Positions 1 through 64,000 of a DNA stretch of 64,000 bases are shown here, piece by piece (within the stretch, counting starts at the first letter, position 1; the number at the start of each line of letters is the position of its first letter). Where the stretch lies: contig CAZAMC010000003.1 in assembly GCA_964486505.1 (NCBI GenBank), positions 139,120 to 203,119 on the forward strand, given 5' to 3'. A program made the position numbers and the translations under genes. The stretch is from an uncultured Gammaproteobacteria bacterium (GTDB lineage: Bacteria > Patescibacteriota > Patescibacteriia > PEXW01). A model generated the notes under the pieces. The model searched no databases. It had not been told where the DNA came from and saw nothing but the letters and a program-made list of their open reading frames with translations.

Positions 1-3000
1 CAGTGGTTTCAAAACTCTCCACCACCGGGCCGCTAGCCGCGGCTTTCAGCCGGACTTTTACGGACGTGGCGGTGGCCGACGACACGTTGAACCGAATCCC
101 CGCGTGCACCAAGGTGATAGCATCATTCGTACCAATACCTGCGTTCGCCGCGGTCTCAAAATTATTGTCTTCGGTTTGGTTCAGCGTGGAGGAGCCCACC
201 GCATCGGTAGCGTCATTGGGTGTCACTTCATCTACGCACGTGTAATCCACGGCAACGCAGGAAATGCTCACTGCCCAGGCTGTGTTATCACCCGTGGCGT
301 TCGGCTGCATGGCCACCACCGACCCGGGCCCAGGGTAGGAATTCTGGGTCGCACCCAAGCCTTGGTTCAGCGCCGCGTCATCCCAGTACATGTCGGCAGT
401 AGTACTGGTCGTTACCGCCCCCAGCAGCAAACTCTTCACCCCGTTGTCATGGTTCACCGTACCTGAGGCAAACTCCTGATTATCAATGCGAGCGGCAAGT
501 GCAGTGGAGCCTATAGTCGTTGTGTCCACCTTGAGCTCCAACATGTACCACGTATTCGTCGCAATCACCCGGCTAGAGTCTGAACCAACTTGAATTGGCG
601 TACCGCCCGTGCCTTCTTCATCCCAGAGCTCCAAAGTATTGTTGGCGTTGTCATACCGAATACTCGCTTGGTCCGTCCCCGCATTATCTCGGAAGACCAT
701 GATCTTCGTATTGGAATTGGGACGAGTAGCCATGCGCACGTAGGCCCGGGCGTAGAAGTCATCCGTCACATCCCCCGTTCCAAAGTCATTGCTCATTGCC
801 ATGAGGGCACCGGAGGGGTTTGTACGCAAACTTGCAGCCCCGGAACGAAAGGTGCCCGCGGTAGTGCTAATAGCTGGGTTGGTTCCCGCATTCGTGGTGT
901 ATTCAACCCCCGCCGTCACGCTTTGCAGCTCAAAACCGCTGGTCCACAGCCGCCCACCTTCTGCCGGAATGTACTCCACCTCCACCCAAATGGTGTCCAC
1001 GTTCATCACCGGGCTGCAGTCCGTACTGGCAAGACGCACTTGGGCACTATTCACACCCGTGGGCGTCCAGGGTGCCACGGTTGCGCCGGGCTGGTCGTAC
1101 GAAATCATCCCCGTAGTCACGGCACCCGTGGCATCGACGGTGGTCGTCACGTTGCGCGGTGAAGAGTCATCGTTCATGTAGAACGTGGTGTTGTTGTTCT
1201 GAAACGTTACCACAGTAGCGGTATTAAAGGTTGTGCCATCACCTATAACCAGACTGTAATTTCTCCCGAGTGTAGACGAGCCGGCGCCTGCTCGGGCCAT
1301 GGCCATCATCAGGCGAATTTCGTCATTCGCATCAATCCCGCTCGACGTCGCGTCGGTGAGGGTGTAGTCCTCGGTCTGTGAGCCACTACAGGAAACGTAG
1401 AGATCGGTCTGGCTGTTCGTGGTTTCGGGAACCACTTCATCCACACTCTGGTAATCCGCCACACAGCCGGCGCCCGTGCAGTTTGGCCACGCGGTATTCG
1501 TACCGTTGCCGTTCGGGCGCAGGTACACAATGCTCCCTGGGCCCGGGTACCCTTCGCCGGCCACGGAGTTTGTGGAATCCACGTTAATAGCAAAATCGTC
1601 AAGGAACATATCGGCGGAAGTCGAGGTGGTAATAATCCCCGCCTGAAGGGTCATGATGCCGTTCACCCAGTTTCGATTCGTGGAGCTCGCAAACTCAACC
1701 CCATCCAGACGGGCCGCCAAGATGGTATTGCCAGAGGAGCCCGTGCCAAAGTCTACGCGCATTTCTACCCGATACCAGGTATTCGTTGCAATGATTGCGG
1801 AATTCGATCCCACTTGCTCAGCTACGCCATTCGATAAGGTGCCATCGTCATCCCAGAGCTGCAAGACATTACTACTCGACACGAAGCGGACACTAGCCTG
1901 AGTCGAGGGCCCAGAGTCATTGATGGCAATGAGCGTAGTGTTCCCCGCGGGCAATGTGGCAAAACGCATGTACACCCGGAAGTACGTTCCGGTTGCATCG
2001 TTCGACGCGCGGAAATTGTAGCTCATGCCCTGCGTGCTGCTCGAAGGATTGGCACGCAGCGAGTAGGAGCCGCTCCGCACCGTGGTGCCGCTCACCGTGG
2101 GGGAATTCACGTTCGCCGTGTACTCATTGTCCGCGGCTGGCGTGCTCGTGGCGGCTTCCGAACTCTCAAAGCCAGTCATCCATAGCCGAGTTGGCGCCGC
2201 CGCACCAATGGCGTCCGACGCAATCTGCCACTGCCGGCTCTCTTGCACGTCACCAACCTGCAGCGGCCCCAGGCGGAAGAGCTCTGGGCTTATGTCCGGC
2301 GCATCGTACCGGTAGGTTAGCGTCTTCAAGGTGTGATCGGGAATGTCCACCTGCCAGCGAATGGTGGTGCGCTGCTGCCCCTTAATCACCGTGCCGCCGT
2401 CGCTCACTTTGAGAATAGTAAAGGAGGGCGGCACGTATTCTTCCACCGTTCCACGGTACTGCTGCTGGGGCCGCACATCCACCGCCATGGTGTACTGCGC
2501 GGGCGGAAAAATACGCATGCTCCCCCGACGGCCAATGGCAATGGGAATGACCGCGTCCACCACAACGGCGTCCGAAATAGTGTACTCTCCTTCCTGTGTT
2601 TTGGCGGTGAGCGTAACGGTATAGGTTCCCTCATCAAAGGTTTCGTACTCCGCACTGTAGTCGGCAACGTCAGTAACGTTGTCTGGCCCACACGTCGTGG
2701 AACGTTGCACGCCGTCCTCCTGCTCGGTAGTGAGCACTTTTTCAGAACCGTCAGGCGCCACGATACGCAGGGTCAAACTGGCATCGCACACTGTGTGGCC
2801 TTCGGCGTTCACCACGCCCATGCCAAAACTCACCGTCTCTCCCGGCCAGTACACAGACTTATCCATGTTAATCACCAGCACGCCCCACAAGAATTCGCTG
2901 GTGACAATCGCTTCCTTGTTCCCCTCCACAACCGTCAGCTCGGTTGTGTACATGCCGGGTTTGGAAAAACCGTCGGTGTGAATGGCGTACTTGGCCACCA

Positions 3001-4057
3001 CGCCCTTGCTGGTCTGCACGTTCGTAACGTCGTACGTCGCCGCCATAACTTTTCCGTCCGGCCCCGTAACCGCAACGCTCTCCACCGTGCGCGCGGTGTC
3101 TTTCACCCCCAGGAATTTTAGCCGCGAAGGCTTGCTCACCTGCACGCTCACCACCGGCTCATCCGTGGGCTTCACAATCTGCTTATCAATGCTCACCGCG
3201 TCTTTCGGTAGTACCAGAGATTCGCGCTTCACCGTTGGTTTGGCGCCAGCTTCCACTGTAAAACCATCTACGTACACGGCAACACTCGTGTCGGAGGGTA
3301 CGGTAACAAACCGCGCCCGCACCTGCAGCGTGCTCAGCGCATCCCGCGTGAGGGTGGGGAAGGGGAAGCGCCAGTACCCACCGTGGGAAACGTTGCTCAC
3401 ATCTTCGGTGAGGAAAAAAGAGTCCAGCTTTGTCCACTGCTGGCCGTCGAGGCTGGATTCCAAAACAAATGCATCTTCACTGGCCGCATTCCCCTGGGCC
3501 GCCAGCGACACGACGAGCGTGGGATTTGTAAAGTCGGCCTCGGCTGGAAACTCTTCCGGCAAAGAAAAACCTTTACACTTGAGCAAAGGGTCAACGCTTG
3601 ATGCATCCCCAGGCTTCCGGCTAGCCACCGTTGCAGAAATGTCAGCCGTGGGTACGCCGTTACTCAGGACATCAAGGTTCGTCGCACGGTCGGCATTTTC
3701 CCAGCCCGAACAGGCCGCGGGCTGAGCGCGGTAGGCAGCGGTACCGGATGACTGTGCGCGCCCGGTAAGGGCAATGCCCGCAATGAGGAGCAGACTCAGG
3801 AGCCCCGCGGACGTGACCAGGGAATGCCGGAAAAAACGTTGGACACGATTGGCGGCCAAAAGCGCAGCGTGGCGGGCGCGCTTCCGCACACGGGTGGGCC
3901 GGGGACCAACCCGCCCTGGTTTTTTTGTCTGGCTAGCGGCACCACGCACCGATGCCGATACGCCCGACACTCGACGACGCGAAACTGACGATCGGCTGCT
4001 TCGTAAGCCAAACGGTTTTGCTTTGGTATACCGCGTGCGAGATTTTGATGAAGGCAT
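1..4057 (-). CDS. Giant cell-surface protein (partial; C-terminus lies beyond left window edge): N-terminal basic tail + single TM anchor, >1300 aa extracellular beta-rich domains, lectin/LamG-like C-terminal region
   Basis: Minus-strand frame is open from 4057 to position 1 and is missing from the ORF track because it has no in-window stop. ATG at 4057-4055 is preceded by AAGGAGG (4062-4068). N-terminus reads MPSSKSRTRYTKAKPFGLRSS...RFFRHSLVTSAGLLSLLLIAGIALTG (TM helix), then long S/T/G/V-rich extracellular sequence ending ...NTWYRVEMRVDFGTGSSGNTILAARLDGVEF... The overlapping plus-strand ORFs (590..1162, 2333..3121, 2982..3725) are S/T/R-rich antisense artefacts. Confidence 0.6.
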   Translation of the reverse strand, partial: MPSSKSRTRYTKAKPFGLRSSRSSVSRRRVSGVSASVRGAASQTKKPGRVGPRPTRVRKRARHAALLAANRVQRFFRHSLVTSAGLLSLLLIAGIALTGRAQSSGTAAYRAQPAACSGWENADRATNLDVLSNGVPTADISATVASRKPGDASSVDPLLKCKGFSLPEEFPAEADFTNPTLVVSLAAQGNAASEDAFVLESSLDGQQWTKLDSFFLTEDVSNVSHGGYWRFPFPTLTRDALSTLQVRARFVTVPSDTSVAVYVDGFTVEAGAKPTVKRESLVLPKDAVSIDKQIVKPTDEPVVSVQVSKPSRLKFLGVKDTARTVESVAVTGPDGKVMAATYDVTNVQTSKGVVAKYAIHTDGFSKPGMYTTELTVVEGNKEAIVTSEFLWGVLVINMDKSVYWPGETVSFGMGVVNAEGHTVCDASLTLRIVAPDGSEKVLTTEQEDGVQRSTTCGPDNVTDVADYSAEYETFDEGTYTVTLTAKTQEGEYTISDAVVVDAVIPIAIGRRGSMRIFPPAQYTMAVDVRPQQQYRGTVEEYVPPSFTILKVSDGGTVIKGQQRTTIRWQVDIPDHTLKTLTYRYDAPDISPELFRLGPLQVGDVQESRQWQIASDAIGAAAPTRLWMTGFESSEAATSTPAADNEYTANVNSPTVSGTTVRSGSYSLRANPSSSTQGMSYNFRASNDATGTYFRVYMRFATLPAGNTTLIAINDSGPSTQASVRFVSSSNVLQLWDDDGTLSNGVAEQVGSNSAIIATNTWYRVEMRVDFGTGSSGNTILAARLDGVEFASSTNRNWVNGIMTLQAGIITTSTSADMFLDDFAINVDSTNSVAGEGYPGPGSIVYLRPNGNGTNTAWPNCTGAGCVADYQSVDEVVPETTNSQTDLYVSCSGSQTEDYTLTDATSSGIDANDEIRLMMAMARAGAGSSTLGRNYSLVIGDGTTFNTATVVTFQNNNTTFYMNDDSSPRNVTTTVDATGAVTTGMISYDQPGATVAPWTPTGVNSAQVRLASTDCSPVMNVDTIWVEVEYIPAEGGRLWTSGFELQSVTAGVEYTTNAGTNPAISTTAGTFRSGAASLRTNPSGALMAMSNDFGTGDVTDDFYARAYVRMATRPNSNTKIMVFRDNAGTDQASIRYDNANNTLELWDEEGTGGTPIQVGSDSSRVIATNTWYMLELKVDTTTIGSTALAARIDNQEFASGTVNHDNGVKSLLLGAVTTSTTADMYWDDAALNQGLGATQNSYPGPGSVVAMQPNATGDNTAWAVSISCVAVDYTCVDEVTPNDATDAVGSSTLNQTEDNNFETAANAGIGTNDAITLVHAGIRFNVSSATATSVKVRLKAAASGPVVESFETT

Positions 4058-4134
4058 GGTCCTCCTTTTGCGCTCCTTCGGTGAGGTGCTGCACGCACTG
4101 CTGCGCCACCGAGCGAAGCAAAAAACTCCCTATC

Positions 4135-4163
4135 ATTATGCCAAAAAACGCGCGTATTCGCAA
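4135..4163 (-). promoter_or_regulatory. Putative sigma70 promoter with extended -10 for the giant surface-protein gene
   Basis: Minus strand reads TTGCGA (4163-4158), a 17-nt spacer, then TGGCATAAT (extended -10, 4143-4135); about 75 nt leader to the ATG at 4057. Confidence 0.4.
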
Positions 4164-4181
4164 CCCGCGTCATGTATATTT

Positions 4182-4595
4182 TTAGACGCTGGAATTTCCA
4201 GGATGTGCCATCAGCCGCCGTGCCACCATAATGCACGTTCCAGCATCATTCATGATTAGTCCGTGCCGCGCAACCTGCTTGATGATGTCTGCCGATTCCG
4301 CGCCCGGCTGGAACCACATTTTCTGAATGCCCAGGCGTGCGGCTTGCTCCACTACCTGCAACCCCACCGCGGCGGGCACAACGACAATGACGACATCCGG
4401 TTTCCACGGTAGCGAGCCAAGATCGGGGTAGCAGGGAATGCCAGCGACCTCTCTGTACTTTGGATTTACCCCAACCACGGGCATGCCCGCGCCGTGTAAG
4501 TCCTGCAAGACGCGAAACCCATACTTCGATGTGTTGGTCGTGGCGCCGACCACCGCGTACCGGTAACCTGGTTGGAGGAATGCTTGCGCATCCAT
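4182..4595 (-). CDS. CoA-binding domain protein (YccU/YneT family)
   Basis: 137-aa ORF with YRYAVVGATTNTSKYGFRVLQDL...VVIVVVPAAVG, the Rossmann-like CoA_binding_2 pattern. Confidence 0.7.
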   Translation of the reverse strand: MDAQAFLQPGYRYAVVGATTNTSKYGFRVLQDLHGAGMPVVGVNPKYREVAGIPCYPDLGSLPWKPDVVIVVVPAAVGLQVVEQAARLGIQKMWFQPGAESADIIKQVARHGLIMNDAGTCIMVARRLMAHPGNSSV

Positions 4596-4648
4596 AGGCT
4601 TATCGGGTACTATCTGAACTACGTAGCGTAGTATACCTTGTTTTTCCT

Positions 4649-5176
4649 ATGCCTACACCCACCGCGCACGTCGCCACAAAGACGTACCAGACCCAACATC
4701 GACAAGAGTTCATCACGATTACCAAAGACGTCGAAGCGGCGATTGCGGCCTCGGGCGTACACACCGGCACGATTACCATCCAGTCGCACCACACCACGGC
4801 GAGCATTTGGGTAAACGAGGATGAGAAGAATCTCATTGGCCCCCACGAAAAACTCGGATACACACCCGACCTCTCTCGGGTGCTGGATAGGTTTGCGGAT
4901 CCGGAAGAAGACTACGGGCACAACGACGTCCGCGACGTAAATAACCCCAAAGGCAAGCGCGACACGCACCTGTGCACGCCCGACTCCTGCGGCGTGGTGC
5001 ACGAGTGCATCAACGGCCACGCGCATGCCCAGGCGATGATTCTGCCGTGCTCTGTAACAATGGTTGTCGCTGAGGGTAAACTGGTGAAAGGTATTTGGCA
5101 GCAAGTCATGCTGGTGGAGCTGGACCACGACCGCGAGCGCACGGTAACGTTCCTCGTACAAGGAGTAAGTAAGTAA
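4649..5176 (+). CDS. yjbQ: YjbQ/UPF0047 family protein (secondary thiamine-phosphate synthase-like)
   Basis: Matches the YjbQ pattern: ...GTITIQSHHTTASIWVNEDE...Y.HND......KGKRDTHLC..., GKLVKGIWQQVMLVELD, ~175 aa. The overlapping minus ORF 4619..5254 is rejected. Confidence 0.75.
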   Translation: MPTPTAHVATKTYQTQHRQEFITITKDVEAAIAASGVHTGTITIQSHHTTASIWVNEDEKNLIGPHEKLGYTPDLSRVLDRFADPEEDYGHNDVRDVNNPKGKRDTHLCTPDSCGVVHECINGHAHAQAMILPCSVTMVVAEGKLVKGIWQQVMLVELDHDRERTVTFLVQGVSK

Positions 5177-5211
5177 AAGAAAACGGCCGTTCGAATACGA
5201 GCGACCGTTGT

Positions 5212-5796
5212 TTACATTTGCTTCTCTCTCATTCGCAGGAGCCACCGAAGCCACCAGCGGTAGTCCTTGTCTTCCTTGAGGGCGAGATGCCCAACAATGC
5301 TACCAATTGCAAGGACGATGGCGAGCCACAACAGCCAGCTTGCCAGTGCTGGATTTCGCATAAACAGCAAGATGATTGCCGCGCCTTCGCTACAGAGCTT
5401 GGCTTTCCCAAACCAATTCGCGCCAAGTCGCCGTTTCACCCGAAAGAATGCGGCGATACCGGGCAACGCAGCGAGAACCACAGCAAAAGAAAGGACGAGG
5501 ATGAACTGCGGGGCGAGTTCTGGATACTTACTCTGAAACTGGTAGAGCAAGAACAGATGCAGGACCTTGTCGGCTAGCGGATCCAGCAGCTTACCAATGT
5601 CAGTCACTGCATCCAGCCAACGAGCAACCGCGCCATCCAAGTAGTCAGTGAACAGCGCGCCGCAGTACAACCAAAATGCCAAGCTATGATCATCCAGGTT
5701 CAAGGCCCACCACAACGGTAACACCGCGACCATGCGTGCAAATGAGAGGAGGTTTGGAATAAGGTACTTCCACTTCACCTTCACCTCCAATTTCAA
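5212..5796 (-). CDS. CDP-alcohol phosphatidyltransferase (PgsA-like)
   Basis: Carries the D-G-x2-A-R-x8-G-x3-D-x3-D motif (DYLDGAVARWLDAVTDIGKLLDPLADKV) in a multi-TM protein. Confidence 0.75.
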   Translation of the reverse strand: MKLEVKVKWKYLIPNLLSFARMVAVLPLWWALNLDDHSLAFWLYCGALFTDYLDGAVARWLDAVTDIGKLLDPLADKVLHLFLLYQFQSKYPELAPQFILVLSFAVVLAALPGIAAFFRVKRRLGANWFGKAKLCSEGAAIILLFMRNPALASWLLWLAIVLAIGSIVGHLALKEDKDYRWWLRWLLRMREKQM

Positions 5797-5846
5797 AGAT
5801 CTAGGATTGGTGGAATCCTAGGGACAAAAGCAGCCGTCGTCAACAA

Positions 5847-6845
5847 CTACTCGCCAGTGTACTTCCCCTGGTTGGCGGCAACGTTGGCCTGCAGTCGCTT
5901 CATAAACTCGGCCTGCGCGGCTGGGACATTTTCAGCTTTCCCCTTCCAGAGGTCGAGGGGTGGACCTTGCAGGGCGCGGGCGTAGGAGAAGCTAATCGTC
6001 CAGGGCCCCGGGTTTACCTTCGCAATTGCGTTGAGGTTCTCGGTAGCTTGCACTGCGGTCTGCCCACCCGAAAGAAAAACAATACCGGGGACTTCCGCGG
6101 GTACACTGGCGGTGAAACACCGAATCGTTGCCTCGGCGATCTGCTCGGGAGAGGCCTGCGAAGCGCAGGTTATGCCGCTTATGACCATGCTCGATTTCAA
6201 AATGACGCCAGCCAGGTCCACGCTGTGCGCCTGGAGCTGGTTGAAGACTTCTTTCAGGGTCTTCGTAGTTACGGTCTCGCTTATGGCTAGGGTATGGTCA
6301 CCATCAATGAGCACTTCGGGTTCCACGACCGGCACGATCCCGGCCTCCTGGCACAAAGCGGCGTAGCGAGCTAGGGCGTGCGCATTCGCCGTAATGCAGT
6401 AGTCCGTGGGCAAGCCGTTGCCAATGCTAATCACCGCGCGCCACTTCGCAAATTGCACCCCGTGGCTGGCGTAGTCCTTCAACCGCTCACGCAGTTTGTC
6501 TAAACCTTCTGTAACTTTTTCTCCGGGGAAGTTCGCCAGGGGGTGCGCGCCTTCGTCCACCTTAATACCCGGGGCAATGCCTTTCTGCTGCAGGAGGCGG
6601 ACGAACGGCGTGCCGTCATCGGCAGACTGGCCGAGCGTTTCGTGGTGCAAAATCACCCCGCTAATGCCGTGCTCAATGCCGGCCGCGGTAAAGAAAAGGT
6701 TACGGTACTGGCGCCGGTTCTCAGCCGTGTTTTCCAAACCTATGGTGGCTAAACGCTTGCCTGCAGTTGTGGTGCTCTCATCCGCAGCGAGGAAGCCCTT
6801 ATGATCAGCGAGGAGTTTCTTGGCGATGTCGTTGAGGTTGGGCAT
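5847..6845 (-). CDS. fba: Fructose-bisphosphate aldolase, class I
   Basis: 332 aa with IAKKLLADHKGFLAADESTTTAGKRL...IKVDEGAHPL...YARYAALCQEAGIVPVVEPEVLIDGDH...ILKSSMV...FLSGGQ, the class I (Schiff-base) FBA signature. Confidence 0.9.
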   Translation of the reverse strand: MPNLNDIAKKLLADHKGFLAADESTTTAGKRLATIGLENTAENRRQYRNLFFTAAGIEHGISGVILHHETLGQSADDGTPFVRLLQQKGIAPGIKVDEGAHPLANFPGEKVTEGLDKLRERLKDYASHGVQFAKWRAVISIGNGLPTDYCITANAHALARYAALCQEAGIVPVVEPEVLIDGDHTLAISETVTTKTLKEVFNQLQAHSVDLAGVILKSSMVISGITCASQASPEQIAEATIRCFTASVPAEVPGIVFLSGGQTAVQATENLNAIAKVNPGPWTISFSYARALQGPPLDLWKGKAENVPAAQAEFMKRLQANVAANQGKYTGE

Positions 6846-6848
6846 ACA

Positions 6849-7793
6849 TTATTTTTTAAAAGCGTCGTGGTGGGTGGTGATGTAGCGTAGTGTACCAGAC
6901 TGCCCCCGGAGCACCATGGAGTGGGTAATGACCCGATCGTTCTGAAACAGAACACCGGGCAGGAGCGGCCCCTCAATCACCCCCGTGCAGGTGAACGTGA
7001 GCTGCTCGCCTTTTGCCAAGTCAGCCGCGGCCCACACCTTGGTCGCGTCATGGCCGAAAGCCGTAAGCCGCTGTTCTTGCGTCTCACCCTTCGGCGCAAA
7101 GCGGCCAAGCAACTGGCCGCCCATAATTTTTATTGGCACTGCGGCGAGCACACCCTCGGTGCTCCCACCAATGCCCATGAGCGCATCAATTTCATTACCC
7201 GGGGTGCATGCCGCTATGGCGCCGGCAACATCACCATCGGTGATGAGGCGCACGCGTGCGCCGGCCCGCCGGATGTCCTGGATGAGCTGCTCGTGCCGCG
7301 GCCGATCCAGCACAATCACCGTCACCTCGCCCACATCTTTCCCTAAAGCTTTTGCTACCTTCTGGAGGTTGTCTGCAACTGGCGCGTCCAGATCAATGAC
7401 GCCTGCGGCCTCTTTTCCAACGGCAATCTTCTGCATGTACACGTCTGGCGCGGCGAGCAAACTTCCTTCTGCTCCCGCAGCAATGACGGCAATAGCGTTG
7501 TACCGACCGAACGCCACGCTATCTGTACATTCAAGTGGATCAATAGCCAAATCCATCCGCGGGCCGTTGCCGGCGCCAACGTCTTCACCATTGAAGAGCA
7601 TGGGCGCCTTGTCTTTCTCGCCTTCGCCAATCACCACTGTGCCGGTGAAAGCAATCTGGTTAAACCGGCTGCGCATCTGGTCCACTGCAGCTTGGTCAGC
7701 AGCTTTGTCGTCGCCCTTGCCAATCCACTTGGCGGCAGCAATAGCGGCAGCTTCGGTAACGCGGACGAATTCGAGGGCAAGGTTACGGTCCAT
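6849..7793 (-). CDS. glpX: Fructose-1,6-bisphosphatase class II (GlpX)
   Basis: Near full-length similarity to GlpX: LALEFVRVTEAAAIAAAKWIGKGDDKAADQAAVDQMR...VIGEGEKDKAPMLFNGE...DLAIDPLE...MGIGGSTEGVLAAV. Adjacent to fba, forming a gluconeogenic pair. Confidence 0.9.
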   Translation of the reverse strand: MDRNLALEFVRVTEAAAIAAAKWIGKGDDKAADQAAVDQMRSRFNQIAFTGTVVIGEGEKDKAPMLFNGEDVGAGNGPRMDLAIDPLECTDSVAFGRYNAIAVIAAGAEGSLLAAPDVYMQKIAVGKEAAGVIDLDAPVADNLQKVAKALGKDVGEVTVIVLDRPRHEQLIQDIRRAGARVRLITDGDVAGAIAACTPGNEIDALMGIGGSTEGVLAAVPIKIMGGQLLGRFAPKGETQEQRLTAFGHDATKVWAAADLAKGEQLTFTCTGVIEGPLLPGVLFQNDRVITHSMVLRGQSGTLRYITTHHDAFKK

Positions 7794-7858
7794 TAATGTA
7801 TTCTACCCACCTTGACCCCCAAGGGAAAGCGCCCTAGAGTTGCGGCACGAAAACGTAC

Positions 7859-8755
7859 ATGAAAAAAGGAGAAGCTGTGTACACCATTCAGTACGACGAC
7901 ATTCCCTGCTGGTACGAATTGGGCTGGCAGAACCAACCGCCAGCGCTGATTGTGCGCCTGCATAAGGAGATTATCCCGAGCACCCTCTGGCCTGCCGCTG
8001 ATAGCCCGCCCATCCTCGACTTTCAGAAAACCTACGGTTTCAAGAACTTCGAAGTGCAGCTGGAACAGGGGTTCGGGTTTGAACGGGCGTTCACGTTTGT
8101 AGAGCAAGACGCTCACTGGCTCACCCTCCGCGGAGATATCCCAACAATGATCGCGGGAAGCACGACCTGCAGTGAGTGTAACGGAACGGGGACACGCGAA
8201 ATATTCGAAGATACGTGCCCGCGGTGCAAGGGAAGCAAAAAGATGCGCGTAATCAGCTGGCACAAGCTCAATGCGCTTTCCGCGTCGTGCGCTGTCCTCT
8301 TCGGCTACCCGCTGTTCATGTTCCAGGGTAAGACTTCTGCCCACCAGCCGCAATTGCTCACACTCGAGTGCATCCTGCAGTCAGGATGGCATGGTGCCTC
8401 CATGGGTGGGCACATTAGTAAGGCGCTGGCCTTGTGGTGCAAGGCACGTGGCAATGACGTGCTGGATGAACCCACACTGGCAATGCGCACCGCCCTCCGG
8501 CGCCTGCAGGGGAAGCTCGACAAGTACGACGAACGTGAGACGTACCTGCGCATTGACCAAGGCAACATCTTCGCTACGTGCCCGGGCAATGCCACGCAAA
8601 TCCACCCCGCCAGTGGGTACATTGAGAACGTCCAGGAAGGCTTCGAGCTTGGTTGCCATAACCTCGACAGTGCCTGGCAACAGCTAACCTTCTTCGCTGG
8701 CCTCGCCAGCCTACATGACCTTGCTCGTTCGGAAATGCAAAAGCCGTCCGCCTAA
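7859..8755 (+). CDS. Hypothetical protein with DnaJ-like Cys-rich zinc-ribbon (CSECNGTGT...CPRCKGSK)
   Basis: 298-aa ORF with no recognised family. The real start is possibly GTG at 7877 (AAGGAG, 5 nt, then GTG). A CxxCxGxG-x13-CxxCxGxK motif sits at residues ~103-127. The stop lies inside the terminator hairpin. Confidence 0.6.
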   Translation: MKKGEAVYTIQYDDIPCWYELGWQNQPPALIVRLHKEIIPSTLWPAADSPPILDFQKTYGFKNFEVQLEQGFGFERAFTFVEQDAHWLTLRGDIPTMIAGSTTCSECNGTGTREIFEDTCPRCKGSKKMRVISWHKLNALSASCAVLFGYPLFMFQGKTSAHQPQLLTLECILQSGWHGASMGGHISKALALWCKARGNDVLDEPTLAMRTALRRLQGKLDKYDERETYLRIDQGNIFATCPGNATQIHPASGYIENVQEGFELGCHNLDSAWQQLTFFAGLASLHDLARSEMQKPSA

Positions 8756-8770
8756 TTGGACGGCTTTTTC
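8738..8770 (+). terminator. Rho-independent terminator
   Basis: GCCGTCC / GGACGGC stem (8743-8749 / 8758-8764) followed by TTTTT. Confidence 0.5.
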
Positions 8771-8841
8771 TATTGACGGACGCAGTGGGGCGACGTAAGC
8801 TGCACTGAAAATTGAACATGAACAAATGGAAAGGAGACCAT

Positions 8842-9612
8842 ATGAAATGGCCACGAGAGCTCACGCTCATCCGTCACGATACCTCGACCTTCAATGCGTC
8901 GAAAGTCGCAAAGGAGACCGATGAACTCTACCTTCGTTTCCGCAACGCATTCGAGGCAAACCCGGACAGTGAAGAAACTCACGAGCTCGCCCTGCAGGTG
9001 CACGAGAAGTTCAAACCAACAGTCGGTGACTGGAACACGCCGCTGTGGGATGGCGAAAGCCCAAACGCCAGCACGGTGGGCGCGAACCTCGTAGAGCACA
9101 TTGGCCGGCCGGACGTTATCTTCGTCTCACCGTACATTCGTACACAAGCCACGTTAGCCGGCCTCACCCGTGGCTGGCCCGAGCTCGGCACCGTGCGGAC
9201 GTACGTGGATGACCGACTCCGTGAGCAAGAGCACGGCTTGGCAAACTTGTATGGCGACTGGCGGGTATTCCACGCCCTGCATCCCGAGCAGCGGGCCCTC
9301 TACACCATGCACAAGCGGTACTTCTACTGCTTCCCGCAGGGTGAGAGCGTCCCCAACGTCCGCGAACGCATTGCCCTGTGGCTGAACACCATCACCCGCG
9401 ACTTCGCGGACAAACGCATCCTGGTGGTCACCCACCACCTCACCATCCTGTCTATCCGCGCCAGCCTGGAACGCCTGAGCTTTGAACAGTTCATCGAACT
9501 CGATGAACATGAAAAACCCATCAACTGTGGCGTAACCATCTACCGTGGCTACCCCAATATGGGCAGCGATGGCCGCCTCATCCTGGACCAGTACAACGTA
9601 AAGCTGTACTAG
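8842..9612 (+). CDS. Histidine phosphatase superfamily protein (phosphoglycerate-mutase-like)
   Basis: N-terminal LTLIRHDTS (an RHG-type motif variant) and ...VVTHHLTI... RBS AAAGGAGA lies 5 nt upstream of the ATG at 8842; the track start at 8812 lacks an RBS. Confidence 0.65.
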   Translation: MKWPRELTLIRHDTSTFNASKVAKETDELYLRFRNAFEANPDSEETHELALQVHEKFKPTVGDWNTPLWDGESPNASTVGANLVEHIGRPDVIFVSPYIRTQATLAGLTRGWPELGTVRTYVDDRLREQEHGLANLYGDWRVFHALHPEQRALYTMHKRYFYCFPQGESVPNVRERIALWLNTITRDFADKRILVVTHHLTILSIRASLERLSFEQFIELDEHEKPINCGVTIYRGYPNMGSDGRLILDQYNVKLY

Positions 9613-9638
9613 AACCCCACCACCACATTGTCCTCTAC

Positions 9639-9664
9639 GCCGTCCAAGAAATTGGACGGCTTTT
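9639..9664 (+). terminator. Rho-independent terminator (between convergent genes)
   Basis: GCCGTCCA / TGGACGGC stem followed by TTTTG; the stem is nearly identical to the terminator at 8738..8770. Confidence 0.5.
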
Positions 9665-9665
9665 G

Positions 9666-10469
9666 CTACACCAACGTCACGCGATGCAACCGGACGTGTT
9701 TGCCAAACCACGACCAGGCATGCGCACGAACGGCCGGCGTGATGGAAGTGAGCACGATGCGAATGGAACGGTGCCGGCTGAGCGCCTGGGCAATCTCGGG
9801 ATGGTGGTGGAGGTAAGCCTTGAGTTTCGGGGGAACAACGGCATCCTGCGCCAGCAATCTCGTCTGCCGGGGAAAACTCTTCCGAAACGCTGCACGGAGT
9901 ATCCCGTAGTGCGTACAGCCCAAGATGACGACGTTCGGTTTGAGTCGTGCCATGGGCTGCGCGTAGAGGGGCACCAAGGCACGAGCAGTGCGTAACTCAT
10001 CATTTTCCACAAGCGGAACAAGGCGCGGCGCTGCTTGCTGCACGAGCTTCAAGTGCTCGCGCCGCTTGAAGAATTCCTTCACGTACGCGTTGGACTCTAC
10101 GGTGCTCTGCGTGGCCACCACGCCCACGGTTCTGCCAACGGACTTGGCCAGAGCGGCTTCCACGGTGGGGATTATCACCCCGAGCACGCGCCGGTTGGGG
10201 TAGTGCTTCGGCAAGTACCTCCGCTGGATTTTCCGCAACGCCTGGGCCGACGCAGTGTTGCACGCCAGAATAACAAGCACGCATCCACGCTTGAACAAGT
10301 ACTCCACGCCTTGCCGCGTGAATTGGTAAATCTCCGCCTGCGATCGGTTACCGTACGGCACGCGCGCCGTATCGCCCAGGTACACGTAATCGTACTGCGG
10401 CAGCTTCTTCTGAATACTCCGGAGCACAAATAGGCCGCCCAGCCCAGAATCAAAAATGCCAATCTTCAT
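9666..10469 (-). CDS. murI: Glutamate racemase
   Basis: MKIGIFDSGLGGLFVLRSI...YVYLGDTARVPYG...ILACNTAS...GCTHYG are the canonical MurI motifs. The upstream extension in the track ORF (to 10625) overlaps the neighbouring gene and was trimmed. Confidence 0.85.
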   Translation of the reverse strand: MKIGIFDSGLGGLFVLRSIQKKLPQYDYVYLGDTARVPYGNRSQAEIYQFTRQGVEYLFKRGCVLVILACNTASAQALRKIQRRYLPKHYPNRRVLGVIIPTVEAALAKSVGRTVGVVATQSTVESNAYVKEFFKRREHLKLVQQAAPRLVPLVENDELRTARALVPLYAQPMARLKPNVVILGCTHYGILRAAFRKSFPRQTRLLAQDAVVPPKLKAYLHHHPEIAQALSRHRSIRIVLTSITPAVRAHAWSWFGKHVRLHRVTLV

Positions 10470-10480
10470 ACCCTGACTAT

Positions 10481-10512
10481 AGCAAAAGCCATCCAGACAC
10501 CTGGATGGCTTT
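10481..10512 (-). terminator. Rho-independent terminator for the IMPase-family gene
   Basis: AGCCATCCAG / CTGGATGGCT stem with loop ACAC; the minus strand continues with TTTTGC. Confidence 0.45.
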
Positions 10513-10525
10513 GCAAGGTACGTGG

Positions 10526-11299
10526 TCAACGGAACAGATTTAGGAGCTCGTCGTGGACTTTTCCGTTCGAAGCAATGATGCTCGTGGTCTTTACCGAGAT
10601 GGACTCTCCATGAATATCTGTGCACCGCCCACCCGCTGCTTCAATAATTGCGGCGAGCGCGGCGATATCCCAGACTTTTATACCGATCTCCACAACGGCC
10701 TCAATCCGGCCACTCGCCACCAAATGGTACGGCCAGACATCGCCGAAGGCTCGGAGACGCCCCGCAGTACGGATGAGCTGCTCTAGCGCTGCTCCCTGCT
10801 TTCGACCGTAGAACTGCTTCATGCCGGCAATGCTCACCGTGCTCTCGCGAAGCAGCGGAATGTCGGAGACGTTCACCCGTGCGCCGTTCAGGCACGCGCC
10901 TTCGCCCACCTCACCCCATAGCAGCTCCTGCATACCCGGAACGTTCGATACGCCGAGATCGCACATCCCATCGTGCAACAAGCCAATTAAAATTCCGAAG
11001 AGCGGAATGCGACGAATGAAATTCTTCGTCCCGTCAATTGGATCAACGACCCATACGAACGAAGCATCGGCATGTGAAGTCCCCGACTCTTCGCCAAGGA
11101 AGCCATATTCTGGGAATGCCCGGCCGAGTAACTCGCAAATCAAAGCCTCTGCCTCTCGATCGGCAATGGTCACTGGCGTCGCATCTGCTTTGCGCTCCAC
11201 GGCGGCGCCGTGCTGGTAGTAGCGCATCACAAGGTCTGCAGCCCGGCACGAGGCTTCTAGCGCGGCGTGCACTGCTGTTGAAAAATTACTCTGTGTCAT
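10526..11299 (-). CDS. Inositol monophosphatase family protein (SuhB/HisN-like)
   Basis: Carries the IMPase motifs: FLGEE, WVVDPIDGTKNFIRRIP, and a WD..A motif near the C-terminus. Confidence 0.8.
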   Translation of the reverse strand: MTQSNFSTAVHAALEASCRAADLVMRYYQHGAAVERKADATPVTIADREAEALICELLGRAFPEYGFLGEESGTSHADASFVWVVDPIDGTKNFIRRIPLFGILIGLLHDGMCDLGVSNVPGMQELLWGEVGEGACLNGARVNVSDIPLLRESTVSIAGMKQFYGRKQGAALEQLIRTAGRLRAFGDVWPYHLVASGRIEAVVEIGIKVWDIAALAAIIEAAGGRCTDIHGESISVKTTSIIASNGKVHDELLNLFR

Positions 11300-11418
11300 C
11301 AGTTCTCCTTTGTACTTTCTGTGTTCCCTGCACCTTAGGCCGCAGGCGGAGCATTGTCAAAAGCCGCCCAAAATTTTTGGCTGGCTTTTCCCTATCGGTC
11401 ATTGCGAGCCCAGAGGGG

Positions 11419-12051
11419 TTACTTCACCAACCCCGTGACCGCTGTTGCCTCAATGCTCACCCAATGCACATCACGGCGCTTCCCTTGATCCGCAAACATC
11501 CGGGATGATTGAATACTAAAGCCGGCATGCCGAAGCAGGCTTTCCATCTCCTTCTTCGTAAAGTACGTAAAGAATCGGGGGAGTTTAGACAATGTATCGG
11601 TCACCCACCCAGAACCTCTACCAACCTTCACCCGCACATGCAGGCAGCCACCGGGGACAAGAACCTTCTGCAAACGTCGGAGAACGGGGGGAACATCTTG
11701 CCGCTGCAAATGCAGGAGCACGGCGTTCGCCCAAACCGCATCAAAGGACTTCGGCGGAAAGGCCAACTTCCGGACATCCATGAAAATGAATCGCCCTTTC
11801 GGTACTCGCTTCTTTGCAAGCGCCAGGAGGGTTGTACTCGTATCAATACCGGTGACGCGTAGCCCTTCCTTCACAAAATACTGGGCATCACGTCCACCGG
11901 CACAGCCCACTTCCAAAACCCGTGATCCTTTGGCCAACGTCTTTGCAAACGCCTTCCGCTCCTCTGGGACAAGCGGTTCAATGGAGCGCACGTATGCACG
12001 CCCCAACGTGTTGTAGGTCTTCCGCGTCTCCTCGTAAACCGAGGCAGGCAT
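11419..12051 (-). CDS. Class I SAM-dependent methyltransferase
   Basis: Motif I VLEVGCAGGRD, and a Methyltransf_11/25-like layout. Its start overlaps the gdh stop (TAATG). Confidence 0.75.
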   Translation of the reverse strand: MPASVYEETRKTYNTLGRAYVRSIEPLVPEERKAFAKTLAKGSRVLEVGCAGGRDAQYFVKEGLRVTGIDTSTTLLALAKKRVPKGRFIFMDVRKLAFPPKSFDAVWANAVLLHLQRQDVPPVLRRLQKVLVPGGCLHVRVKVGRGSGWVTDTLSKLPRFFTYFTKKEMESLLRHAGFSIQSSRMFADQGKRRDVHWVSIEATAVTGLVK

Positions 12052-13325
12052 TACTTCACTAGCCCCCGCGCCTTCATGGCGTCTTCCACACGCTTCAAGG
12101 CCACAATGTACGCACCAGTGCGCAGGTCAACCTTATGCTTCTCGGCGGCGGCCCACACGTCGTTGAAGCTCGTGGTCATCACCTGCCGTAACTTCGTGAA
12201 CACTTCTTCCTTGGTCCAGTACGCCCCGCCAAGATTCTGCGCCCACTCGAAGTAGCTCACGGTCACACCGCCGGCGTTAGCCAAAATGTCTGGCACTACT
12301 GGAATCTTGCGGCGGAAAAGTTTCTCATCAGCATCCGGCGTGAGCGGGCCGTTGGCCATCTCCACAATTGCCTTCGCCTTAATCTTCCCGACGTTCTTCC
12401 CAGTAATGACGTTCTCCAGCGCGGCAGGAATGAGCACGTCAACCTTCAGCTGCAAGAGTTGATCGTTGGTAATCTGCTTGTAGTTCTCGCAGTCACACAC
12501 CGAGCCAATGCAGTAACACCCGTCAATCATCCCTTTCTCCTTCTTGGCGTGCATCACGTTTCGCGGGTCCATGCCCTTGCCGCGCACATCCAAGATCCCG
12601 CCTTTGGAATCGGAGAGGGCGATAATCTTGTAGCCCAAATCGTGCAGCTTCTCCGCCACGTAGTAGCCCACGTTACCAAAACCTTGCACCGCAATGGTCG
12701 CGCCCTTCTTGAGTTTGAGTTTCTTCGCCAATTCTTCAAAGACCATAGCGCCCCCAAACCCCGTAGCTTCGGTGCGGCCTTGCGAACCGCCAATGGCCAA
12801 GGGTTTGCCGGTAAACACCGCCGGTTCCCACGCGCCCGTCAGCCGTGCATACTCGTCCACCATCCAGCCCATAATCTGCGGTGTGGTGTACACGTCCGGC
12901 GCTGGTACATCGGTGCGCGGTCCCAGGTACTTCACGAACGCCCGTACCCACGCACGGGAGAGCGCTTCAATTTCCCGGGCCGACAACTTTTTCACGTCAA
13001 CGATAATGCCGCCCTTGCCGCCACCCATGGGAATGCCAGCCACGCCCGTCTTCATGGTCATCCAGAAGGCCAGTGCCTTCACTTCGTTGAGGTCAACCTT
13101 GGGATAGTAGCGAATGCCGCCCTTGAACGGTCCGCGCGCGTCGTTGTACTGGACGCGAAAGGCGGTAAAGCTCTTCGTCGAGCCATCATCCATGGTAATG
13201 GTAAGGCTCGCTTCCATAATGCGCTGCGGTTTCTGCAACGATTCAAGAAAGCGTGGATCAAGCTGGGCAACCGCGGCAGCTTTCTTTAGCTGGCGCATTG
13301 CGTTGGCAAAAGGATTCTCGGCCAT
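12051..13325 (-). CDS. gdhA: Glutamate dehydrogenase (Glu/Leu/Phe/Val dehydrogenase family)
   Basis: 424 aa with GPFKGGIRYYP, GIPMGGGKGGIIVD, GFGNVGYY and GGVTVSYFEW, the classic GDH signatures. Confidence 0.9.
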   Translation of the reverse strand: MAENPFANAMRQLKKAAAVAQLDPRFLESLQKPQRIMEASLTITMDDGSTKSFTAFRVQYNDARGPFKGGIRYYPKVDLNEVKALAFWMTMKTGVAGIPMGGGKGGIIVDVKKLSAREIEALSRAWVRAFVKYLGPRTDVPAPDVYTTPQIMGWMVDEYARLTGAWEPAVFTGKPLAIGGSQGRTEATGFGGAMVFEELAKKLKLKKGATIAVQGFGNVGYYVAEKLHDLGYKIIALSDSKGGILDVRGKGMDPRNVMHAKKEKGMIDGCYCIGSVCDCENYKQITNDQLLQLKVDVLIPAALENVITGKNVGKIKAKAIVEMANGPLTPDADEKLFRRKIPVVPDILANAGGVTVSYFEWAQNLGGAYWTKEEVFTKLRQVMTTSFNDVWAAAEKHKVDLRTGAYIVALKRVEDAMKARGLVK

Positions 13326-13358
13326 ATGGTCGTAGGTAGTTGAGGAGGAATAGGATGA

Positions 13359-14327
13359 CTAACGTCTGGACGTGCCCCAGTCGATGCGCGCCCCCCGCTT
13401 GCCCGTAAGTTTGAGCAGGTACTGGTCAGCTTCCAAGGCGGCTTTGGCACCTTCGCCAGCCGAAATAACCACTTGCTTAAACGTAATTGTGGTAATGTCG
13501 CCCGCTGCGAATATGCCCGGTTTTGAGGTTTCGCAGTTGGGGCCAATTTTAATTTGCCCTCGGGGGTCGGTTTCCACAATACCCTTCACCCAGCCGGCTT
13601 TGGCCATGTACCCAATTTCCACAAAGACCACATCGGCAGGGATGTCTTGCAACTCCTGCGTCTTCTTGTTGAGAATCCGAATGCCGGTCACCGAGGTGTC
13701 ACCCAAAACTTCTTTCGTCTCTGCGCTATCGATGACCGAAATGTTCGAATGCTCGGTCATACGCTGGATGACAACCGTTTCCGCGGTGAGGTGTTCGTTC
13801 ACGTTGACGAGCTGCACCGTACTCGCCAGGTGTGCCAATGTAATCGCCGCTTGCACGGCCGATGAGCCGCCACCAATAACGAGAACATTCTTATCTTTGT
13901 AGTAGTGCGCTTCGCAAATTGCACAGTACAGCAAGCCCTTCCCGCTCAGCCGCTCTTCACCCGGTACGTTGAGGTGGCGATGGGAAAGACCAAAGGCGAG
14001 GATGACAACCGGTGCATCATACGACGTCGTTGCTGTGCGCACTGTGTACGTGCCGTCAGCCTTGGGTTCGAGTGCCGTTACCGTGTCAAAGGAGAACAAG
14101 GCACCGTACTTCTCGGCTTGGGCTTTGAACTTCTTCATTAAGTCCAGCCCATCAATGAACTCAATGCCTGGGTAATTCTCAATATCCGGCGTTGTGGCGG
14201 CCTGCCCGCCAACGTCCTGAGAAATGATCATAGTCTTGTACCCTCGACGGGCCGTAAACATGCCAGCCGTTAACCCGGCTGCGCCACCCCCGACGACGAT
14301 GACCTCAAACCCAGTAGGCATTTCCAT
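13359..14327 (-). CDS. Thioredoxin-reductase-like flavoprotein lacking the HRR NADPH motif (atypical CAIC redox motif)
   Basis: FAD motif VIVVGGGAAG and redox motif YCAICEAHYY (canonical is CATCDGFF); GGGSSAVQAA is present, but the HRRD/R NADPH-phosphate motif is replaced by VNVNE. Sits immediately downstream of trxA. Confidence 0.75.
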   Translation of the reverse strand: MEMPTGFEVIVVGGGAAGLTAGMFTARRGYKTMIISQDVGGQAATTPDIENYPGIEFIDGLDLMKKFKAQAEKYGALFSFDTVTALEPKADGTYTVRTATTSYDAPVVILAFGLSHRHLNVPGEERLSGKGLLYCAICEAHYYKDKNVLVIGGGSSAVQAAITLAHLASTVQLVNVNEHLTAETVVIQRMTEHSNISVIDSAETKEVLGDTSVTGIRILNKKTQELQDIPADVVFVEIGYMAKAGWVKGIVETDPRGQIKIGPNCETSKPGIFAAGDITTITFKQVVISAGEGAKAALEADQYLLKLTGKRGARIDWGTSRR

Positions 14328-14336
14328 GGCTCTAGC

Positions 14337-14660
14337 TTACAACGTTTTCTTCAGTTCCTCCATGATGGCTTGCTTCGTCTGTAATCCCGCAACCCGCCAC
14401 ACTGGCTTCCCGCCCTTGAAAATCGCCAAAGTCGGGATGCTCATGATTGCGTGGGCTTGGGCAGTGACCGGATTTTCATCTACATCAAGCTTGCAGACCT
14501 TGGCCTTATCGCCAATCTCTTTTGCAATCTCTTCCACAATTGGGCCCTGCACTTTGCACGGGCCACACCAGGTTGCCCAAAAATCTACAAGGACCGGCTT
14601 GGTGGGTTCATCAACTACCTCTTTTTGGAAGTTCTGGTCATTGAGGATCACTTCGGACAT
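14337..14660 (-). CDS. trxA: Thioredoxin
   Basis: 107 aa with the WCGPC active site (DFWATWCGPCK). Confidence 0.9.
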   Translation of the reverse strand: MSEVILNDQNFQKEVVDEPTKPVLVDFWATWCGPCKVQGPIVEEIAKEIGDKAKVCKLDVDENPVTAQAHAIMSIPTLAIFKGGKPVWRVAGLQTKQAIMEELKKTL

Positions 14661-14705
14661 ACGGGCGCGTGGGGTTAAGGAAGGGAAGGTGAGTATAGGA
14701 ATTGG

Positions 14706-15047
14706 CTACGTACCCGACAATGGTCTTTTCATGGGCAAATAGGTACGGGACCAAGAAGCCATGGCGTGCAGGACCTTCTTGAAGGCTCGCCCGCTGGGTG
14801 TCAAGCTGTATTCTACCCGGGGCGGGGCTTCGCGGAAGGTTTTCCGGCTTATCATGCCGCAGGCCTCCAGCTCGCGGAGGCGCTTGGTAAGGGTACGGCT
14901 GCTCGTCTGCCCTACGTCGGCCATGAGCTCAGAAAAACGACGTGACTTTTTCTCGGCTAAGCGCTGGAGGATAACGAACGCTTCACGATCATTTACGTAC
15001 CCGCATAACCGGTCAACTGGACATGAGCCTGATTTTAATGCTTTCAT
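14706..15047 (-). CDS. HxlR-family winged-helix transcriptional regulator
   Basis: CPVDRLCG...REAFVIL..L....RFSEL......SRTL...LRELEACGMISRK..REAPPRVEYSLTPSG matches the HxlR pattern. Confidence 0.75.
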   Translation of the reverse strand: MKALKSGSCPVDRLCGYVNDREAFVILQRLAEKKSRRFSELMADVGQTSSRTLTKRLRELEACGMISRKTFREAPPRVEYSLTPSGRAFKKVLHAMASWSRTYLPMKRPLSGT

Positions 15048-15160
15048 AAGTAAAGTATTACCTACGCGAAGTTTGTTGTCAAATGGCTGCTTCGTTGTAG
15101 TACTCTATAGGCAGCAACACCTGCTTAGATTCCTACCTTACCTGTGAGAGGAGGTGCGCT

Positions 15161-15892
15161 ATGAAACGAAAATCTATAAGTCTGTCGGTACTCTCGCTTC
15201 TTGCGATGCTCTTCATTGCTCTACCGCAAGGTAGCTTTGCTGCATCCATAGATTCTGACCAGGATGATGTTAGCAACGCTCGTGATCCATTACCCTACGA
15301 CCACGACAACGATGGCATCGTTGATAGTCGTGATACGGATGATGATGACGATGGCATCCGTGATGCACTGGAGGCACTTACGGTACGTCTCGACCACGAT
15401 AACGATGGCATTAAAGACGTTACTGACACGGACGACGACAACGACGGCGACAAAGACAAGAGTGAGCGCCGAAAGCAGTTTGACCATGACAACGATGGTA
15501 CACGAGACCTACTCGACAGCGATGACGACAACGATGGGACTCGTGACACCAGTGAACGTACGCTCACACGTCGGTATGACCATGACAACGACGGCCTCCG
15601 TGACGATCGCGATGTTGACGATGATGAAGATGGGTTAGAAGACGTAGATGATCTCTACGACTTTGACCATGACAACGACGCAGTGCGTGATGATCGCGAT
15701 ACTGACGACGATGAAGATGGAATCGAAGATTCTGAAGACTCACATGACTGGGACCATGACAATGATGGGACAGTTGATGACGAAGACTCAGATGATGATT
15801 CCGACGGCATTAGTGATACAGAGGAGGAAGACGGAGAAGAGTGGGACTATGATAACGATGGCACAGCTGACGACGAGGAAACCTCTTCCTAA
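15161..15892 (+). CDS. Secreted highly acidic repeat protein (seven DxDNDGxxD calcium-loop-like / thrombospondin-type-3-like repeats)
   Basis: RBS GAGGAGG; signal peptide MKRKSISLSVLSLLAMLFIALPQGSFAAS; then DHDNDG(I/T/L)xD...D(T/S)DDD(N/E)DG repeated 7 times, with about 45% D/E content. The coding DNA here is visibly more AT-rich than its flanks. Confidence 0.7.
   Translation: MKRKSISLSVLSLLAMLFIALPQGSFAASIDSDQDDVSNARDPLPYDHDNDGIVDSRDTDDDDDGIRDALEALTVRLDHDNDGIKDVTDTDDDNDGDKDKSERRKQFDHDNDGTRDLLDSDDDNDGTRDTSERTLTRRYDHDNDGLRDDRDVDDDEDGLEDVDDLYDFDHDNDAVRDDRDTDDDEDGIEDSEDSHDWDHDNDGTVDDEDSDDDSDGISDTEEEDGEEWDYDNDGTADDEETSS
15290..15870 (+). repeat. In-frame tandem DNA repeats (~75-90 nt units) encoding the DHDNDG...DDDxDG modules
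   Basis: Recurring gaccatgacaacgatgg...gatgacgatggcat units visible directly in the sequence. Confidence 0.55.
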
Positions 15893-15906
15893 GGAAATAA
15901 ACAATT

Positions 15907-15933
15907 GGCAGCGCAAAGCTGCCTTTTGTTTTT
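15907..15933 (+). terminator. Rho-independent terminator
   Basis: GGCAGCGCAAAGCTGCC hairpin followed by TTTTGTTTTT. Confidence 0.55.
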
Positions 15934-16016
15934 CCTGCCAAGCAGAAAGCATGTGGAGACTAGCTTTGGGAGAAGAATCTATAATCGCAAAACTAGAAGC
16001 TGTTATGGTACTTAAG

Positions 16017-16048
16017 CAAAAAACAGGACCATAGTGCGTCCTGTATTT
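16017..16048 (-). terminator. Terminator ending the minus-strand tRNA operon
   Basis: CAGGAC...GTCCTG hairpin flanked by A and T tracts, immediately 3' of tRNA-Ala(GGC). Confidence 0.5.
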
Positions 16049-16124
16049 TGGTGGACCTCAGGGGACTCGAACCCCTTACCTCTTCCATGCCATGGAAGCG
16101 CTCTACCAGATGAGCTAGAGGCCC
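16049..16124 (-). tRNA. tRNA-Ala (anticodon GGC)
   Basis: Reverse complement is GGGCCTCTAGCTCATCTGGTAGAGCGCTTCCATGGCATGGAAG...TTCGAGTCCCCTGAGGTCCACCA: cloverleaf, G3:U70 Ala identity pair, anticodon loop AT-GGC-AT, encoded CCA. Confidence 0.9.
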
Positions 16125-16150
16125 ATATTTTGCCTAACACTAGCACTTAT

Positions 16151-16178
16151 TTTCAAAATGTTCCACGTGGAACATTCT
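16151..16178. promoter_or_regulatory. Conserved element with perfect 14-bp palindrome GTTCCACGTGGAAC (copy 1), upstream of tRNA-Ala(GGC)
   Basis: ttttcaaaatGTTCCACGTGGAACattc; 27 of 28 nt identical to copy 2. Confidence 0.4.
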
Positions 16179-16285
16179 CAATGCCGGGAACCACAACTTC
16201 AGCTAGGCATAGACTTTCGGTGCACGGAGCGCACGAGTCGCAATCACTTAGGGGCTCTTACTACCTAACAAAGAAACATTCTTCT

Positions 16286-16361
16286 TGGTGGACCAAAGGG
16301 GATTCGAACCCCTGACCTCTGCAATGCGAATGCAGCGCTCTACCAGCTGAGCTATTGGCCC
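16286..16361 (-). tRNA. tRNA-Ala (anticodon CGC)
   Basis: Reverse complement is GGGCCAATAGCTCAGCTGGTAGAGCGCTGCATTCGCATTGCAG...GGTTCGAATCCCCTTTGGTCCACCA: G3:U70, anticodon CGC. Confidence 0.9.
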
Positions 16362-16376
16362 ATGGATACTAGTGAT

Positions 16377-16405
16377 TTTCAAATTGTTCCACGTGGAACA
16401 TTCCT
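16377..16405. promoter_or_regulatory. Conserved palindromic element GTTCCACGTGGAAC (copy 2), upstream of tRNA-Ala(CGC)
   Basis: ttttcaaattGTTCCACGTGGAACattcc. Confidence 0.4.
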
Positions 16406-16630
16406 TTTCATTTTTGTTTCTCAACTGTGCCCCTAACGCAAATCCTACGAGGGGAGTACACATCTGTGTGTCTAAGTGACGGATTCTTTGCCGTACAACG
16501 CGAAGGCGATCTGCCCATAACTATTCGCCCCACACCTCCCTTTGAGGGTATTAAGACACTCGCTATTTTAAGGATGACAAGTCATTACTTTTAGATGGCC
16601 CGCCATGAACCCGTGCATAGCGAGCAGTTC

Positions 16631-16705
16631 ATGGTGCCCCCGGAGGGAATTGAACCCCCATCTCTCCCTTAGGACGGGATAGCTCTATCCTTTGAGCTAC
16701 AGGGG
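16631..16705 (-). tRNA. tRNA-Arg (anticodon CCT)
   Basis: Reverse complement is GCCCCTGTAGCTCAAAGGATAGAGCTATCCCGTCCTAAGGGAG...GGGGGTTCAATTCCCTCCGGGGGCACCA: 75 nt, U33-CCT-A37. Confidence 0.85.
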
Positions 16706-16719
16706 CTAATTCTCTAGTT

Positions 16720-16905
16720 TTAGCTATTATTTAGTGTCGCAAAATATATCCAGTTTGAAACCCTATCAATTACTGTGCTCGTTTTATCGAAGTAGGCTAC
16801 TATACCAAACAGGACAGCGATACCGATAATGAGCAATCCTAACGTGCGAAGGTCGCTCCGGATAAATTTGTTTGCCGCGTGCGGCGCTGGTGAGGGTGTG
16901 TACAT
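16720..16905 (-). CDS. Possible small membrane protein (61 aa)
   Basis: One hydrophobic helix (LGLLIIGIAVLFGIVAYF); no clear RBS. Confidence 0.3.
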   Translation of the reverse strand: MYTPSPAPHAANKFIRSDLRTLGLLIIGIAVLFGIVAYFDKTSTVIDRVSNWIYFATLNNS

Positions 16906-16948
16906 AATCCACGTGAGTGTACCGTAACCAATTCTTCACAGCAATTCC

Positions 16949-16977
16949 TTTGACCACATTTCTGTTCCTAACTACAA
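16949..16977 (+). promoter_or_regulatory. Sigma70-type promoter upstream of the bactofilin gene
   Basis: TTGACC (16949-16954), a 17-nt spacer, then TACAAT (16972-16977). Confidence 0.5.
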
Positions 16978-17007
16978 TACCCTACCTCAGACTTAAACGT
17001 ATACCCT

Positions 17008-17385
17008 ATGGCAATGTTTAAAGGTGACAACTCTTCCGGGCATGAAGTTGGAACGGTTATTGGTGCAGGAGTAAAAGTTGAAGGGAACTTCACGGGCGAA
17101 GGCAACGTGGTCGTTGATGGTCAGCTGCAGGGCTCGTTAAAAACAAAACACAATGTGCAGGTGGGCGCCGGCGCGCTGGTGAAAGCGAATGTTGAGGCCC
17201 ATGACATCCAGTTAGCCGGAGAACTTCATGGAAACGTGAAGGCCACGGGGAAACTCGTCCTCGCGCCCAGCGCAAAACTTACTGGCAACGTTGAGGTAGG
17301 CTCGCTCTCAATTGCCGAAGGCGCTAGCTTCAATGGCAAGTGCGCAATGTTGAGCAGCCAAAATTCTGTCGCCGCTGTGAAGTAG
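17008..17385 (+). CDS. Bactofilin (polymer-forming cytoskeletal protein, DUF583)
   Basis: GEGNVVVDGQLQGSLKTKHNVQVGAGALVKANVEAHDIQLAGELHGNVKATGKLVLAPSAKLTGNVEV is the beta-helical bactofilin repeat pattern. Confidence 0.8.
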   Translation: MAMFKGDNSSGHEVGTVIGAGVKVEGNFTGEGNVVVDGQLQGSLKTKHNVQVGAGALVKANVEAHDIQLAGELHGNVKATGKLVLAPSAKLTGNVEVGSLSIAEGASFNGKCAMLSSQNSVAAVK

Positions 17386-17388
17386 TTC

Positions 17389-18129
17389 ATGTATACGTAC
17401 GTCGTCGAAGCAAGCGCGAACACGAAGAAGCACGAGGTTGAACTTGCGCGAGTAGAATCGCGGCTCATTGCTTTGGAGATCGGCGGCCGAATTGAAAAAC
17501 TTACAATCCTAAAAAGTTTGAAGGAAACCCTCAACGACGCGGCGCGTTCAGCTAGCTCAACGGTTGTACTCATTGGCTCGGATAAACTTGTAAACGAAGC
17601 TATGTCAACGCTGGCAGAGCTTGATGTTACGGTAGGCATTATCCCAATAGGGGAACCAACCGTTATTGCGAACGCTCTGGGCATTCCGTACGGCGTTGCC
17701 GCGTGCGACATTCTCTCCGCTCGCATTACCGCTGCACTCGATCTCGTTCGGGTGAACAACCGTTACTTTCTCTCGACCCTGCACCTGCCGGTGGGCGCAG
17801 CCGTAACGCTAGATTGTGATAATCGCTACCAGGTAACCGCCACTACGCCCGCGGCAATCGATATTGCGAACTTTAGTGAAAGTAGCAACCCCAATGATGG
17901 ACAGCTTGAAGTCATTGTTCGCCCAGAAGAAAAATCGGGACTCTTTTCTTTCGGTCGAAAATTTAGCAAGGCCAGCGTTTTCCCTTTTAAGAAATTAACG
18001 ATCCGGAGCGGCAGCGAGAGTCTGCCCATCATGGCCGATGGGGAAACCGTACTCAAAACCCCGGCGACTATTGAAGTTGCGCCACACCGCCTGAAACTCA
18101 TCGTTGGCAAGCACCGCCACTTCGCGTAA
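17389..18129 (+). CDS. Divergent diacylglycerol-kinase-catalytic-domain-like (YegS/DAGK_cat-like) protein
   Basis: VVLIGSDKLVNEA ... GIIPIGEPTVIANALGIP resemble the GGDGT...GIIPLGTGN motifs of DAGK_cat in degenerate form. Confidence 0.45.
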   Translation: MYTYVVEASANTKKHEVELARVESRLIALEIGGRIEKLTILKSLKETLNDAARSASSTVVLIGSDKLVNEAMSTLAELDVTVGIIPIGEPTVIANALGIPYGVAACDILSARITAALDLVRVNNRYFLSTLHLPVGAAVTLDCDNRYQVTATTPAAIDIANFSESSNPNDGQLEVIVRPEEKSGLFSFGRKFSKASVFPFKKLTIRSGSESLPIMADGETVLKTPATIEVAPHRLKLIVGKHRHFA

Positions 18130-18212
18130 AACCCCGGTAACAAGGGGATATTGCTGCTCCTACTGAAGGGTGCTAGTTTAGGGTTAACCCGAAAAACCAC
18201 AAGGAGTCGTGC

Positions 18213-18341
18213 ATGAAGAAACTGCGCAAGGACAAGGCCCCCAAGCGCCCCGCGCGCAAGCGACCCACCTCACCGGCCGCTAGCTACATTCCTGATCGTG
18301 GACACCTGATCAGCGAGTACGCCCGCACGCGGCACCAGTAG
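18213..18341 (+). CDS. Small basic protein (42 aa) of unknown function
   Basis: RBS CAAGGAG 7 nt upstream of the ATG; a possible promoter TTGCTG-17-TAGTTT sits upstream; sequence MKKLRKDKAPKRPARKRPTSPAASYIPDRGHLISEYARTRHQ. Below the ORF-track length cutoff. Confidence 0.35.
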   Translation: MKKLRKDKAPKRPARKRPTSPAASYIPDRGHLISEYARTRHQ

Positions 18342-18405
18342 CGTTCCGCGCCTGTACTCTGTACCCATCCCGCCCACCAGCCAACTGGTGGGCGCTCTAT
18401 ATGCA

Positions 18406-18434
18406 TTGACGAAAAGGGGTTATTTCCGTAGAAT
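18406..18434 (+). promoter_or_regulatory. Sigma70 promoter for infB (near-leaderless transcript)
   Basis: TTGACG (18406-11), a 17-nt spacer, TAGAAT (18429-34), then only 10 nt to the infB ATG at 18445. Confidence 0.55.
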
Positions 18435-18444
18435 CTACGCACGT

Positions 18445-20439
18445 ATGAACGTTACTGAGCTTGCCCGACGGCTTCGCATTCCGGTTCAGGACCTTCGCAC
18501 AGCGTTGCCGAAGCTCGGGTTTGGCATTGGCTCGAAGGCCCACAAAGTTTCGGACGTGGTTGCACAGGGTATCATTAAGAAACACAAGGAGCAGCCCGAG
18601 CTCTTCGAGCCCGAAAAAGAAGTAGATGAAATTGCCATAGCCGAGAAGACGGCCGTCTCTGGGCCAGTCGAAATTCCATCGCGCATTACGGTGCGTGAAT
18701 TTGCCGCACGCCTTGGCAAGCCGGCACCGCTGGTTATCTCCCACTTGATGAAGAATGGAATCTTAGCAACGCTAAACGAAGAAATTGACTTTGACACCGC
18801 TTCAATTGTGGGTTCGGACTTTGGGGCGAATGTGATGCGCCAGAAAGAGCAGACCACAAGCGAGCGCGAGACCGAACTTGCAGATAAAGTGACGCAGCTC
18901 ATTGCCGCCGATGAGCACAAGACGTACAGTCGCCCGCCCGTTGTCGTGGTCATGGGGCACGTTGACCATGGGAAGACCAGCCTGCTCGATGCTATCCGCA
19001 AAGCAAAGGTTGCTGAAAAAGAACATGGCGGCATCACGCAGCACATCGGTGCATACCAAGTGACCCACGAAGGCAAGCTCATAACCTTCATTGATACACC
19101 GGGCCACGAAGCCTTCACCGCCATGCGCTCCCGCGGGGCGAATGTTGCCGACATTGCTATCGTGGTCATTGCGGCAGACGATGGCATAAAACCCCAAACC
19201 CGAGAAGTACTCAACATCGTGGAGCGCACGAAGCTGCCTTTCGTTGTGGCGATCACAAAGATTGATAAGGACGGCGCGAGCGCTGACAAGGTAAAGACTG
19301 ATCTAGCCTCCATCAACCTGCAGCCAGAAGACTGGGGCGGCAAGGTGATGACGGTGCCAGTTTCGGGTAAAACAGGCGCGGGCATTCCAGACTTACTGGC
19401 CGCAATTAACCTGGTGGCCGACGTTGAAAAAGACAAGCTCCTCTCCAATCCAGAAGGCAAACTTGTTGCTACGGTTATTGAGTCCCACGTGGATCCGGGT
19501 GAAGGCCCCATTGCCACGGTGCTCGTGCAGAACGGCACCCTCCGCCAAAGTGACTTCATCGTTGCGGGGCCGGTGGTGGGGAAAGCCCGCAACCTGAAGA
19601 ACTGGAACAACGAAATTGTGGATGCCGCGGGCCCCTCCATGCCTGTGGTCATCCTGGGCTTGAAAGCGGCGCCCTCGGTGGGCGACATTCTCGAATCTCC
19701 GGAAGACGAAAAGGCGGCTCGGAAGCTCATGAAGCAACAGGAAGCGGCGTTGCGGCTCATGCAAATGAAGGCTCGCGAATCGGCCAAGACTGCGTCGGTC
19801 ATCGCTGGCAAATCGGTAACCGGTGACGTAACAAAACTGCCGCTCTTCCTCAAGGCCGACAAAGTTGGCTCCATGGAAGCAATCATCGAGAGCATGAAGG
19901 CCTTCAGCTTTCCCGAAGTTCGCCCCGAGGTAGTGGGCCAAGGTCTAGGCGACATCACAGAGTCAGACGTGCTGCGGGCCGAACAGGCAGGAGCGTGGCT
20001 GCTGGGCTTTAACGTGAGCGTGAGCCCCAAGGTAGTATCCAATGCCCGAACCAAAGTTGAAACCTTCACCGTCATTTACGAACTTTTGGATGCAGTGAAA
20101 GCTGGCTTGGAAGAAAAAGTAGGCGCCGATGTGGTGGAAGAACCCGTCGGCCAAGCCCGGGTACTCAAGGTCTTCCGGAGCGAAGGGAAAACTGCGATTG
20201 CGGGGGCGAAGGTTACCGAGGGCGTTGCCAAGGCGAAAGCGAAGGTCCGCGTCTTCCGTGCCGGAAAAGTCTTGGCCACGGTGAAGTTGGAGCAACTCCA
20301 GCAGAACAAGCAGAGCGTGGGTGAAGTGGCGACAAACTTGGAGTGCGGACTCAAACTCTCGGGCTTTGCAGGCATTACCGAAGGGGACACCTTGGTGTTC
20401 GTCGAGGAAAAACTTGTGAAGCGCAAACTCGAAGGGTAA
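18445..20439 (+). CDS. infB: Translation initiation factor IF-2
   Basis: IF2_N motif (MNVTELARRLRIP), G-domain VVVMGHVDHGKTSLLD...DTPGHEAF...NKIDK, and IF-2 beta-barrel domains. The track start at 18388 lies inside the promoter; 18445 is preferred. Confidence 0.9.
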   Translation: MNVTELARRLRIPVQDLRTALPKLGFGIGSKAHKVSDVVAQGIIKKHKEQPELFEPEKEVDEIAIAEKTAVSGPVEIPSRITVREFAARLGKPAPLVISHLMKNGILATLNEEIDFDTASIVGSDFGANVMRQKEQTTSERETELADKVTQLIAADEHKTYSRPPVVVVMGHVDHGKTSLLDAIRKAKVAEKEHGGITQHIGAYQVTHEGKLITFIDTPGHEAFTAMRSRGANVADIAIVVIAADDGIKPQTREVLNIVERTKLPFVVAITKIDKDGASADKVKTDLASINLQPEDWGGKVMTVPVSGKTGAGIPDLLAAINLVADVEKDKLLSNPEGKLVATVIESHVDPGEGPIATVLVQNGTLRQSDFIVAGPVVGKARNLKNWNNEIVDAAGPSMPVVILGLKAAPSVGDILESPEDEKAARKLMKQQEAALRLMQMKARESAKTASVIAGKSVTGDVTKLPLFLKADKVGSMEAIIESMKAFSFPEVRPEVVGQGLGDITESDVLRAEQAGAWLLGFNVSVSPKVVSNARTKVETFTVIYELLDAVKAGLEEKVGADVVEEPVGQARVLKVFRSEGKTAIAGAKVTEGVAKAKAKVRVFRAGKVLATVKLEQLQQNKQSVGEVATNLECGLKLSGFAGITEGDTLVFVEEKLVKRKLEG

Positions 20440-20808
20440 ATGCCTTCCAAACGCGTCAACCAACTCAACGCCTTGCTCCAGCAGAAACTGGGGGAAATTT
20501 TTCTCATAGAAATGAACTTCCCCGAAGGCGCTGTGGTCACCATAACCCGCGTCGAAACAACGGGGGATATTCGTCACTGTGTCGTTTTCCTGTCGGTCCT
20601 ACCGGAAAAGTTTGAGGGCGGCGTGCTAACGTTGCTGAACAAGCGCTTGCCCTTCCTGCACCACGAGCTCATGAAGGCGCTCACCCTCTCCCGCATCCCC
20701 ACCCTGCACTTCCGCATTGAAACGCGCGGCAAAGCGGCGGGCGATATTGAAAAGTTACTGGACCAAGTGAAGGCGGATTTGCCGCCGGAGGAACTGCGGC
20801 CGCAATAG
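20440..20808 (+). CDS. rbfA: Ribosome-binding factor A
   Basis: RbfA pattern (RVNQLNALLQQKLGEIF...VTITRVETTGDIRHCVVFLSV) and the conserved infB-rbfA order; stop/start junction TAAATG. Confidence 0.85.
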   Translation: MPSKRVNQLNALLQQKLGEIFLIEMNFPEGAVVTITRVETTGDIRHCVVFLSVLPEKFEGGVLTLLNKRLPFLHHELMKALTLSRIPTLHFRIETRGKAAGDIEKLLDQVKADLPPEELRPQ

Positions 20809-20846
20809 CAAGAAAGGACCGCGCAGAGCACGGTCCTCAAGGATGA

Positions 20847-21080
20847 CTACAACCTCGGGCTAAATTTTTTCGATCCCGATGGTGGGGATGGCGGGCCTCC
20901 ACGTCCAATCCGAGAGATGACGAAGCCGATGACCAGGATGATCACGAAAATGGCCACGGGAGCTCTCAGGTCTCTTAGCATTGCTCCCGGCGTGTCCCAC
21001 GCTTCGGCATCCGGGTTGTTAAGTGCGGCCACGTTTGAACCAATCACGAGCAAAAAACACAACAGAATGAACTTTTTCAC
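20847..21080 (-). CDS. Small secreted/membrane protein (77 aa, GTG start)
   Basis: GGAGG then 8 nt then GTG; signal peptide MKKFILLCFLLVIGSNVAA and a second TM helix (VAIFVIILVIGFVI). Confidence 0.45.
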   Translation of the reverse strand: MKKFILLCFLLVIGSNVAALNNPDAEAWDTPGAMLRDLRAPVAIFVIILVIGFVISRIGRGGPPSPPSGSKKFSPRL

Positions 21081-21186
21081 TTGCAAACCTCCGGTCAACT
21101 TTTGTGCTTACGTCGTACCACACGCCCGGTACCTCCACAAGTTGGAGGCGTAAGTAGAGCGCCCACACGGGAGCGCTCCGAACAGA

Positions 21187-21513
21187 CTACTCATTGGTGT
21201 CCCAGAAAAAGTCCTCTCTGCTGGCGCCGATGCGAATGCTGCTCCCAGCCGTTAACAGCTTTTCAGCTTTTTCGCGTATCTCACTAACTTCCTGTTCCTT
21301 GAATGGCATGCCGAGCATGAGCAGCTCTACAGATGCACGCACCGTACTGCCATAAACATTCGAGTCAGCGACTTGCCAAACGGACACACAGTGGACTTTT
21401 TCAGGATGACCGTGCGCGGTTGCTACAATCAGTGGCAGCGCATCCTGCAGGTCCTGACACTTTTTGAGGTCTGGACCAAACGTGTTAATTTTCATCAGAA
21501 CCACAATGTTCAT
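21187..21513 (-). CDS. Hypothetical protein (108 aa)
   Basis: Strong RBS AAAGAGGAGG 5 nt upstream of the ATG; no recognised family (contains an AHGHPEKVHC segment). Confidence 0.55.
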   Translation of the reverse strand: MNIVVLMKINTFGPDLKKCQDLQDALPLIVATAHGHPEKVHCVSVWQVADSNVYGSTVRASVELLMLGMPFKEQEVSEIREKAEKLLTAGSSIRIGASREDFFWDTNE

Positions 21514-21613
21514 TGTTCCTCCTCTTTCAAATCAATTTGGTTTTGTGCAACAGCCAAGGCTAACACTCTGCGGTTTCCGATGTCAAGGGCGGGAGATGGT
21601 CAAGCTAATCTAC

Positions 21614-21642
21614 AAAAGCCCGACAGTTATTGTCGGGCTTTT
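21614..21642. terminator. Bidirectional rho-independent terminator
   Basis: AAAA-GCCCGACAgttatTGTCGGGC-TTTT. Confidence 0.5.
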
Positions 21643-21662
21643 CATAATGAACGTGGGCAGAC

Positions 21663-21857
21663 TTAGGCGTGGCCACCATTGGGCTGAACCTTGAGCCAGC
21701 GCACTGCCACCACCTCGCGACAGAAAGCGTAGAACGCCGTACCCGCGAGAGCACCGATGATGATGCTCGCCACAGACAGCAGGGCTCCACCCTGCAAAAA
21801 GTACCGTTCAGCGACGAAAGTGACGACCATGCCAAGCGAGGCGTCGACCAAACACAT
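21663..21857 (-). CDS. Possible small membrane protein (64 aa)
   Basis: ORF ends just upstream of the terminator; hydrophobic segment LLSVASIIIGALAGTAFYAF; no RBS found. Confidence 0.3.
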   Translation of the reverse strand: MCLVDASLGMVVTFVAERYFLQGGALLSVASIIIGALAGTAFYAFCREVVAVRWLKVQPNGGHA

Positions 21858-22092
21858 TGCCCGGTCACGACAGTGGACGACACCGCACCGGCTGCGGCGC
21901 CAGCATACATCCTGACGCCAAGGCCCTGGGGCCGCGCACCTGTAAGAAGCAGCATGAAATCCTGTGCCAGAGCGGCTGCGATTTCTGTCCGCACTGCGGC
22001 CAGGACATTAGTTTCTACCGCTTCTTCTTGGTCGCCTAAACTCCCGGCCAACCCCTCCCTTGGGTTGGCCGGCTTTCCATTGCCGTCGTGGT

Positions 22093-22121
22093 CTTGACGC
22101 AGTACGCTGGACGTCGTACAG
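22093..22121 (+). promoter_or_regulatory. Sigma70-type promoter for nrnA
   Basis: TTGACG, a 17-nt spacer, TACAGT, then 14 nt to the ATG at 22136. Confidence 0.45.
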
Positions 22122-22135
22122 TACGTGATCTTCTT

Positions 22136-23110
22136 ATGACTGACCACCTCGCCACCTACGACGCCATTACCCAGGCAATCCGCGACGCTCGGGAAATCCT
22201 GCTCATTGCCCACAAAAAGCCGGATGGCGACACCCTGGGAGCGAACCTCGCCGTAGCCAATTGGCTGCGGGACCAAGGGCGCCACTTCCACATCTACTGC
22301 ACCCATCCCGTGCCCGCCCACTTCCAGTACCTGCCGCTCTGGCAGCACGTGAAAACCACCGATGAAGAACTGGCGGGCATCCCGTTTGACCTGGTGATCG
22401 CCATTGATTCATCCAGCCTGTCGTACTCGGGGGCCGAAGACCTGGTGAGCAAACTCCAGGGCAAACCAAAGATTGTGAACATCGATCACCATGCCACGAA
22501 TCCACACTTCGGCGATCTCAACGTCGTGGATGCTTCCGCGTCCTCGGCCTGCGAGCTGGTGTACCGCTTCCTCACGCATGTGGGCGGGACTGTAACCCGC
22601 GATATTGCTACGTGCTTGCTCACGGGCATCCTCACCGACACCGGCGGCTTCTCCAACATGGCCACAACGTATGAAGCCATGGACATTGCGGGCACGCTCC
22701 TCAAGCGGGGCGCGAAATTCCGGGCTATCACCAACCACACCGTTCGGAACAAATCCGTTACGACGCTCAAACTCTGGGGCCGCGCTTTGGACCGACTCAC
22801 GCGTCACGCGAATGGCGTCGTCAGCACCGTCATAACGCAGGCAGACTTACAAGAGTGCGAAGCCACGGAGGACGACATGGAAGGCATTGCCAACTTCCTC
22901 AACGCGCTCCAGGACGCCAAGATCATCATGGTGCTCAAAGAACAAGATGGAATGGTGAGGGGTAGCCTGCGCACCACCGAGCCCGACGTGGACGTTGCCG
23001 AGCTGGCGAAGCGCTGGTTTGGCGGGGGTGGACATAAGAAAGCCGCGGGCTTCAGCGTGCCGGGCAAACTCGTCCAGACCCCACACGGCTGGCGAATCGA
23101 AAGTGTATAA
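22136..23110 (+). CDS. nrnA: DHH-family phosphoesterase NrnA (oligoribonuclease / pAp phosphatase)
   Basis: DHH motifs (HKKPDGDTLGA, NIDHHATN) and DHHA1 (GGGGHKKAAG). Confidence 0.85.
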   Translation: MTDHLATYDAITQAIRDAREILLIAHKKPDGDTLGANLAVANWLRDQGRHFHIYCTHPVPAHFQYLPLWQHVKTTDEELAGIPFDLVIAIDSSSLSYSGAEDLVSKLQGKPKIVNIDHHATNPHFGDLNVVDASASSACELVYRFLTHVGGTVTRDIATCLLTGILTDTGGFSNMATTYEAMDIAGTLLKRGAKFRAITNHTVRNKSVTTLKLWGRALDRLTRHANGVVSTVITQADLQECEATEDDMEGIANFLNALQDAKIIMVLKEQDGMVRGSLRTTEPDVDVAELAKRWFGGGGHKKAAGFSVPGKLVQTPHGWRIESV

Positions 23111-23150
23111 AAAAGGAGCCGAGATTGTGTCTCGACTCCCGTGAAGAACA

Positions 23151-25970
23151 TTACTTCGATTCCATCTTTACAAGAATCTGGCCGAGCATCTCCAAGCGGC
23201 GTCCAGCTTCGGCAAATTTGCCTTCGCTGTTCAACTGCTTGTACTCGCTGAAGAGCCGGCGCGCTTCGTCAGCAAGGTTGCTGTCTCCGCCCGCCACATT
23301 GTTGGTCAAGCCCCCTGCCAGAACTTCAACGTGGCCACCTTGCCGGTTCAGTAGATCCTGCAAAGCTTCATTGAAGGTTGCGCCGTACCCAAGCGCGGTT
23401 TGACTTGCAACGACAACGCGCTGGAGCTGCGGCATATTGGCGTTCTCTGACTGCAGGTAGATAGGCGCCACGTACAGGAGCTCAAAGTTCGGCAGCGGGA
23501 TGACGAGGACATCACGCTGGATGACATTCGATCCCTTCTGATTCCACAGAGTGAAGTCTTGGGAGATCTTATCATCTTGATTAATGTTGGCGTTCACCTG
23601 CAGGGGCCCGTAGACCAGCCGATCTTTGGGGAAATGGTACACGTACAGTTCCCCGTACGCGTCACCATCGCAACGAGCGGCAATCCACGCCACCATGTTG
23701 TTCTTGGTGTTCGCGGGGTCTTTGGTGTGCGGGGTAAACGGGAGCATACCCACGTACTCTTCAGTCGCATGACCGGGGAGTTGCATGAGCAGGTAATACG
23801 CCGGCATACGACCGACGTTCCCATCACCACTCTGCTGCGCCACATCCCAGGCATCTTCCTGATTGTAGAAGAGCCCAGGGTCGTTCATGTGATACCGGCA
23901 GAGCATGTCCGCTTGAATATTGAGCAAGTCTTCGGGGTAACGAATGTGCTTGCGCAACGAAGCCGGCATTTGCTCCATGGGCGTAAAGAGCGACGGGAAG
24001 ATACGCTCCCAGGTCTGGATCATCGGGTCAGTTGAATCTGACACGTAAAACATGACCCGGCCATTGAAGGCGTCGATCGTGATCTTTACCGAATTGCGGA
24101 TGTAGTTAATGTCCGCCCCGTGCTTTTCTGAGTACGGGTACTTATCGGTCACGGTATATGCGTCCAGCATGTAGTAGAGGGCGCTGTCCGCAACAACACA
24201 GTAGGGATCAAAATCAAGCCTCAGAAATGGAGCAAGCTTCTTTACCCGAGTAATGATGTCGCGATCAAACAGAATGCGACTTTCGGCATGAAGCTCGCTG
24301 GCCATAAACATACGGAAGCCATCAAACGCCCAGGCGAGAGCCAGCTTATGCAGACCGGTACCGAGAGGCACGCCGCCCGTACCGTTATAGGTATACAGTA
24401 CGTTCGTTCCGGAGTCGGATGGGTAATCAAACTCCTTGTGGCTCGTCTGTACTATCACCGTAGAGTTGGTCACCTCGCCGTAGTAGATACGCGGCTGTTT
24501 GATCCCAAGTTCGGGATACTTCGCTTGCGCGGGGATATCCTTCACCCAGTAATCAGGTTCACCACGACCCAGTACGACGTTGGATGGGTTCATGCACACC
24601 CCCATGCCATGGGTGTAGACGAGGCGTAAGTTCTGCCACGTCTGCGCCTGCTCGGTGATGTGGTCACTATAGAGCTCCCGCGGGGCAACCATAAGCTGCA
24701 CCGCTTTGCCCTGCACTTCATACCGGTCAACGTCGACATCGGGGAACCCGTAGTAGGTTCTCAGAGCCTGACGGTTGTGATTGTTTGCAATCAACACCCG
24801 CCAGTCCCATAAACGGATACTCCCCAGCGTCCCGGCACTTACTTGCAGCGTCGAGCTCGTAATACTGTCGTGCAGCGCGAACTCTTTATCGTGGATATGC
24901 GAGAGGTTATAGGCCTCACGCGTGGCCACAATGTTCCGCTCAATGTAGACCTGTTCTTTGGTCAGTTCATTCGGCGCTACGCTGTAGTGCTGAACCAACC
25001 CTGGATACAGAACCATGCCTGAGAGGAAAAATAGCACTGCGCCACCGAAACCGATGATCAACGACCGAACCGTAAACTTCAGGCTCTTATGGAAAGCGCC
25101 TATGAAATTCACGGCGGCGAAAATCACTAGCAGCCACTGCGCCAGCTGGTACATCGGCAGTCGGGCATGTAAGTCTGTGTAGCCAGCACCGACGACGACG
25201 CCGTTGGTGGAGTACACAAGTTCCCACATGTTAAGCCGCGCGCCCCAAGCGAAAAGCAGAAGCATGCATGCGACGAGGAAGGAACCGTGACTGAGTAGCA
25301 AGTACTTCAGCCGGCGGTTGCGTTCCATTACGGCTCTCGATTCATTGCTCCAGGAGTTGTAGTTCCATACGCACTTGGTGAGGTAACCAGCCGCCGTAAG
25401 GGCAGCCGCACACACGATAAGCCCGAAGAAGTACGTCGCAAGATCGTTGAACCACGGGAGAGCGTAAACGTAGAAGCTAATGTCCTTATTGAACACCGCA
25501 TCTACTTTCCCAAACCCCACGTGTGCCCCGTACTGCAAGTACGTTTCCCAGCTAGACGCTGTGAAAAGGCCGGCGATGACTGAAACACCTGCAAAGATCG
25601 ACACCAATTGACCATGGGAGGGGTAGGCAATCCCTTCTGTACGGCCTATGGGGTGAAGATCTTCTTTCCGAACCTTCCACTGGATGAACTTGGCGTTGGC
25701 CCAGAGTACCAGGAAGAACCCGAGCGTACCGAAGATGAATAGCTGGACTTTCGTCCAGAATCCTGTCCAGTACACACTGGCCTGCCCGAGCTCCTCAAAC
25801 CACATTGCATTCACCCACACTCCCGACGCAATAATCGCCAGGATTATGGCTACGTCAGCCGCTATTGCGGACCATACTGCTAGTCCTTTCCACGGACGCT
25901 TGCGTATTGCAGCGAGCACCCAAGGAATGTGCACAGCGACAAAGAGGACGGTGATGAGGAAACCAAACAC
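23151..25970 (-). CDS. UPF0182 family large membrane protein
   Basis: 939 aa: N-terminal ~7 TM helices, then a large extracytoplasmic domain, matching UPF0182 architecture. The coding region is visibly lower in GC than its neighbours. Confidence 0.75.
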   Translation of the reverse strand: MFGFLITVLFVAVHIPWVLAAIRKRPWKGLAVWSAIAADVAIILAIIASGVWVNAMWFEELGQASVYWTGFWTKVQLFIFGTLGFFLVLWANAKFIQWKVRKEDLHPIGRTEGIAYPSHGQLVSIFAGVSVIAGLFTASSWETYLQYGAHVGFGKVDAVFNKDISFYVYALPWFNDLATYFFGLIVCAAALTAAGYLTKCVWNYNSWSNESRAVMERNRRLKYLLLSHGSFLVACMLLLFAWGARLNMWELVYSTNGVVVGAGYTDLHARLPMYQLAQWLLVIFAAVNFIGAFHKSLKFTVRSLIIGFGGAVLFFLSGMVLYPGLVQHYSVAPNELTKEQVYIERNIVATREAYNLSHIHDKEFALHDSITSSTLQVSAGTLGSIRLWDWRVLIANNHNRQALRTYYGFPDVDVDRYEVQGKAVQLMVAPRELYSDHITEQAQTWQNLRLVYTHGMGVCMNPSNVVLGRGEPDYWVKDIPAQAKYPELGIKQPRIYYGEVTNSTVIVQTSHKEFDYPSDSGTNVLYTYNGTGGVPLGTGLHKLALAWAFDGFRMFMASELHAESRILFDRDIITRVKKLAPFLRLDFDPYCVVADSALYYMLDAYTVTDKYPYSEKHGADINYIRNSVKITIDAFNGRVMFYVSDSTDPMIQTWERIFPSLFTPMEQMPASLRKHIRYPEDLLNIQADMLCRYHMNDPGLFYNQEDAWDVAQQSGDGNVGRMPAYYLLMQLPGHATEEYVGMLPFTPHTKDPANTKNNMVAWIAARCDGDAYGELYVYHFPKDRLVYGPLQVNANINQDDKISQDFTLWNQKGSNVIQRDVLVIPLPNFELLYVAPIYLQSENANMPQLQRVVVASQTALGYGATFNEALQDLLNRQGGHVEVLAGGLTNNVAGGDSNLADEARRLFSEYKQLNSEGKFAEAGRRLEMLGQILVKMESK

Positions 25971-26239
25971 ATGAACCTCCTTCTAATAGGTCTTGTATAT
26001 TGAATTTTTACAATTTTTCAACGTGCGCTCCAGGAATCTGGAATCACTATGTTTGCAAAGCTCTAGCTGAGCATTCCAAACGTGCCAGCATAACTCATTT
26101 TTTCAAATTTGTCAAGGTGTGCCACTATTCGGGATCAATATTTTTTCTCTGCAATCACCGGTTGACCGCCCGCACAGATTGACGGAACAGTGCTTTTGCC
26201 ATATACCACTACTACCTACTCCCTAGCCTCATCTCACGT

Positions 26240-26824
26240 ATGTACCTGGTCCCCACCGTTATCGAAAAGACCAACTTCGGCGAGCGCGCCTACGACATTT
26301 ACTCCCGCTTGCTCAAAGACCGAATCATCTTTCTTGGCGACGCCATTGACGATGGCATCGCGAATACGGTCATCGCGCAGATGCTCCTCTTGGCTAGCCA
26401 AGATTCGGACAAAGACATCAAGCTCTACATCAACTCACCCGGCGGCTCGGTGACCTCGGGCATGGCCATTTACGACACCATGCAGTACGTGAAGCCGGAC
26501 GTGAGCACCATCTGCGTGGGCATGGCCGCGAGCATGGCGGCCGTTCTCCTCGCCGGCGGGAAGAAGGGCAAGCGCCTGGCCCTGCCGAATGCCGAAATTC
26601 TCATTCACCAGGTGATGGGTGGCACCGAGGGGCAAGCCTCGGACATAAAAATTCGCGCTGAGCACATCCTGAAGATAAAGGACCGGCTCAACCAGATCCT
26701 CGCCAAGCACACGGGTCAACCTATTCGGAAAGTGGAAGAGGATAGCGACCGGGACAACTACATGAGTGCCGAAGAAGCCCGGAAGTACGGCATCGTGGAC
26801 AAGATAATTACCAAGACTCCGTAA
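26240..26824 (+). CDS. clpP: ATP-dependent Clp protease proteolytic subunit
   Basis: [21 protein letters not shown]...[20 protein letters not shown]...[16 protein letters not shown]...HQ, the Ser-His-Asp ClpP signatures. Confidence 0.92.
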
Positions 26825-26836
26825 ATCCCCGCCCAA

Positions 26837-26861
26837 ACGCGCAGTACCCCTGCGCGTTTTG
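26837..26861 (+). terminator. Rho-independent terminator after clpP
   Basis: CGCGCAG / CTGCGCG stem followed by TTTT. Confidence 0.5.
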
Positions 26862-26950
26862 CATTTCTCAGAGAACATGGTATGGTACGGTCTGCTACGA
26901 AACTGGCGGATTTTCCGCAGTAGCCCTCAAATCCCACATGTTCCTCCCTT

Positions 26951-28507
26951 ATGACACTTTCATCCGTGGACAACTCCCTCGCTATTTGGTTTTGGCTAGG
27001 ATTCTTACCCGTCGGCACGTTCGGCGGGATGCTCGTCGGGTACTTCGCCCGTAAAGTCTGGGCATCGAAACAAGTCGAAGGCGCTGAAGCGAAACTCCAG
27101 AAAGCTCTGGAGGAAGCGAAGAAGCAAGAACAAGAGCTGCTCTACAAAGCAAAAGAGCGGGCTTTGAAGGTGATTGATGAAGCGAAGCGTGAAGAGGCTG
27201 AGCGTCGGAAGGAGCTGCAGCACCTGCAGTCACGTTTGGAGCAGCGCGAAAGCCAGTTCGACGCAAAACTTCTGCAGATTGAGAAGAGCAAACAGCAGGT
27301 GCAGGAGAAGGAAAACCGCTTAGAGAACATTCGCAAAGAGCTGGAACAAGTGCGTGAGCAGCAGGTGGCAAAGTTGGAGAAGATTGCCGGCCTCTCTAAA
27401 GAGGAGGCGCGCCGGGTGCTCATGGATGCAACCGAGCGGGATATGAAAGACGAACTCATGGAACGCATCAAGAGGTTCCAAGAAGAGTCGGCTGAGGAAA
27501 TTGATAAGCAGGCCAAGAACCTCATTGGCCTTGCTATTCAACGCGTGGCTTCCCCACATACGGCCGAAACCACCACGACCATCGTCAACCTGCCGAATGA
27601 GGAAATGAAAGGGCGCATTATTGGAAAAGAAGGCCGGAACATTAAGACGCTGGAACTCATGACCGGCGTGGAAATTATCGTGGATGAAACCCCAGAATCT
27701 ATCGTCGTGTCGGGCTTCTCGCCCGTACGCCGCCAAGTGGCAAAGCGCACGCTGGAGCGCCTCATGGCCGACGGCCGCATCCACCCCGGACGCATCGAGG
27801 ACGCCGTGGACCAAGCGAAGAAAGAAATTCAACAGGACATGAAGAAGGCGGGCGAAGAGGCAGCCTACGAAGTGGGCGTCGCGGGCATGGATCCGAAGCT
27901 GCTGCTCTTACTTGGCCGCCTGAAGTACCGCACGAGCTACGGCCAGAACGTCTTGCGGCACTCGGTGGAGGTTGCCACCTTGGCTGGCCTCTTGGCCGAA
28001 GAGCTGGGCGCCAACGTGAGCGTGTGTAAGAAGGGTGGCCTTTTGCACGACATTGGCAAGGCGCTTGACCACGATATCCAAGGCACGCACCCGGAAATTG
28101 GCTACGACATTCTGCGCCGAAAGTTCAAGATGCCCGAAGAGGTTGCCTACCAGTGCATCTCCCACCACGAAGACAGCCCCAAAACCCTCGAGGGTGCCAT
28201 TGTGAAAGCCGCAGACGCCATCTCTGGCTCCCGCCCCGGCGCACGCAAGGACAGCATCGAGCAGTACATCCAGCGCTTAGAAGAACTGGAAAAACTGGCA
28301 GCGAGCTTCGAAGGCGTGGAGAAAGCCTACGCAATTCAAGCGGGCCGTGAGATCCGCGTGTTTGTCCGGCCGGAAAAGGTGGATGACTACGCCGCCGTGA
28401 AGCTGGCCCGCGAAGTGGCGAACAGTATCGAGAAGGAGCTGCAGTACCCGGGTGAAATTAAAGTTACGGTCATCCGCGAGAAACGAATTATTGAATACGC
28501 AAGGTAA
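26951..28507 (+). CDS. rny: Ribonuclease Y
   Basis: N-terminal TM, coiled-coil, KH domain (GRIIGKEGRNIKTLE) and HD domain (LLHDIGKALDHD...SHHED), near full-length similarity to B. subtilis Rny. Confidence 0.9.
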   Translation: MTLSSVDNSLAIWFWLGFLPVGTFGGMLVGYFARKVWASKQVEGAEAKLQKALEEAKKQEQELLYKAKERALKVIDEAKREEAERRKELQHLQSRLEQRESQFDAKLLQIEKSKQQVQEKENRLENIRKELEQVREQQVAKLEKIAGLSKEEARRVLMDATERDMKDELMERIKRFQEESAEEIDKQAKNLIGLAIQRVASPHTAETTTTIVNLPNEEMKGRIIGKEGRNIKTLELMTGVEIIVDETPESIVVSGFSPVRRQVAKRTLERLMADGRIHPGRIEDAVDQAKKEIQQDMKKAGEEAAYEVGVAGMDPKLLLLLGRLKYRTSYGQNVLRHSVEVATLAGLLAEELGANVSVCKKGGLLHDIGKALDHDIQGTHPEIGYDILRRKFKMPEEVAYQCISHHEDSPKTLEGAIVKAADAISGSRPGARKDSIEQYIQRLEELEKLAASFEGVEKAYAIQAGREIRVFVRPEKVDDYAAVKLAREVANSIEKELQYPGEIKVTVIREKRIIEYAR

Positions 28508-28642
28508 TGTCTGGAGGGGAACCTTGGACGGTTCCCCTTCCAGCGTCCCGCCGTCGCGGGACTGCCTCCCTTCCCTGGCTGTGTCGCGGCGTCAGTCGTC
28601 GGACAAGCCAAGCTTGAACCTCCTTCTTCCTTGCGACGTTCC

Positions 28643-29422
28643 ATGAAAATACTTTTCATTGGGGATATAGTGGGTAAACCTGGGCGCGCCATTGTGGCCC
28701 AGGTCTTACCGAATCTCAAGAAGGAACTCGCAATTGACGTTGTCATCGCCAACGTAGAAAACCTCGCACACGGCAAGGGTGTAACGCAGAAAACGTGGGA
28801 CGAGGTGCGCCGGGCGGGGGTGGATATTGGCACGGGCGGCAACCACACGGTGAGCAAAGATGATGCGCGATCGCTCTTGGCCGATCCTGCACAGCCACTT
28901 GTACGACCCGCGAACTACGCAGACCTACCCGGCACAGGTGACCGCACGATTACTGTGCAAGGAGCAGAGATTCGCGTGCTCAACCTCGTGGGCCAATCCT
29001 TCATGGATGAATCGGTAGCATCACCCTTTACCACCGCCGATACACTCCTCACCGAAAAAGGCGCGCCCGTAACTATCCTGGACATGCACGCCGAAGCGAC
29101 CAGCGAGAAAGTGGCTATGGGCTGGCACGTTGATGGCCGCGTGAGCGCTGTGGTTGGCACGCACACCCACGTACCAACCGCCGACAGCCGCATCCTGCCC
29201 CACGGCACGGCCTACGTGACGGATGCCGGCATGTGTGGCCTGCGCGACAGCATCATCGGCGTGGACCGGGAGGCCATTATGCCGCGCTTCCTGGGCGGGG
29301 AAAAGCGCCGACATGACATTGCTGAGCACGGCCCTGCGGTTTTCAACGCCGTCCTCATCGAAGTGGATGCACATGGCCATGCCACGAGCATCGTTCGGGT
29401 AGACCGGGAAGATGCGGTATAA
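28643..29422 (+). CDS. ymdB: YmdB-like metallophosphoesterase (TIGR00282 family)
   Basis: MKILFIGDIVGKPGR...NVENLAHGKG...GNHT...GTHTHVPTAD. The conserved rny-ymdB gene order supports the call. The TTG at 28631 is the alternative track start. Confidence 0.85.
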   Translation: MKILFIGDIVGKPGRAIVAQVLPNLKKELAIDVVIANVENLAHGKGVTQKTWDEVRRAGVDIGTGGNHTVSKDDARSLLADPAQPLVRPANYADLPGTGDRTITVQGAEIRVLNLVGQSFMDESVASPFTTADTLLTEKGAPVTILDMHAEATSEKVAMGWHVDGRVSAVVGTHTHVPTADSRILPHGTAYVTDAGMCGLRDSIIGVDREAIMPRFLGGEKRRHDIAEHGPAVFNAVLIEVDAHGHATSIVRVDREDAV

Positions 29423-29464
29423 TGGGAAGTGCGCATTCGCACTGACCGAAAGGGGGTGGCACTC

Positions 29465-29743
29465 ATGAATAAAGCTGAACTCATCGATAAGCTCGCGGAA
29501 AAGGCCGGCTTGAATAAGAAGCAGGTAGAAGACCTGCTCCAGGGTTTTGAGGATACCGTTACCGAGACCATCAAAGCCGGCGGTGAAGTGACGCTCACGG
29601 GCTTCGGCACGTTCCTGGCAAAGGAACGCTCGGCCCGCACGGGTGTGAATCCCCAGAATCCCACAGAGAAAATCCAGATCGCCGCGGTCCGCGTGCCGAA
29701 GTTCAAGGCCGGCAAGTCCCTCAAGGACGCGCTGAAGAAGTAA
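29465..29743 (+). CDS. hup: HU family DNA-binding protein
   Basis: MNKAELIDKLAEKAGLNKKQVEDLL...TLTGFGTF...R.ARTGVNPQN...I...VPKFKAGK; RBS AAAGGGGG upstream. Confidence 0.85.
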   Translation: MNKAELIDKLAEKAGLNKKQVEDLLQGFEDTVTETIKAGGEVTLTGFGTFLAKERSARTGVNPQNPTEKIQIAAVRVPKFKAGKSLKDALKK

Positions 29744-29761
29744 ACGAATACTCCAAGCACA

Positions 29762-29787
29762 AGCCCCGACCTATTCGGGGCTTGTTT
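29762..29787 (+). terminator. Rho-independent terminator after hup
   Basis: AGCCCCG / CGGGGCT hairpin followed by TGTTT. Confidence 0.5.
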
Positions 29788-29853
29788 GACATTACCGAGT
29801 GGTGTGGTAAGTTCCGGTGAAATAGCAAATGCCCTTTACCAGAAGGAGTCTGC

Positions 29854-30159
29854 ATGCAAACCTTGATGCAGTACCTGTACCAGAAGTGTGAGTGGCTCGT
29901 GAAGGCGAGGTGGTTTCAATTCCTCATGACCTTCATTATCCTCCTCAACCCAATTGCGATTTTCCCGCAAGTGGTTGTGGTATTTACCGCCCCCAGTGTA
30001 GCCGGAGTGTCAGTCCAAGCCTTTGGGATCTTCGCCGCCATCCAACTCGCCTTCCTCTTTGAAGGTATTCGAACTAAGAATGCCGGCGTGTTTCTGGCTA
30101 TGGTGGTAAGTCTCATGGAGTCAATCACCATTATTACGGTTGTACTTATGCGAAGTTAA
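29854..30159 (+). CDS. SemiSWEET-like PQ-loop (MtN3/saliva) three-TM transporter
   Basis: 101 aa with 3 TM helices; TM1 carries the PQ motif (NPIAIFPQVVVVF), as in bacterial SemiSWEETs. Confidence 0.5.
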   Translation: MQTLMQYLYQKCEWLVKARWFQFLMTFIILLNPIAIFPQVVVVFTAPSVAGVSVQAFGIFAAIQLAFLFEGIRTKNAGVFLAMVVSLMESITIITVVLMRS

Positions 30160-30317
30160 CCACATGGCAATGAAACAGTAAGCCCTCAGGATCATCTGGG
30201 GGTTTTCCATATCCACCCTTGCCTAATCTGTTGCTGCTCTATACAATGCTCACGCATGGGAGCACCACGGAAGAATAGATGCGGATTTGGAAAAATTGAA
30301 TAAACCAGAATTCTTGT

Positions 30318-30393
30318 GGGAGCATAGCTCAGCTGGTAGAGCAGACGCCTCTTAAGCGTACGGTCGGGGGTTCGAACCCCTCTGCTCCCACCA
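30318..30393 (+). tRNA. tRNA-Lys (anticodon CTT)
   Basis: GGGAGCATAGCTCAGCTGGTAGAGCAGACGCCTCTTAAGCGTACGGTCGGGGGTTCGAACCCCTCTGCTCCCACCA: cloverleaf, U33-CTT-A37, encoded CCA. Confidence 0.9.
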
Positions 30394-30545
30394 CCTCATT
30401 TCGCGGTTACAGTTCCGCGTGACGCGCTTTCGCGCATCCCGCTGCACCGTTCCCGCGAAGCCTCGGTCTACCTCGCAAACCCGTGCTCGTCCCGCGAGCG
30501 GGTCTGCGCTTCGTGTTTGCGAGGGCCCCAGAGAAATCTTGAAGT
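30394..30545 (+). repeat. tRNA-linked structured spacer repeat, copy 1
   Basis: ...tttcgcgg...cgaagcctcg...CTCGCAAACccgtgctcg...GTTTGCGAGggcccca; shares blocks with copy 2 and its long hairpin shows compensatory changes between copies. Confidence 0.45.
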
Positions 30546-30576
30546 ACAGTAAGGGGCGTGGTAGGTTTGTTTGTAC

Positions 30577-30652
30577 GCGCCCGTAGCTCAATGGATAGAG
30601 TACATGGCTTCGGACCATGGGGTTGGGGGTTCGAGTCCCTCCGGGCGCACCA
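30577..30652 (+). tRNA. tRNA-Arg (anticodon TCG)
   Basis: GCGCCCGTAGCTCAATGGATAGAGTACATGGCTTCGGACCATGGGGTTGGGGGTTCGAGTCCCTCCGGGCGCACCA: cloverleaf, anticodon TCG. Confidence 0.9.
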
Positions 30653-30800
30653 GCTCGTTTCGTGCTTCACCCTCCGTGACCGCACGGTTGTTTGGTCACT
30701 GCGGGTTTTGCACGAAGCCTCGCTGAACCCCGCAAACCCGTGCTCGCCTTCGGCTCCGCTCCTGCTTTGCGGGGACCCCAATGCTACTTAAGGCACACAT
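30653..30800 (+). repeat. tRNA-linked structured spacer repeat, copy 2
   Basis: ...tttcgtgc...cgaagcctcg...CCCGCAAAcccgtgctcg...TTTGCGGGgacccca. Confidence 0.45.
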
Positions 30801-30850
30801 CCCTCCGGGTGCATTAGCTCGATGAACGAGCATGCGTTTTTACTAGTATT

Positions 30851-30887
30851 TGTAAAAAATAAAACCACCGCCCTGGTTGGGCGGCGG
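30851..30887 (-). terminator. Rho-independent terminator for pilT
   Basis: CCGCCC / GGGCGG hairpin followed on the minus strand by TGGTTTTATTTTTT. Confidence 0.5.
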
Positions 30888-30908
30888 CTGATTGGCGATC
30901 CCGAATAC

Positions 30909-31955
30909 TTAGCCTTTCAAGCTCTCTGGGTTCATCATGTACGCCTTCGCAATGTCTTCAGTTATTTCATTCGCTTCAAAGAGCCGTGTGAGGTCCTGGT
31001 CCATAGTCACCATACCGTCCGACGCCGACGTCTGGAGCACTGTCTTGATTTGCGCAATTTTGTTCTCCCGGATCAGGTTGGAAATTGCTGGTGTATTGAT
31101 GAGAATTTCCCGAGAAGAAATTCGCCCCCCATTCACCCGCGGCAGGAGCTGCTGCGAGATAATGCTTTTCAAGAACAGAGAAAGCTGAATGCGCACCTGG
31201 TCTTGCTGGTAGGGCGGGAAGACGTCGATGATGCGATCAACCGTCTGGGCGGCATTGAACGTGTGCAGGGTGGCGAGCACCAAGTGGCCCGTTTCAGCTA
31301 AGGTGATGGTTGCGGCAATGGTTTCGAGGTCGCGCATTTCCCCAACCATAATCACGTTTGGATCTTGACGGAGCACATGCTTCAAAGCATCCTGGAATGT
31401 CACCATGTCTGTGCCGAGCTGACGTTGCTTGATAATGGACTTCTTTGATTCGTAGAGGAACTCAATGGGATCCTCGAGCGTAATGATGTGCGCCGACCGC
31501 TCGTTGTTAATGAAGTTAATCATGGCGGCGAGCGTGGTTGACTTGCCACACCCCGTTGGCCCGGTAACGAGGATCAAACCCTGCTTCTGCCGCAACATCT
31601 CGTACACCACCTCGGGGAGCATCAAGTCCTCCATCGTGGGGATCTGCTGGGAAATGATACGAGAGACCAGACCAGCGTTATTCCGCTCCCAGTGGCAGTT
31701 CACACGGAAGCGAAAACCACCAGGAATCTCGTACGACATGTCGAGCTCCCGATCGGTGATGAACAGCTGCTTCTGCTTGTCGTTGAGAATGGAGAAGACA
31801 AGTGCCTGCGTATCTTTCGGCGAAAACGGAGGGATGCCTTCCACTTCATTCAGCTCCCCATCAATGCGCAGGATGGGCGGCTTGTTCGCCACGATGTGAA
31901 CGTCCGATGCGCGGCGGTCTACGGCAATCTTGAAAAGGTCGTCAATTTTTATCAT
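30909..31955 (-). CDS. pilT: Type IV pilus retraction ATPase PilT
   Basis: Near full-length similarity to PilT: ASDVHIV...LILVTGPTGCGKSTTLAAMI...ITLEDPIEF...DPNVIMVGEMRDLETI...AETGHLVLATLHT. RBS AGGAGG 7 nt upstream of the ATG at 31955. Confidence 0.9.
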   Translation of the reverse strand: MIKIDDLFKIAVDRRASDVHIVANKPPILRIDGELNEVEGIPPFSPKDTQALVFSILNDKQKQLFITDRELDMSYEIPGGFRFRVNCHWERNNAGLVSRIISQQIPTMEDLMLPEVVYEMLRQKQGLILVTGPTGCGKSTTLAAMINFINNERSAHIITLEDPIEFLYESKKSIIKQRQLGTDMVTFQDALKHVLRQDPNVIMVGEMRDLETIAATITLAETGHLVLATLHTFNAAQTVDRIIDVFPPYQQDQVRIQLSLFLKSIISQQLLPRVNGGRISSREILINTPAISNLIRENKIAQIKTVLQTSASDGMVTMDQDLTRLFEANEITEDIAKAYMMNPESLKG

Positions 31956-32271
31956 ACGCGCAACCTCCTGGGTAAGGCCTACCAACGACGCTTCGGGCGC
32001 CGGGTGAGCAATGACGAAATACCGCGGACAATCCGTCGTCCGAGGCTGGGTGAAGACTTAGCGTAGTACATAGTCTGGCCAAGCATGAGCAAGCTGATTT
32101 GCCCTTGCGGGAATACACTTGGTGCGAGGCGTTTCATAGTGTGGTTTTTCTTTTAGGTTACGAATACAGTGTAGCACTTTTTTCTCATCTCGTCAACGTA
32201 CGCTTGCGAACCTCGGATAAACACGTTAGGGTGCAAAAAACGAAAAACTGCAACTTCGAAAGGTGGTGCAC

Positions 32272-32910
32272 ATGCCTGCGCCTTCAGCTCCAACTCGTTT
32301 GCACCAATTAGCAGCGTCAATCCTGTCGCCGGTGGTTCAGGCTCTCAATGCCGCCCACGTCGAGCCAAATGTGCTAACAGGACTGAGCGTTGGGTTTGCG
32401 ATGCTGGCCGCCTGGGCAATTGCGACGCACGCCTGGTGGTTGGCAATTCTCGCCCTCTTGAGCAATGGCCTCTGCGACATGCTCGATGGTGAGCTCGCGC
32501 GCCGGCAACCCCACCGTGCCGCCTGGCTCGTCCAGCTGGGCGCGTTCCTCGACCCTGCCGTTGATCGCATTGCCGATTCAATCCTCTTCCTCGGCATCAT
32601 TGCCTACCTCGTGCCCTGGGCACCCGAACGGTTCATCCTCATTGTGGTGGGCGCCTGTGCCGCAAACCTCATCTCCAGTTGGTTCCGGGCCAAGATTGAA
32701 TCGCTCAACCGCACGTTCACGGATCGCCGGCCGCTCACCCGCGCGACGTTCCACGTCCAAGTGCTCGCGGCCTGTCTGGGGGAACGGTATATTCCGGGCG
32801 CGTTCATGTGGGTTATGGCCTTCACCTGCGCCTCAACGTACTGGACCTTTGCCAGCCGCTTCCGGCACGCCATTGCCCTGTTCCACAAGCACACCCCGCC
32901 CTTTCCGTAG
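32272..32910 (+). CDS. CDP-alcohol phosphatidyltransferase family protein
   Basis: DMLDGELARR...GAFLDPAVDRIAD motif in a multi-TM protein; RBS AAAGGTGG 5 nt upstream of the ATG at 32272 (the track start at 32263 is a GTG inside the RBS). Confidence 0.7.
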   Translation: MPAPSAPTRLHQLAASILSPVVQALNAAHVEPNVLTGLSVGFAMLAAWAIATHAWWLAILALLSNGLCDMLDGELARRQPHRAAWLVQLGAFLDPAVDRIADSILFLGIIAYLVPWAPERFILIVVGACAANLISSWFRAKIESLNRTFTDRRPLTRATFHVQVLAACLGERYIPGAFMWVMAFTCASTYWTFASRFRHAIALFHKHTPPFP

Positions 32911-32953
32911 ACGCCCCACCTCACAGTGCTGGGCGTCTTGCTATACTAGGACT

Positions 32954-33208
32954 ATGGCAAAACTCCAACGCAAAGTTACGCTGCAGATCATTACGCTGCT
33001 CACCGGTGCGCTTGGCATGGTGGCGGCGCTCGCCTGGAATGAAGCGGTGAAAGCCCTGTTTGAAAAAATCTTCGGCGACGCCAGCAGCCTGGTCGCGAAG
33101 TTTACGTACGCGGTGGTGATTACCGCTATCGTCGTGTGGGTCACCACCCACTTGGCGAAGCTGCAGGATCAGTCGGACGAGGAGAAGAACCAGGACCGCA
33201 AGCCCTGA
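32954..33208 (+). CDS. Small two-TM membrane protein (84 aa), leaderless transcript
   Basis: Extended -10 TGcTATACT (32939-32947) then 6 nt then ATG; only the last 85 codons of the long track ORF 32465..33208 are protein-like. Confidence 0.5.
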   Translation: MAKLQRKVTLQIITLLTGALGMVAALAWNEAVKALFEKIFGDASSLVAKFTYAVVITAIVVWVTTHLAKLQDQSDEEKNQDRKP

Positions 33209-33630
33209 CGCGCTTCGGCCGCTGTCCACACCAAGACTGCCACCGCGAGGATCACAGCCTGCGAGGCGAGGCAGACAATGCAGTAGGCCTGCAGGTCAAA
33301 AGCCTCTACGCCCGTGAGGAAGAGCGCAAACCCGAGGGCGCCGGCACTTGCCAGGGCCATTGCACCCCACGTAAGGGCGCGGAGTTTTTGCGTGATCATC
33401 AACCACACACTCCCCAGAGCAAGCAGCGCATAGCCAACTATGCCGATGAGCGCCACCGGCACGCCGGCAATCTGGCTGGCCCAGCTCTTGTTCACCACGT
33501 CGCAGTTGAAGGTGTCGTTGATATTGCAGAACGTGGATGGGCCCACGGTGTAGTGCAATTTCAACGCATAGGCCGACACGGCAATGCCAACAAGTGACAG
33601 GATGAGGATGGCGATGAGTTTGCGGCGCAT
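33169..33630 (-). CDS. Vitamin K epoxide reductase (VKOR) family protein
   Basis: Four TM helices, a loop Cys pair (CNINDTFNC) and CIVC in the last TM, matching VKOR. Start chosen at MRRKLIAILIL. Confidence 0.6.
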   Translation of the reverse strand: MRRKLIAILILSLVGIAVSAYALKLHYTVGPSTFCNINDTFNCDVVNKSWASQIAGVPVALIGIVGYALLALGSVWLMITQKLRALTWGAMALASAGALGFALFLTGVEAFDLQAYCIVCLASQAVILAVAVLVWTAAEARQGLRSWFFSSSD

Positions 33631-33719
33631 GGTCTGTAGGCTACCAGGTTGACGCGCCCTCGTCGAGGCGGTACCGTAGGCGCACAAACCCATAAATGCC
33701 CTTTGAGAAAGGAGGCTCC

Positions 33720-34922
33720 ATGTACGGAGTCCGCATTGCTGGATTGGGCACGGCCGTGCCTAACTGGCGCATTACAAACGCAATGATCGCGCAGCTCCTC
33801 CAGGATGAACGCGAACGCCTGCGGGTGTTGAAGGTTAAGGTTCCAGCCGATCAAGAAAAAGAGTTCGAGACGAATGATGAGTGGATCCAGTCGCGAACGG
33901 GCATTCGCCAACGCTACTTTTGCCCGCGGGATAACTCCGTGGCGACCAGTGACCTTGCCGTCGAAGCCGCTGGCAATGCCTGGACCGATGCTTACGGCGA
34001 AGCGCTGGATACCTTCCCCGAATTCATCATCATTGCCACGGTGAGTCCGGACCACTTCACCACCCCGCCGACCTCGGTCATAGTGCACCGGAAGTTGGGC
34101 GTGCCGAAAACCCAGGGTGGGCACGTGTGGCCCTGTGTCCTGGCTGACATCACGCTTGCGTGCACGAGCTTCATGGTGGCCTTGCAATACGGCTGCATGC
34201 TCATCGAAACCGGGCGGTGCCAGCGGGGCTTGGTCATTGGCGCGGACCGCATGAGTACCACGATGAGCTGGCAGCGGCGATCCCCCTTCGTCATCCTCGG
34301 TGACGGTGCAGGCGCGCTCGTCCTTGAGCGCACAACTGCGGAGGGATCCTTCATCCAGCCTAACCACTGGATTGTGGCCGGTGATGGTGGCAAGGACGGA
34401 GAAATGGAAAACCTCATTAAGAACTGGGCGGGCGGCTCAGCCCAACCGCTGCAGCCGGAGCACCTTCGTCCGCTCGTCGAAGCGCACCTCATGGCTATGG
34501 ACGGCAACCCCGTCTTCCAGACTGTGGGTCCGCTGGTTACGAAGACGGTCATCCCGGCAATTCTCGAACGCATTGAGCTCACGCTGGAAGACATCGACGT
34601 GCTCGTCCTCCACCAAGCCAACCAGCGGATTACCGACTTCGTGGCGAAGGGCTTACAGAAGTCCAATCCGAAAACGGACATCCGCATCGCCACGCTGGAC
34701 AATCCCGACGGCACATCGGTAGCCCCGAAACCGAACGGCGGGCACATCGTCCGGATATTCTGCAACATCGAACGGTACGGGAACATGACCTCCGCCAGTG
34801 TCCCGACCGCCCTCGCCGAAGCACGGGATGCTGGCGTTATTCAGCCGGGATCGAAAGTGATAATTTCGGCTTTCGGCGGCGGCTTGAGCTGGGCCGCAGC
34901 ATTCGCTACCTGGAGGGAGTAA
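33720..34922 (+). CDS. 3-oxoacyl-ACP synthase III (FabH-like KAS III) with N-terminal insertion
   Basis: RBS AAAGGAGG; EWIQSRTGIRQRY, the active-site Cys in LACTSF, HQANQRI, GNMTSASVP and FGGGLSW; a ~25-aa insertion after the first beta-strand relative to canonical FabH. Confidence 0.8.
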   Translation: MYGVRIAGLGTAVPNWRITNAMIAQLLQDERERLRVLKVKVPADQEKEFETNDEWIQSRTGIRQRYFCPRDNSVATSDLAVEAAGNAWTDAYGEALDTFPEFIIIATVSPDHFTTPPTSVIVHRKLGVPKTQGGHVWPCVLADITLACTSFMVALQYGCMLIETGRCQRGLVIGADRMSTTMSWQRRSPFVILGDGAGALVLERTTAEGSFIQPNHWIVAGDGGKDGEMENLIKNWAGGSAQPLQPEHLRPLVEAHLMAMDGNPVFQTVGPLVTKTVIPAILERIELTLEDIDVLVLHQANQRITDFVAKGLQKSNPKTDIRIATLDNPDGTSVAPKPNGGHIVRIFCNIERYGNMTSASVPTALAEARDAGVIQPGSKVIISAFGGGLSWAAAFATWRE

Positions 34923-35061
34923 GCACTTTGTATGAAACGCACCGTACGCCACCGGTGTGTTTTTCAATACGGCGGAAACAAAACCTGCATTGACAATGGG
35001 GACGGTTGTTGGTAATACACCTTCACCAAGAAATCAAAAACCCTTTGACAAGGAGGAATGC

Positions 35062-35979
35062 TTGAACGGTTTCAAAGCGGTGCTCAAGAGAGCCCAGGAG
35101 ATTGAGGCGGCGCGCTACGTACCAGTTCCAACGCAGACGTCGGTGGTGCTCCCCATCGTGGGCGCAGTCCGCATCACCGAAGAAAAGCTCGGTGGCGACG
35201 CGCGCTGGAGGGCGACAAATCCAGAGCAGGAAATATTCCTGCGGGACTACTACGGGTCAACGATTTCGCTGCTGGCAAGGGTGCCGGAGCTCGTATCGAG
35301 TGCCGAGGTACTCAAGGCTGCTGACCGGTATGAAGTGCGGGCGAAGAGCGTGCTGGATGTCACCGTCGAGTGGCCCGAGCTGGGTGATCAGACGGACATT
35401 GAGCACGCAATTACCAAGCAGCGCTTCGCGGGTGTTCGCATGAAGAGTGCGTACGTGACCTTCTTCCGCACTGCGGACCACCCGTACCCCGTAGCCTGTG
35501 TGAAGACGAAAACTGGTGACACTGTGTATATGGCTATGTGCCCAGAAGCACGGGGCCTGAAAGATCGGGAACTCGACCGGCTCATTGCCAAGTGCTTCTC
35601 CAGTGCCCAGCTTCGCCCCACATTTCGTGAATTCGGTGGCCTGCGCTTCCCCATGGTCAAGCACGAGCGCCTAGAGAACATCACCTGGCTCGTGGGCATG
35701 CGCGGCCAGGATGCCGAAGAGTGGCCCGCGGAAATCGTGGAGGCAACGCAGGAGACGAAGCTCCGTATGAACTGCAAAGGAGCACGCGTGCGCTCCGAGG
35801 TGCGACTCCGCACAGTGGTGTTACTCAGCGCCGGTCCCATGGACATGCCCCCGCCTGACCACACCATCGACCTCCCGTTCCTCATCTGGTTCACCCGACC
35901 GTCGCTCCCGGTCCCGTACGCCATTGCGCTCATTGGCGAAGCTGACTGGCGCGACCCCGGTGACCTCGAAAACATCTAG
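35062..35979 (+). CDS. Hypothetical protein (~305 aa)
   Basis: Frame is open from 34957; the preferred start is TTG at 35062 (AAGGAGG then 5 nt) downstream of a TTGACA-17-TAATAC promoter at 34990-35018. Alternative ATG starts are at 34957 and 34996. No recognised family. Confidence 0.5.
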   Translation: MNGFKAVLKRAQEIEAARYVPVPTQTSVVLPIVGAVRITEEKLGGDARWRATNPEQEIFLRDYYGSTISLLARVPELVSSAEVLKAADRYEVRAKSVLDVTVEWPELGDQTDIEHAITKQRFAGVRMKSAYVTFFRTADHPYPVACVKTKTGDTVYMAMCPEARGLKDRELDRLIAKCFSSAQLRPTFREFGGLRFPMVKHERLENITWLVGMRGQDAEEWPAEIVEATQETKLRMNCKGARVRSEVRLRTVVLLSAGPMDMPPPDHTIDLPFLIWFTRPSLPVPYAIALIGEADWRDPGDLENI

Positions 35980-35988
35980 CTCACTTGC

Positions 35989-36020
35989 AAAAGCCATCCA
36001 CGGTATCGTGGATGGCTTTT
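35989..36020. terminator. Bidirectional terminator between convergent genes
   Basis: AAAAGCCATCCACGgtatCGTGGATGGCTTTT. Confidence 0.55.
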
Positions 36021-36041
36021 CCTTACAATCGATATGTTGAA

Positions 36042-36959
36042 CTAGCCCGCTGACATGGCCAGAAACTTCTCTGCATCCAGCAGCGCCATCACACCGAAAC
36101 CCGCGGCTACCGAAGCCTGCCGGTAGCGGGGATCGTGCACGTCGCCGGCGGCAAAAACCCCCTCCACGTTTGTCTTGGTGAAGTCCTTCACCACAATGAA
36201 GCCGTGGCTATCAACCTCGAGCTGGTCTTTAAAAATATCAGTTGCGGGTTTGTGGCCAATGGCGAGGAACAGCCCTTGGCAAGCGTAGTCCCGCACCTCA
36301 CCCGTCTGCGCATCCTTCAGCTTCACCCCAGCTACCGCTTGCTCACCAAGCACATCAACAACCTCACTTTTCCACTGCACGGAAATTTTCGGATTTGCAA
36401 GAACACGATCCTGCATAATCTTGCTGGCGTTGAATGAATCTTTCCGATGGACAATTGTCACTTTTGTAGCAAACTTTGTAAGAAAATTTGCTTCTTCCAT
36501 TGCCGTGTCGCCGCCACCGACGATTACGACTTCCTTGCCCTTGAAGAAGAATCCGTCACACGTGGCGCACGCCGATACGCCAGCGCCCCGCAGGCGCTGC
36601 TCATTGGGTAAACCCAGCCACTTCGCCTGCGCGCCCGTGGCGACAATGACGGTCTGCGCTTGTAGCGCTTGATCACCCACCCACAGCCGAAAAGGCCGTT
36701 GGGAAAAATCGACCTTTGTAACGTTCCCATCAATGAACTGCGTACCAAAATGCGCCGCTTGATCGCGCAGCTTCTGCATGAGCTCTGGCCCCTTGATGCT
36801 CACGTAACCGGGGAAATTTTCTACGTCTGTCGTATCCATGAGCTGGCCGCCCGGCTTCATACCAGCAATGACTAGGGGCTGGAGCTCGGCCCGGGCACCG
36901 TAAATTGCCGCCGATAAACCCGCCGGACCAGAACCAATGATAATGAGTTTATGAGCCAT
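36042..36959 (-). CDS. trxB: Thioredoxin reductase (canonical, NADPH-dependent)
   Basis: IIIGSGPAGL...GVSACATCDGFFFKGKEVVIVGGGDTAMEEANFLTKFATKVTIVHRKD: the CATC redox motif and HRKD NADPH motif are both present. Start chosen at MAHKLIIIG. Confidence 0.9.
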   Translation of the reverse strand: MAHKLIIIGSGPAGLSAAIYGARAELQPLVIAGMKPGGQLMDTTDVENFPGYVSIKGPELMQKLRDQAAHFGTQFIDGNVTKVDFSQRPFRLWVGDQALQAQTVIVATGAQAKWLGLPNEQRLRGAGVSACATCDGFFFKGKEVVIVGGGDTAMEEANFLTKFATKVTIVHRKDSFNASKIMQDRVLANPKISVQWKSEVVDVLGEQAVAGVKLKDAQTGEVRDYACQGLFLAIGHKPATDIFKDQLEVDSHGFIVVKDFTKTNVEGVFAAGDVHDPRYRQASVAAGFGVMALLDAEKFLAMSAG

Positions 36960-37110
36960 AGGGGTGAGGAATGTGGAAGCCCCCGCATCATAGCAATATC
37001 CTTCGACCCATCGCAAGGAACTCGCGAGAGAGAAAATCTCGTCACGAGGAAGGACGAGGATTCCCGCGGCGCGGGATCCGTGTCCTGACAAAGTTACACC
37101 AGCCCCGATA

Positions 37111-39231
37111 TTATTGCTCCTCCCAGCTCAACGTCTCGTACTGCCCCGTGGTGGGGAAATCAGGCGGCGGGGCGTAACTCAAGTTCGCATCGAAGATAAG
37201 GTCACGCAAGCAGTACCCCGAATTGTTATACTGGCCACCCCCACAATCAAACAGATTGTAGCCGGTCCAGGCAAAACCGTACCGTTGGTTCGTTGCAATC
37301 GCTCCAAAGTTCGTTAGCTGGGCGCGCTTGCGGTACTCCTGGCACGTTGTCCCGCCATCTGGATTTTGGCTCTGCGTGCAGGTGTCGGTGGTCACGCAGG
37401 TATCACCGGACGTACAGGGCCCCGTACTCGTCGTCACGCAGGTGTCGGTGGTCACGCACGGCCCAACGTCAGGCGCGCTCGAATCACACGTCCCAAAACC
37501 GGTACAGTGCGAATTCTGGGAGCACCCCCGATTATGGTCACCGGTACACCAACCGTTGCACCGCGCGTTCGTCGTGCACGAACGAGTTGGATCATTCTGG
37601 CAGTAGTTGCGGCAGTTGGTGTTCGTCGTGCACGCGCGCGTGGGAAACGCGTTGCAGTAGTTAATGCAGTCCCCGGTGACCGTGCAGGCGCGGTCGGTGT
37701 CCGTGCTGCACTTGTTGTTGCACTGAGCGTCGGCCGTGCAGTTGAGCGTGGGCGTGGCTTGGCAGTAGTTTGTACAGTCGCCATTCACGGCACAGGATCG
37801 TGCGGGGTTGCCCACGCAAATGCCGCCGGTGGGGTAGAGTTGGAAGTTCGCATTGTTCGTCGAGGTCGTGAAGCCTGCCCCGTAGTACGGTCGGCCCACC
37901 CGCCCGTTCTGAGCAATGAGGGCGGCGTCAATGCGAATGTCATTCTCGCTAAAGTACCCAACGAGAATGTTGTCCTGCGCGATGAGCCCAATAACGTCGC
38001 CACCGCTCGTATCGCCAACCGGCGTATACGTGAGGTCCTCGTTCAAGTAGATGTTTGCGCGGCCCGATGCAAGCGGCTCACGAGCGGCCACGATAGTGAG
38101 CCGAGAATTATCAACAGCCCCGTCAACCCAGAGATCGTCTTCCACGAAGATAATGCCATTTGCGGGCAGGTCTACGCCCAGGGAAGAGCCGCCGTTGTAG
38201 GTAAAGGCCGCCTGGTCATTCGCCCGGGTGCCCACGGAGTGTGACGACTGCACGCAGGTTGCCCCCGACGAACACTGGCTACTCTGTGTACAGCTGGTGT
38301 TGAAATCATTTGAACAGTACCCAAAGTCACGCCACGTCCCGCTGGCGTTGTACTGGCAGCGTAGCTGCGCATTCACCACGCGCATGTCAACCTTGCCATC
38401 GGTACGGAGCGTGAGGTGGTACCCTTGCCCACCGGATGGGAGCAGACGTATGCCGCTGGCAATAGCTTTGGTCTGCAACGCCTGCAAGTCCGCGGTGATA
38501 TTGGCGAAATCTACGTAGTCAGCCTGTACCTGCCGGCCCGCTTCAAAAACGTCGGGGCGGCTAGCAATTGTGGCCGGCGGCGCGGCGGGTGGAATGGGGT
38601 CGGTGGGGGCTATGTGTGTATGTACGCCCAGCTCGTTGCTGCCGGTGTGGTCAGGATCGTCGTAGCTATACCGGTACGACGTGACGAGATTATGTGCCAA
38701 ACCGTCAAACCGGATGCCGCCATTGCTGTGTATAGGACCAAATACTTCGGTACCGACGCCGAAGCGCATATCGGCATTCGCCACGACCGCCCACTTGGTG
38801 AATGAGGGGATCCCTTGCCGCACAACCACGGTGCGTGCGCTCGCCGGCCGATTGGTGAGCTGTCCAGTGGAGGTAATGGTTACAACCGTTGACCCCGAAG
38901 GGGGTGGCGCGATATCCAGGGTAAACGTGCCAATCACATTCCCGGTGGTGTCACGGTACTGGTGCACGTAGGGTCCCGTCGTACCCGTGCCATCTTGGAA
39001 ATCATCGGGCACGTGGGCAAGGTGCCACCGGTAGTACTCTACGCCTGCTTCGGCAATCTGAAATGCGCGCTCGCGTTCTACCCGAAATTTACTCGCCGCG
39101 TTCTGGGTGATGATGAACTGGAGGGCCAGCATACCGAGTGTGACGAAAAGTCCGGTGATAACCAGAATGCTCACGAGCATCGAGCCGGAGGACTGATTCG
39201 TTCGCGGTGAATTGGCGCGCGCACGACTCAT
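37111..39231 (-). CDS. Large prepilin-like protein (GspK/minor-pilin-like N-terminus lacking Glu+5) with Cys-rich tandem repeats
   Basis: N-terminus ...QSSGSMLVSILVITGLFVTLGMLALQ is a class-III-signal-like hydrophobic segment. C-terminal region holds 7-8 repeats of C-x5-C-x3-C (...CTNYCQATPTLNCTADAQCNNKCSTDTDRACTVTGDCINYC...). 706 aa; last gene of a three-gene operon. Confidence 0.6.
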   Translation of the reverse strand: MSRARANSPRTNQSSGSMLVSILVITGLFVTLGMLALQFIITQNAASKFRVERERAFQIAEAGVEYYRWHLAHVPDDFQDGTGTTGPYVHQYRDTTGNVIGTFTLDIAPPPSGSTVVTITSTGQLTNRPASARTVVVRQGIPSFTKWAVVANADMRFGVGTEVFGPIHSNGGIRFDGLAHNLVTSYRYSYDDPDHTGSNELGVHTHIAPTDPIPPAAPPATIASRPDVFEAGRQVQADYVDFANITADLQALQTKAIASGIRLLPSGGQGYHLTLRTDGKVDMRVVNAQLRCQYNASGTWRDFGYCSNDFNTSCTQSSQCSSGATCVQSSHSVGTRANDQAAFTYNGGSSLGVDLPANGIIFVEDDLWVDGAVDNSRLTIVAAREPLASGRANIYLNEDLTYTPVGDTSGGDVIGLIAQDNILVGYFSENDIRIDAALIAQNGRVGRPYYGAGFTTSTNNANFQLYPTGGICVGNPARSCAVNGDCTNYCQATPTLNCTADAQCNNKCSTDTDRACTVTGDCINYCNAFPTRACTTNTNCRNYCQNDPTRSCTTNARCNGWCTGDHNRGCSQNSHCTGFGTCDSSAPDVGPCVTTDTCVTTSTGPCTSGDTCVTTDTCTQSQNPDGGTTCQEYRKRAQLTNFGAIATNQRYGFAWTGYNLFDCGGGQYNNSGYCLRDLIFDANLSYAPPPDFPTTGQYETLSWEEQ
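37366..37700. repeat. Direct DNA repeats encoding the Cys-rich modules
   Basis: cacgcaggtgtcggtggtcacgca occurs twice (about 37375 and 37436), with many related copies (gtcaccaccgacacctgcgtgac family). Confidence 0.5.
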
Positions 39232-39830
39232 AGGTTGTCTTTGAGGTTACGGAAGGCCACGCTGGTTTGCAAATCAATAGCGGCCGGGGTTTGGCTGGGG
39301 TCGGCATCAATACTGAGCAGGACGGTGACTAACCGAACGTCCTGCAGAGTTACTGGGAAGGTGAGCGCGGCTTCCGATCCGGTGTATGACGTATCGAAGT
39401 ACTGGAAGATGGGTGCCGCGCCATTGCGCACGCCAGTTACCAACGTGCTCACCGCTTCGCTACCCGCTGGGTACGACGCCGGTTGGCCAACGGGCTGGAT
39501 GAAGCCGAGCTTCAAATCAGAACCCTGGAGAAAGAAGCGAACCTGCTCCCGATCCGCATCTGCATCTGCATTCGCGTAGAAAGTTAATGACTGCGCGGCC
39601 GCCGCAGCAATGGGGTAGCTCCCGTTATTCGAGGGCTGCGCTTCCCGCACAAGCCGTGTAATGCGCGCCAAAGCCGTCCGGGCTTGCTCCTGCGCGTCAA
39701 CTTGCTCTCGATTCTGGTTCCACGTCCGCAAACCAAAAGCCGCAAAGGTGCCTAGCATCGTTGCCACAATTGCAAAGATGCTCGCGGTCACAATGACTTC
39801 AACTAGAGTGAATCCTGAGGGGCGATGCAT
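39228..39830 (-). CDS. Type IV pilin-like / pseudopilin (GspJ/PilV-like minor pilin)
   Basis: Prepilin-peptidase motif MHRPSG|FTLVEVIVTASIFAIVA (G-F-T-L-V-E with Glu at +5); 200 aa; 4-nt overlap with the upstream gene. Confidence 0.75.
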   Translation of the reverse strand: MHRPSGFTLVEVIVTASIFAIVATMLGTFAAFGLRTWNQNREQVDAQEQARTALARITRLVREAQPSNNGSYPIAAAAAQSLTFYANADADADREQVRFFLQGSDLKLGFIQPVGQPASYPAGSEAVSTLVTGVRNGAAPIFQYFDTSYTGSEAALTFPVTLQDVRLVTVLLSIDADPSQTPAAIDLQTSVAFRNLKDNL

Positions 39831-39833
39831 AGC

Positions 39834-41996
39834 TTAGGCCGGAACGAGTGAGAAGGTGTTCTGAACATGACCGCTCACATCCACATCAACCGTCAGAGGG
39901 GTGTAGCCGTCTTTCGTCAACGTCACGCTATAGGTTTGCGCCGAAAGACTGGGGAAGAATGCTTGGCCCGGGGGGGTGCACCCCGTGGTAAATCCAATAC
40001 GCACATCAGTAATACCGGGCGTCACCTTCTGGTCTGCCGTCTGCAAGAAGAGCTTGTACCGGATATAGCGCTTCGACTGAATACTGGCTGGCAATGCATC
40101 ACCGCTTGTGGTGAAGTACGTAGCGTTCGTGCCATCTGGCCCCACGAAATTCCACGTTGCATTATCGTCATTCGTTGCGAGCTGGAAACGGGCCGCCTCA
40201 GACCCTGCCTCGGCGGTCTGGCTTTGCGGTTCCCACGTGAGCCCAAAGAACGTGCTCGCCGTACCCGTGTCATAGGACGACGACGTGAGCGTCCCGTTGC
40301 TGGCGTACGTCTCTATAGTCAAGTCAATGGAGACATCCTGCACGACGGGCGTCACATTGGGGTCGGCGGTTTCGAGTTCAATACGGAAGCGCAGGACGTC
40401 ACCCGCCGAAACAAAGGCATGGGTCACATCGGGGGTAACTTCTTCAAACGTCGTGCCATCGGCCGACAGGTAGTAGCGAATAACCTGGCCATTCTCATTC
40501 CGCGCCGAACTCAGCGTGGCATCCACAATCTTCCCGGCGGGTGTGGGGATCTGCAAAGTCTGGGCTATCGCGCTAGCATCGTATAGCCCCGCGGTCTGAG
40601 ACAGGCGGAGCTCGCCCGCCCCGGTATCCCAGGTCGCCGTCGTAGAAGGATCACGGTTGGTAGTGGTATCAAAACTTTCGGATACCGCATCGGCACTCGA
40701 TGACTTCGTGAGCGTTACCTGGCCCGGCGTAGAGGTGACGTCAATTCCGCCGGTCTCGCTGTCGTACTTCGTCGCGTCTGTAAAATCTGCTTGGCCACTC
40801 CCGCCCGACCAGTTGGTTTGTGCCCATGTGCCCTGGCCGGTTGTCTTCGTCCCTACCCCGCTTACGTCAACGGTCGCCCCCGAGATGGGTGCGCCCGTGT
40901 TGGCATCCTTCACGCTCGCCAAAAGGGAGTTGGCCGAGTAGCTGGTCGTGAGGACCAAGGTAACTTGCGCATTCGTATCCGGCAGCACGTTCAAGCTCGC
41001 GGGCGGGATTATGCCAGCAATATTTCGCGTCAGCCCACCGAGCGTCAGGGCGTAGTTATCCCAAACCAAGCTACTCGCGGTCGCTTGGCCGCTACCATTG
41101 GTGGTGAAGCTCTGATCATACGCCAGCACCGGCGAGGGCGGTGGGTTGCCTTTCAACCGTTGGCCGCTGAGCTGGAAGTCAACTCCGGATTGCACTGCGC
41201 ACGTCTCGTTCACGGTGGTGAACGCCAAGCTGCTCAGGTGATCGATAGCAAAAGTGATGTCGAGCACGCCGCCGGCGGTAATCGAAAGGTTCGGGCGCAC
41301 GGGGTTGGGGAGTGCTACGGAAACTGCAAAGGTTTGATCTGTCGTGAATCCCGCTTTTGTTACGCGAACATTGTAGTTGTCTACGTCAGGCAGCAGGCTC
41401 AACAGTTGTAGCTTGCCGTTCACGTCCGTCTTCGAAGAAATGTCGACATCCGGATCCAGATTAGTATTCGTCACGTACACGTCTGCTTCCGAGACAGGCA
41501 GCCCCGACGCATCAATAACCGAAACCAGGAGCGAACCGGTATTCGATGGCGACTCCAGGCCCGCCGGCATAATAGATGTAGTGAGTTTAACCGCCTCGTC
41601 GCCTCCTGCCCACGTAACAGACACCTCGACCAGCTTGTAGTCCGTGGGCACCGTATCGGGTGGCGTGTCGGTGACCAGCTTATCGAACGTATCATCTACC
41701 CACTTCACACACGTATCCACCGTGAAGGTGACGTTGGAACGGACGGCGGTCATGGAGCGGGCGAATGGTCCGGTCACTTCGCACGTTGGCGCTTGCGTCC
41801 CGACGTCGCTAAACGGCGCATTGCGGAGCACCTCAATGCGCTCATTGGCTAGTGCGGTTGCGAGGACGCGAACCTTAGAACGGGCCAACTTCTCGGCGCT
41901 TAAGCTAAACATCCCTAACGCAAATGTCACCACGAGGCCAATAATTGCGACCCCAATGAGTGTCTCCACAAGTGTCGTGCCCTTCCTCCGTAGCAT
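39834..41996 (-). CDS. Giant prepilin-like protein (720 aa) with Ig-like/carboxypeptidase-regulatory-like extracellular domains
   Basis: N-terminus MLRRKG|TTLVETLIGVAIIGLVV is a type IV pilin class III signal with Glu+5, followed by a long S/T/V/D-rich beta domain. Confidence 0.7.
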   Translation of the reverse strand: MLRRKGTTLVETLIGVAIIGLVVTFALGMFSLSAEKLARSKVRVLATALANERIEVLRNAPFSDVGTQAPTCEVTGPFARSMTAVRSNVTFTVDTCVKWVDDTFDKLVTDTPPDTVPTDYKLVEVSVTWAGGDEAVKLTTSIMPAGLESPSNTGSLLVSVIDASGLPVSEADVYVTNTNLDPDVDISSKTDVNGKLQLLSLLPDVDNYNVRVTKAGFTTDQTFAVSVALPNPVRPNLSITAGGVLDITFAIDHLSSLAFTTVNETCAVQSGVDFQLSGQRLKGNPPPSPVLAYDQSFTTNGSGQATASSLVWDNYALTLGGLTRNIAGIIPPASLNVLPDTNAQVTLVLTTSYSANSLLASVKDANTGAPISGATVDVSGVGTKTTGQGTWAQTNWSGGSGQADFTDATKYDSETGGIDVTSTPGQVTLTKSSSADAVSESFDTTTNRDPSTTATWDTGAGELRLSQTAGLYDASAIAQTLQIPTPAGKIVDATLSSARNENGQVIRYYLSADGTTFEEVTPDVTHAFVSAGDVLRFRIELETADPNVTPVVQDVSIDLTIETYASNGTLTSSSYDTGTASTFFGLTWEPQSQTAEAGSEAARFQLATNDDNATWNFVGPDGTNATYFTTSGDALPASIQSKRYIRYKLFLQTADQKVTPGITDVRIGFTTGCTPPGQAFFPSLSAQTYSVTLTKDGYTPLTVDVDVSGHVQNTFSLVPA

Positions 41997-42069
41997 AGGT
42001 AGTAGTATAGCGTACTTCCACGGAGGGCAGTGCTATACTAAGGGGCGACTCGCTCTAACCCAAAGGCTT

Positions 42070-45000
42070 ATGACCCGTCGACACTACCTGAAGTTCACGA
42101 GTGGACTTCTCCTATTCACTGTGCTCTGGTCATTCCCGGGAATGATGAGCCCAGCGCGGGCTGTGACCAACGTCGTTGCTGGCACCGTTACTACCAGCGC
42201 CGGGGCGCCCATGGCGGGTGTCACCATGGAGCTGCACACGCCGGACGGTGTTTTCACGACAAATACCACGACCGCGGCGGATGGTACGTATCACTTTGAC
42301 AACGACCTTACGGTGGGTACGAACTACGTGGTGGAACCGCGGACGCCCGCAGGCTACAACCGCGTAAATACCAGCGCGAACAACAATAACTTTACCTACG
42401 ATGGGGTTTCTCGCTCAGGGGTGAACTTCCAGTTTGTTGCCACGAGCAAAACCATCAGCGGCCGCGTGACGGACACGAACGGCGTTGCCATTACCGATGC
42501 CGACATTAACATCACGCCCTACAACAACCCCAATGCCAGTAACGCCGCCGCCCGAACCGACGGCACCGGCGCCTACTCGGCCACGGTCGTGGGCGGCACG
42601 TGGTTTGCCCAGCCTGTGGTCAACCTCTCCGAATACACACAGCGCTGGATTAGCGAGACGCCTCCACAGCGCATCGACTTTGCGAACGACGCTACTGCCG
42701 AAACGGCAACCCTCAACTTCCAGGTAACCCCCGCCACTGGGAAGGTAACCGTAACCTTGCTCAACAGCGACGGGAGCAAGCTCACGACGAGCAACTTCGT
42801 AGCCGACATTAACTTCCGCCGGGCCGATGGCGTAGGCACCATGCGCAAAGTGCAAGCGGCCACCTCCACTGTGAGCGTGTACCTCACCCCGGGCATCTAC
42901 ACCATCTCGGCGTTCCACAACGATCTTCGCGGTAAGTCATTCGATCCCGCCGCAACGACCTTTGTAATGACAGAGAACGGGAACGTAGACCTCGGGACAG
43001 TGCAAGCCCAAGTCGATAGCGCCCACCTGACAGGCAAGGTGACGAATACCAGTGGCCAAGCCCTACCGAATGTGCACATCCAGGCCATCCGCGAAGGCGG
43101 ACAGGAGCGGCCGAGTGGGAATACTGACCCGAATGGAAACTTTGATCTCACGGTTGGTGCAGGCACCTGGGTGATTGGCCTGGATACGAACGATACCTCG
43201 CACACCCTGGTTGCTCCAGTGAGCGCAACGGTGACGAACGGGCAAACCACGACGGGCCTCAATTTGCAGGTCAAGGACCTCGACCGAACGGTTTCCGGAC
43301 GGGTGCTGAACGCGAACGGCGCGGTGGTCACTGACTTCGTGGGCAGCGTGTACGTCCGAACACTATCGAACAGCGCCCGGGTGAGCGCCCCGGTCGTTGA
43401 TGGCACGTTTAGTGTAAAGTTCGCATCCAAAGAGATAACGGGCAGCAAAATTGTCGTTGGAACCCAAGCCGCCCCCGGCACGGCCTATGCGGGCGGCAAT
43501 GAAAAGCAGGTAACGTCGGGAAATACTGTGGCTACCGATCTTACCCTCCGAGCATACGATGCCACGCTCACGGGTACACTCCGCTTGCCGGATGCCACGG
43601 TAGTCACCAATGCGGGTTCGGACCTACAGGTCGTGGCTGTAGATGCCAGCGGTAACTTTGCCAGCACCACAGTTGGGGCTGATGGCTCGTACTCTCTGCC
43701 CCTTGCCGCCGGCACTTGGCTCTTCGACTACGACATTGAAGACCCTGAGGATACCAGTGGGTTGCTCAACCGCCCCTCGGGCCAGAGCAGCGTCACCATC
43801 AAGGCCGGCCAAACGCTCACGCGCAATCTCACGGTTCGGCTCGGCACGAATACCATCACCGGCACAGTGCGCGACTCCAGTGGTGCTGCCGTTGGGAGCG
43901 TAAAAGTGACCATCGACAACCGCCCCTCGCTGGAGAGCAATGCGGCCACAAATCCAAACGACATTGTCACGCAGACCGTGGAGACGGATGTGAACGGCGT
44001 GTACACCACAAAAGTCCCGAATGGTACGTACCTCATCACTGTGGGCGAGACCCCAGCAGTTGCCGACACCCAGATCCAACCCGATGGCAAGGCGGTAAAA
44101 GTGAGCGGCGGCTCAACCACGACCGTGAACCTCACCTTTGAGGCAAGCAACGCCGTAGTGAAAGGCAAGGTCCTCCTCAACGGCAAGGGCGAGGGTGGCG
44201 GTACCATTACCGCGTACTCCGCCGATGGCGCGCAGGCAACGGCCACCGTGAACAGCTCGGGCAACTACACCCTGAACCTAAACAAGAACGAGAAGTGGAC
44301 CCTGGTCGCCACTGACCTCAAGGGTCAGCGCTTGGTGGCAAGCGACGCTGCCGAAATTACGCCGAAAGCAAACACGACGACCAAGAACCTCACGGTAAAA
44401 GACACGGGACTTGCTGTTCCCGGCCCGGTCACCAAGACCGGCAACGCCGATGATAGCGTGAGCGTGAGCCTGGCCGATGGCACGAACGTCACGGTTCCGC
44501 CCTTCGCCCTCGATATTTCGGGCACTGTGGAAGTAACCGTTACCCCCACCATCGATATTGACCCCACGACGCTGGATCGCCCGGCTTCTCTCGCCTATGA
44601 AGTAAGCGCATTCGATGCAACAGGCCGCGAGGTGAAAGCGCTCAACACTCCGGCGACGATAACCTTGCCGTACAAAGAGAGCACGGTGGTGAATAACGGG
44701 TTGCGGGAGAAGGCGCTGGCGACCAAGTACTGGGACTCGCAAACCGAATCCTGGTCCACCGATGGCGCCGCCGGACTTGTGAATACCACCAAGAACACGG
44801 CGACACTCACTACGACTCACCTTTCAAAATTCTCGGTTACCGGCACGGCCCGGGCGACACCAAAACTGACGGCGAGCAAGTTGGTGAGCCGCAATAGCAC
44901 CAGCCTGGTCATCGAAGTAAGCGGCAGCAACATGAAGGGCAAAGCCACAGCAAAACTTGGCACGGTGAAAGCCACAAAAGTAGAGGTGCGCAGTAGCAGC

Positions 45001-45153
45001 GTTGCCCGCCTCACCTTCCCGACCAAGTCGGTGAAGAACGGCACGTACGACCTCACCTACACCAATGCCGATGGCCGCTCGACAATCAAACGGACTACGG
45101 TAAGTACCGGCCGCGTGCTTGGCGAGAGCGTGGCGCGGATTATTCCCCGATAA
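42070..45153 (+). CDS. Large secreted multi-domain protein (repeated CarboxypepD_reg/Cna-B-like Ig-fold modules, C-terminal IPT-like domain)
   Basis: Start chosen at MTRRHYLKFTSGLLLFTVLWSFPGMMSPARA (signal peptide). Recurring ...G.V.D..G.....A.V........TDA.G.Y.....G.Y modules; 1027 aa; divergent from the pilin-like operon. Confidence 0.7.
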   Translation: MTRRHYLKFTSGLLLFTVLWSFPGMMSPARAVTNVVAGTVTTSAGAPMAGVTMELHTPDGVFTTNTTTAADGTYHFDNDLTVGTNYVVEPRTPAGYNRVNTSANNNNFTYDGVSRSGVNFQFVATSKTISGRVTDTNGVAITDADINITPYNNPNASNAAARTDGTGAYSATVVGGTWFAQPVVNLSEYTQRWISETPPQRIDFANDATAETATLNFQVTPATGKVTVTLLNSDGSKLTTSNFVADINFRRADGVGTMRKVQAATSTVSVYLTPGIYTISAFHNDLRGKSFDPAATTFVMTENGNVDLGTVQAQVDSAHLTGKVTNTSGQALPNVHIQAIREGGQERPSGNTDPNGNFDLTVGAGTWVIGLDTNDTSHTLVAPVSATVTNGQTTTGLNLQVKDLDRTVSGRVLNANGAVVTDFVGSVYVRTLSNSARVSAPVVDGTFSVKFASKEITGSKIVVGTQAAPGTAYAGGNEKQVTSGNTVATDLTLRAYDATLTGTLRLPDATVVTNAGSDLQVVAVDASGNFASTTVGADGSYSLPLAAGTWLFDYDIEDPEDTSGLLNRPSGQSSVTIKAGQTLTRNLTVRLGTNTITGTVRDSSGAAVGSVKVTIDNRPSLESNAATNPNDIVTQTVETDVNGVYTTKVPNGTYLITVGETPAVADTQIQPDGKAVKVSGGSTTTVNLTFEASNAVVKGKVLLNGKGEGGGTITAYSADGAQATATVNSSGNYTLNLNKNEKWTLVATDLKGQRLVASDAAEITPKANTTTKNLTVKDTGLAVPGPVTKTGNADDSVSVSLADGTNVTVPPFALDISGTVEVTVTPTIDIDPTTLDRPASLAYEVSAFDATGREVKALNTPATITLPYKESTVVNNGLREKALATKYWDSQTESWSTDGAAGLVNTTKNTATLTTTHLSKFSVTGTARATPKLTASKLVSRNSTSLVIEVSGSNMKGKATAKLGTVKATKVEVRSSSVARLTFPTKSVKNGTYDLTYTNADGRSTIKRTTVSTGRVLGESVARIIPR

Positions 45154-45170
45154 CTTCTCGCTCGCAATGG

Positions 45171-45198
45171 AAAAGCCTCGCTTCAGCGAGGCTTTTTT
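45171..45198. terminator. Bidirectional terminator between convergent genes
   Basis: AAAAGCCTCGCttcaGCGAGGCTTTTTT. Confidence 0.55.
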
Positions 45199-45202
45199 GT
45201 AC

Positions 45203-45748
45203 CTACGCTGCCAATGACGCAATAATGAAAATTCCGAGCCCGTTGAGGAGAAAGGAGAGTGGCAAGAAGTACTTTTGGGGCATGTGCGAGAGCCCCAGGA
45301 GACCACTGCCGAGCTCATCAGGCAACGGAGAGGCGATGACCAGCGCACCCACTGCGGCGAGCGCCCACGCAATTGCCGGCTTACCAAAGTACTTCTCACG
45401 AAGCGTGGCGAAAAATGGACGCGTCGTTGTCTGTCGGACGAAGGCAAAGATGAGGGCATCGTAGAGCATGGCCCCCAACCCGCCCAGTAGTGCCAAGGAC
45501 CACGGTGACATGGTGGGTGCCGCATCAATGATCATGGCTGTAGCAAGCGGCGCGGTGAAACCAATGGTATAGAGCACGCCCGTAATGAACGCGCCGAGCG
45601 GCCCGCTCTCGGCAATGCCAAAGACCACGGACCGTAAGCCGGGCACCAGGAGGACCACCGCAACGAAGGCAAGGCCAAAAATGAAGAGGGTGAGCGGCAG
45701 CTGGTTTCGTACCACGCTCTTCTGTACCGGCTGAATAATGTCGACCAT
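45203..45748 (-). CDS. Hypothetical polytopic membrane protein
   Basis: Start chosen at MVDIIQPV; 5-6 hydrophobic helices; no recognised family. Confidence 0.5.
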   Translation of the reverse strand: MVDIIQPVQKSVVRNQLPLTLFIFGLAFVAVVLLVPGLRSVVFGIAESGPLGAFITGVLYTIGFTAPLATAMIIDAAPTMSPWSLALLGGLGAMLYDALIFAFVRQTTTRPFFATLREKYFGKPAIAWALAAVGALVIASPLPDELGSGLLGLSHMPQKYFLPLSFLLNGLGIFIIASLAA

Positions 45749-45816
45749 GAGAGTAGTGTAGCAAACGAAACCAGCCCCGCATTTGCGGGGCTGGTGCGGT
45801 GCGTTCAACTATTCTG

Positions 45817-46983
45817 CTAGTCGTCGTCTTCGACGCTGGCGTCCTGGGCTTCTTTAAAGAATACTCGTTCTGCGGTGAGCTTCTTCGTGTTGGACGTGTA
45901 CGTGCCCAGAACCTTCAGCTTGTCGCCCACAGTAATGTCGGCGAAGGTTCGCAAGCCGTTCTCATCCACGTACTTTGTCGCAGCGGTCACGATGACGGTA
46001 ATGTCACCGTAGCTCTTCTCCTTGGTGCGGAGTGTAAACGACGTTCCGTCGGTACCCAAGGCGAGAACCGTCCCCTGGACATCACCCCGCTTGATCTTCA
46101 AGCTGGAATTGCGTACGGACTTCGCGTTCATCGTGTTCGTGTCTGTAAGCGTGCCCCGAGCCTCTACCTTATCGCCGACCAAAAACTCTTCAATGGTCGC
46201 CGTCTTCAAGTAATGACGGTAGAGCTTCGTGCTGGAGGTCACGTTGACAGTCCAAGACGTTGTGGGCGTGGAGCTATTCTCCGAGGTACTGGCCTTCACC
46301 CCTTTCGAGCTCTTTCCCTTCACGGTAACGGTGAGAGTCGCGGGCAAACCGCCGTCCGTCAGGGTGATGGCACTCACGGTACCGCTAATCGTGCGCAGGT
46401 CAACGATGACCCGATCGGCATCAATGCGGCTGTCGGCTTTACGCCAAATCCCAATGACCTTCATGCGCTCACCATTCGTCAAGCTGGCACAGCCAATCTT
46501 TTCGCCCCCGCGAGTGAACTTGGTCGCAGTGGTGAAATACACGGTCTGCTGCGCCCGTTCGTCCGGCTTAAACGTGAATGAGTTGCTATCGCAATTCTTC
46601 TCAAGGAGCTTGCCCTTAAAGGTGCCCCCAATTCGCTGGATTGATACGTTCTTAATCCGCGTGGCATTTATGGTATTCGCGACGTCATTTGAGGGTGTGC
46701 CGCGAACTTCTACGCTGTCCCCAACCAAAAACTCACCGAGGTCGGATGTACCATTGTACTTCCGCACAACTGTGGTCGAACTCGTTATCTCTACTGTGTA
46801 GATTGTCGCCCCAGACTTCACTGTCATGGTGGCAGGAATGGTCGTGCCACTCATCGCTTGGATGGTGCCAACCACCCGCAAGGTGCTGCTACTAGTGTCC
46901 TCCGCTCGAACGGGCACGGCCGCTCCAAGCATAGCGGCGAGGGCGATAGCGCTCACGCCCGCTGTGAGAATGCGTTTTCGCAT
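45817..46983 (-). CDS. Secreted repeat protein (three related beta-rich modules)
   Basis: Signal peptide MRKRILTAGVSAIALAAMLGAAVPVRA; internal repeats ...EFLVGDSVEVRGT..., ...EFLVGDKVEARGT..., ...ITVGDKLKVLGT... Confidence 0.6.
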   Translation of the reverse strand: MRKRILTAGVSAIALAAMLGAAVPVRAEDTSSSTLRVVGTIQAMSGTTIPATMTVKSGATIYTVEITSSTTVVRKYNGTSDLGEFLVGDSVEVRGTPSNDVANTINATRIKNVSIQRIGGTFKGKLLEKNCDSNSFTFKPDERAQQTVYFTTATKFTRGGEKIGCASLTNGERMKVIGIWRKADSRIDADRVIVDLRTISGTVSAITLTDGGLPATLTVTVKGKSSKGVKASTSENSSTPTTSWTVNVTSSTKLYRHYLKTATIEEFLVGDKVEARGTLTDTNTMNAKSVRNSSLKIKRGDVQGTVLALGTDGTSFTLRTKEKSYGDITVIVTAATKYVDENGLRTFADITVGDKLKVLGTYTSNTKKLTAERVFFKEAQDASVEDDD

Positions 46984-47121
46984 AGTGCGTACATGGGTTA
47001 GGGAACGAGTGTTGCGAAGTATAGAATACGGACCAGCGTATAGGCAACCTTGCCGGACGCTATAACCTAGTACACTCGAACACAAAAAAACTTTCACGTC
47101 TACCGTGCCAATGTGCGAAAA

Positions 47122-48777
47122 CTAGGAAATTTCCTCGCGCTTTTCCTTAAGGTAACTAAACCACTCGTCAACGGCCTCCACGAACATCTTGAACGGTGCT
47201 TCGATAATGAAATCCAGGAAGAAAACAATGAAATTCACTTTCGGCACCTTCTTGGAGAACCACTGCCCTAAACGCAGGATCGGCAGGGAGAATGACGAGA
47301 GGAGAAGCAAAAATAAGTTCTCCCGACGATCGCGAAGGGTGAGCTCTTGAGCGAGACCCCGCACGCGCGTGCCAAACAGTGAGATAACCGAGAGGAAGAA
47401 AATAAAGACGACGATGGAAAGCCAGTTGAACTGCAAGGCGGTGAGGCCCCAGACAATGGCGCCAAAGGTGACAACGAAAGTCGCCAGGTAGAACAGGTAA
47501 AAGAAGAACGAGCGCAGTTTGCCCCGGGGCCGGGGTCGGAGCCGAGCGCCGAAGATTTCTCGCGGCGTGGTGGGACTCACAATTTCCTGCACAGCTTTTA
47601 CCACGAGCGCCGTATTCTCCTTACCAGGCAAGCGGGCGGAGAGAGCAATGGTGAACATGAGCACCGGGTGGAAAATGCTGTTGATGTAGATTGGCATGAG
47701 CGCCCGCTCACGCAGCACGAAGACTTCGTACGGCAACTCTATCGCCAGCGCCAGCATCATCTTGGTGATGAAGATGTAGATAATGCTCCGAACCGAGGTG
47801 CGGCGTAGGCGCGTCCGGGCCGTCTTCAGCTTGCTCTTCATGGCCTCCTCAACCGCTTCCTGCAGGGTAGCGGGATTCTGCAGGATGGCGTTGGCTTCCT
47901 GGGCGCCTTTCTCGCGAACTATGTCAGCCAAAATGAGAAACGGGATTGTGTACCGACGACAGATGACGAGCAGGCGTTCGGAGAGAGGATGGTTAATGCG
48001 CTCTTCAATGGACTCAACAAGCTTTGGAAATTTCTCTCGCACCTGTTCGGTAACGGCGTGATTGGGGTGCTCCCACTCGGGGAAGGCCCACTTGAAAAGG
48101 TGGTAACGGAGCACAGCGTCATCGCTCTTTATGAGCGCTCGGTGAATTGCCAAGTACACGAGTACATCTTGCTCCTGGCCAGCCGGCACGCTTTCGGGAA
48201 GTACGAGATTTGAACGAATCGTAGCGTACATGACTTCCACCAGGGCATCTTGCCGCGTACTGGGTGACAGCCGTTCTTCTAAATCGGCAGAAGCCACGCT
48301 GAGAATCCAACGAATATGCCGGCGGTCTTCCGGGTTCGTGCGCCGAAGCTGAAGGTGGTCCAGGAGCGCCAGGTACCGGTCCACGTAATTTTGGACGACG
48401 GCCACAAGTGTCTCAGGCAAAGCATTGTTGGGCAGGTACCGGCCACGAATGAGTTCGTAGATGAGCAGCCGAGCATCGACCATGGAACGATTCTCAACCA
48501 AGTACCGCCGCCGGAGAATGCGCTCAATGGCGTTCCGCCGCAACAGGTGCTCCTCATTGAACTCAATACTGTTGCGCAGCTTCTCGTAGAAGTACGCCAT
48601 CTTGCCAATGACTTCGTTGAGCTTAATGCGGGGCAAGCCTGGCGGCGCCTCCAAGTTCGGCAAAGGCTCTGCATAGCTCTGGAGGAGCTTCAGGGCGCTT
48701 TTCGGGAATGGGGAGCCTTCGGTCATATGGGTATCTCTATTGTAGCCGAAACCTACCACGTCGACGATGGATGACAA
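47122..48777 (-). CDS. Hypothetical protein, N-terminal ~330-aa helical domain + C-terminal multi-TM domain (551 aa)
   Basis: Long ORF with good coding composition but no RBS; 5-6 TM helices in the last 220 aa; no family recognised. Confidence 0.5.
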   Translation of the reverse strand: MSSIVDVVGFGYNRDTHMTEGSPFPKSALKLLQSYAEPLPNLEAPPGLPRIKLNEVIGKMAYFYEKLRNSIEFNEEHLLRRNAIERILRRRYLVENRSMVDARLLIYELIRGRYLPNNALPETLVAVVQNYVDRYLALLDHLQLRRTNPEDRRHIRWILSVASADLEERLSPSTRQDALVEVMYATIRSNLVLPESVPAGQEQDVLVYLAIHRALIKSDDAVLRYHLFKWAFPEWEHPNHAVTEQVREKFPKLVESIEERINHPLSERLLVICRRYTIPFLILADIVREKGAQEANAILQNPATLQEAVEEAMKSKLKTARTRLRRTSVRSIIYIFITKMMLALAIELPYEVFVLRERALMPIYINSIFHPVLMFTIALSARLPGKENTALVVKAVQEIVSPTTPREIFGARLRPRPRGKLRSFFFYLFYLATFVVTFGAIVWGLTALQFNWLSIVVFIFFLSVISLFGTRVRGLAQELTLRDRRENLFLLLLSSFSLPILRLGQWFSKKVPKVNFIVFFLDFIIEAPFKMFVEAVDEWFSYLKEKREEIS

Positions 48778-48799
48778 AATTGAGGCATGTTCGGCGTAC

Positions 48800-48875
48800 T
48801 GGGGTGGCCAATGGGATTTGAACCCACAACCACTGGTACCACAAACCAGTGCTCTACCATTGAGCTATGGCCACC
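48800..48875 (-). tRNA. tRNA-His (anticodon GTG) with genome-encoded G-1
   Basis: Reverse complement is G-GTGGCCATAGCTCAATGGTAGAGCACTGGTTTGTGGTACCAGTGGTTGTGGGTTCAAATCCCATTGGCCACCCCA: the extra 5' G pairs with discriminator C73. Confidence 0.9.
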
Positions 48876-48987
48876 CCAGCACGTCCAACCAAAGGAAAAA
48901 CAAAGAACGCGAATGCGTGCGCAGTGTACGATGAAACCCCGCTCACGTCAACGGAAAGGCTGCTCGGGGAGAGCAGCCTTCAAGGTA

Positions 48988-49389
48988 CTAGTAGCACTCG
49001 AGCTCGGCGTACGTGGCGTGGGGGTCCCACCGGGCATGACTCCGATACCGTTCAATCTCGGGCGGCGGTGTGAAGCCAAGCCGTCGCGCTAGGGAATCCA
49101 GCGTATTCAGCCGCGTGTGCAGCGAGTCGTAGCGGCACTCCAGGGCGTAGTTGTCGGTGGGAAACACCTGCCACTGCTTGGCGGTTTCGCACGCTTCATC
49201 GAGAAGCGAGCGTAAAACATTGGTCACCGCCTCCTGCGCCACTTGCGGGCGGTCGGGGGAGCAGGCAAAGGCTTCGGTGAATGCCGTAACGTCAGCTGGC
49301 GTGTGGAAGATGCTGTAGAACAGCAACCCACAACCGATGAGGAAAATAACCGCACACACGCTGGTAAGGGTTTTCGATCTGCCGAACAC
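48988..49389 (-). CDS. Hypothetical membrane-anchored protein (133 aa)
   Basis: N-terminal TM (VCAVIFLIGCGLLFYSIF) and several Cys residues; no family recognised. Confidence 0.45.
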   Translation of the reverse strand: MFGRSKTLTSVCAVIFLIGCGLLFYSIFHTPADVTAFTEAFACSPDRPQVAQEAVTNVLRSLLDEACETAKQWQVFPTDNYALECRYDSLHTRLNTLDSLARRLGFTPPPEIERYRSHARWDPHATYAELECY

Positions 49390-49467
49390 TGTTTACCTCC
49401 GGGTAATTGGTTTTAGGAAGTTTCCGGCTACGCTACCAAACCCACCCCTCCCTGTCAACCCGAGGCG

Positions 49468-49496
49468 TTGACACCCCCCGCCCGCTCTGGTACAGT
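49468..49496 (+). promoter_or_regulatory. Sigma70 promoter upstream of sigA
   Basis: TTGACA (49468-73), a 17-nt spacer, TACAGT (49491-96). Confidence 0.5.
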
Positions 49497-49547
49497 CCAC
49501 CGCTACAACAACAACCATTAACCGCTCGTTGAAAGGAGGTGAGCAGC

Positions 49548-50441
49548 GTGAGCAAGCTCCCCGACCATACGACTCGTGCAAAATTTACGCGCGAGACCGA
49601 TCCTAGTCTGGACCGCTACCTGAAGGAGATTGGCGAAACGCCGCTCATCACCCAGGACGAAGAGGTCCGCCTCGCCCGCAAAATAAAAGCGGGTGACAAG
49701 AAGGCGCTCGAAAAACTCACCAAGGCAAACTTGCGCTTTGTCGTGAGTGTCGCGAAGCAGTACCAGAACCAGGGCCTGCCCCTTCCAGACCTCATTAGCG
49801 AAGGGAACATCGGACTCATCAAAGCCGCACGTCGATTCGATGAAACGCGGGGCTACAAGTTTATTAGCTACGCAGTGTGGTGGATTCGCCAGGCAATATT
49901 GCAAGCCCTGGCGGAGCAAAGCCGCATTGTGCGCTTGCCGTTAAACCGCGTGGGCGTCCTGCACAAGATTGGCAAGGCTTCAACAAAGCTGCAACAGAAC
50001 TTGGGCCGGGCCCCTTCGGACGAGGAGCTCGCTGAGGAGCTCGACCTGAGCCTGCACGAAGTCGATGAAACGCGGCGGATCCAGAGCTCACACCTTTCGC
50101 TCGATGCGCCGTTCAGCGTCGGAGAGGAGAATTCCCTCATCGATGTTCTCGAGGATGCTCATGCGCTACCTGCCGACAAGATGCTGGACATGGAAGATCT
50201 GCGGAACTTGCTCGATAAAGCGCTGGAGTCGCTCAAAGGGCGAGAAGCCGAGGTGATTACCATGTACTTTGGCTTGAACGGCGAAAAGCCTATGACCCTG
50301 GAAGAAATCGGGGCTCACTTCAGCCTCACGCGTGAACGGGTACGGCAAATTAAAGAGAAAGCAATCCGCCGACTCAAGTTTGCCGCTCGCCGCCACGGGC
50401 TGGAAGACTACCTCGACCGCCTGAACCATCGCTCATCCTAA
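49548..50441 (+). CDS. sigA: RNA polymerase sigma factor, sigma-70 family (RpoD/SigA-like, short form)
   Basis: Regions 1.2 to 4: [19 protein letters not shown], region 2 ([37 protein letters not shown]...[10 protein letters not shown]), regions 3 and 4 ([26 protein letters not shown]). Preferred start is GTG at 49548 (GGAGG then 8 nt); the track start at 49539 overlaps the RBS. Confidence 0.9.
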
Positions 50442-50480
50442 AAGCCGTCCCCAATACCTGGAGACGGCTTTTCTTTTTTC
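50441..50480. terminator. Bidirectional terminator (sigA / anti-sigma convergent pair)
   Basis: AAAAGCCGTC...GACGGCTTTTCTTTTTT. Confidence 0.55.
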
Positions 50481-50487
50481 TCGTGTG

Positions 50488-51957
50488 TTACCGACTGTCA
50501 GGAGCAACCGCTGGGGCGTCCACTGCGGCCGATCCTTCGCGGGCGGGCAGAATGGTAGTCTGCTGATCTAGCACCGCCGTGACGAGCGGCACCACGATTG
50601 CGGTGCGGTAGAGTTGCTCACCCTGTGGCGCTTTGGTAATGGGGAAGACGAGCGCAGGAATGAGGTACTCGGTATTCGTCTGCTCTATCTGGTAACGGCT
50701 GGGGTAGTAGCCCAGGGTGGGTGTACCGACCTCCACCTGTACCTTCTGCACGTTCTGATCGGTGATGGTCGAGCCGTACATCCCGCCTCGCTTCACCACG
50801 TCCAGCACCTGTGCTGTATCACTAATCAATGGGTACGCCGACGACTCGTACTGCAAACTCGTGAGGTTATTCACCGATGTCACCCGGTTGAGCGTCAGGT
50901 CAATGTCCACCGTGAGGCCCATGGGGTAGCCATTCTCGTTGACGACCGCCGTACCATTGACAACCAGCGGGTATACCACCTGCACGCTCTGCACGTACCC
51001 CAGACCGGCCTTCACCGACGTTTCACCGTAGCCCAAGAAGTACTTCGGCACTGCCGGCGCGCCATATGCGCTCCGAGGAATACCGTACTGATCCAAGAAG
51101 GCGTTCGCTGTGGCAATCAGCTGGTCGTCGCTCGGCAGCGTCGGCCCGCTGTTTACATTCGCCACCGCCTCGCGCAGCGGCTGCGTCCAGCGCTCCCAAT
51201 TCTGGTAGAGCCCAATGGATCCGTCCCGCAGGTCAATGCTCACTGCGTACCCTTGGTCCTTGTCCTCGGCGAGCGCAATTTGCTGCACCGTAAGCTGAGA
51301 GAACTTCTCCAAGTCCACGAGCCCGAGGTTCGCGCTCTGCACAATTGCATTGAGCGTGCTGCTCGGCAGCTGATTGGTGCGCTTCAGTACGGAAGCCGTG
51401 GGAATGGCGAACTGCGAACCGGTGTACACGTACACGTAGGTTTTGGCCGGCACCGGCGCAATGAGCGATGACGGAGCACTAGAGTCAGCCATGGACTTAA
51501 CGGACGACGTGCTGCCACCTGAGCCCAGCCCTTCCCCTAAGCGTGCTGATTCCTGCGCCACCGGGTTGCTACTGAAATTTCCAAAAGCGCCGGCGTCACG
51601 ACTCGTCACCGCTACCCGTGGGGCAGTGGCACCGTCGTCGGTCGCGATGGATGCTGGCTCAGTGCGCGTGACGTATGCGTAGGTACCAATACCCACAACG
51701 GCCAAAGCGAACACGCTGAAGAGGGCGTAAGAAAACTTGCGCATAGTGAAGAAGGGTGAAGAGTGAGCGGGGGAATGGCGCGCCTCACGCGCTGCAAGCT
51801 GCTGACGCATCTGGTCACGAAATGCGGGGTCCAGGTGCGCGTCGGGTTTGGTTGCCAAGAGTTTCTGGATGATAGGCACGAGCTCGGCCTCGCGCTCGCG
51901 GAGTGACGGCTCCACGGCGTAGAGGTCGGCGAGGATGTCTTGCAGGAGATCAGGCAT
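50488..51957 (-). CDS. Putative anti-sigma factor (N-terminal cytoplasmic domain, single TM, large extracytoplasmic domain)
   Basis: 8-nt overlap with the upstream ECF sigma gene; TM at KFSYALFSVFALAVVGIGTYAYV; about 390-aa extracellular domain. Confidence 0.6.
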   Translation of the reverse strand: MPDLLQDILADLYAVEPSLREREAELVPIIQKLLATKPDAHLDPAFRDQMRQQLAAREARHSPAHSSPFFTMRKFSYALFSVFALAVVGIGTYAYVTRTEPASIATDDGATAPRVAVTSRDAGAFGNFSSNPVAQESARLGEGLGSGGSTSSVKSMADSSAPSSLIAPVPAKTYVYVYTGSQFAIPTASVLKRTNQLPSSTLNAIVQSANLGLVDLEKFSQLTVQQIALAEDKDQGYAVSIDLRDGSIGLYQNWERWTQPLREAVANVNSGPTLPSDDQLIATANAFLDQYGIPRSAYGAPAVPKYFLGYGETSVKAGLGYVQSVQVVYPLVVNGTAVVNENGYPMGLTVDIDLTLNRVTSVNNLTSLQYESSAYPLISDTAQVLDVVKRGGMYGSTITDQNVQKVQVEVGTPTLGYYPSRYQIEQTNTEYLIPALVFPITKAPQGEQLYRTAIVVPLVTAVLDQQTTILPAREGSAAVDAPAVAPDSR

Positions 51958-52480
51958 AGGGGTGGGTGGTGAAAAAAATGAGAAGAGCTACAAGGGGGAG
52001 GCTGGCGTGCAATGTGCGCACACTTCGCGAGAAAGCCATTTTTACACTCGCCTCAGTCTTGCCAAGAATTTCGGCGATTTCGGCATGCGTGAGTCCATCC
52101 CATACCCGCATGAGCACAATGTCACGCTGCTCGCTTGGAAGTTTCTCCAGCTCAACCAGAACCTTTTCAAGCTGGATACGGCGCGCTGCATCCTGCGCGG
52201 GGTTGCTTGTGCTGGCCACGTCGCTCGCGTGGTCCAGATCGACGTGTGGCCGGTGTGTGCGGTAGTGGTCGGTGATGGTATTGCGTGCAATGCGGTACAA
52301 CCACGCCCGCACGTTCCCACCGTCGAAGCTGGCATACTTATCCAGTGCCTTCAAGAATGTCGTACTCGTAAGGTCTTCGGCAATTTCACGGTGCTGCACG
52401 CGGTAGTAGACGAAGGCGTAGATCTTCTCCACGTACGCGTCGTACACCTCGGCAAAGCCCATAGATGCATCAGTGGCCAT
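51950..52480 (-). CDS. ECF (extracytoplasmic function) sigma-70 family sigma factor
   Basis: Region 2 (VYYRVQHREIAEDLTSTTFLKA...LYRIARNTITDHYR) and region 4 (EQRDIVLMRVWDGLTHAEIAEILGKTEASVKMAFSR). Confidence 0.85.
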   Translation of the reverse strand: MATDASMGFAEVYDAYVEKIYAFVYYRVQHREIAEDLTSTTFLKALDKYASFDGGNVRAWLYRIARNTITDHYRTHRPHVDLDHASDVASTSNPAQDAARRIQLEKVLVELEKLPSEQRDIVLMRVWDGLTHAEIAEILGKTEASVKMAFSRSVRTLHASLPLVALLIFFTTHPYA

Positions 52481-52565
52481 GCTATTAGGTTGTCAGGTAG
52501 AAGCTTCCTGTACTATACAACGATAAAAACCGGCAATGGTAACCGGCCGGGTTGAGCAAACATGT

Positions 52566-53375
52566 CTACCGTGCTTGCCGCCGGAAAATTGACGTGGTAG
52601 CAGTGAGCCCGACCACGAGAATGATGAGGCTCCACACCACAGTCCACCAGACGTGGTTTTCGACTGGTGTGCCAACCAGTAATCCGCGGATAGACTCAAT
52701 GAGGTGCGTGAGGGGCTGGTTCTCGGCAAAGACGCGCAGCCACGATGGCATGGTTTCGACCGGTACAAAGGCGCTGCTGACAAACGTGAGGGGGAAAATG
52801 AGGATGAAGCCGAATTGCTGGACGAACTGAATAGACTTGCCAATGAGTGCCACGATGACGAACAGCCACGAAAGCGCGAACGAGAAGAGCAGCAGCAGGC
52901 CAATGGCCAGCGCCCACTCGGCCAGGTTCGCTTCGGGACGGAAGCCCACGGCCAAACCCGCACCAATCATAACCGCCATGGCCAGGAGGTTGCGAAACAA
53001 GTCGGCGACGACGTGGCCGGTGAGCACGGCGCTCTTCACCATAGGCAACGATCGGAAGCGGTCCATAATCCCTTTCTCCAAATCAATAGCCACGCTGTAG
53101 CTCGAAATGGTTGAACCAAAGGCTGCGGTTTGCACGAAGATGCCAGCCATGAGGAAGTTGACGTAGCTCACGCCCCCGGTATCAATCGCCCCACCAAAGA
53201 CGAAACGGAATAGCACAACAAACATAATCGGCTGGATCGTGAGGCCCAGGAGCTGCTCTGGGTCTTGCCGGATTTGCAGCAGGCTGCGCTTCACCATCAC
53301 CCAGCTGTCGGTGAAGAACCAAGCTAGGCTAGATCGTTTGAGTTGCGGGATCTTGCTGGCAATTGTCGTAGCCAT
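52566..53375 (-). CDS. ABC-2 type transporter permease
   Basis: Six TM helices, ABC2_membrane-like; RBS GGAGGAG; its start overlaps the stop of the ATPase gene (TAATG). Confidence 0.8.
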   Translation of the reverse strand: MATTIASKIPQLKRSSLAWFFTDSWVMVKRSLLQIRQDPEQLLGLTIQPIMFVVLFRFVFGGAIDTGGVSYVNFLMAGIFVQTAAFGSTISSYSVAIDLEKGIMDRFRSLPMVKSAVLTGHVVADLFRNLLAMAVMIGAGLAVGFRPEANLAEWALAIGLLLLFSFALSWLFVIVALIGKSIQFVQQFGFILIFPLTFVSSAFVPVETMPSWLRVFAENQPLTHLIESIRGLLVGTPVENHVWWTVVWSLIILVVGLTATTSIFRRQAR

Positions 53376-54328
53376 TATGTAGTCTCCTCCGTTTTTATCT
53401 CCGCTTCATGGCCGGTAAGCTTCAAGAAAACGTCATCCAGTGTTGGTCGGTGGGTGGCAATGCTCTTCACGTTGACGTGCGCTTCATCAAACTGGTCCAG
53501 TATCGAGCGGAGTTGGTGCACGCCGTGCTCAACCGGAAATTGTAGGGTTTGGGTTGCTGCATTGCGCAAGCTCGCTTGCTGGCCGAGTACAGTCAACGCT
53601 TTGGCATAGTCGGCGTCGGTTTCCATAACCACCTCCAGCTGTTCGCGGCCAACCTTGTCTTTGAGCTCGTCGGCCGTGCCCATGGCAATGACAACCCCTT
53701 TGTCGATAACCGCGATTGTGTCGGCCAGCTGGTCCGCTTCTTCTAGGTACTGCGTAGTGAGCAGAATGGTGGTGCCCCTTTCCACAAGCTCCTCGATAAT
53801 CGCCCACATGGTGTTGCGGCTGTGCGGATCCAGACCGGTCGTCGGTTCGTCTAAGAAAATAATGGGCGGCGTGACAATGAGGCTGGCCGCCAAATCAAGG
53901 CGGCGGCGCATCCCGCCGGAATATTTTTTAACCGCCCGGCCCGCTGCATCCAGCAGTTCAAAACGCTCAAGCAGCTCTTGCGCCCGGCGCTTCGCGTCGG
54001 CGGCGCTAATGTGGTAGAGCCGACCAATGATTTCCAGATTTTCCCGCCCAGTGAGCTTTTCATCCACTGCGGCAAATTGACCGGTGAGACCGATGATGCC
54101 GCGAACGTCGTTGGCTTGTTTCACGACGTCAAAACGACCAACCGTTGCGGTGCCGCTATCGAGCTTGAGGAGGGTGGTGAGAATGCGAACAATCGTGGTC
54201 TTGCCAGCACCGTTGGGGCCGAGCAGGGCAAAAACCGTTCCAGTAGGAACTTCCAGATTTACGCCTTTAAGGACTTTCGTATCCCCAAAAGACTTGTGGA
54301 GGTTGCTTACGGTGATCGCGGGGGTCAT
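53375..54328 (-). CDS. ABC transporter ATP-binding protein (DrrA-like)
   Basis: Walker A GPNGAGKTT, signature YSGGMRRRL, Walker B IIFLDEPTTGLD and the H-loop. Confidence 0.9.
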   Translation of the reverse strand: MTPAITVSNLHKSFGDTKVLKGVNLEVPTGTVFALLGPNGAGKTTIVRILTTLLKLDSGTATVGRFDVVKQANDVRGIIGLTGQFAAVDEKLTGRENLEIIGRLYHISAADAKRRAQELLERFELLDAAGRAVKKYSGGMRRRLDLAASLIVTPPIIFLDEPTTGLDPHSRNTMWAIIEELVERGTTILLTTQYLEEADQLADTIAVIDKGVVIAMGTADELKDKVGREQLEVVMETDADYAKALTVLGQQASLRNAATQTLQFPVEHGVHQLRSILDQFDEAHVNVKSIATHRPTLDDVFLKLTGHEAEIKTEETT

Positions 54329-54422
54329 GGTGAACTCCGATGGTTAGAGTATGAGTATAGCAAATGCCAGGGAAGCGATGAAGTCTCCCGCTCTAATCCA
54401 TGGGCATCGCAGTCCCCGGTGG

Positions 54423-54821
54423 CTAACGAATCCGCACTAATTTCCCTTTACGTTTGATAATATTCTTGTAATCCCACTGGATGGTTTTGGCTTTGCGTAA
54501 CCAGCGTTTGATCTCTGCGCGTTTCAGTTCTCTGCTGGTCGTGTAGGTAATGCCAGCGGCCTTAAATTTTTTAACGTTGCCAACTGGAAAAAGATGTGGC
54601 TCAGAAAACGACATACCGCTCCAGAACATCAGCTGCACGCCCTGCTTACGCAGCGAATAGCCAACAATTGGGTTCCCGGCTAGGAACCACACGGGCCCGC
54701 CGTGCCACACTTTACTCTCAGCTTTTGGGAGTGAGGCATCAATCACCCGACGTAAGGCATTGCAAATGCTCTGCACATTCTTTGTTTGCGAGCGGTTGTA
54801 GGTAGTAATTGCGTTGGTCAT
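54423..54821 (-). CDS. DUF1801 (YdhG-like) domain protein
   Basis: Start chosen at MTNAITTYNRSQ...; ...ESKVWHGGPVWFLAGNPIVGYSLRKQGVQLMFW... matches the DUF1801 pattern. The track ORF's N-terminal extension overlaps tRNA-Ala and was trimmed. Confidence 0.65.
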   Translation of the reverse strand: MTNAITTYNRSQTKNVQSICNALRRVIDASLPKAESKVWHGGPVWFLAGNPIVGYSLRKQGVQLMFWSGMSFSEPHLFPVGNVKKFKAAGITYTTSRELKRAEIKRWLRKAKTIQWDYKNIIKRKGKLVRIR

Positions 54822-54924
54822 AGCTGGATCGTAGCAAGTGCAAGCACCTCGTTGCAATGCGTTAGCAATTCTTATGAAAAATACTGCACTTGTAAAACAG
54901 GGAGTGCGCTTCGTATAGTGTTCC

Positions 54925-54999
54925 TGGTGGACCGTAGCGGATTTGAACCGCTGACCCCCGCATTGCAAATGCGGTGCTCTACCGCTGAGCTAACGGCCC
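54925..54999 (-). tRNA. tRNA-Ala (anticodon TGC)
   Basis: Reverse complement is GGGCCGTTAGCTCAGCGGTAGAGCACCGCATTTGCAATGCGGGGGTCAGCGGTTCAAATCCGCTACGGTCCACCA: G3:U70, anticodon TGC. Confidence 0.9.
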
Positions 55000-55275
55000 T
55001 TAGAGGGAATCAGTCGTTTCTTCCTGCGGCGTAACCGTAGGCTCGTTCGGATTGAACACCTTTTGCAAGCCTTTGCCAAGCCCACCGCTCATGAGCAGGA
55101 AGGCCAGGATGATAAGGAAAACGCCGACAAGCTTGTACATGAGACGCGTACCGCCATCACTGCCCAGGTGTTGCTCGGCCCACTCAATGCGGCCCAGGTT
55201 GTTCATGAGCCATTCCGACTTCCAGATGATGACGAAGCCAATGGCGATGACGATGATACCAACGAGGTATTTCAT
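55000..55275 (-). CDS. Small two-TM membrane protein (91 aa)
   Basis: Start chosen at MKYLVGIIVIAIGFVII; second TM at LVGVFLIILAFLLM. Confidence 0.4.
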   Translation of the reverse strand: MKYLVGIIVIAIGFVIIWKSEWLMNNLGRIEWAEQHLGSDGGTRLMYKLVGVFLIILAFLLMSGGLGKGLQKVFNPNEPTVTPQEETTDSL

Positions 55276-55419
55276 ACAGTTGATTCTACCACGAGGGGTC
55301 CCCGCAAAGTTGGCACGGAACAAAGTGAGCACGACTTTGCGGGGCAAAGCGAGGCTTCGTCCGTAGGACGGTGGGGGTCTGCGAACGCGGACACGCGGAA
55401 CTCGATGGACGAAACGAGC

Positions 55420-55496
55420 TGGTGGGCAACGTAGGAGTCGAACCTACGACCTTCTCGGTGTAAACGAGACGCTCTAACCAACTGAGCTAGTTGCCC
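55420..55496 (-). tRNA. tRNA-Val (anticodon TAC)
   Basis: Reverse complement is GGGCAACTAGCTCAGTTGGTTAGAGCGTCTCGTTTACACCGAGAAGGTCGTAGGTTCGACTCCTACGTTGCCCACCA: 77 nt. Confidence 0.9.
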
Positions 55497-55685
55497 AAAA
55501 TACTGCTGCCTTCGATGTAAACCCGCCTCGACTCGCGGCTTTTTCGACGCGAGGCGGGCGAGACGCTCTATCCGGGGCAGCGCCGGACGCTACGCACACT
55601 CGCGTCCGTCGGCGCTCTCCCGCCGTACGGCGGGATCGCTGCTGCCCGTTCCACCTTCGGTGAAACCCAACTGAGCTAGTTGCCC
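55497..55685 (-). pseudogene. Decayed tRNA-Val-derived pseudo-copy (5' acceptor/D-arm fragment + D-stem/anticodon-loop fragment with inserted hairpins, no T-arm)
   Basis: Minus strand reads GGGCAACTAGCTCAGTTGGGTT-(~95 nt)-ATAGAGCGTCTCG-CCCGCCTCGCGTCGAAAAAGCCGCGAGTCGAGGCGGG-TTTACAT..., directly abutting the intact tRNA-Val 5' end. Confidence 0.4.
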
Positions 55686-55807
55686 GCATCGGGAGTATAC
55701 TCGCACTTGGCCTGAAACCCTAGCATTTGTAGCACTTTTTTGGCTAGAGGTGTAGGGTAGGGGGTGCCCTTCAGCAAAAGTTCAGGTAGCCAGAACACCC
55801 TGGAAAC

Positions 55808-56485
55808 ATGCGCATTCTCCTCATTGAAGACGAGCACAAGATAGCCAACGCCCTGAAGAAAGGCTTGGAGCAGGAAGCCTATGCCGTGGACGTCCTCTAC
55901 GAAGGCAGGCAAGGGCTGGCCCGCGCACTCCGGGGGAACTACGACCTCCTTATCCTGGATCGCATGCTCCCTGGCATTTCAGATGGTTTGGTCATTGGCC
56001 AGGAAATTCGCAAAGCTGGACTCCACCAGCCCATCCTCGTCCTCACTGCTCGGGATGCAACCGCAGATCGCGTGCATGGTTTAGACAGCGGTGCTGATGA
56101 CTACCTGGTAAAGCCATTCTCTTTCGAAGAGCTCCTCGCGCGCGTCCGCGCCTTACTGCGACGTCCCAACCAAGTGATGAGCACGACGCTGCGGGTGGGC
56201 GACCTCGAACTGCACCCCGATACCTTCAAAGTTTCCCGAGCGGGGAAGACGATTGACCTCTCGAACAAGGAATTTGCGCTCCTGGAGTACCTCATGCGCA
56301 ATCCCAACCGCATTCTGACGAAAGATCAGATCATCCAGCACGTGTGGGACTTCGACGCCGACATCTTGCCGAACACGGTGGAAGCGTTCATCGCCAGCCT
56401 GCGGCAAAAAGTTGACCGGCCCTTCAACCCGCCGCTCATCCACACCGTGCGGGGCTTCGGCTACAAATTCACCACTACCCCATGA
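55808..56485 (+). CDS. OmpR-family response regulator
   Basis: Receiver domain (MRILLIEDE...LLILDRMLPG...DDYLVKPF) and winged-helix output domain (...LLEYLMRNPNRILTKDQIIQHVW...). Confidence 0.9.
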   Translation: MRILLIEDEHKIANALKKGLEQEAYAVDVLYEGRQGLARALRGNYDLLILDRMLPGISDGLVIGQEIRKAGLHQPILVLTARDATADRVHGLDSGADDYLVKPFSFEELLARVRALLRRPNQVMSTTLRVGDLELHPDTFKVSRAGKTIDLSNKEFALLEYLMRNPNRILTKDQIIQHVWDFDADILPNTVEAFIASLRQKVDRPFNPPLIHTVRGFGYKFTTTP

Positions 56486-57519
56486 GCTTCGTCCTTCAAC
56501 TACAGAAATTTTTCCGCGCCCCCGTCACCCGGCTCACGCTCTGGTACGTCCTCATCGTCATGGTGATTAGCGTTGGCTTTAGTGCCATCATCTACCGGCA
56601 AACGGCGGCGCAGCTTAAGGTAGACTTCATTCCACGTGGACGCGTGATGATGGACTTCGGTGACCCATTCACTGAACCAATCCGCACACGCGTTCAAGAA
56701 CTTTTCGAGCAGCAGTACGACCTCGCCACTGGCCACCTTCGCAATCAACTCATCATTATCAACCTCGTCGTGCTCGGCGCGGCGAGTTTAGCCAGCTACT
56801 TCCTAGCAAAGCGCACGCTCCGCCCAATTGAGGAGTCGCTGGAAGAGCAGCGACGCTTCACGGCCGACGCCTCGCACGAGCTGCGCACGCCGCTCACGGC
56901 CATGCGCTCGGAAATTGAAGTTGCACTGCGTAACGCAAATACAAAGCCCGGAGAGCACGTCGACATTCTCCGCAGTAATTTGGAAGAAATTCACCGCTTA
57001 GAACAGCTCTCCCGTGGCTTGCTCCGCTTAGCGCGCAGTGAAGTAGATGCGAAAGGTGTGGCCTGGGAGGTCACGCCGGTGAGTGCCATCGTTGACGATG
57101 CCGTGCGACAAGTGACGCCCCATGCGGAGAAAAAGCACATCACCCTCGACCGTGTAGACATTGGCGGTTCGTGGCGCGGGGACAAGCATAGCTTCGTGGA
57201 GCTCCTCGTCATCTTGCTCGACAACGCCATCAAGTACAGCGATGAGAAAACGACGGTGCGCGTCGCAGGGAACGCGAGCAGCCGACACGTGAGTCTACGC
57301 GTGCAAGATCACGGCATTGGCATGAAAGCGTCTGATATCCCCCACATCTTCGACCGCTTCTACCGCGCCGATTCCTCACGCACGAAGAACACTGTGGATG
57401 GCTACGGCTTGGGTCTGCCTATCGCCAAGCAAATTGTGGAGCGGTTCAACGGGAAAATCTCCGTAATGAGCACCATTGGCGAAGGTTCGACGTTCACAGT
57501 GACATTCCCGAGGGCGTAA
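56482..57519 (+). CDS. Sensor histidine kinase (two TM helices, short periplasmic loop)
   Basis: HisKA H-box ADASHELRTPLTAM and HATPase_c N/G boxes (LLDNAIKYS, DHGIGM, GYGLGL); 4-nt overlap with the regulator gene. Confidence 0.85.
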   Translation: MSFVLQLQKFFRAPVTRLTLWYVLIVMVISVGFSAIIYRQTAAQLKVDFIPRGRVMMDFGDPFTEPIRTRVQELFEQQYDLATGHLRNQLIIINLVVLGAASLASYFLAKRTLRPIEESLEEQRRFTADASHELRTPLTAMRSEIEVALRNANTKPGEHVDILRSNLEEIHRLEQLSRGLLRLARSEVDAKGVAWEVTPVSAIVDDAVRQVTPHAEKKHITLDRVDIGGSWRGDKHSFVELLVILLDNAIKYSDEKTTVRVAGNASSRHVSLRVQDHGIGMKASDIPHIFDRFYRADSSRTKNTVDGYGLGLPIAKQIVERFNGKISVMSTIGEGSTFTVTFPRA

Positions 57520-57692
57520 TGCTTCTGTCATTCTGAGTCCCGTCCTCGAACGGGACGAAGAATCTCATCAGCTTGAAAGCCTTGTGAGATCCTTCGCCCG
57601 CCAGTAGGCGTGCTCAGGATGACAAGGATTCTTTCAGCCTCCTTTCAGCCACCGAGCGTACGGTTGGCCTATTCACCCTTTTCTGGTCACCT

Positions 57693-59054
57693 ATGAACGC
57701 CCTTACCCGCGGGGTACGCAATGCCTTCCGTAACCCGCTCCGCACGCTCGCTGTCACCGCTATCCTGGGCATTAGTTTGGGGCTGGTTGTCGTCATGCTG
57801 GCGGCGCGCAGTGCCGTGACTGCCCGTATTACCGAGGTGAAAGAATCAATTGGCAACACGGTGACGGTTACGCCAGCTGGTGCCCGCGGGTTCATTGGCG
57901 GTGGTGAGCCGCTCACCCAAGCGAAGGTGGATGGGCTGGCGAGCATTGCAAACGTGACGAGTGTGGATGCGACCATTGATGCCATGCTCCGTGCCAATGA
58001 TGACACCTCATTGGAATCGGCTGTGGAAGCCGGCAGCCTAGGCGGCCGGCAGCAGCGGGTATTTGTTGGCAGTGATGAGCGTTCGGGCACCGTGCAGTCG
58101 GCACCGGATGGTGGAACATTCACGCCGCCCATTTTTGCCATTGGCACCAACAATCCATCATACGCTGGGGAAATGGTCGGCGCGTCGGTGAACATTTCGG
58201 ATGGCTCCGCGTTCGAAGCAGGCACCGATGCCAACGTGGCGATCATTGGCAAAACCTTAGCCGAAAAGAATAGCGTAAGCGTTGGGAAAACCTTCAAAGC
58301 GTATGACACGGATACCACCGTTGTGGGTATCTACGACGCCGGCAACCAGTTCGCTAACAATGCAGTGGTCTTCCCGCTCAAGACCTTGCAGAAGCTATCG
58401 GATCAAGTGGACGACGTGACCTCGGCAGTCGTCCACGTGAACTCGTCGGATAACCTGGCTAGTGTGACGAGCGCCGTGCAGGAGAACATGGGGGATACGG
58501 CCGACGTGAGCTCATCGGAAGAGTCGGTCAAAGCCGCCATCACGCCCCTGGAGAACATCCACAGCATTGCCACCACCAGCCTCATCGGTGCGCTCATTGC
58601 CGCCACAGTCATCTCCCTGCTGGCCATGGTCATGATCGTCCGCGAGCGCCGCAAGGAAATTGCCGTGCTCAAAGCCATTGGCGCCAGTGAGCCGACCATC
58701 ATAACGCAGTTCGTTTCGGAGTCGGTCATCCTGTCGTTGCTCGGCAGCGTCGTCGGCATTGTCCTCGGCTTCATCTTGAGCAACCCAATCTTGCGCGCCC
58801 TGCTCAACTCCAGCACGAGTACGACGGGTGCGCCGAGTGTCAGTGCTGGTGAAGGTCCAGGACGAGGCATCCGCGTGGCGATCGGCGGTTTTCGTGCCGT
58901 ACGTGGAGCAGTGCAGGATCTCACCGCGGTCGTGGACTGGCACCTGATTGTCTACGGCGTGCTGGCGGCCATTGTTGTCGCCATCGTTGGCGCGGCGTTC
59001 CCCGCCTGGCTTATTGGCAAAGTGCGGCCGGCTGAAGTTCTCCGGAGCGAATAA
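57693..59054 (+). CDS. ABC transporter permease, FtsX/MacB-like (one N-terminal TM, large extracytoplasmic domain, three C-terminal TMs)
   Basis: MacB_PCD-like topology and a C-terminal FtsX domain (...ERRKEIAVLKAIGASEPTIITQFVSESVILSLLGSVVGIVLG...). Confidence 0.8.
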   Translation: MNALTRGVRNAFRNPLRTLAVTAILGISLGLVVVMLAARSAVTARITEVKESIGNTVTVTPAGARGFIGGGEPLTQAKVDGLASIANVTSVDATIDAMLRANDDTSLESAVEAGSLGGRQQRVFVGSDERSGTVQSAPDGGTFTPPIFAIGTNNPSYAGEMVGASVNISDGSAFEAGTDANVAIIGKTLAEKNSVSVGKTFKAYDTDTTVVGIYDAGNQFANNAVVFPLKTLQKLSDQVDDVTSAVVHVNSSDNLASVTSAVQENMGDTADVSSSEESVKAAITPLENIHSIATTSLIGALIAATVISLLAMVMIVRERRKEIAVLKAIGASEPTIITQFVSESVILSLLGSVVGIVLGFILSNPILRALLNSSTSTTGAPSVSAGEGPGRGIRVAIGGFRAVRGAVQDLTAVVDWHLIVYGVLAAIVVAIVGAAFPAWLIGKVRPAEVLRSE

Positions 59055-59065
59055 TCCTTAACTCT

Positions 59066-59737
59066 ATGATTACTGTCCAAAAACTCTCAAAATCATTTAC
59101 CAGTGCGGGGAGCAAGGTGCACGCCCTCCGTGATGTAAGCTTCCAAGTAGAGCCCGGTCAGCTGGTTGCAGTCATTGGCAAGAGCGGCAGCGGCAAGAGC
59201 ACCTTGCTGGCGCTCCTCGGCGCACTCGATGCGCCAACCGACGGCGCCGTAATGGTCGGGCAAGATGATGTCACGCAATACCGTGGCCGCAAACTCCTGG
59301 CGTACCGCCGTGACACGATTGGCTTCGTCTTCCAGAACTACAACCTGGTGCCAAACCTTTCCGCACTCGAGAACGTCATGCTCCCCATGGAGTTTGCCGG
59401 AAAAGCCGCCAAGGAGCGCCACCGCCGCGCCACCCACCTCCTCAACCAAGTGGGTCTCACGGGCGACAAGCTCAAGCGCACCCCGGGCCGGCTCTCCGGC
59501 GGTGAGCAGCAGCGCGTGGCCATTGCCCGGGCGCTTGCCAACCAACCCAAACTCATCCTGGCCGATGAGCCAACCGGCAACCTGGACACGGCCACCAGCC
59601 AGCACATCGTGGAACTGCTGCGCTCGCTCGCGCGCTCCGAACAGACTACCATCATCACCGTCACCCACGATCCAGCCGTTGCCCAGCACGCCGACGTCAC
59701 CTACCAACTGCAGGATGGAAAACTCGTGAAAACGTAA
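59066..59737 (+). CDS. ABC transporter ATP-binding protein (MacB/LolD-like)
   Basis: Walker A GKSGSGKSTLL, signature LSGGEQQRVAIARAL, Walker B ILADEPTGNLD. Confidence 0.9.
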   Translation: MITVQKLSKSFTSAGSKVHALRDVSFQVEPGQLVAVIGKSGSGKSTLLALLGALDAPTDGAVMVGQDDVTQYRGRKLLAYRRDTIGFVFQNYNLVPNLSALENVMLPMEFAGKAAKERHRRATHLLNQVGLTGDKLKRTPGRLSGGEQQRVAIARALANQPKLILADEPTGNLDTATSQHIVELLRSLARSEQTTIITVTHDPAVAQHADVTYQLQDGKLVKT

Positions 59738-59753
59738 AACTGTTCAAGCACTA

Positions 59754-59777
59754 AGCCGGTGGTTAGCCCGGCTTTTT
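59754..59777 (+). terminator. Rho-independent terminator
   Basis: AGCCGG / CCGGCT stem followed by TTTTT. Confidence 0.5.
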
Positions 59778-59831
59778 GCTATATGAAAAGCCCGGCTTGG
59801 AAAGTCGGACTTAACGTACTCAAGAAATGTG

Positions 59832-60062
59832 CTACTTCACGATTACGCCGCGATCCCGGAGAAGAGCCTCCAATTTGCGGATGTACTTTGCGGTTGTCAG
59901 GTAGAACAACAAGAGCACTGCACCTTCAAACCACATATGCTCAAAAGCGGCTTTCCAGTTAGCCGGAGGGACTAATGCTTGGTATGCATATGAACCAATA
60001 GCGAAACCAAGAAATGTGCCCAACGCAGCCCTTTTGTACCACCACATTTTGCTAAACCACAT
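59832..60062 (-). CDS. Possible small membrane protein (76 aa)
   Basis: Two hydrophobic helices; Trp-rich N-terminus; no RBS identified. Confidence 0.35.
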   Translation of the reverse strand: MWFSKMWWYKRAALGTFLGFAIGSYAYQALVPPANWKAAFEHMWFEGAVLLLFYLTTAKYIRKLEALLRDRGVIVK

Positions 60063-60215
60063 GTTGTCTCCTTGCCCACAGAGTTTTGTTTTCTTTACTG
60101 GGTGTACAACGCTAAGCCAGCCATGTCAAGCAAGGTCGCATCTATATTCCACCACTCCCCATCAACGTTGGTATCGTCCCGCTCACACCTAGTAAAATCT
60201 GGGTATACTACGAAC

Positions 60216-60842
60216 ATGCCGAATCATGAGGTGGAAAAACCGAACGAGCATACCACTGGCTTGTTATGCCTCATGAGCATGCTGGGCTTGTATATCGTGC
60301 TCATCCTCCTGCTGGATGGCAGCCGTGTGAGCCGGAGCCTAATCTCGGCCGCTCTTGTCCTCACAGCAGCGGGCTGGGGGCTGCTCAATGCTCGACGAAG
60401 TGAATTTTTGCTCCAAGCACTCGGAGCAAAACCGCGCTGGCGGGCAACTATTGTGTTCACCATTATCACGTTCGTCCTCGTCCGGCTGGCAGGTTACGGG
60501 TTCGCCGCTGCATTCCCTGCTCAGGCGATTTCCCTGCGGCATGACGTAGTGTCGTGGCCGTTCCTGGCCTTCTACTTCCTAGTGAGCATCCCGCTGCAGG
60601 AATTCGTGTTCCGCGGGTACGCACTCACCGCACTGGAGCGCTGGACCAAAAACTGGGTTGCTCCCGTCATCATCAGCTCTGGCATCTACGCCTTCTTCCA
60701 CCTCCACTACGGCTGGAAGCTCGCCCTCGCCGTTTTCCCGCTGGGTTTGCTCTTCGGGTACATCAAACACCACACCCACTCGCTAGTGTACGCCACTATC
60801 ACGCACGCTATTGTCGCTTTGGTGTTCTACTACCTCATCTAA
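60216..60842 (+). CDS. CPBP family intramembrane metalloprotease (CAAX protease / Abi-like)
   Basis: Motif 1 QEFVFRGY (EExxxR-type), FxxxH (AFFHLHYG) and HxxxN/D-type (ITHAIVA). Start chosen at MPNHEVEK, 6 nt after TATACT, so likely leaderless. Confidence 0.75.
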   Translation: MPNHEVEKPNEHTTGLLCLMSMLGLYIVLILLLDGSRVSRSLISAALVLTAAGWGLLNARRSEFLLQALGAKPRWRATIVFTIITFVLVRLAGYGFAAAFPAQAISLRHDVVSWPFLAFYFLVSIPLQEFVFRGYALTALERWTKNWVAPVIISSGIYAFFHLHYGWKLALAVFPLGLLFGYIKHHTHSLVYATITHAIVALVFYYLI

Positions 60843-61375
60843 CCCGCCTTCGCCTGCAGCCGCTGCAGCCCTGCGCGGGCCTTTTCTAACTCCATGAGAA
60901 ACGATGGCACGTACTGCTCGGGGTGAGCCTGAATTTTTTGTACAAGCTCGTCCACTGGTACGGCCATAAATTCTTCCACTTCCTCATTCACCTGCGGAAT
61001 TTTATCACTCATGCCCACGAAAAGGTGTGAAAGCCGTCGGCGCAGCGAACCGTCTTCCCCCGGGAATTCGTTGAGGAAGGCTTCGACGAAGTGAAGGTCG
61101 CAGGTAAAACCCATTTCCTCTGCCATTTCCCGCTGGGCGCTCTCTTCGGGTTTCTCGCTGTGCACAATCCCGCCACATGCTGAAATATCCCACATACCGG
61201 GAAAGTGCTTCTTGGTCTTGGCGCGCTTCTGCGCCCACACTTCACCCTTGGGCGTAAAAATGAAGATGATGGCGTTGGGTGTAATGTGGTTGTCACGCTC
61301 GGCTTCTTCCCGCGTCACCGTACGCACGACATTGCCTTGCTCATCCATGACGTTGAGAACTTCGGTGTTGGACAT
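60839..61375 (-). CDS. NUDIX hydrolase (Idi-like subgroup)
   Basis: Nudix box GGIVHSEKPEESAQREMAEEMG; high-GC coding. Confidence 0.8.
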   Translation of the reverse strand: MSNTEVLNVMDEQGNVVRTVTREEAERDNHITPNAIIFIFTPKGEVWAQKRAKTKKHFPGMWDISACGGIVHSEKPEESAQREMAEEMGFTCDLHFVEAFLNEFPGEDGSLRRRLSHLFVGMSDKIPQVNEEVEEFMAVPVDELVQKIQAHPEQYVPSFLMELEKARAGLQRLQAKAG

Positions 61376-61392
61376 AATTTTTAAAGCTAACC

Positions 61393-61944
61393 TTAAATGA
61401 GTGTTTTAATTTTGCGAAACACTTCCAAAATATCTGGAACGAAAATCGAGGAAATGAAACGTTTTTTATCTTCCACGGAAATATTCAGTATCGTAGCAAT
61501 CGGCCATGCTTCGAAACCAGCTCCCTTGCCCTGTTCAACCTTTAATTTCTCAACTGGACCGTCATACTTATAGGCAAAGACTGCCCGTAAAACATTGTTG
61601 GTTCTGTTGGTAACTGAATCATAGGACTTATTCCTATGCGTCTTAATGTGCATCAATTTCTCTGACGAAACTTTAAGCCCCGTTTCTTCTTCAATTTCCT
61701 TAACTGCAGTAGTGACGTAATCATCGCCATTCTCTACGTGCCCACCAACTGTGGCATCGAGCAAGTCAGGAAAAGTGTCCTTATCTTTTGCCCGATGCTG
61801 AAAAATGATCTTGCCATCCGGGGTATAAAACCAAACATGAATCTCTTGATGCAAGAGCCCCTGAGCGTGCACATTCGCACGCGAATCTTCACCCAGGATA
61901 TTCCCATGTTCGTCTACAACATTGATATTGGGTTGGTCGGTCAT
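61393..61944 (-). CDS. NUDIX hydrolase paralog (low-GC)
   Basis: Nudix box GGHVENGDDYVTTAVKEIEEETG; N-terminus homologous to the neighbouring NUDIX (V.DE.GN...R...H..GLLH); coding DNA conspicuously AT-rich relative to flanks. Confidence 0.8.
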   Translation of the reverse strand: MTDQPNINVVDEHGNILGEDSRANVHAQGLLHQEIHVWFYTPDGKIIFQHRAKDKDTFPDLLDATVGGHVENGDDYVTTAVKEIEEETGLKVSSEKLMHIKTHRNKSYDSVTNRTNNVLRAVFAYKYDGPVEKLKVEQGKGAGFEAWPIATILNISVEDKKRFISSIFVPDILEVFRKIKTLI

Positions 61945-61956
61945 ATATAAATGGTC

Positions 61957-62031
61957 TGGTACCCCCGGCAGGAGTCGAACCTACATCTTGGGCTTAGAAG
62001 TCCCTTGCACTATCCGTTGTGCTACGGGGGC
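61957..62031 (-). tRNA. tRNA-Arg (anticodon TCT)
   Basis: Reverse complement is GCCCCCGTAGCACAACGGATAGTGCAAGGGACTTCTAAGCCCAAGATGTAGGTTCGACTCCTGCCGGGGGTACCA: cloverleaf with a weak anticodon stem (two non-canonical pairs), U33-TCT-A37. Confidence 0.8.
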
Positions 62032-62066
62032 GTAGCGAGAAACTGTACGAGCTTACTGGCGGAGCG

Positions 62067-63041
62067 TCAATCTTCGTCCTTCTTCTCTTTCTTCCCTCTC
62101 CTATTGTGGAAGGCTTTGTACACCTCACGCAGCTGCTGGTTGGTGACGTGCGTGTAGATCTGCGTGGTGGTGATACTCGCGTGGCCGAGCATGGATTGCA
62201 CGGATCGAATATCCGCGCCGTTCATCAATAAATCGGTGGCGTAGCTGTGGCGCAACGTGTGCGGCGTGATGCGCTTGGTAATCCCTGCGGCTTTGGCGTA
62301 GTGCTGCACGATGCGCTGAATAGACCGCGGCGTGAGGGGCTTGAAATTCTCGGCCGAGCGTTTCATAGCCCGGTCGTGACGCAAAAACATCCACTCCTCA
62401 TCATCACTGCGCTGCTTGAGGTACTCGCCCACCCAGTGCCGCGCGTTGTGGCTGAGGAATACCACACGCAGTTTGCTGCCTTTGCCACGCACGGTGAACT
62501 CATCTTTCTCTAGGTTCACCTGGTCCTTCTTCAATCCTGCCAGCTCCGACACGCGCAAACCGGTGGAGAAGAGCAGCTCCAGAATTGCCTTATCACGAAT
62601 CTGGACGAGGTTCGGTTGATCGGTTTTCATTGGCGCTTCCAAGAAGCGCTCCAAGTCCGCCCCTTCCATAAAACTCACCTGTCGTTCTTGTTGCTTGGCG
62701 AGCTCTACTTTCTCGGATGAGAGCGTCGTAACGTCCCGTTTGGCTAGGTACTTCAGGAAGGCGCGCAGGGCAATGAGGTGGTAGTTGCGCGTGCTCGCTT
62801 TGAGCAGCTCCTTCTGCGGGTTGACCAGGCGATTAAGGTACAAACGGTACTGCCGAACTTTCTCCGAAGTAATGTCTTTTGGATCCTGCAACTTGCCCCA
62901 CGCCAAGAACCGGCGGAGGTAAAAGTCGTAATTCTTCACCGTGAGCGGGGAAACGTTCTTCTCGATTTCCAAGTACTCCAAAAATTCGGTGAGGAGCTTG
63001 GAGAGTTGGGGAACAGCCATAGCGCGGATATTGTACGACAC
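62067..63041 (-). CDS. Tyrosine site-specific recombinase, XerC/XerD family
   Basis: N-terminal SAM-like domain (LTVKNYDFYLRRFLAWG) and catalytic R...HxxR...Y motifs (GLRVSEL, HTLRHSYATDLL, GHASITTTQIYTHV). Confidence 0.85.
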   Translation of the reverse strand: MSYNIRAMAVPQLSKLLTEFLEYLEIEKNVSPLTVKNYDFYLRRFLAWGKLQDPKDITSEKVRQYRLYLNRLVNPQKELLKASTRNYHLIALRAFLKYLAKRDVTTLSSEKVELAKQQERQVSFMEGADLERFLEAPMKTDQPNLVQIRDKAILELLFSTGLRVSELAGLKKDQVNLEKDEFTVRGKGSKLRVVFLSHNARHWVGEYLKQRSDDEEWMFLRHDRAMKRSAENFKPLTPRSIQRIVQHYAKAAGITKRITPHTLRHSYATDLLMNGADIRSVQSMLGHASITTTQIYTHVTNQQLREVYKAFHNRRGKKEKKDED

Positions 63042-63239
63042 TTTCCACTGACTGCCTAGCGGTTGGGAAAAGGCTCATTTGACGCTCTGCCCTGTACGCC
63101 GTACTCTGGAGGCTCAACGGTCAGTTTGTAGTTCTTTCGCCGGTTCCATTCCGGCCCGCTGATCAACGGTCTTGATCATGATTTCCTCCACGAAGCCCCC
63201 GGCTGCTACCCACAGCCGGGGTTATTCTTTTCATAAGCC

Positions 63240-63268
63240 TTGACATTGGCGCCTTTCCCCGCTATAGT
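63240..63268 (+). promoter_or_regulatory. Sigma70 promoter for rpsO
   Basis: TTGACA (63240-45), a 17-nt spacer, TATAGT (63263-68), followed by an ~80-nt leader. Confidence 0.55.
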
Positions 63269-63347
63269 CTTGGCGACTCAATTCTCTAAGGTACGGCAGC
63301 TTGGTTCGGGACTTTCCCCGCTCTCGGCTCCCGCGAAAGGTCACGCT

Positions 63348-63647
63348 ATGCTCGACAAGACTGCGAAGGATAGGATTATCAAGAAGTTCAAGACCCACGA
63401 AGGGGACACGGGCTCACCCGAGGTCCAAATTGCCATACTCTCCCACGAAATCGAGCAGCTCACCGAGCACTTGAAGACCCACAAGAAGGACTTCAGCTCC
63501 CGCCGTGGCCTGCTGAAAAAAGTTGGCCAACGCCGCCGACTCCTCGTGTACCTCCAGCGCGAAGACAACACCCGGTTTGAGGAGCTCACCAAAAAGTTGA
63601 AACTCAAAGCCCAGACGTACATCATTCCCACCGCTCCCGCTGAATAA
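63348..63647 (+). CDS. rpsO: 30S ribosomal protein S15
   Basis: [70 protein letters not shown] matches S15. The track ORF start at 63240 is a TTG inside the promoter. Confidence 0.9.
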
Positions 63648-64000
63648 TGATCTCCATAGCAGACCAACGCATTGGTGTCTTCGTAGACCTCTCTAACCTC
63701 TACCATTCGGCCCGACGGCTCCACGGCGGTCGGCCAAATTTTGGCGCTATCCTGGAGAAGGGTGTGGGGGATCGAAAACTTATTCGCGCGTTTGCCTACG
63801 GCATAACCAACCAAACACCGGAAGAGGAAAAGTTCTTCGAGACTCTCACCAAGCAGGGCTACGAACTCCGGATGAAAGAGCTTCAGGTGTTCGGCGACGG
63901 TACGAAAAAGGGCGACTGGGACATTGGTATCGCCATCGACGCTCTGCGGTACGCCAAGAAAGTCGACGTGGTCATCCTGGTGACTGGTGACGGCGACTTC
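63647..64000 (+). CDS. NYN-domain (LabA-like, PIN-fold) protein, partial; runs off right edge
   Basis: [25 protein letters not shown]...KLIRAFAYG...DWDIGIAIDAL...VDVVILVTGDGDF is the NYN/LabA pattern; its ATG overlaps the rpsO TAA (TAATG). Confidence 0.7.
   Translation, partial: MISIADQRIGVFVDLSNLYHSARRLHGGRPNFGAILEKGVGDRKLIRAFAYGITNQTPEEEKFFETLTKQGYELRMKELQVFGDGTKKGDWDIGIAIDALRYAKKVDVVILVTGDGDF

Follow-up and report, generated by a model that had tools for sequence, protein, structure and literature searches.

A predicted self-cleaving surface protein with a GAIN-B/ZU5-like domain in the Patescibacteria group

We consider it somewhat probable that the protein described here is an exported, self-cleaving surface protein, in which a predicted cleavage would leave a large, acidic ectodomain non-covalently associated with a small basic piece, the latter predicted to provide the anchoring. 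The signal peptide, the eight modules of the acidic region, the GAIN-B/ZU5 β-sandwich and the basic TIG domain with its tail all rest on tool results. The gene lies in a window of 64,000 nucleotides (the whole stretch of DNA that was analysed) from an uncultured bacterium of the Patescibacteria (CPR), and its features are as follows.

42070..45153, + strand: complete target coding sequence, 1027 aa plus stop codon
42070..42162, + strand: predicted signal peptide of the Sec type, aa 1-31
42166..44415, + strand: eight transthyretin-like (CarboxypepD_reg / Cna-B-like) β-sandwich modules
42736..43008, + strand: module D3, a conservation hot spot
44416..44850, + strand: GAIN subdomain-B / ZU5-like β-sandwich, aa 783-927, ~145 aa, cysteine-free, putative cis-autoproteolytic domain
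44818..44826, + strand: His917-Leu918-Ser919 (CAC CTT TCA, codons checked), predicted scissile site L918/S919
44860..45105, + strand: IPT/TIG-fold domain, aa 931-1012, body of the predicted basic C-terminal fragment
45106..45150, + strand: short basic tail, aa 1013-1027, TGRVLGESVARIIPR, predicted to be disordered (pLDDT <50), conservation 0.32
45180..45202, + strand: weak terminator-like hairpin with a T-run, 27 nt past the stop codon, 5-bp stem; suggestive, as such sites are no commoner than chance

Translation from the ATG at 42070 gives a protein that begins with MTRRHYLKFTSGLLLFTVLWSFPGMMSPARA, and an NCBI protein (P0001) is 100% identical to it. The first-pass annotation had placed this 1027-aa protein at 41997-45153; its length and end were correct, but position 41997 is the first base of the upstream spacer and does not belong to the coding sequence. 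It had also called a longer reading frame misleading, and rightly so: this ORF (41644..45153, + strand, 1169 aa) starts with GTG, and its first ~140 codons overlay the minus-strand gene at 39834..41996. About 45 full-length orthologs of 1016-1045 aa share 48-83% identity with the target, and the source labels of those that are named read Patescibacteria group, Kerfeldbacteria or just 'bacterium'. The gene is present in one copy in every locus retrieved.

A signal peptide had been proposed from the sequence, and the alignment of orthologs agrees with it. The n-region (MTRRHYLK) is followed by the h-region FTSGLLLFTVLWSF and the c-region PGMMSPARA, with a predicted cut before VT; the basic n-region, the hydrophobic core and the A-x-A site were kept in 43 of 43 orthologs. 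The pattern with small residues at -3 and -1, identified by pattern reading rather than by a trained predictor, is present and conserved. The only hydrophobic segment of the protein spans aa ~9-25, with none after aa 25, and aa 4-20 were modelled by AlphaFold2 as a low-confidence helix. A Tat signal (S/T-R-R-x-F-L-K) was also considered and rejected: the target has TRRHYLK, but many orthologs carry a single R or K. This lack of conservation of the RR pair argues against Tat, and no NCBIfam TAT-signal match was found in the target.

The mature protein, which contains no cysteine, starts with the eight modules (D1, aa 33-124; D2, 126-221; D3, 223-313; D4, 317-403; D5, 405-495; D6, 497-589; D7, 593-690; D8, 694-782). 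At least eight iterated Ig-fold modules of the CarboxypepD_reg kind had been claimed, and three approaches support such modules. Pfam CarboxypepD_reg (PF13620) matched with an E-value of 3e-23 (82.3 bits, gathering score 32.3), with four stretches above threshold; a profile built from module 7 recovered eight copies in consistent register (aa 35-776), the remaining four being found solely in this way; and the AlphaFold2 model (pLDDT 83) contains eight β-sandwiches. Each is a seven-strand β-sandwich of about 80-95 aa, as in CarboxypepD_reg domains. Pairwise identity among the modules is 14-30%, and the pattern G.V.D..G...G.Y is common to all of them. No tandem repeat was found in the gene at the DNA level; the module copies are therefore ancient and were not created by the assembly. 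The modules make up most of the strongly acidic region.

D1 (aa 43-100) is the only module that exceeds the gathering score of Pfam SpaA (PF17802; 31.4 vs 23.1 bits), and fold matches of the target among Gram-positive MSCRAMM and pilin proteins of the Cna-B, SpaA and SdrD kind include the TIE protein, BcpA, SpaA and SdrD. D1 contains no lysine, so that a Cna-B-type Lys-Asn isopeptide is impossible in this module. The SdrD_B Pfam match stays under the cut-off and, unlike these proteins, the target has neither an LPXTG signal nor a sortase signal. Some orthologs carry the NCBI name 'SpaA isopeptide-forming pilin-related'; like 'carboxypeptidase regulatory-like' and 'hypothetical', which are also used for this family, it is uninformative or misleading. 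The transthyretin-like domains of NOMO (BOS complex) and carboxypeptidase D are likewise among the closest known systems; NOMO differs in being eukaryotic, residing in the ER lumen, having its TM anchor at the C-terminus and lacking an autoproteolytic domain.

It is extremely improbable that the array belongs to a bacterial α2-macroglobulin-like protease trap or a complement-like protein. Foldseek matched A2ML1, C5 and ECAM with E-values of 6e-11 to 7e-10 over about 960-1300 aligned columns, but the TM-scores of 0.06-0.09 indicate that only the repeated β-sandwiches match. No Pfam A2M domains were found in the target, and a CxEQ thioester is impossible in a protein with no cysteine at all, which effectively rules out this identity.

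Conservation within the array is concentrated in D3, where 27 of 91 columns (30%) are invariant, compared with 2-13% in each other domain. Its motifs are LLNSDG, RR.DG.GT.RKV and H.DL.GKSF, and more distant paralogues with FG-GAP tails (P0059-P0062) retain the D3 motif. The D3 sequence had no match in Pfam or the PDB. Judged from this sequence conservation, D3 is the best candidate for a ligand- or partner-binding site of the ectodomain. As first described, the target was an ordinary iterated Ig-fold surface protein; its most informative part, the GAIN/ZU5-like domain together with an acidic/basic split at the H-L-S site, was absent from that reading.

The region that had been overlooked, aa 783-927, is GAIN-B/ZU5-like; it belongs neither to the module array, as a ninth copy, nor to the TIG domain. 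It has the β-sandwich fold of GAIN subdomain B and the ZU5-type β-sandwich fold, and GAIN is its best match in the PDB, ahead of all else. The predicted scissile junction within TTTHLSKFSVTGTAR, with THL before it and SKFSV after it, lies in the turn between the last two β-strands (910-917 and 920-927; DSSP on the AlphaFold2 model), where GAIN domains have their H-L-T/S triad; active-site geometry was assessed from predicted secondary structure alone. Across 43 orthologs, the His, the L/F, the T/S and F921 were each found in 43, and Trp895 is conserved as well. The same three positions are H, F/L and T/S in 145 of 145 other bacterial family members, the His being the most conserved column. Residue 919 is Ser in the target and Thr in most orthologs. 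An H-F-[T/S] variant, which we take to be the PIDD-type motif, occurs in 15 of the 43 orthologs and in most distant relatives.

Sequence comparisons point in the same direction. Pfam GPS reached 19.3 bits on the target (gathering score 22.5; E 0.0017) and matched 18 of 25 orthologs, in all cases below the gathering score, while Pfam ZU5 (PF00791) matched only one of the 25, at a non-significant E-value of 0.11. The GPS of ADGRF1 aligned in register (...C-THLTSFSI vs ...TTHLTKFSV). A profile derived from CPR sequences retrieved a catfish protein with GPS and 7tm_2 domains at an E-value of 1e-29; this score sums six near-identical repeats, so that the evidence per repeat is modest.

The likeness to the GAIN domains of adhesion GPCRs and polycystin-1 (PMC3321182) extends to a triad that aligns in register, in the turn leading into the last β-strand, and to the conserved Trp (W895). 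As in adhesion GPCRs, the domain has a long ectodomain of many domains on one side and, on the other, a module presumed to keep the protein at the cell; a cleaved, non-covalently joined heterodimer is predicted. Unlike adhesion-GPCR GAIN, it is bacterial, measures ~145 aa instead of about 320 and lacks the helical subdomain A: aa 783-927 contain one 6-residue helix (870-875), and D8 lies directly before. No GPS disulfides are possible without cysteines, a TIG domain follows in place of the first transmembrane helix, the Pfam GPS score is below cut-off and cleavage is a prediction. ZU5 domains (UNC5B, ankyrin; autoproteolytic in PIDD and in the FIIND of NLRP1/CARD8) resemble it in not requiring a helical subdomain, but they are cytoplasmic and followed by UPA and death-fold domains, whereas the target domain is extracellular.

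The missing subdomain A and disulfides and the sub-threshold GPS score would also suit a domain that is a mere structural spacer or binding module within a single chain, as is the case for GAIN domains that do not cleave and for the ankyrin and UNC5B ZU5 domains. Several GAIN domains of animals stay uncleaved although their consensus is intact, and the whole GAIN domain was needed for cleavage in adhesion GPCRs (Araç et al. 2012, PMC3321182). We nevertheless regard a mere spacer as fairly unlikely. The H-[F/L]-[T/S] triad comprises the sole universally invariant residues of the wider family, and a merely structural turn is not expected to fix a His and a hydroxyl residue. Moreover, a charge split coincides with the H-L-S site in each of the 43 orthologs: the pI is 4.4-5.1 for the 885-897 aa on its N-terminal side and 10.5-12.0 for the ~100-119 aa on its C-terminal side.

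Self-cleavage is the preferred reading. After export and folding, His917 would activate the hydroxyl of Ser919, which would attack the carbonyl of Leu918; the resulting N-to-O acyl shift would be followed by hydrolysis. This chemistry is modelled on adhesion-GPCR GAIN and on the ZU5 domains of PIDD, NLRP1 and CARD8. The expected products are an acidic fragment of ~92 kDa (aa 32-918, pI 4.8) and a basic one of 11.5 kDa (aa 919-1027, pI 11.3). They would stay joined through the β-sandwich, whose last strand is made by SKFSVTGT, the start of the small fragment. The basic TIG piece would keep the complex at the cell envelope, which is negatively charged, and the non-covalent joint could be a maturation step, a release point for ectodomain shedding, or both.

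The C-terminal IPT/TIG-like domain proposed in the first-pass annotation is supported by its Ig-like E-set fold, which matches solved IPT/TIG domains; the Pfam scores are below threshold for both TIG (PF01833; 13.6 bits vs a gathering score of 20.9) and TIG_SUH (15 vs 24). By analogy with proteins of the wider family, which bear LPXTG, SLH or peptidoglycan-binding modules at the same position, this C-terminal piece may serve as the anchor. To our knowledge, wall binding is not an established function of TIG domains. The tails differ between orthologs, and this lack of conservation counts against anchoring.

An acidic eight-domain array with a basic C-terminal anchor could also be the main envelope or S-layer-like lattice protein of the cell, which we consider unlikely; such a role is compatible with self-cleavage and not exclusive of it. 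Several observations suit a lattice: the single copy per locus, a near-constant length N-terminal of the site over 48-83% identity, a body without cysteines, and orthologs beside housekeeping genes in two loci (L003 and L006). A pTM of 0.78 over all 1027 aa hints that the domains are packed in a fixed way. S-layer proteins with several Ig domains exist, with SlaA/B, Sap and EA1 among the fold matches of the target, and S-layer proteins have been predicted in Patescibacteria in a preprint. Against this, no S-layer anchoring module (SLH, CWB2 and the like) was matched by Pfam in the target.

A further reading concerns the neighbouring genes, which are transcribed divergently.

41997..42069, between the two genes: divergent spacer between the pilin-like gene (- strand) and the target (+ strand), read directly from the sequence
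37111..41996, - strand: divergent pilin-like operon (context), with matches to Pfam N_methyl and to NCBIfam prepilin and pseudopilin models
39834-41996, - strand: 720-aa prepilin-like protein with a CarboxypepD_reg domain
39228-39830, - strand: 200-aa prepilin
37111-39231, - strand: 706-aa Cys-rich protein

The first-pass annotation had described a 73-nt divergent intergenic region, which is the length we measured, and had taken it to suggest co-regulation with that operon, the target being a candidate pilus-associated adhesin or S-layer-like surface array protein. The spacer contains an extended -10-like box for the target (TGcTATACT, 42031-42039), an AGTATA box, which the minus strand reads as TATACT, a few nt ahead of the ATG of the pilin-like gene, and a conserved CTAACCCAAAG leader immediately before the target ATG. 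These elements are kept across six aligned orthologous spacers. A consensus promoter scan did not report the two -10-like boxes; lying back to back, they suggest separate putative promoters.

The operon adjoins the target in the window and in L004, L005, L008, L009, L010 and L011, that is, in relatives with ~64% or more full-length identity, where measured; the divergent arrangement with a spacer of 73-99 nt was found in the window, L004, L008, L010 and L011. The operon is absent next to the gene in L001/L002 (63% identity), where a flotillin-like gene lies upstream, and in L003, L006, L007, L012, L013 and L014 (about 48-55%). In L003 and L006, the ortholog directly follows RNase Y-YmdB-HU, and in L004 a block including the pilin operon separates HU from the target gene, which suggests that the adjacency is derived.

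The proposal of a co-regulated, pilus-associated adhesin is weakly supported, the operon being adjacent in one subclade and missing in about half of the loci. That the target is an adhesin co-expressed with the minor-pilin-like operon and shown on, or working with, a type IV pilus appears quite improbable to us. The short spacer is conserved in several loci, the first pilin-like gene likewise has a CarboxypepD_reg domain, and a T2SSE-type ATPase is encoded 10 kb away (30909-31985). However, the target has no prepilin leader, no Pfam or NCBIfam match to a PilY1/PilC-type domain and no detectable sequence similarity to its pilin-like neighbour, and the spacer has two separate -10-like boxes. In addition, the gene is divergent from the minor-pilin operon rather than inside it, as a PilY1/PilC-like tip adhesin would be, and the synteny is limited to a subclade.

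Beyond the orthologs, the putative autoproteolytic domain has a wider CPR/Chloroflexota family of at least 1693 clusters at 50% identity, for which we found no covering Pfam model; the named members among 20 matches checked come from Patescibacteria and Chloroflexota. Members of this family carry the domain 100-450 aa before their C-terminus, and after it come LPXTG signals, Fn3 and PG_binding_1, SLH (present in the distant members P0116 and P0123), FG-GAP or TIG. ZU5, GPS and Nup98 autopeptidases were united by Zhang, Aravind et al. 2012 (PMC3482391), who noted them in large bacterial surface proteins. Bacterial ZU5/GPS-type domains were thus already predicted computationally in 2012, and the target is a variant of that kind, sharing the proposed superfamily and the autoprocessing of large secreted surface proteins, which is a prediction in both cases. 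The polymorphic-toxin versions in that study are N-terminal, lie before RHS repeats and have a C-terminal CxH thiol motif, whereas the target domain is near the C-terminus, before an anchor-like module; it has no Cys, a near-invariant T915 two residues before His917, and a His with a hydroxyl nucleophile.

Enzyme-independent cleavage via a Ser/Thr N-O acyl shift is known from C. difficile CwpV (PMC3256870) and the SEAL domain of RsgI (PMC10556640); in RsgI, the two pieces are joined through a shared β-sheet and one is cell-anchored. The target would follow the same cleave-and-hold logic with unrelated folds and motifs; the SEAL study stated that GAIN is not similar to SEA/SEAL domains.

In the adhesion-GPCR field, GAIN/GPS autoproteolysis is regarded as having arisen in eukaryotes. 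Araç et al. 2012 (PMC3321182) traced GAIN from Tetrahymena to mammals, and there is no mention of prokaryotes or of ZU5 in the accessible part of a 2026 consortium review. We tentatively raise the possibility, on balance rather doubtful, that the domain belongs to a large Pfam-less bacterial family of GAIN-like self-cleaving modules between long ectodomains and wall or membrane anchors (LPXTG, SLH, PG-binding, TIG). These would be counterparts, possibly relatives or forerunners, of animal adhesion-GPCR GAIN and would provide a non-covalent, possibly force-sensitive envelope joint; in this CPR clade, the target would be the main two-piece S-layer-like envelope protein. A bacterial family with a universal triad just before cell-anchoring modules would allow a direct test of the origin of the GAIN module, and in its small, cysteine-free, easily expressed versions both the cleavage chemistry and the mechanics of the 'tethered last strand' could be modelled. 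The target itself is a conserved candidate major envelope component of this clade, and its exact predicted fragments can be searched for in existing metaproteomes.

The target gene encodes a predicted secreted protein and is separated by a short spacer from a divergent neighbour:

42070..45153, plus strand: target CDS, ATG at 42070, 1027 aa plus stop, begins MTRRHYLKFTSGLLLFTVLWSFPGMMSPARA
41997..42069: divergent spacer of 73 nt

The ORF list also contains a longer frame with a GTG start (41644..45153, plus strand, 1169 codons), the first ~140 codons of which overlap the minus-strand gene 39834..41996. The first-pass annotation's 1027-aa protein, 73-nt spacer and misleading longer ORF were confirmed, but the range it assigned to the gene took in the spacer. 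An identical protein is present at NCBI, as are about 45 full-length orthologs (1016-1045 aa, 48-83% identity), and those with a named source come from the Patescibacteria group, Candidatus Kerfeldbacteria or just a 'bacterium'. In the GTDB species collection, the family was found in only seven species representatives, all of them MAGs. Three of the seven (orthologous loci L009, L013 and L014, with third-party annotation) bear the record titles 'uncultured Gammaproteobacteria' or 'Candidatus Saccharibacteria'; these labels are probably wrong, as the gene content is that of Patescibacteria-group MAGs.

The only hydrophobic stretch in the whole protein lies at the N-terminus, and the layout of a basic n-region, a hydrophobic core and A-x-A directly before module 1 is kept in 43/43 aligned orthologs. 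We read this N-terminus as a Sec signal. Tat export was considered because the target carries a twin-arginine-like TRRHYLK, but the RR pair varies among orthologs, and Sec was therefore preferred. Pfam CarboxypepD_reg matched the target in four stretches (E 3e-23), Pfam SpaA matched module 1 (D1), and a profile built from module 7 recovered eight in-register copies from aa 35 to 776. An AlphaFold2 model based on the 43-sequence alignment likewise contains eight β-sandwiches (mean pLDDT 83, pTM 0.78). The iterated ~90-aa Ig-fold modules proposed from the sequence were borne out, and a signal peptide is probable. The modules share 14-30% identity and all have the pattern described earlier. No DNA tandem repeats were found across them, which together with the low identity rules out a recent repeat expansion; the modules are old, individually conserved domains and not a freshly expanded adhesin repeat. 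Two further candidates were rejected: Cna-B/SpaA isopeptide chemistry for D1, which has no Lys, and an α2-macroglobulin/complement-like identity, which was dismissed despite good Foldseek E-values because TM-scores stayed below 0.1 and the protein contains no Cys.

One module stands out as a conservation hot spot:

42736-43008 (aa 223-313), plus strand: module D3

Within D3, 27 of 91 columns (30%) of the ortholog alignment are invariant, compared to 2-13% in other parts of the protein. Its charged motifs, RR.DG.GT.RKV and H.DL.GKSF, are also kept in the more distant FG-GAP-tailed paralogues P0059-P0062. The D3 sequence had no match in Pfam or PDB. We regard this module as a candidate binding site of the ectodomain.

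The key element of the protein, a GAIN-B/ZU5-like domain (aa 783-927), was missed by the first-pass annotation, even though the architecture it described was right. When the C-terminal 257 aa were scanned, Pfam GPS (GPCR proteolysis site) matched weakly at YWDSQTESWSTDGAAGLVNTTKNTATLTTTHLSKFSV (E 0.004), and a PDB profile search gave weak matches to ADGRF1 at the same place. The ortholog profile aligned in register with the ADGRF1 GPS (...NVATLTTTHLTKFSV against ...DIVTCQCTHLTSFSI). Individually, 18/25 orthologs matched Pfam GPS, every score being below the gathering score. His917, Leu/Phe918, Thr/Ser919, Phe921, Trp895 and Asn909 are invariant in 43/43 orthologs. The domain resembles the GAIN domains of CELSR1, BAI3, GPR126, LPHN3, GPR56, GPR97 and GPR110 and the FIIND of CARD8 and NLRP1. 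In both structure models, the second-to-last strand is predicted to end at the His, with Leu-Ser in the turn before the last strand. The scissile bond of GAIN domains is located at the position that Leu-Ser takes in these models (Araç et al. 2012, PMC3321182). No further GAIN-like domains were found in the 64-kb window. About half of the orthologs have a C-x5-C pair at the start of the domain (aa ~790-800, e.g., TKSCPADQTCSV); cysteines are entirely lacking from the window protein and from the orthologs closest to it (43-ortholog alignment A1).

A computed cut at Leu918|Ser919 yields a part of 887 aa with a pI of 4.8 and a part of 109 aa with a pI of 11.3. This split holds for all 43 orthologs, with N-terminal parts of 885-897 aa (pI 4.4-5.1) and C-terminal parts of 95-119 aa (pI 10.5-12.0). 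Domain order, fold assignments, the conserved triad with its position and the charge split are the part of the mechanism that the tools demonstrate. In the mechanism that we propose, the protein would be exported by Sec and then undergo cis-autoproteolysis, in which Ser/Thr919, assisted by the His, would attack the Leu918 carbonyl and so break the chain. As the new N-terminus would itself form the final strand of the sandwich, the two pieces would stay joined as a non-covalent heterodimer. Given its charge and the known anchors at the same position in relatives, the basic TIG fragment would attach to the anionic envelope.

The neighbouring genes were examined with respect to the pilus link and the co-regulation proposed earlier. 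The divergent operon includes a 200-aa prepilin as its second gene, and its first and last genes are:

39834-41996, minus strand: 720-aa prepilin-like protein with a CarboxypepD_reg domain, first gene
37111-39231, minus strand: 706-aa Cys-rich protein, last gene

The 720-aa protein combines a prepilin-type leader (MLRRKG|TTLVE) with a large body in which the CarboxypepD_reg domain lies; its orthologs range from 321 to 728 aa (L004, L005, L008, L010, L011). The 706-aa protein has a PilX-like hydrophobic N-terminus followed by some eight consecutive Cys-rich repeats of the form C-x5-C-x2-[Y/K/W]-C (e.g., CTNYC, CNNKC, CINYC, CRNYC, CNGWC), and no match was found for it in Pfam or NCBIfam. The divergent arrangement recurs at six other loci, L004 (83% identity), L005 (66%), L008, L009, L010 and L011. 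It is absent from L001/L002 (63%), where a flotillin-like gene lies upstream, and from L003, L006, L007, L012, L013 and L014 (about 48-55% identity). The spacer alignment revealed two TATACT-like boxes on opposite strands, which we read as separate promoters of the target and the pilin operon, and paralogy between the target and its pilin-like neighbour was rejected (BLASTP E 0.22). We consider the pilus link weak; the two units may be co-regulated in this subclade, but this does not extend to the family as a whole. In the spacers of the window, L004 and L008-L011, the AGTATA box (TATACT on the minus strand) lies only ~8-14 nt from the ATG of the pilin-like gene, suggesting that its transcript is leaderless or has a very short leader. 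The same spacers keep a CTAACCCAAA(G) leader before the target ATG, without an obvious Shine-Dalgarno.

In L003 and L006, RNase Y-YmdB-HU is located directly upstream of the target gene. In the window, about 12 kb (region 26951-37091 examined) part RNase Y from the target, and the genes for a T2SSE ATPase, DUF5654, a FabH-like protein and a thioredoxin-reductase-like (TrxB-like) protein as well as the pilin operon lie in between. The genes concerned upstream and downstream are:

26951-28507: RNase Y
30909-31985: T2SSE ATPase
45817-47097, minus strand: DUF5666-repeat secreted protein, 426 aa, downstream of the target
47122-48777, minus strand: multi-pass membrane protein, 551 aa, downstream of the target

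With this block between RNase Y and the target, the pilin adjacency looks derived, and the gene order suggests an insertion specific to the window's subclade. The 551-aa membrane protein had no match in Pfam. In L001, L004 and L005, genes that correspond to both in size and orientation, and to the first also in Pfam family, recur on the downstream side of the target, with additional genes in between.

Among known systems, the target is most like a self-cleaving GAIN or ZU5 domain that joins an ectodomain to an anchor. It has the subdomain B fold and the cleavage triad of a strict GAIN domain, but not subdomain A, the two disulfides, an above-threshold Pfam GPS match or a following transmembrane helix; likewise, it has the ZU5 fold but no Pfam ZU5 match. 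It is best assigned to the ZU5/GPS superfamily (Zhang et al. 2012, PMC3482391), although neither the CxH thiol motif nor the N-terminal placement in toxins described there applies to the target. Bacterial ZU5/GPS autopeptidases have already been proposed. Prokaryotes and ZU5 are both absent from the available portion of a 2026 review by the adhesion-GPCR consortium, and our literature search found no paper linking 'GAIN domain' with CPR, Patescibacteria or Chloroflexi. Two bacterial cases, the autoproteolysis of CwpV (PMC3256870) and the SEAL domain of RsgI (PMC10556640), are functionally similar to the proposed cleavage but unrelated.

A profile of aa 783-930 was searched against 1.84 billion representative proteins and gave 1693 matches at E ≤ 1e-3, 544 of them at E ≤ 1e-10. 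The best 150 of the 1693 are mostly large secreted proteins (0.5-3 thousand residues), with the domain usually 100-450 residues before the C-terminus. When 145 copies of the domain from beyond the target's own family were compared, His was the most conserved column (145/145), and Phe/Leu and Thr/Ser were likewise present in 145/145. In members of this wider family, the domain is followed by modules for cell anchoring or wall binding: LPXTG signals (P0067, P0072, P0100), Fn3 plus PG_binding_1 (P0076 and others), SLH (P0116, P0123), FG-GAP repeats (P0059-62 and others) and terminal TIG domains (P0063, P0083, P0090). The matches include a catfish protein (P0064) that carries a 7tm_2 domain besides five Pfam GPS motifs; its E-value, 1e-29, is summed over six near-identical repeats, and each repeat by itself gives modest evidence. 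Named members belong to Patescibacteria (Magasanikbacteria, CPR2, Kerfeldbacteria) and Chloroflexota, and their annotations read hypothetical or 'carboxypeptidase regulatory-like'; none of six bacterial members checked has a Pfam model covering the domain. Eight members (P0081, P0140, P0146, P0152, P0155, P0161, P0191 and P0192) end 13-30 aa past the domain and share a C-terminal x-[V/I/M/L]-Y/F-L-P-[L/I/V/T], possibly a signal for sorting or anchoring that has so far gone unrecognised; P0081, the one checked for its source, is from Chloroflexota. What makes this domain family notable is that it is large and without a Pfam model, yet bears a very clear conservation signature, and that the predictions are sharp and cheap.

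Follow-up and report, generated by a model that had tools for sequence, protein, structure and literature searches.

A hairpin-interrupted partial copy of tRNA-Val in a Patescibacteria genome, perhaps the relic of a tRNA-targeted nuclease cassette

The locus and its partial tRNA-Val copy

The window analysed here, a stretch of 64 kb taken as a whole, carries on its minus strand an intact tRNA-Val(TAC) gene (55420..55496), called both by ARAGORN and by Rfam (73.2 bits), the first 19 nt of which form the right-hand member of a direct repeat. Ahead of this gene, on the same strand as the other parts of the locus, nucleotides 55685-55509 make up a collinear partial copy of positions 1-46 of the tRNA, laid out in three blocks, and it was with good reason that a first-pass annotation of the sequence had spoken of a partial duplicate of the adjoining tRNA. 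Block A (55667..55685), the left-hand repeat, reproduces positions 1-19 exactly (GGGCAACTAGCTCAGTTGG), that is, the 5' strand of the acceptor stem, the 5' strand of the D-stem and the D-loop up to G19; the annotation had seen the exact copy and made it one nucleotide too long, at 20 nt. This 19-mer has exactly two occurrences in the 64 kb, and when up to three mismatches are allowed three matches are observed for 0.01 expected, a number reached in none of 100 shuffles (a chain-of-exact-blocks shuffle statistic, which saturates in GC-rich sequence and discriminates poorly, was left unused). Block B (55559..55570, TAGAGCGTCTCG), comprising the D-stem 3' strand and the anticodon-stem 5' strand, is identical to positions 21-32 at all 12 nt, and block C (55509..55521), which covers the anticodon loop, the 3' stem and the beginning of the variable region, corresponds to positions 33-46 save for one substitution and the loss of 2 nt (TTTACATCGAAGG for TTTACACCGAGAAGG in the intact gene). 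The similarity thus extends well past the 5' block, and the objection that it might be limited to some 20 nt fails on pairwise alignment.

Two insertions split the copy. The one in the D-loop, 96 nt long where about 95 had been announced ahead of block B, is made of a 19-nt hairpin (hairpin 1, GTTTCACC-GAAG-GTGGAAC in the predicted fold, 55648..55666) followed by a 77-nt three-helix module (GGGCAGCAGCGA..P2..P3..GCGCTGCCCCGGA, 55571..55647, matched by model R1 and showing covariation). The other is a GC-rich hairpin of 37 nt with termini CCCGCC...GGCGGG (55522..55558), lodged between tRNA positions 32 and 33. The alignment ends at about position 46, and the T-arm and the 3' acceptor strand are absent, as the annotation had it; a 12-nt linker, CAGCAGTATTTT (55497..55508), then leads to the intact gene, at a position which in relatives holds a GIY-YIG gene. 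In the copy itself no tRNA is called by ARAGORN or by Rfam, both of which report only 55420-55496 in this place, and the pair of acceptor strands, the T-arm and the intact 7-nt anticodon loop of a functional tRNA gene are missing from it. An assembly from SRR14932662 (L001) is identical over the entire copy and over its junction with the intact gene, which argues against an assembly artefact, provided that the window comes from different reads. No similar copy was found for the other eight tRNAs of the window, where a lone 13-nt palindromic match near tRNA-Ala was judged to be due to chance, and a BLAST search of the leader against the window gave no further copy.

In L006 and L082, the two closest syntenic relatives, the block upstream of the copy (55686..55790) is conserved and is followed by one uninterrupted tRNA-Val. 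Aligned with them (alignment A6), the window shows 189 extra nt placed exactly after G19, the footprint of an insertion event that had been suspected. The site is therefore polymorphic for presence or absence, occupied in the window and empty in both relatives, and the comparison of occupied with empty sites proposed at the outset makes the insertion lineage-specific rather than an ancient fixed leader. The three loci share a divergent response-regulator gene, so that this side of the locus is ancestral. The identity of the tRNA itself does not follow that of the neighbouring proteins: it amounts to 77/77 with L008, where neighbouring proteins are 74% identical, and to 60/77 with L006, where they are 80% identical, a discordance that fits horizontal replacement of tRNA alleles.

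A -10-like motif, TATACT (55699..55694), lies 8 nt ahead of the copy, and in L006 the intact tRNA starts 8 nt after TATACT. A sigma-70 scan did not call this motif as a promoter, and the upstream block is a putative promoter of the tRNA-Val operon. The 194 nt of the leader region have a predicted folding energy of -95.9 kcal/mol (z = -4.5 relative to shuffles), and a terminator scan did not call the 37-nt hairpin as an intrinsic terminator. Most likely, the relic is now a structured 5' leader of 189 nt, transcribed from the old tRNA promoter and cleaved off by RNase P, that would have no cellular role.

Structured inserts in the loops of partial tRNA copies

The inserts of the window, 133 nt in all and confined to loops, have counterparts in other genomes of related ultra-small bacteria. 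They are 80% identical over 128 nt (E = 5e-25) to those of the partial copy in L008, and also match sequences of L002, L082 and L092 that lie inside partial tRNA copies. The 37-nt hairpin, which had been described as perfect, is imperfect, with an outer helix of 9 bp that is perfect and 14-nt arms that are 86% complementary; in L002 the partial tRNA-Val copy carries a homologous hairpin at this tRNA position (82% identity over 67 nt, flanks included). At the place of hairpin 1 we find GTTCCGCC/GGCGGAAC in L008 and GTCCCGC/GCGGGAC in L002, which are compensatory changes. The 77-nt module, present once in the 64 kb (model R1, 95.6 bits, E = 1e-16), was recovered in eight copies representing six independent contexts, within partial copies of tRNA-Val, Ala, Leu and Arg, where it sits either after G19 in D-loops (the window, L008, L082) or at 57/58 in T-loops (L011/L092, L014, L099), in all eight copies sense to the tRNA. 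Both sides have changed in eleven of its 21 pairs, and 93% of the cells are paired, against 29-45% in slid controls. Because the module covaries and recurs in other partial tRNA copies, random decay, which had been offered as the source of the hairpins, has no support: the D-loop insert is a conserved covarying module and the 37-nt hairpin has its homologue in L002. The inserts of the window are members of insert-element families that colonise the loops of partial tRNA copies.

In three independent cases, insertion of the module in a T-loop duplicated positions 57-58, as would fit a staggered cut with 2-nt 3' overhangs of the kind described for SegB (PMC2330249); no target duplication accompanies its D-type insertions. 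The module was not found away from tRNA fragments in about 800 kb of other loci, and a second covariance model, R2, built from the eight copies, yielded no additional ones. Its pattern gave five weak matches in viral contigs (18-22 bits), about the number expected by chance and none beside tRNA fragments, and these were rejected. Over the whole window an Rfam scan at gathering threshold, like one of 54500-56200 at E <= 10, returned only tRNAs and chance matches, and the leader reached the threshold of no family. Nor does the leader behave in the window as a multi-copy repeat of the REP/MITE type, with a single copy by BLAST and by model search. Other hairpins recur elsewhere: one of 49 nt is shared without a single difference by L008 and L117, where it stands in opposite orientations next to nucleases that seem to be only about 50-60% identical (alignment A8 gives 59%), and a perfect palindrome of 20 nt is identical across distant genomes. 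GC-rich hairpins in general are enriched only some 3.4-fold near tRNAs, a figure confounded by intergenic location and used here as background.

GIY-YIG genes and the origin of the relic

In the reduced genomes considered here most tRNAs are single-copy and essential. Across the Patescibacteria loci, 44 of 245 tRNAs have a fragment of their own sequence nearby (an exact match of at least 13 nt within 500 nt of the tRNA), for 0/245 in a reversed-sequence control, and L132 and L014 contain tandem arrays. A common layout in relatives is a 5' partial tRNA copy with a GC-rich hairpin in the D-arm, a short linker and the intact tRNA, and in many of these loci the linker holds the gene of a stand-alone GIY-YIG nuclease of about 80 residues. 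The loci contain 18 distinct GIY-YIG ORFs (PF01541, E = 1e-15 to 1e-16), whose products consist of the catalytic domain only and are UPF0213-like; about 12 of them end within some 40 nt of a tRNA on the same strand, and eight or nine have upstream a hairpin-interrupted 5' fragment of that very tRNA (L017, L111, L117, L094, L096, L008, L130). Six homologues were sampled database-wide: three lie directly upstream of a tRNA (L172, L175, L177), in each case with a partial copy and a hairpin. A single GIY-YIG protein query against viral contigs gave one partial match, to which no weight was attached. In relatives, the partial copy and the adjoining intact gene usually represent different alleles (L002, L008, L003, L089, L005, L093).

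We lean, on balance, towards understanding the stretch as what is left of a tRNA-targeted cassette of the homing-endonuclease type that has lost its nuclease gene. To what is observed directly, namely the duplication, the empty site, inserts that are homologous and covary, and the association with nuclease genes in relatives, this account adds a nuclease-driven origin, the loss of the nuclease gene, and transcription and processing of the product, all of which would have to be supposed. In the ancestral state a promoter would have been directly followed by tRNA-Val, and 189 nt would then have been inserted after G19; as these are bounded by the 19-nt direct repeat, the intact gene was kept downstream and the 5' partial copy (1-46) was stranded upstream. 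The loci of relatives that combine a partial copy with a GIY-YIG gene would be cassettes of the homing-endonuclease type, the nuclease of which, by analogy with SegB of phage T4, may cut conserved motifs in the D-arm or in the T-loop of tRNA genes, with repair of the break copying the cassette in and regenerating the tRNA. The locus of the window would later have lost the nuclease gene and retained the structured inserts, and the old tRNA promoter would transcribe this relic as a structured 5' leader that RNase P may remove. A profile search of all six-frame ORFs detected no GIY-YIG gene or recognisable remnant, either in the linker or in the 64-kb window, so that the link between the window and a nuclease is drawn by analogy with relatives; furthermore, none of the eight module copies has a nuclease gene directly between partial copy and intact tRNA. 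Because the partial and the intact copies are here of the same allele, a local duplication is also possible. It speaks against a cassette that an intact tRNA next to a nuclease gene should stay cleavable, immunity being unaccounted for, and the covariation of the module together with its fixed sense orientation hint at a role at the RNA level outside this explanation.

That local duplication can be pictured as a plain tandem event, by slippage or unequal crossing-over, that copied the 5' part of tRNA-Val and was followed by neutral decay and chance insertions. The shared allele agrees with it, as do the identical blocks of 19 and 12 nt and an only slightly changed block C, and yet we find it unlikely, for the 133 nt of inserts are homologous to those in partial copies of other genomes, lie in loops only and show compensatory changes, and this architecture is met again elsewhere, together with foreign alleles and nuclease genes. 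Somewhat less improbable, and still rather unlikely, the module and the GC-rich hairpins could form a mobile class of their own, targeting the loops exposed on the tRNA, at the D-loop/T-loop elbow and in the anticodon, and moving either at the level of RNA or single strands or as palindromic DNA, with partial duplication rescuing the essential gene and GIY-YIG genes being fellow travellers or supplying a nuclease in trans. The D-loop and T-loop sites of the module are unrelated in sequence and spread over four tRNA identities; D-loop G19 and the T-loop site 57/58 are neighbours in the folded tRNA. The covariation and paired cells of the module, its constant sense orientation, the 49-nt hairpin kept identical despite diverged flanking nucleases and the 20-nt palindrome common to distant genomes all go in the direction of such autonomy. 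Against it stand the single module copy in 64 kb, its confinement to tRNA fragments, the missing target duplication in D-type insertions, the fact that no complete interrupted tRNA devoid of an intact partner was found in the loci, and the occurrence of hairpins in both orientations, which favours a mechanism at the level of DNA and disfavours one at the level of RNA. A functional leader, in which the tRNA-like structure would regulate or assist the operon of tRNA-Val, a small protein and tRNA-Ala (e.g. by pairing alternatively with the 3' strand of the tRNA, by controlling processing or by acting as a decoy), would be consistent with a very stable fold (z = -4.5 and -5.0), with a predicted fold of the whole precursor in which GGGCAAC of the leader and the acceptor 3' strand of the intact gene are paired, with module covariation and with a location at the 5' end of the putative transcript. 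We give it little probability, as the closest syntenic relatives have this operon without the leader, the leader matches no Rfam family, and homologous modules are found upstream, downstream and at other tRNAs, hence at no conserved position relative to any gene.

The first-pass annotation had also evoked a classic att-site scar, left by an integrase-driven prophage or island that entered tRNA-Val and was later excised or deleted. There is an exact 19-nt direct repeat of a tRNA segment; a partial copy beside a tRNA gene is the usual mark of integration events (PMC9897764); a tyrosine recombinase gene is present at 62067-63041; and 6.4 kb separate tRNA-Arg(TCT) from tRNA-Val, which are adjacent in some relatives. 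This is nevertheless very improbable. The lone nearby recombinase, 82-94% identical in relatives and syntenic there with tRNA-Arg(TCT), is on account of this conservation a housekeeping Xer-like gene; the repeat corresponds to positions 1-19, the 5' part of the tRNA, and does not run to the 3' end; the two repeats are 170 nt apart, separated by non-coding sequence that contains no element; on the response-regulator side the locus is ancestral and common to empty-site relatives; and phage contigs bear the module no more often than by chance. No integrase-bearing element was seen between the two repeats in any relative, in 160 loci. As for a second, interrupted but functional tRNA-Val gene with introns (group I, archaeal-type or new), it would sit well with Patescibacteria, which are rich in tRNA and rRNA insertions (PMC13011429, PMC11270868), and with the position of the inserts in loops. 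For this copy the idea is refuted, since the last third of the tRNA, with the T-arm and the 3' acceptor strand, is missing, and we retain hardly any credence in it: the anticodon-arm 3' strand is damaged, and the inserts, of 37-96 nt, match no group I intron (Rfam, E <= 10, 54500-56200). Inspection for a bulge-helix-bulge, by eye only, showed a 37-nt insert that closes on itself directly at the junction; the set of exons in the alignment is incomplete.

Known systems and broader meaning

A close parallel to the cassette proposed here is SegB, a free-standing GIY-YIG homing endonuclease in the tRNA gene cluster of T4/T6 phages, which recognises the T-loop motif GGTTCRANTCC, cuts with 2-nt 3' overhangs, homes within tRNA clusters with nuclease-dependent tandem amplification of tRNA segments, and shows presence/absence polymorphism between relatives and co-conversion of flanking tRNA alleles (PMC2330249; PMC13096335). 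The GIY-YIG genes of the relatives are likewise lodged among tRNA genes. SegB, however, is a phage protein endowed with a DNA-binding domain, whereas we deal here with predicted cellular nucleases of about 80 residues, reduced to the catalytic domain; Seg elements are not described as carrying a partial duplicate of a tRNA that contains structured GC-rich inserts; and the window has no nuclease gene. In the rRNA genes of CPR bacteria, short inserts (<200 bp) that are neither group I nor group II introns occupy the tips or bases of stem-loops, and some encode GIY-YIG proteins (PMC11270868). They resemble our case, by their description, in the phylum, the short length, the structural RNA gene and the GIY-YIG ORFs, and differ in that they interrupt a functional rRNA gene rather than a partial tRNA copy that is non-functional and has an intact gene beside it. 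Group I introns of the same phylum also enter tRNA anticodon loops (position 35/36), but these are self-splicing ribozymes in complete genes, and the window has inserts of 37-96 nt in an incomplete copy. REP/RAYT, the ends of IS200/IS605 and integron attC sites are hairpin-dependent mobile elements, which have in common with the present inserts GC-rich imperfect palindromes with a structure conserved rather than a sequence, and, here, identical copies in both orientations in different genomes; yet neither a Y1/HUH transposase nor an integron integrase was seen, copies are few (a single module in the 64 kb) and the inserts are confined to tRNA fragments. Fragments of tRNA genes at att sites flank integrase-bearing elements of kilobase size and usually repeat the 3' part. 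Williams reportedly described in 2002 attL/attR tRNA fragments whose repeat usually extends from the site of crossover as far as the tRNA 3' end. The window, in contrast, repeats the 5' part over a distance of 170 nt, with no element integrase and with structured inserts inside the fragment.

Taken alone, the feature of the window is a dead relic. Set among its relatives, it could belong to an undescribed mobile system of Patescibacteria and neighbouring candidate phyla, a proposal we make tentatively and hold to be possible, if doubtful. A stand-alone GIY-YIG nuclease would be paired there with GC-rich structured inserts (palindromes of 20-50 nt and the 77-nt module) that colonise the D-loop/T-loop elbow and the anticodon loop; the system would duplicate the disrupted part of an essential single-copy gene and bring about the horizontal replacement of tRNA alleles; the module may be a new structured RNA or DNA motif that serves mobility or protects against the nuclease. 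Small cassettes appear to invade and replace tRNA genes repeatedly, leaving behind hairpin-interrupted partial copies, a recurrent pattern that we did not find in the literature searched. If this is true, the widespread orphan UPF0213 and stand-alone GIY-YIG proteins would gain a testable role, and the discordant tRNA alleles of close relatives would be explained. It would also call for caution when annotators meet tRNA-like fragments in genomes of candidate phyla, and a covarying motif of 77 nt would join the structured elements that await an explanation.

The partial tRNA-Val copy and its empty site in relatives

The intact tRNA-Val(TAC) gene of the window (55496..55420, minus strand; ARAGORN; Rfam tRNA, 73.2 bits) is preceded by three pieces of its own sequence, all upstream and collinear with it, so that the partial copy reported in the first-pass annotation is real. 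On the minus strand, these are tRNA positions 1-19, exact (55685..55667), positions 21-32, matched 12/12 (55570..55559), and TTTACATCGAAGG, which differs from positions 33-46 by one substitution and a 2-nt deletion (55521..55509). The exact repeat, initially given as 20 nt, is 19 nt long; this 19-mer has two exact occurrences in 64 kb, the expectation being 0.01 matches even if three mismatches are tolerated. After G19 comes a 96-nt insert made of a 19-nt hairpin (hairpin 1, 55648..55666) and a 77-nt module of three helices (55571..55647), while a 37-nt hairpin (55522..55558), previously described as perfect, is inserted between positions 32 and 33, with only its outer 9 bp perfect and its 14-nt arms 86% complementary. 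The copy, devoid of a T-arm and of a 3′ acceptor strand, is joined to the intact gene by a 12-nt linker (55497..55508). The region folds at -95.9 kcal/mol (z = -4.5 against shuffles). At E <= 10, Rfam matched it with the tRNA family only, and a group I intron, known ribozyme, riboswitch or tmRNA is therefore ruled out; the scan for intrinsic terminators did not call the 37-nt hairpin. The SRR14932662 assembly, which may share reads with the window, is 100% identical across the copy and its junction with the intact gene. Elsewhere in the window the 13-nt palindrome GCATTTGCAATGC (54757-54769, minus strand), an exact copy of the anticodon arm of tRNA-Ala(TGC) placed some 160 nt downstream of that gene within a DUF1801 ORF, is probably due to chance.

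The 91-aa membrane protein encoded directly downstream has homologues confined to metagenome bins of the Patescibacteria/Parcubacteria type, and their alignment was used to retrieve 160 loci, the succession of tRNA-Val(TAC), small protein and tRNA-Ala(TGC) being widely kept among them. Two relatives, L006 and L082 (80% and 79% identical to the window in the small protein), have in common with it a divergent gene for a response regulator and, upstream, a conserved block that includes TATACT 8 nt ahead of their tRNA; each has one tRNA-Val, uninterrupted. Aligned with them, the window displays 189 additional nt located exactly after G19 of the D-loop and bounded by the 19-nt repeat. With the site empty in both, the arrangement is a lineage-specific insertion and not the ancient fixed leader that had been considered earlier. 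The copy now stands where the ancestral tRNA had its 5′ end, and so it most likely forms a transcribed 5′ leader. In several relatives (among L003-L009) an Xer-like recombinase gene, tRNA-Arg(TCT) and tRNA-Val are mutually adjacent. About 6.4 kb separate tRNA-Arg(TCT) from the copy in the window, where a block (55808-61944) encodes two NUDIX proteins, a CAAX protease, an ABC ATPase, an FtsX/MacB permease, a histidine kinase and a response regulator; at least its response-regulator end is common to L006 and L082.

Partial copies and structured inserts across genomes

Among the loci, 44 of 245 tRNAs have an exact piece of themselves, at least 13 nt long, within 500 nt (other tRNAs masked), as against 0 of 245 in a reversed-tRNA control. 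Many of these partial copies are broken in the D-arm, the anticodon loop or the T-loop by GC-rich hairpins with termini CCCGCC/CCTGCC...GGCGGG/GGCAGG. Some are arranged as tandem arrays that have no nuclease gene: in L132 (1-405) the intact tRNA-Ile(TAT) is preceded by a 113-nt unit repeated three times, in which a 33-nt hairpin separates tRNA-Ile positions 1-22 from positions 23-36 and a linker closes the unit, and two 168-nt units downstream of tRNA-Val in L014 (2648-2973) each terminate with the final 20 nt of that tRNA. In three loci a complete tRNA-Val lies within an older tRNA-Val of a different allele (L089 317-568; L005 1319-1620; L093 1638-1890), in its D-loop or variable region, both older halves remaining recognisable; an AT-rich stretch precedes the inner gene in L005 and L089. 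Because partial copies and their intact neighbours are usually different alleles in the relatives, and because tRNA-Val identity to the window is out of step with that of the neighbouring protein (77/77 for L008 at 74% protein identity, 60/77 for L006 and L082 at ~80%), horizontal replacement of tRNA alleles would fit the pattern.

Partial tRNA copies in other genomes (L008/L090, L002, L082, L092) contain sequences homologous to the window's leader: the match is 80% over 128 nt in L008/L090 (E = 5e-25) and 82% over 67 nt in L002, where it takes in the 37-nt hairpin, inserted there too at 32/33. Compensatory changes keep the structure of hairpin 1, the arms of which are GTTTCACC/GGTGGAAC in the window, GTTCCGCC/GGCGGAAC in L008 and GTCCCGC/GCGGGAC in L002. 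With this homology and these compensatory changes, the inserts, first attributed to decay, are conserved elements. A covariance model built for the 77-nt module, R1, matched once in the window and eight times elsewhere (two of these eight in duplicates of the same contigs), and a second model recovered no additional copies. In an alignment fitted to the model, which biases these figures towards structure, 93% of cells are paired (29-45% with slid partners), double-sided changes affect 11 of 21 pairs, and 0 of 500 shuffles reached the observed covariation. Helix P1 (GGGCAGC/GCUGCCC) is nearly invariant and P2 and P3 covary. All copies lie within partial tRNA copies, always sense to the tRNA: after G19 in the D-loop of a partial tRNA-Val (window, L008) or tRNA-Ala (L082), or in the T-loop of 3′ fragments of tRNA-Leu(GAG) (L011/L092), of tRNA-Val (L014, two tandem units) and of tRNA-Arg(TCG) (L099). 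Positions 57-58 are found on both sides of the T-loop insertions, a 2-nt duplication seen in three independent cases.

Judged from their distribution, the hairpins seem to behave like mobile DNA. A GC-rich hairpin of 49 nt is shared at 100% identity, but in opposite orientations, by a partial tRNA-Arg (L008 389-437) and a partial tRNA-Val (L117 2510-2558), next to nucleases that align at 59% identity. A second element, the perfect palindrome CCTGCCTGCCGGCAGGCAGG of 20 nt, is conserved in distant, even AT-rich, genomes, where matches of 16-20 nt (with one mismatch in L009) fall within partial copies of tRNA-Leu, Val, His and Ala and additionally at two intergenic sites distant from tRNAs (all sites: L017 2455-2474; L111 845-864; L093 1838-1856; L130 3823-3838; L009 3478-3497; L029 3910-3926 and 5222-5241; L051 2858-2876); it could be a mobile palindrome, or else a widely recognised protein or uptake site. 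Several tRNAs are followed, directly after CCA, by a conserved GC-rich trailer of ~130 nt with consensus GCTCGTTTCG...CGAAGCCTCGCT..ACCCCGCAAA...TTTGCGGGGACC and long-range pairing, after Val, Lys and Arg-TCG in the window (55276-55419, minus; 30394-30520 and 30653-30790, plus), after Ala in L082 (842-) and after partial copies in L008 (1563-) and L009 (2051-). It has no match in Rfam and may be a lineage-specific element of tRNA 3′ processing or termination.

Nuclease genes and the origin of the copies

In L017 and L111 an ORF with a GIY-YIG domain lies between a hairpin-interrupted 5′ fragment and the intact tRNA-Leu, and in L003 between the intact tRNA-Val and a 3′ fragment of that tRNA (domain matches E = 1e-15 to 1e-16). 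A profile search recovered 18 distinct GIY-YIG ORFs across the loci and none in the window. About 12 of the 18 end at most ~40 nt from a same-strand tRNA, and upstream of 8-9 lies a 5′ fragment of this tRNA with a hairpin in it; several, with no stop before the tRNA, terminate at a TAG in its 5′ part or D-loop region (L094 786-1046; L130 3318-3647 and 3846-4127; L136 2286-2675). The proteins, ~80 aa long, consist of the catalytic domain alone, their nearest structures being 1ywl and 1zg2 of UPF0213; stand-alone prokaryotic GIY-YIG domains have been grouped with Slx1-like structure-specific nucleases (PMC1564403). A database-wide search returned 1595 homologues at E <= 1e-8; three of six looked up immediately precede a tRNA (Daviesbacteria L172, Moranbacteria L175 and Desantisbacteria L177), all as partial copy, hairpin, nuclease gene and intact tRNA. 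The other three are located elsewhere, one of them inside a split 23S_rRNA_IVP gene of Algoriphagus (L171 1332-1994), which also looks like a mobile insertion. In another contig the gene stands beside a bAvd and reverse-transcriptase pair (L170 1151-3237), and both cases suggest mobility in further contexts outside Patescibacteria.

Partial tRNA genes are well-known integration scars (PMC9897764), and the first-pass annotation had proposed an att-site. This is not supported: the repeated segment is 5′ tRNA sequence, the inserts are the sole content between the repeats, and the tyrosine recombinase at 62067-63041, which relatives conserve at 82-94% identity and in synteny with tRNA-Arg(TCT), is a housekeeping Xer-like gene. 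The broader proposal, the footprint of an element, was right in spirit, as the empty site in relatives shows, but neither its att-site version nor the decay reading is supported. Neither do scans of viral contigs point to a phage, their matches being at chance level or uninformative. A functional leader may affect tRNA processing: in the predicted fold of the whole precursor (55420-55685, minus), the leader's GGGCAAC takes the place of the tRNA 5′ strand as partner of the 3′ acceptor strand, so that the duplicate could compete during folding or RNase P processing. Against such a role, the leader is absent in the nearest relatives keeping the same operon, and the placement of the modules is not constant with respect to any gene.

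The 189-nt insertion with its 19-nt direct repeat, the empty site, the shared structured inserts and the recurrent GIY-YIG cassettes of relatives are established, and we infer that the cassettes are elements of the homing-endonuclease type. There is a precedent in T4 SegB, a free-standing GIY-YIG enzyme of a tRNA cluster, which recognises a T-loop motif, cuts leaving 2-nt 3′ overhangs and causes conversion of the tRNA alleles nearby (PMC2330249); it is also what drives the amplification of tRNA segments in tandem (PMC13096335). A nuclease would cut a conserved D-arm or T-loop motif of the tRNA gene, and repair from a template carrying the cassette would then introduce it and restore the essential gene, leaving a partial copy behind. 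The structured inserts might disable that copy as a nuclease or recombination target, might be cis sites for a structure-specific nuclease, or might be independent passengers tolerated solely by a non-essential copy. In the window the nuclease gene, if ever present, would have been lost, the 12-nt linker being all that remains.

Patescibacteria are known to have group I introns in tRNA anticodon loops (PMC13011429), and in their rRNA genes short insertions other than introns, placed at the tips of helices and in some cases holding GIY-YIG ORFs (PMC11270868). Searches of the open-access literature turned up no account of the 77-nt module or of GIY-YIG genes paired with partial tRNA copies that hairpins interrupt. 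The copy in the window, a relic of low functional importance, exposes this recurrent pattern, absent from the open-access literature searched, together with the covarying motif.

Follow-up and report, generated by a model that had tools for sequence, protein, structure and literature searches.

The question raised by this locus is whether an AT-rich gene directly behind a tRNA gene, with a tyrosine recombinase gene on the other side of the same tRNA, is the remnant of an element that integrated there, as a first-pass annotation had proposed. The window analysed is a 64-kb stretch of a Patescibacteria (CPR) chromosome, and all coordinates are window positions; the comparison loci (L0xx) are metagenome-assembled contigs, of which about 10-20 kb each was examined around the locus. 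The order, coordinates and strands of the five features annotated were confirmed. They are a gene for a putative CPBP/Rce1-like intramembrane protease (60216..60842, + strand; Pfam PF02517, E 9.7e-16) and, on the - strand, the canonical Nudix hydrolase gene NUDIX-1 (60839..61375; PF00293, E 1e-17), the YfcD/IDI-like gene NUDIX-2 (61393..61944; PF00293, E 7e-12), a tRNA-Arg(TCT) gene with encoded CCA (61957..62031; ARAGORN, Rfam tRNA 58.7 bits) and, just 5' of the tRNA, the recombinase gene (62067..63041). Divergent from the last is rpsO, encoding ribosomal protein S15 (63345..63647, + strand; Pfam Ribosomal_S15, E 8.5e-34).

The compositional anomaly of NUDIX-2 is real. Its GC content of 42.4% (0.424; GC3 0.435) is close to the 40% estimated by eye, against a window mean of 0.563 (sd 0.034, 550-bp windows), which puts the background at 56% and not at 58%. 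All five of the lowest-GC 550-bp windows in the 64 kb fall on NUDIX-2 (z about -4.2), its codon-adaptation-like index is the lowest of the 46 ORFs, and the gene borders are the edges of the GC drop.

The recombinase does not bear out the proposal that an integrase-family gene had driven integration at the tRNA. Judged by family matches, composition and synteny, it is a conserved Xer-type housekeeping enzyme and not an island integrase, an alternative that the annotation had itself allowed, and its role in the cell is presumably chromosome-dimer resolution. A SAM-like core-binding domain (Phage_int_SAM_1) is followed by the catalytic domain (Phage_integrase, E 2.7e-45), and the catalytic set R..K..HxxR..H..Y can be read in the translation (GLRVSE, RGKGSK, HTLRH, LGH, IYTH). 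The NCBIfam scores were 250 bits for XerC, 244 for XerD and 231.6 for XerA_Arch, of which the last passes its cutoff (220) and the first two are under the NCBI equivalog cutoffs, while the integron-integrase model gave 131 bits against a cutoff of 265. The best PDB match was XerD (1a0p, 2e-40); XerA (5hxy) was also matched, and phage Gp33 at only 3.5e-11. The composition of the gene is native (GC3 0.738), and no second xer-like gene was found in the 64-kb window, as the annotation had stated. The true start is probably ATG 63020, giving a leaderless gene for 317 amino acids: a conserved TACAAT -10 element (63030-63035) lies ahead of this ATG, GTGTCGTACAAT is invariant upstream of xer, and the 90% cluster of the recombinase includes 317-aa versions.

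The order rpsO/xer/tRNA-Arg(TCT) is kept in about 21 of the 24 Patescibacteria loci with enough sequence and persists from an xer identity of 96% down to about 57%; most of the related loci place the S15 gene upstream of xer, with a gap that varies from 0.3 to 2 kb. As the recombinase gene is 5' of tRNA-Arg, on the same strand, and is present in relatives both with and without the insert described below, it lies outside any island. The tRNA-Arg gene is preceded by a promoter-like site (TTGACG-17-TACAGT; 62042..62070, - strand) whose -35 element overlaps the xer stop codon, and the GATTGAC at this stop is conserved in relatives. The ATG of NUDIX-2 is 12 nt past the CCA end of the tRNA, NUDIX-1 begins 17 nt after NUDIX-2, and in a promoter scan the tRNA-Arg site was the sole candidate for both genes. 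These spacers and the scan suggest co-transcription, most likely by read-through from the tRNA-Arg promoter, with the Nudix messages freed by tRNA processing.

The DNA 3' of the tRNA is variable. L007, L009 and L010 run colinear with the window apart from the absence of 55,500-61,956, a segment that L029 also lacks; tRNA-Val is found 40-150 nt after tRNA-Arg(TCT) in L007-L010, and in the outgroups tRNA-Arg is followed directly by tRNA-His or tRNA-Val. On this comparative evidence, the tRNA cluster Arg-Val-Ala-His was ancestrally compact, and the 6.4 kb of 55,500-61,956 entered it as an insertion specific to the lineage. The comparison of relatives that had been recommended as a check showed variable or absent DNA 3' of tRNA-Arg and a conserved order on its 5' side. 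The far end of the insertion is marked by a pseudo-tRNA-Val (55505..55685, - strand; it retains positions 1-19 and 21-32 of tRNA-Val plus the anticodon loop), immediately 5' of the intact tRNA-Val(TAC) (55420..55496, - strand). The relic is split by GC-rich hairpins, contains the only two CCCGCC..GGCGGG hairpins of the 64 kb, and has inserts in common with the pseudo-tRNA-Val of L029. It is the only tRNA fragment in the window, and it adjoins its own intact gene.

Apart from NUDIX-2 and the stretch 59700-60250 (0.475), the insertion has a GC content of 0.55-0.61. Its distal part encodes, all on the + strand, a response regulator (55808-56485; Pfam Response_reg/Trans_reg_C), a histidine kinase (56482-57519; HisKA/HATPase_c), a MacB/FtsX permease (57693-59054; MacB_PCD/FtsX) and an ABC ATPase (59066-59737; ABC_tran). 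These genes (55808..59737) have native GC, are absent from L007, L009 and L010, and have orthologs of 75-93% identity in L044 and L047, being the part of the insertion that is conserved in the closest relatives. A predicted small membrane protein of 76 aa (59832..60062, - strand), called in the NCBI record and located in the 47-48% GC stretch, had no Pfam or NCBIfam family match. The CPBP gene is convergent with NUDIX-1 and overlaps its stop; the motifs read QEFVFR, YAFFH and HAIVA against EExxxR, FxxxH and HxxxN, with the first Glu and the Asn replaced. Together with the CPBP protein, the two-component system and MacB-type ABC exporter probably form an envelope or antimicrobial-peptide response module. 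The suggested connection with phage defence found no support, there being no defence-system or phage link for CPBP or NUDIX-2: PADLOC returned no match for CPBP, NUDIX-2 or Xer, a weak generic match for NUDIX-1 (PDC-S07, 5.8e-6) and generic domain matches for the ABC and kinase genes.

The tRNA-proximal part of the insertion behaves as a slot whose content differs among relatives with 91-96% identical Xer proteins. With N1 to N3 standing for NUDIX-1 to NUDIX-3, it holds HigBA-N1-Cytb5 in L044, N1 and a CPBP-like gene in L004 and L046 (33% identical to the CPBP protein in L004), a remnant of N3 joined to a rearranged, inverted CPBP fragment in L005, GIY-YIG-N2 in L006, and another NUDIX gene with PAP2/ApbE in L047; the HigBA toxin-antitoxin pair is at the same position in L037. 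In L001 the genes N3-N2-N1, in the order of the slot, are found behind tRNA-Leu. NUDIX-1 has an exact GX5EX7REUXEEXGU box, as in the Nudix superfamily, and native GC, and its orthologs in L044, L004, L046 and L001 (78-85%) have a GC content that tracks the host. The two Nudix proteins are paralogs, as annotated, though distant ones (28% identity over 90 aa). An integron was considered and rejected: the integrase model scored under its cutoff, and the 3-46 nt separating the array genes leave no room for attC.

NUDIX-2 has more than 1000 homologs in Patescibacteria, and in 13 of 14 loci its GC content is lower than the host's, with an average difference of -6.4 points (slope 0.42, r 0.73). It stands behind tRNA-Arg(TCT) in four genomes, namely the window, L006, L037 and L038, and dS between the window copy and the other three ranges from at least 1.2 to saturated, which is comparable with the 1.0-2.0 of Xer. 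Since the low GC is family-wide and relatives carry the gene at the same tRNA with saturated dS, NUDIX-2 is not the freshly acquired foreign gene that had been supposed; on these comparisons it is an old resident and not a recent import, and the family has long been low in GC, whatever the GC of the host. Among the closest relatives its presence is patchy: L044, L004, L046 and L047 lack the gene at the site, a pattern compatible with gain and with loss alike. Simple vertical descent leaves unexplained why GC3 is near 0.4 in NUDIX-2, against a genome near 0.7, and shows no such deviation in the neighbouring NUDIX-1; repeated import of alleles is possible.

The NUDIX-2 structure model (pLDDT 89.9) has YfcD (2fkb) and IPP isomerase (1hx3) as its top folds. 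The Nudix box reads G-x5-D-x7-K-E-I-x-E-E-x-G-L, residues E83, E86, E87 and G89 are invariant in 38 relatives, and the family shows no variation at His26/32/69. A Nudix box on a predicted Nudix fold places the protein in the Nudix superfamily, as a YfcD/IDI-like enzyme that is most likely a metal-dependent pyrophosphohydrolase. A type-1 IPP isomerase was rejected because the catalytic Cys is absent: Gly is found at Cys67, and Asn-Asn at Glu114/Glu116 (E. coli numbering). With scores of 52-71 bits, the NCBIfam IDI models fall short of their cutoff (127).

The reading that we favour, and consider reasonably probable, is that of a housekeeping rpsO-xer-tRNA-Arg(TCT) backbone followed by a lineage insertion with a fast-changing slot in which NUDIX-2 is resident. 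In the clade, tRNA-Arg(TCT) would first have headed the compact Arg-Val-Ala-His cluster, and in the lineage of the window the 6.4 kb would have come between tRNA-Arg and tRNA-Val, with the native-GC two-component system and MacB exporter as its distal part and the slot as its tRNA-proximal part. The older content of the slot would be the array of small Nudix genes NUDIX-3, -2 and -1, from which relatives may have lost different members or to which they may have added HigBA, a GIY-YIG nuclease, Cyt-b5 or PAP2/ApbE.

The GIY-YIG gene of L006 bears on a second explanation. A profile of five ORFs, run over about 570 kb, found six GIY-YIG ORFs, each with a same-strand tRNA at most 35 nt away. The zone up to 300 nt from a tRNA makes up 7.4% of these bases; the loci had been chosen around tRNAs, which inflates the co-occurrence, though the test was normalised. 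The arrangements are pseudoArg5'-GIY-tRNA-Arg (L029), pseudoLeu5' and hairpins-GIY-tRNA-Leu-N3-N2-N1 (L001), pseudoAsn5'-GIY-tRNA-Asn (L035), GIY-tRNA-Ala-N2 (L034), tRNA-Val-GIY-pseudoVal3' (L010) and, in L006, tRNA-Arg followed by a GIY gene fused to the first three codons of N2, then N2. L029, L001, L035 and L010 thus combine the nuclease gene with two copies of the target tRNA, one broken and one intact, which suggests a homing-type replacement of tRNAs in these relatives. The proteins are of 80-107 aa, the catalytic domain only, and the genes are 6-15 GC points under the host, as NUDIX-2 also is.

Applied to the window, this explanation would have GIY-YIG nucleases cleave tRNA genes, and also NUDIX-2 at its 5' end, the break being repaired in with a replacement target, so that a broken old copy is left, tRNA alleles are swapped and neighbouring DNA is co-converted. 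NUDIX-2 would be a neighbour or a target, its allele pool thereby kept AT-rich and tRNA-linked, and the window would be a healed site from which the nuclease gene has gone, with the spacer cut to 12 nt and the pseudo-tRNA-Val left behind. In its favour, genomes with 94-96% identical Xer have tRNA-Arg alleles that are about 25% different (the window's 'allele A' is identical in L006), fragments of the same allele flank 17 of 81 tRNAs, and L007, L037 and L047 carry a nested unit of 17 nt, tRNA-Arg and 16 nt at anticodon position 35/36. However, the window has no GIY-YIG ORF, the nested units likewise lack a nuclease gene, the GIY-YIG proteins, whose cleavage specificity is putative, have no recognisable DNA-binding domain, and the saturated dS argues against a recent transfer of NUDIX-2 into the window. 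We regard it as an unlikely account of this site, though one to be taken seriously.

A wider proposal, which we put forward tentatively and hold to be somewhat less improbable, is that tRNA genes of the clade are repeatedly overwritten by small selfish cassettes, the xer-linked tRNA-Arg(TCT) among their targets and the window a healed example. A free-standing GIY-YIG gene with a replacement tRNA would insert into loops within the tRNA gene already present, whose wreck would afterwards collect GC-rich hairpins. If true, such traffic would explain the allele swaps between near-identical genomes and the hypervariable slot behind tRNA-Arg(TCT), and co-conversion of flanking DNA would explain the lasting AT-richness and tRNA linkage of NUDIX-2. 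This side lead is more novel than the main finding.

A recent horizontal acquisition, by whatever route, in which NUDIX-2 by itself came from a low-GC Patescibacterium and its amelioration is still incomplete, is improbable. A GC of 42% is typical of low-GC Patescibacteria, where homologs of about 60% identity are plentiful, L044, the closest relative, is without the gene at this site, and frequent horizontal transfer has been reported within the Patescibacteria (PMC12455944). Against it, the best non-self match among 5.8 billion proteins is 81% identical, and the nearest copies, with saturated dS, are at the same tRNA-Arg site, and equally low in GC, in other high-GC hosts (L006, L038, L039).

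The classical island remnant, an element integrated at tRNA-Arg(TCT) by a tyrosine integrase with NUDIX-2 as foreign cargo, is largely refuted for the window and we give it very little weight. It would account for the compositional outlier, for the variable DNA directly 3' of tRNA-Arg, for HigBA at the slot in L044 and L037, and for displaced tRNA-Arg pieces that end in the anticodon loop or T-loop (L007, L037, L047, L038 and L009), like integrase crossovers; Williams (2002) is said to have distinguished sublocation classes of tRNA-gene integration. However, the only recombinase is the conserved, native-GC Xer-like enzyme 5' of the tRNA, most of the 6.4 kb is at native GC, no phage or plasmid relatives were found, and a search of the 64 kb with four alleles found neither a tRNA-Arg(TCT) fragment nor the 3' direct repeat that the annotation had proposed to look for. 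In L038, L037 and L047, moreover, the NUDIX genes are beyond the displaced 3' fragment, and therefore on the host side of that event.

Least credible of all is an IMEX-like insertion, in which elements integrate by host Xer at a dif site beside xer, as dif adjoins the xer gene in XerS systems: variable DNA on both sides of xer (the rpsO-xer gap and the slot past tRNA-Arg) and the XerA-like score, suggestive of a single-recombinase type, would fit, but no dif-like palindrome is conserved ahead of xer among seven aligned loci, the insert is not bracketed by repeated dif-like sites, and the 64-kb window has no GC-skew switch.

Compared with known systems, the recombinase shares with XerD (1a0p), XerA (5hxy), XerH and XerS the two-domain architecture and full catalytic set, and resembles Xer recombinases also in being single copy in the window, in its vertical synteny and in its best sequence matches; it differs from XerC/XerD in passing only the XerA-type model. 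To our knowledge, a tight xer-tRNA-Arg(TCT) linkage in which the promoter of the tRNA overlaps the xer stop codon has not been described for Xer. NUDIX-2 matches E. coli YfcD (2fkb) and IDI (1hx3) in sequence (E 3.6e-11) and fold (TM 0.73-0.82) and retains the three metal-binding His positions of IDI, its Nudix box departing from that of the subgroup by E-to-D and R-to-K changes.

Islander islands are genomic islands integrated in tRNA genes (PMC4383910). As in these, the lineage-specific DNA of the window starts at the tRNA 3' end, the site is home to accessory genes and a toxin-antitoxin pair, displaced tRNA pieces in relatives begin in the anticodon loop or T-loop, and the DNA is absent from some relatives (L007, L009, L010 and L029), with the tRNA-proximal genes differing also among L044, L004, L046, L047, L005 and L006. 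Unlike them, the insert is mostly of native composition, with no integrase inside it and no displaced tRNA-Arg(TCT) fragment at its far end.

Group I introns occur at anticodon position 35/36 of Patescibacteria tRNAs (PMC13011429), the position of the nested tRNA-Arg(TCT) insertion in L007, L037 and L047. The nested insert, however, is of 108-109 nt and holds a whole tRNA, the outer tRNA has decayed, the 5' exon would end in C and not U, and the insert had no Rfam group I intron match. There is also a likeness to homing systems. In the Allomyces atp6 case of Paquin et al. (1994), a fungal mitochondrial GIY-YIG ORF reportedly brings a replacement gene end with it. SegB of phage T4 is a free-standing GIY-YIG homing endonuclease in a tRNA gene region (PMC2988022, PMC13096335). 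The putative GIY-YIG nuclease genes of the relatives differ in that their hosts are cellular Patescibacteria chromosomes and not phage or organelles; as in that type, they are inside or abut a tRNA gene whose broken old copy stands next to an intact new one, and the GC-rich hairpins at their sites resemble the double-hairpin elements of Allomyces.

The window carries an ordinary, conserved Xer gene and tRNA; behind them is a hypervariable accessory slot that holds an old, AT-rich Nudix gene. The five features named in the first-pass annotation were recovered at exactly the same positions: the ORF listing and Pfam gave a CPBP/Rce1-like protein (60216-60842, + strand), NUDIX-1 (60839-61375, - strand), NUDIX-2 (61393-61944, - strand) and a tyrosine recombinase, xer (62067-63041, - strand), and ARAGORN gave tRNA-Arg(TCT) (61957-62031, - strand). 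NUDIX-2 is the compositional outlier that had been noted by eye, with a GC of 0.424 (GC3 0.435) against 56.3% for the window. All five of the lowest-GC 550-bp windows of the 64 kb fall in this gene, about 4 sd under the mean; its codon-adaptation-like index is the lowest among 46 ORFs, and the edges of the GC drop are the gene borders. The recombinase, NUDIX-1 and CPBP are ordinary in composition, and the two NUDIX proteins share no more than 28% identity across their N-terminal halves. The second-lowest GC stretch of the window (15500-17200, 46-48%) surrounds the tRNAs Ala-GGC, Ala-CGC and Arg-CCT.

The best family matches of the recombinase are XerC (250 bits) and XerD (244 bits). It also passes an XerA-type model (231.6 vs a cutoff of 220), its best PDB matches are XerD and XerA, and the full set of catalytic residues is readable in the translation. 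Models for integron and phage integrases fall far behind in score. Scanning one genome per species yielded 28 related loci. The tRNA-Arg(TCT) lies 3' of xer in about 21 of the 24 loci with enough downstream sequence, rpsO is usually upstream, and the xer/tRNA-Arg(TCT) order is kept across recombinase identities from 96% to about 57%. The xer stop codon is overlapped by the -35 box of the tRNA-Arg promoter, and this arrangement is conserved. No second xer-like or integrase gene is found within the 64-kb window, as the first-pass annotation had stated for xer. The recombinase is situated on the 5' side of tRNA-Arg and is thus not part of any insertion at the tRNA 3' end. Because of the Xer-type matches, the kept synteny, the single xer in the window and the 5' position, the gene is identified as a predicted housekeeping Xer, the alternative offered in that annotation.

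At the 5' end of xer (63020-63041 and 63030-63058), the annotated GTG start falls within the invariant GTGTCGTACAAT, which resembles a -10 box, with TAGGCA in the -35 position. This invariant upstream element and the 317-aa versions of the recombinase on record among cluster members suggest a true start at ATG 63020 and a putative leaderless mRNA. A search for dif/IMEX revealed neither a conserved palindrome upstream of xer nor a skew switch in the window. Between xer and rpsO, immediately before the rpsO promoter, lies a strong hairpin that resembles a terminator (CCCCGGCTG..CAGCCGGGG with a T-run; 63197-63231, + strand).

On the other side of the tRNA, the window was compared with numbered loci of related Patescibacteria (L001-L047), all metagenome assemblies and each compared over short flanks. 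L007, L009 and L010 (Xer 81-86%) are colinear with the window apart from 55,500-61,956, which is missing in all three, and their tRNA-Arg to tRNA-Val gap is 40-150 nt. Since more distant outgroups also have other tRNAs directly after tRNA-Arg, the 6.4 kb is, on this comparison, a derived insertion within a compact Arg-Val-Ala-His cluster. The distal part of the insertion encodes a response regulator, a histidine kinase, a MacB/FtsX permease and an ABC ATPase, has native GC and is common to L044 and L047 (75-93% identity). Judged by the family names, CPBP, the two-component system and the adjoining ABC exporter may make up an envelope or peptide-resistance module. The tRNA-Val/tRNA-Ala block is in its ancestral orientation in the window (54925-55496) and in L007-L010, and is inverted relative to xer in L044 (19702-20156), L004 and L046. 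A tRNA-Ala 3' fragment with hairpin inserts is found at L044 19591-19700.

The tRNA-proximal slot differs in content in every close relative. It holds NUDIX-2, NUDIX-1 and CPBP in the window; HigB, HigA, NUDIX-1 and Cyt-b5 in L044 (Xer 96%); NUDIX-1 and a CPBP-like gene in L004 and L046; a GIY-YIG gene and then NUDIX-2 in L006; HigBA and then NUDIX-2 in L037; NUDIX-2 in L038; and another NUDIX followed by PAP2, ApbE and a reductase in L047. In L005 a 35-codon remnant of a third gene, NUDIX-3, is joined, out of frame, to a CPBP fragment in inverted orientation. NUDIX-3, NUDIX-2 and NUDIX-1 follow one another, in that order, behind tRNA-Leu(TAG) in L001, where NUDIX-3 matches the L005 remnant. 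An old Nudix array that underwent differential loss and gained other small genes would fit this slot history best. The island proposed in the first-pass annotation survives in part: the DNA 3' of tRNA-Arg varies among the relatives and some lack it, but xer itself is conserved and lies outside the variable part. Among the very small genomes of this clade, the region behind tRNA-Arg(TCT) is a gene-turnover hot spot. The L005 junction (11080-11321), where the 35 NUDIX-3-type codons after tRNA-Arg run into mid-CPBP in the orientation opposite to the window, stands at a contig end and resembles either an inversion that broke within both genes or a chimeric assembly.

More than 1000 proteins in Patescibacteria belong to the NUDIX-2 family, with about 60% identity across the full 183 aa. 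The GC of the gene is below that of its flanks in 13 of 14 loci (mean offset 6.4 points), rises by just 0.42 per point of host GC and is equally low in other high-GC hosts (0.44 vs 0.545 in L006; 0.435 vs 0.53 in L039). In NUDIX-1 orthologs, unlike NUDIX-2, GC follows host GC. At synonymous sites, the window NUDIX-2 has diverged to saturation from its nearest relatives (80-86% protein identity), comparably to Xer between the same kinds of genomes. The best non-self match among 5.8 billion proteins is 81%, and NUDIX-2 occupies the site behind tRNA-Arg(TCT) in four genomes; a metagenome scan with NUDIX-2 gave 5 loci only. The family-wide AT-richness, saturated synonymous sites, distant best match and shared site together indicate that the low GC is an old, gene-specific trait, so that the freshly foreign gene previously suspected is, as far as these comparisons reach, no fresh import. 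In Patescibacteria, low GC by itself says little about whether a gene was transferred recently, since the NUDIX-2 family is AT-rich in hosts of 35 to 56% GC. In L038, L037 and L047 a displaced tRNA-Arg 3' fragment is followed by the trailer ctcgactcgg, with the Nudix genes beyond the fragment, which would place these genes on the host side of the displacement event. A tRNA stands just upstream of NUDIX-2 family genes in about half of the loci examined, far above random expectation; Arg-TCT, Ala-TGC, Ser-GCT and Leu-TAG are the linked tRNAs in L034, L041, L001, L006, L037 and L038.

NUDIX-2 begins 12 nt past the tRNA-Arg CCA and NUDIX-1 17 nt past NUDIX-2, and the sole promoter-like site upstream of both is that of tRNA-Arg. 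A Nudix gene likewise starts 8-33 nt past a tRNA in L004, L005 and L034. In the simplest model, both genes would be transcribed by read-through from the tRNA-Arg promoter and their message would be released through tRNA processing. The predicted NUDIX-2 model, which is confident (pLDDT 89.9), matches E. coli YfcD and type-1 IPP isomerase. The three IDI metal histidines are kept and the REUXEE core is present as KEIEEE, but the isomerase Cys and Glu residues are missing, and NUDIX-2 is thus most likely a pyrophosphohydrolase, as predicted from model and residues. NUDIX-1 has a perfect Nudix box; IPP-isomerase function was ruled out for either protein by catalytic residues and scores.

A pseudo-tRNA-Val (55505-55685, - strand), directly upstream of the intact tRNA-Val, retains positions 1-19 (exact), 21-32 and then the anticodon loop. 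GC-rich hairpins (tcccgccgtacggcggga; gcgccggacgc..gcgtccggcgc; cccgcctcgcg..cgcgagtcgaggcggg) interrupt it within the D-loop and again at the anticodon stem. L029 has a pseudo-tRNA-Val with these same inserts, one stem showing a compensatory change. A genome-wide REP-like family was rejected, the CCCGCC..GGCGGG hairpins numbering two in the 64 kb, both inside the pseudo-tRNA-Val; in related loci, 9 of 14 hairpins of this type lie within 300 nt of a tRNA (7.4% expected). Rfam matched tRNAs only, in the window and in the tRNA wrecks, and a group I intron or other known RNA was rejected for the latter. Same-allele tRNA fragments adjoin 17 of 81 tRNAs. A nested unit of 17 nt, intact tRNA-Arg(TCT) and 16 nt, common to L007:11047-11263, L037:60-215 and L047:9990-10230, interrupts an older, decayed tRNA-Arg(TCT) at anticodon position 35/36; its flanks are able to pair (ccccRccWgcc / ggcaggcgggg) and its inner tRNA is identical in L037 and L047. 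Comparison of window 61957-62031 with L004:11004-11078 and L044:10990-11064 revealed tRNA-Arg(TCT) alleles that differ at about 1/4 of positions while the adjacent Xer is 94-96% identical. The allele divergence begins right where xer ends, at its stop codon. In L038 an intact copy of the other allele precedes a piece of the window-type allele, its last 20 nt. One trailer, GCTCGTTTCG, follows the CCA of different tRNAs (window 55405-55416, L001:5133-5142, L007:11264-11273), and another, CTCGACTCGG, is found after tRNA-Arg, or after its displaced 3' fragment, in L006, L037, L038, L044 and L047; both may be processing or recombination signals.

Homing by free-standing GIY-YIG nucleases may drive the turnover behind these tRNAs. 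In L029 an 88-aa GIY-YIG gene (Pfam E 2.7e-14) begins in the anticodon loop of a broken tRNA-Arg, with an intact tRNA-Arg after it. A profile search of about 570 kb found six such ORFs of 80-107 aa (L029:361-812, L001:4699-5132, L035:7293-7660, L010:11173-11600, L034:1-269 and L006:11008-11445), all six no more than 35 nt from a same-strand tRNA and 6-15 GC points under the host. Four stand between a broken and an intact copy of one tRNA (Arg, Leu, Asn, Val), which suggests homing, and three adjoin NUDIX-2, the L006 gene being fused to its first three codons. None of the six is in the window, however, and the nuclease role is putative, so that homing is ranked as a novel rival below the old Nudix array in the variable slot.

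The tRNA-targeted integration by the adjacent recombinase, as first proposed, fares worse. The recombinase is a conserved Xer 5' of the tRNA, and a direct repeat of the tRNA-Arg 3' end, which such an event might leave, was absent: fragments of four tRNA-Arg(TCT) alleles were found nowhere else in the window (blastn-short; repeat search of 54.8-63.3 kb and the whole window), the sole match being the T-arm common to tRNA-Val. The compositional and structural oddity is real and the mechanism offered for it is wrong; an attractive 'integrase next to tRNA next to low-GC gene' is corrected to a conserved Xer and an old resident gene. A phage or plasmid origin of NUDIX-2 was rejected, with no relatives in viral contigs (IMG/VR) and identities of ≤39% in collections of phages and plasmids; nor do viral contigs contain the 3' end of tRNA-Arg allele A or B. 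The suggested link of CPBP and NUDIX to defence found no support, PADLOC giving no match for CPBP or NUDIX-2, and an integron, as in the NCBI name 'tyrosine recombinase/integron integrase', was dismissed on a model score under the cutoff and spacers too small for attC.

Bacteria of this kind are uncultured and have few classical mobile elements. If the GIY-YIG genes of the relatives are homing elements, they would offer such uncultured bacteria a way to exchange genes and replace tRNA alleles. Group I introns at anticodon position 35/36 have been described for Patescibacteria tRNAs (PMC13011429); unlike these, no intron was detected in the tRNA sites of the relatives. The putative GIY-YIG genes at tRNAs instead resemble T4 SegB, a free-standing homing endonuclease in a tRNA cluster (PMC2988022, PMC13096335).
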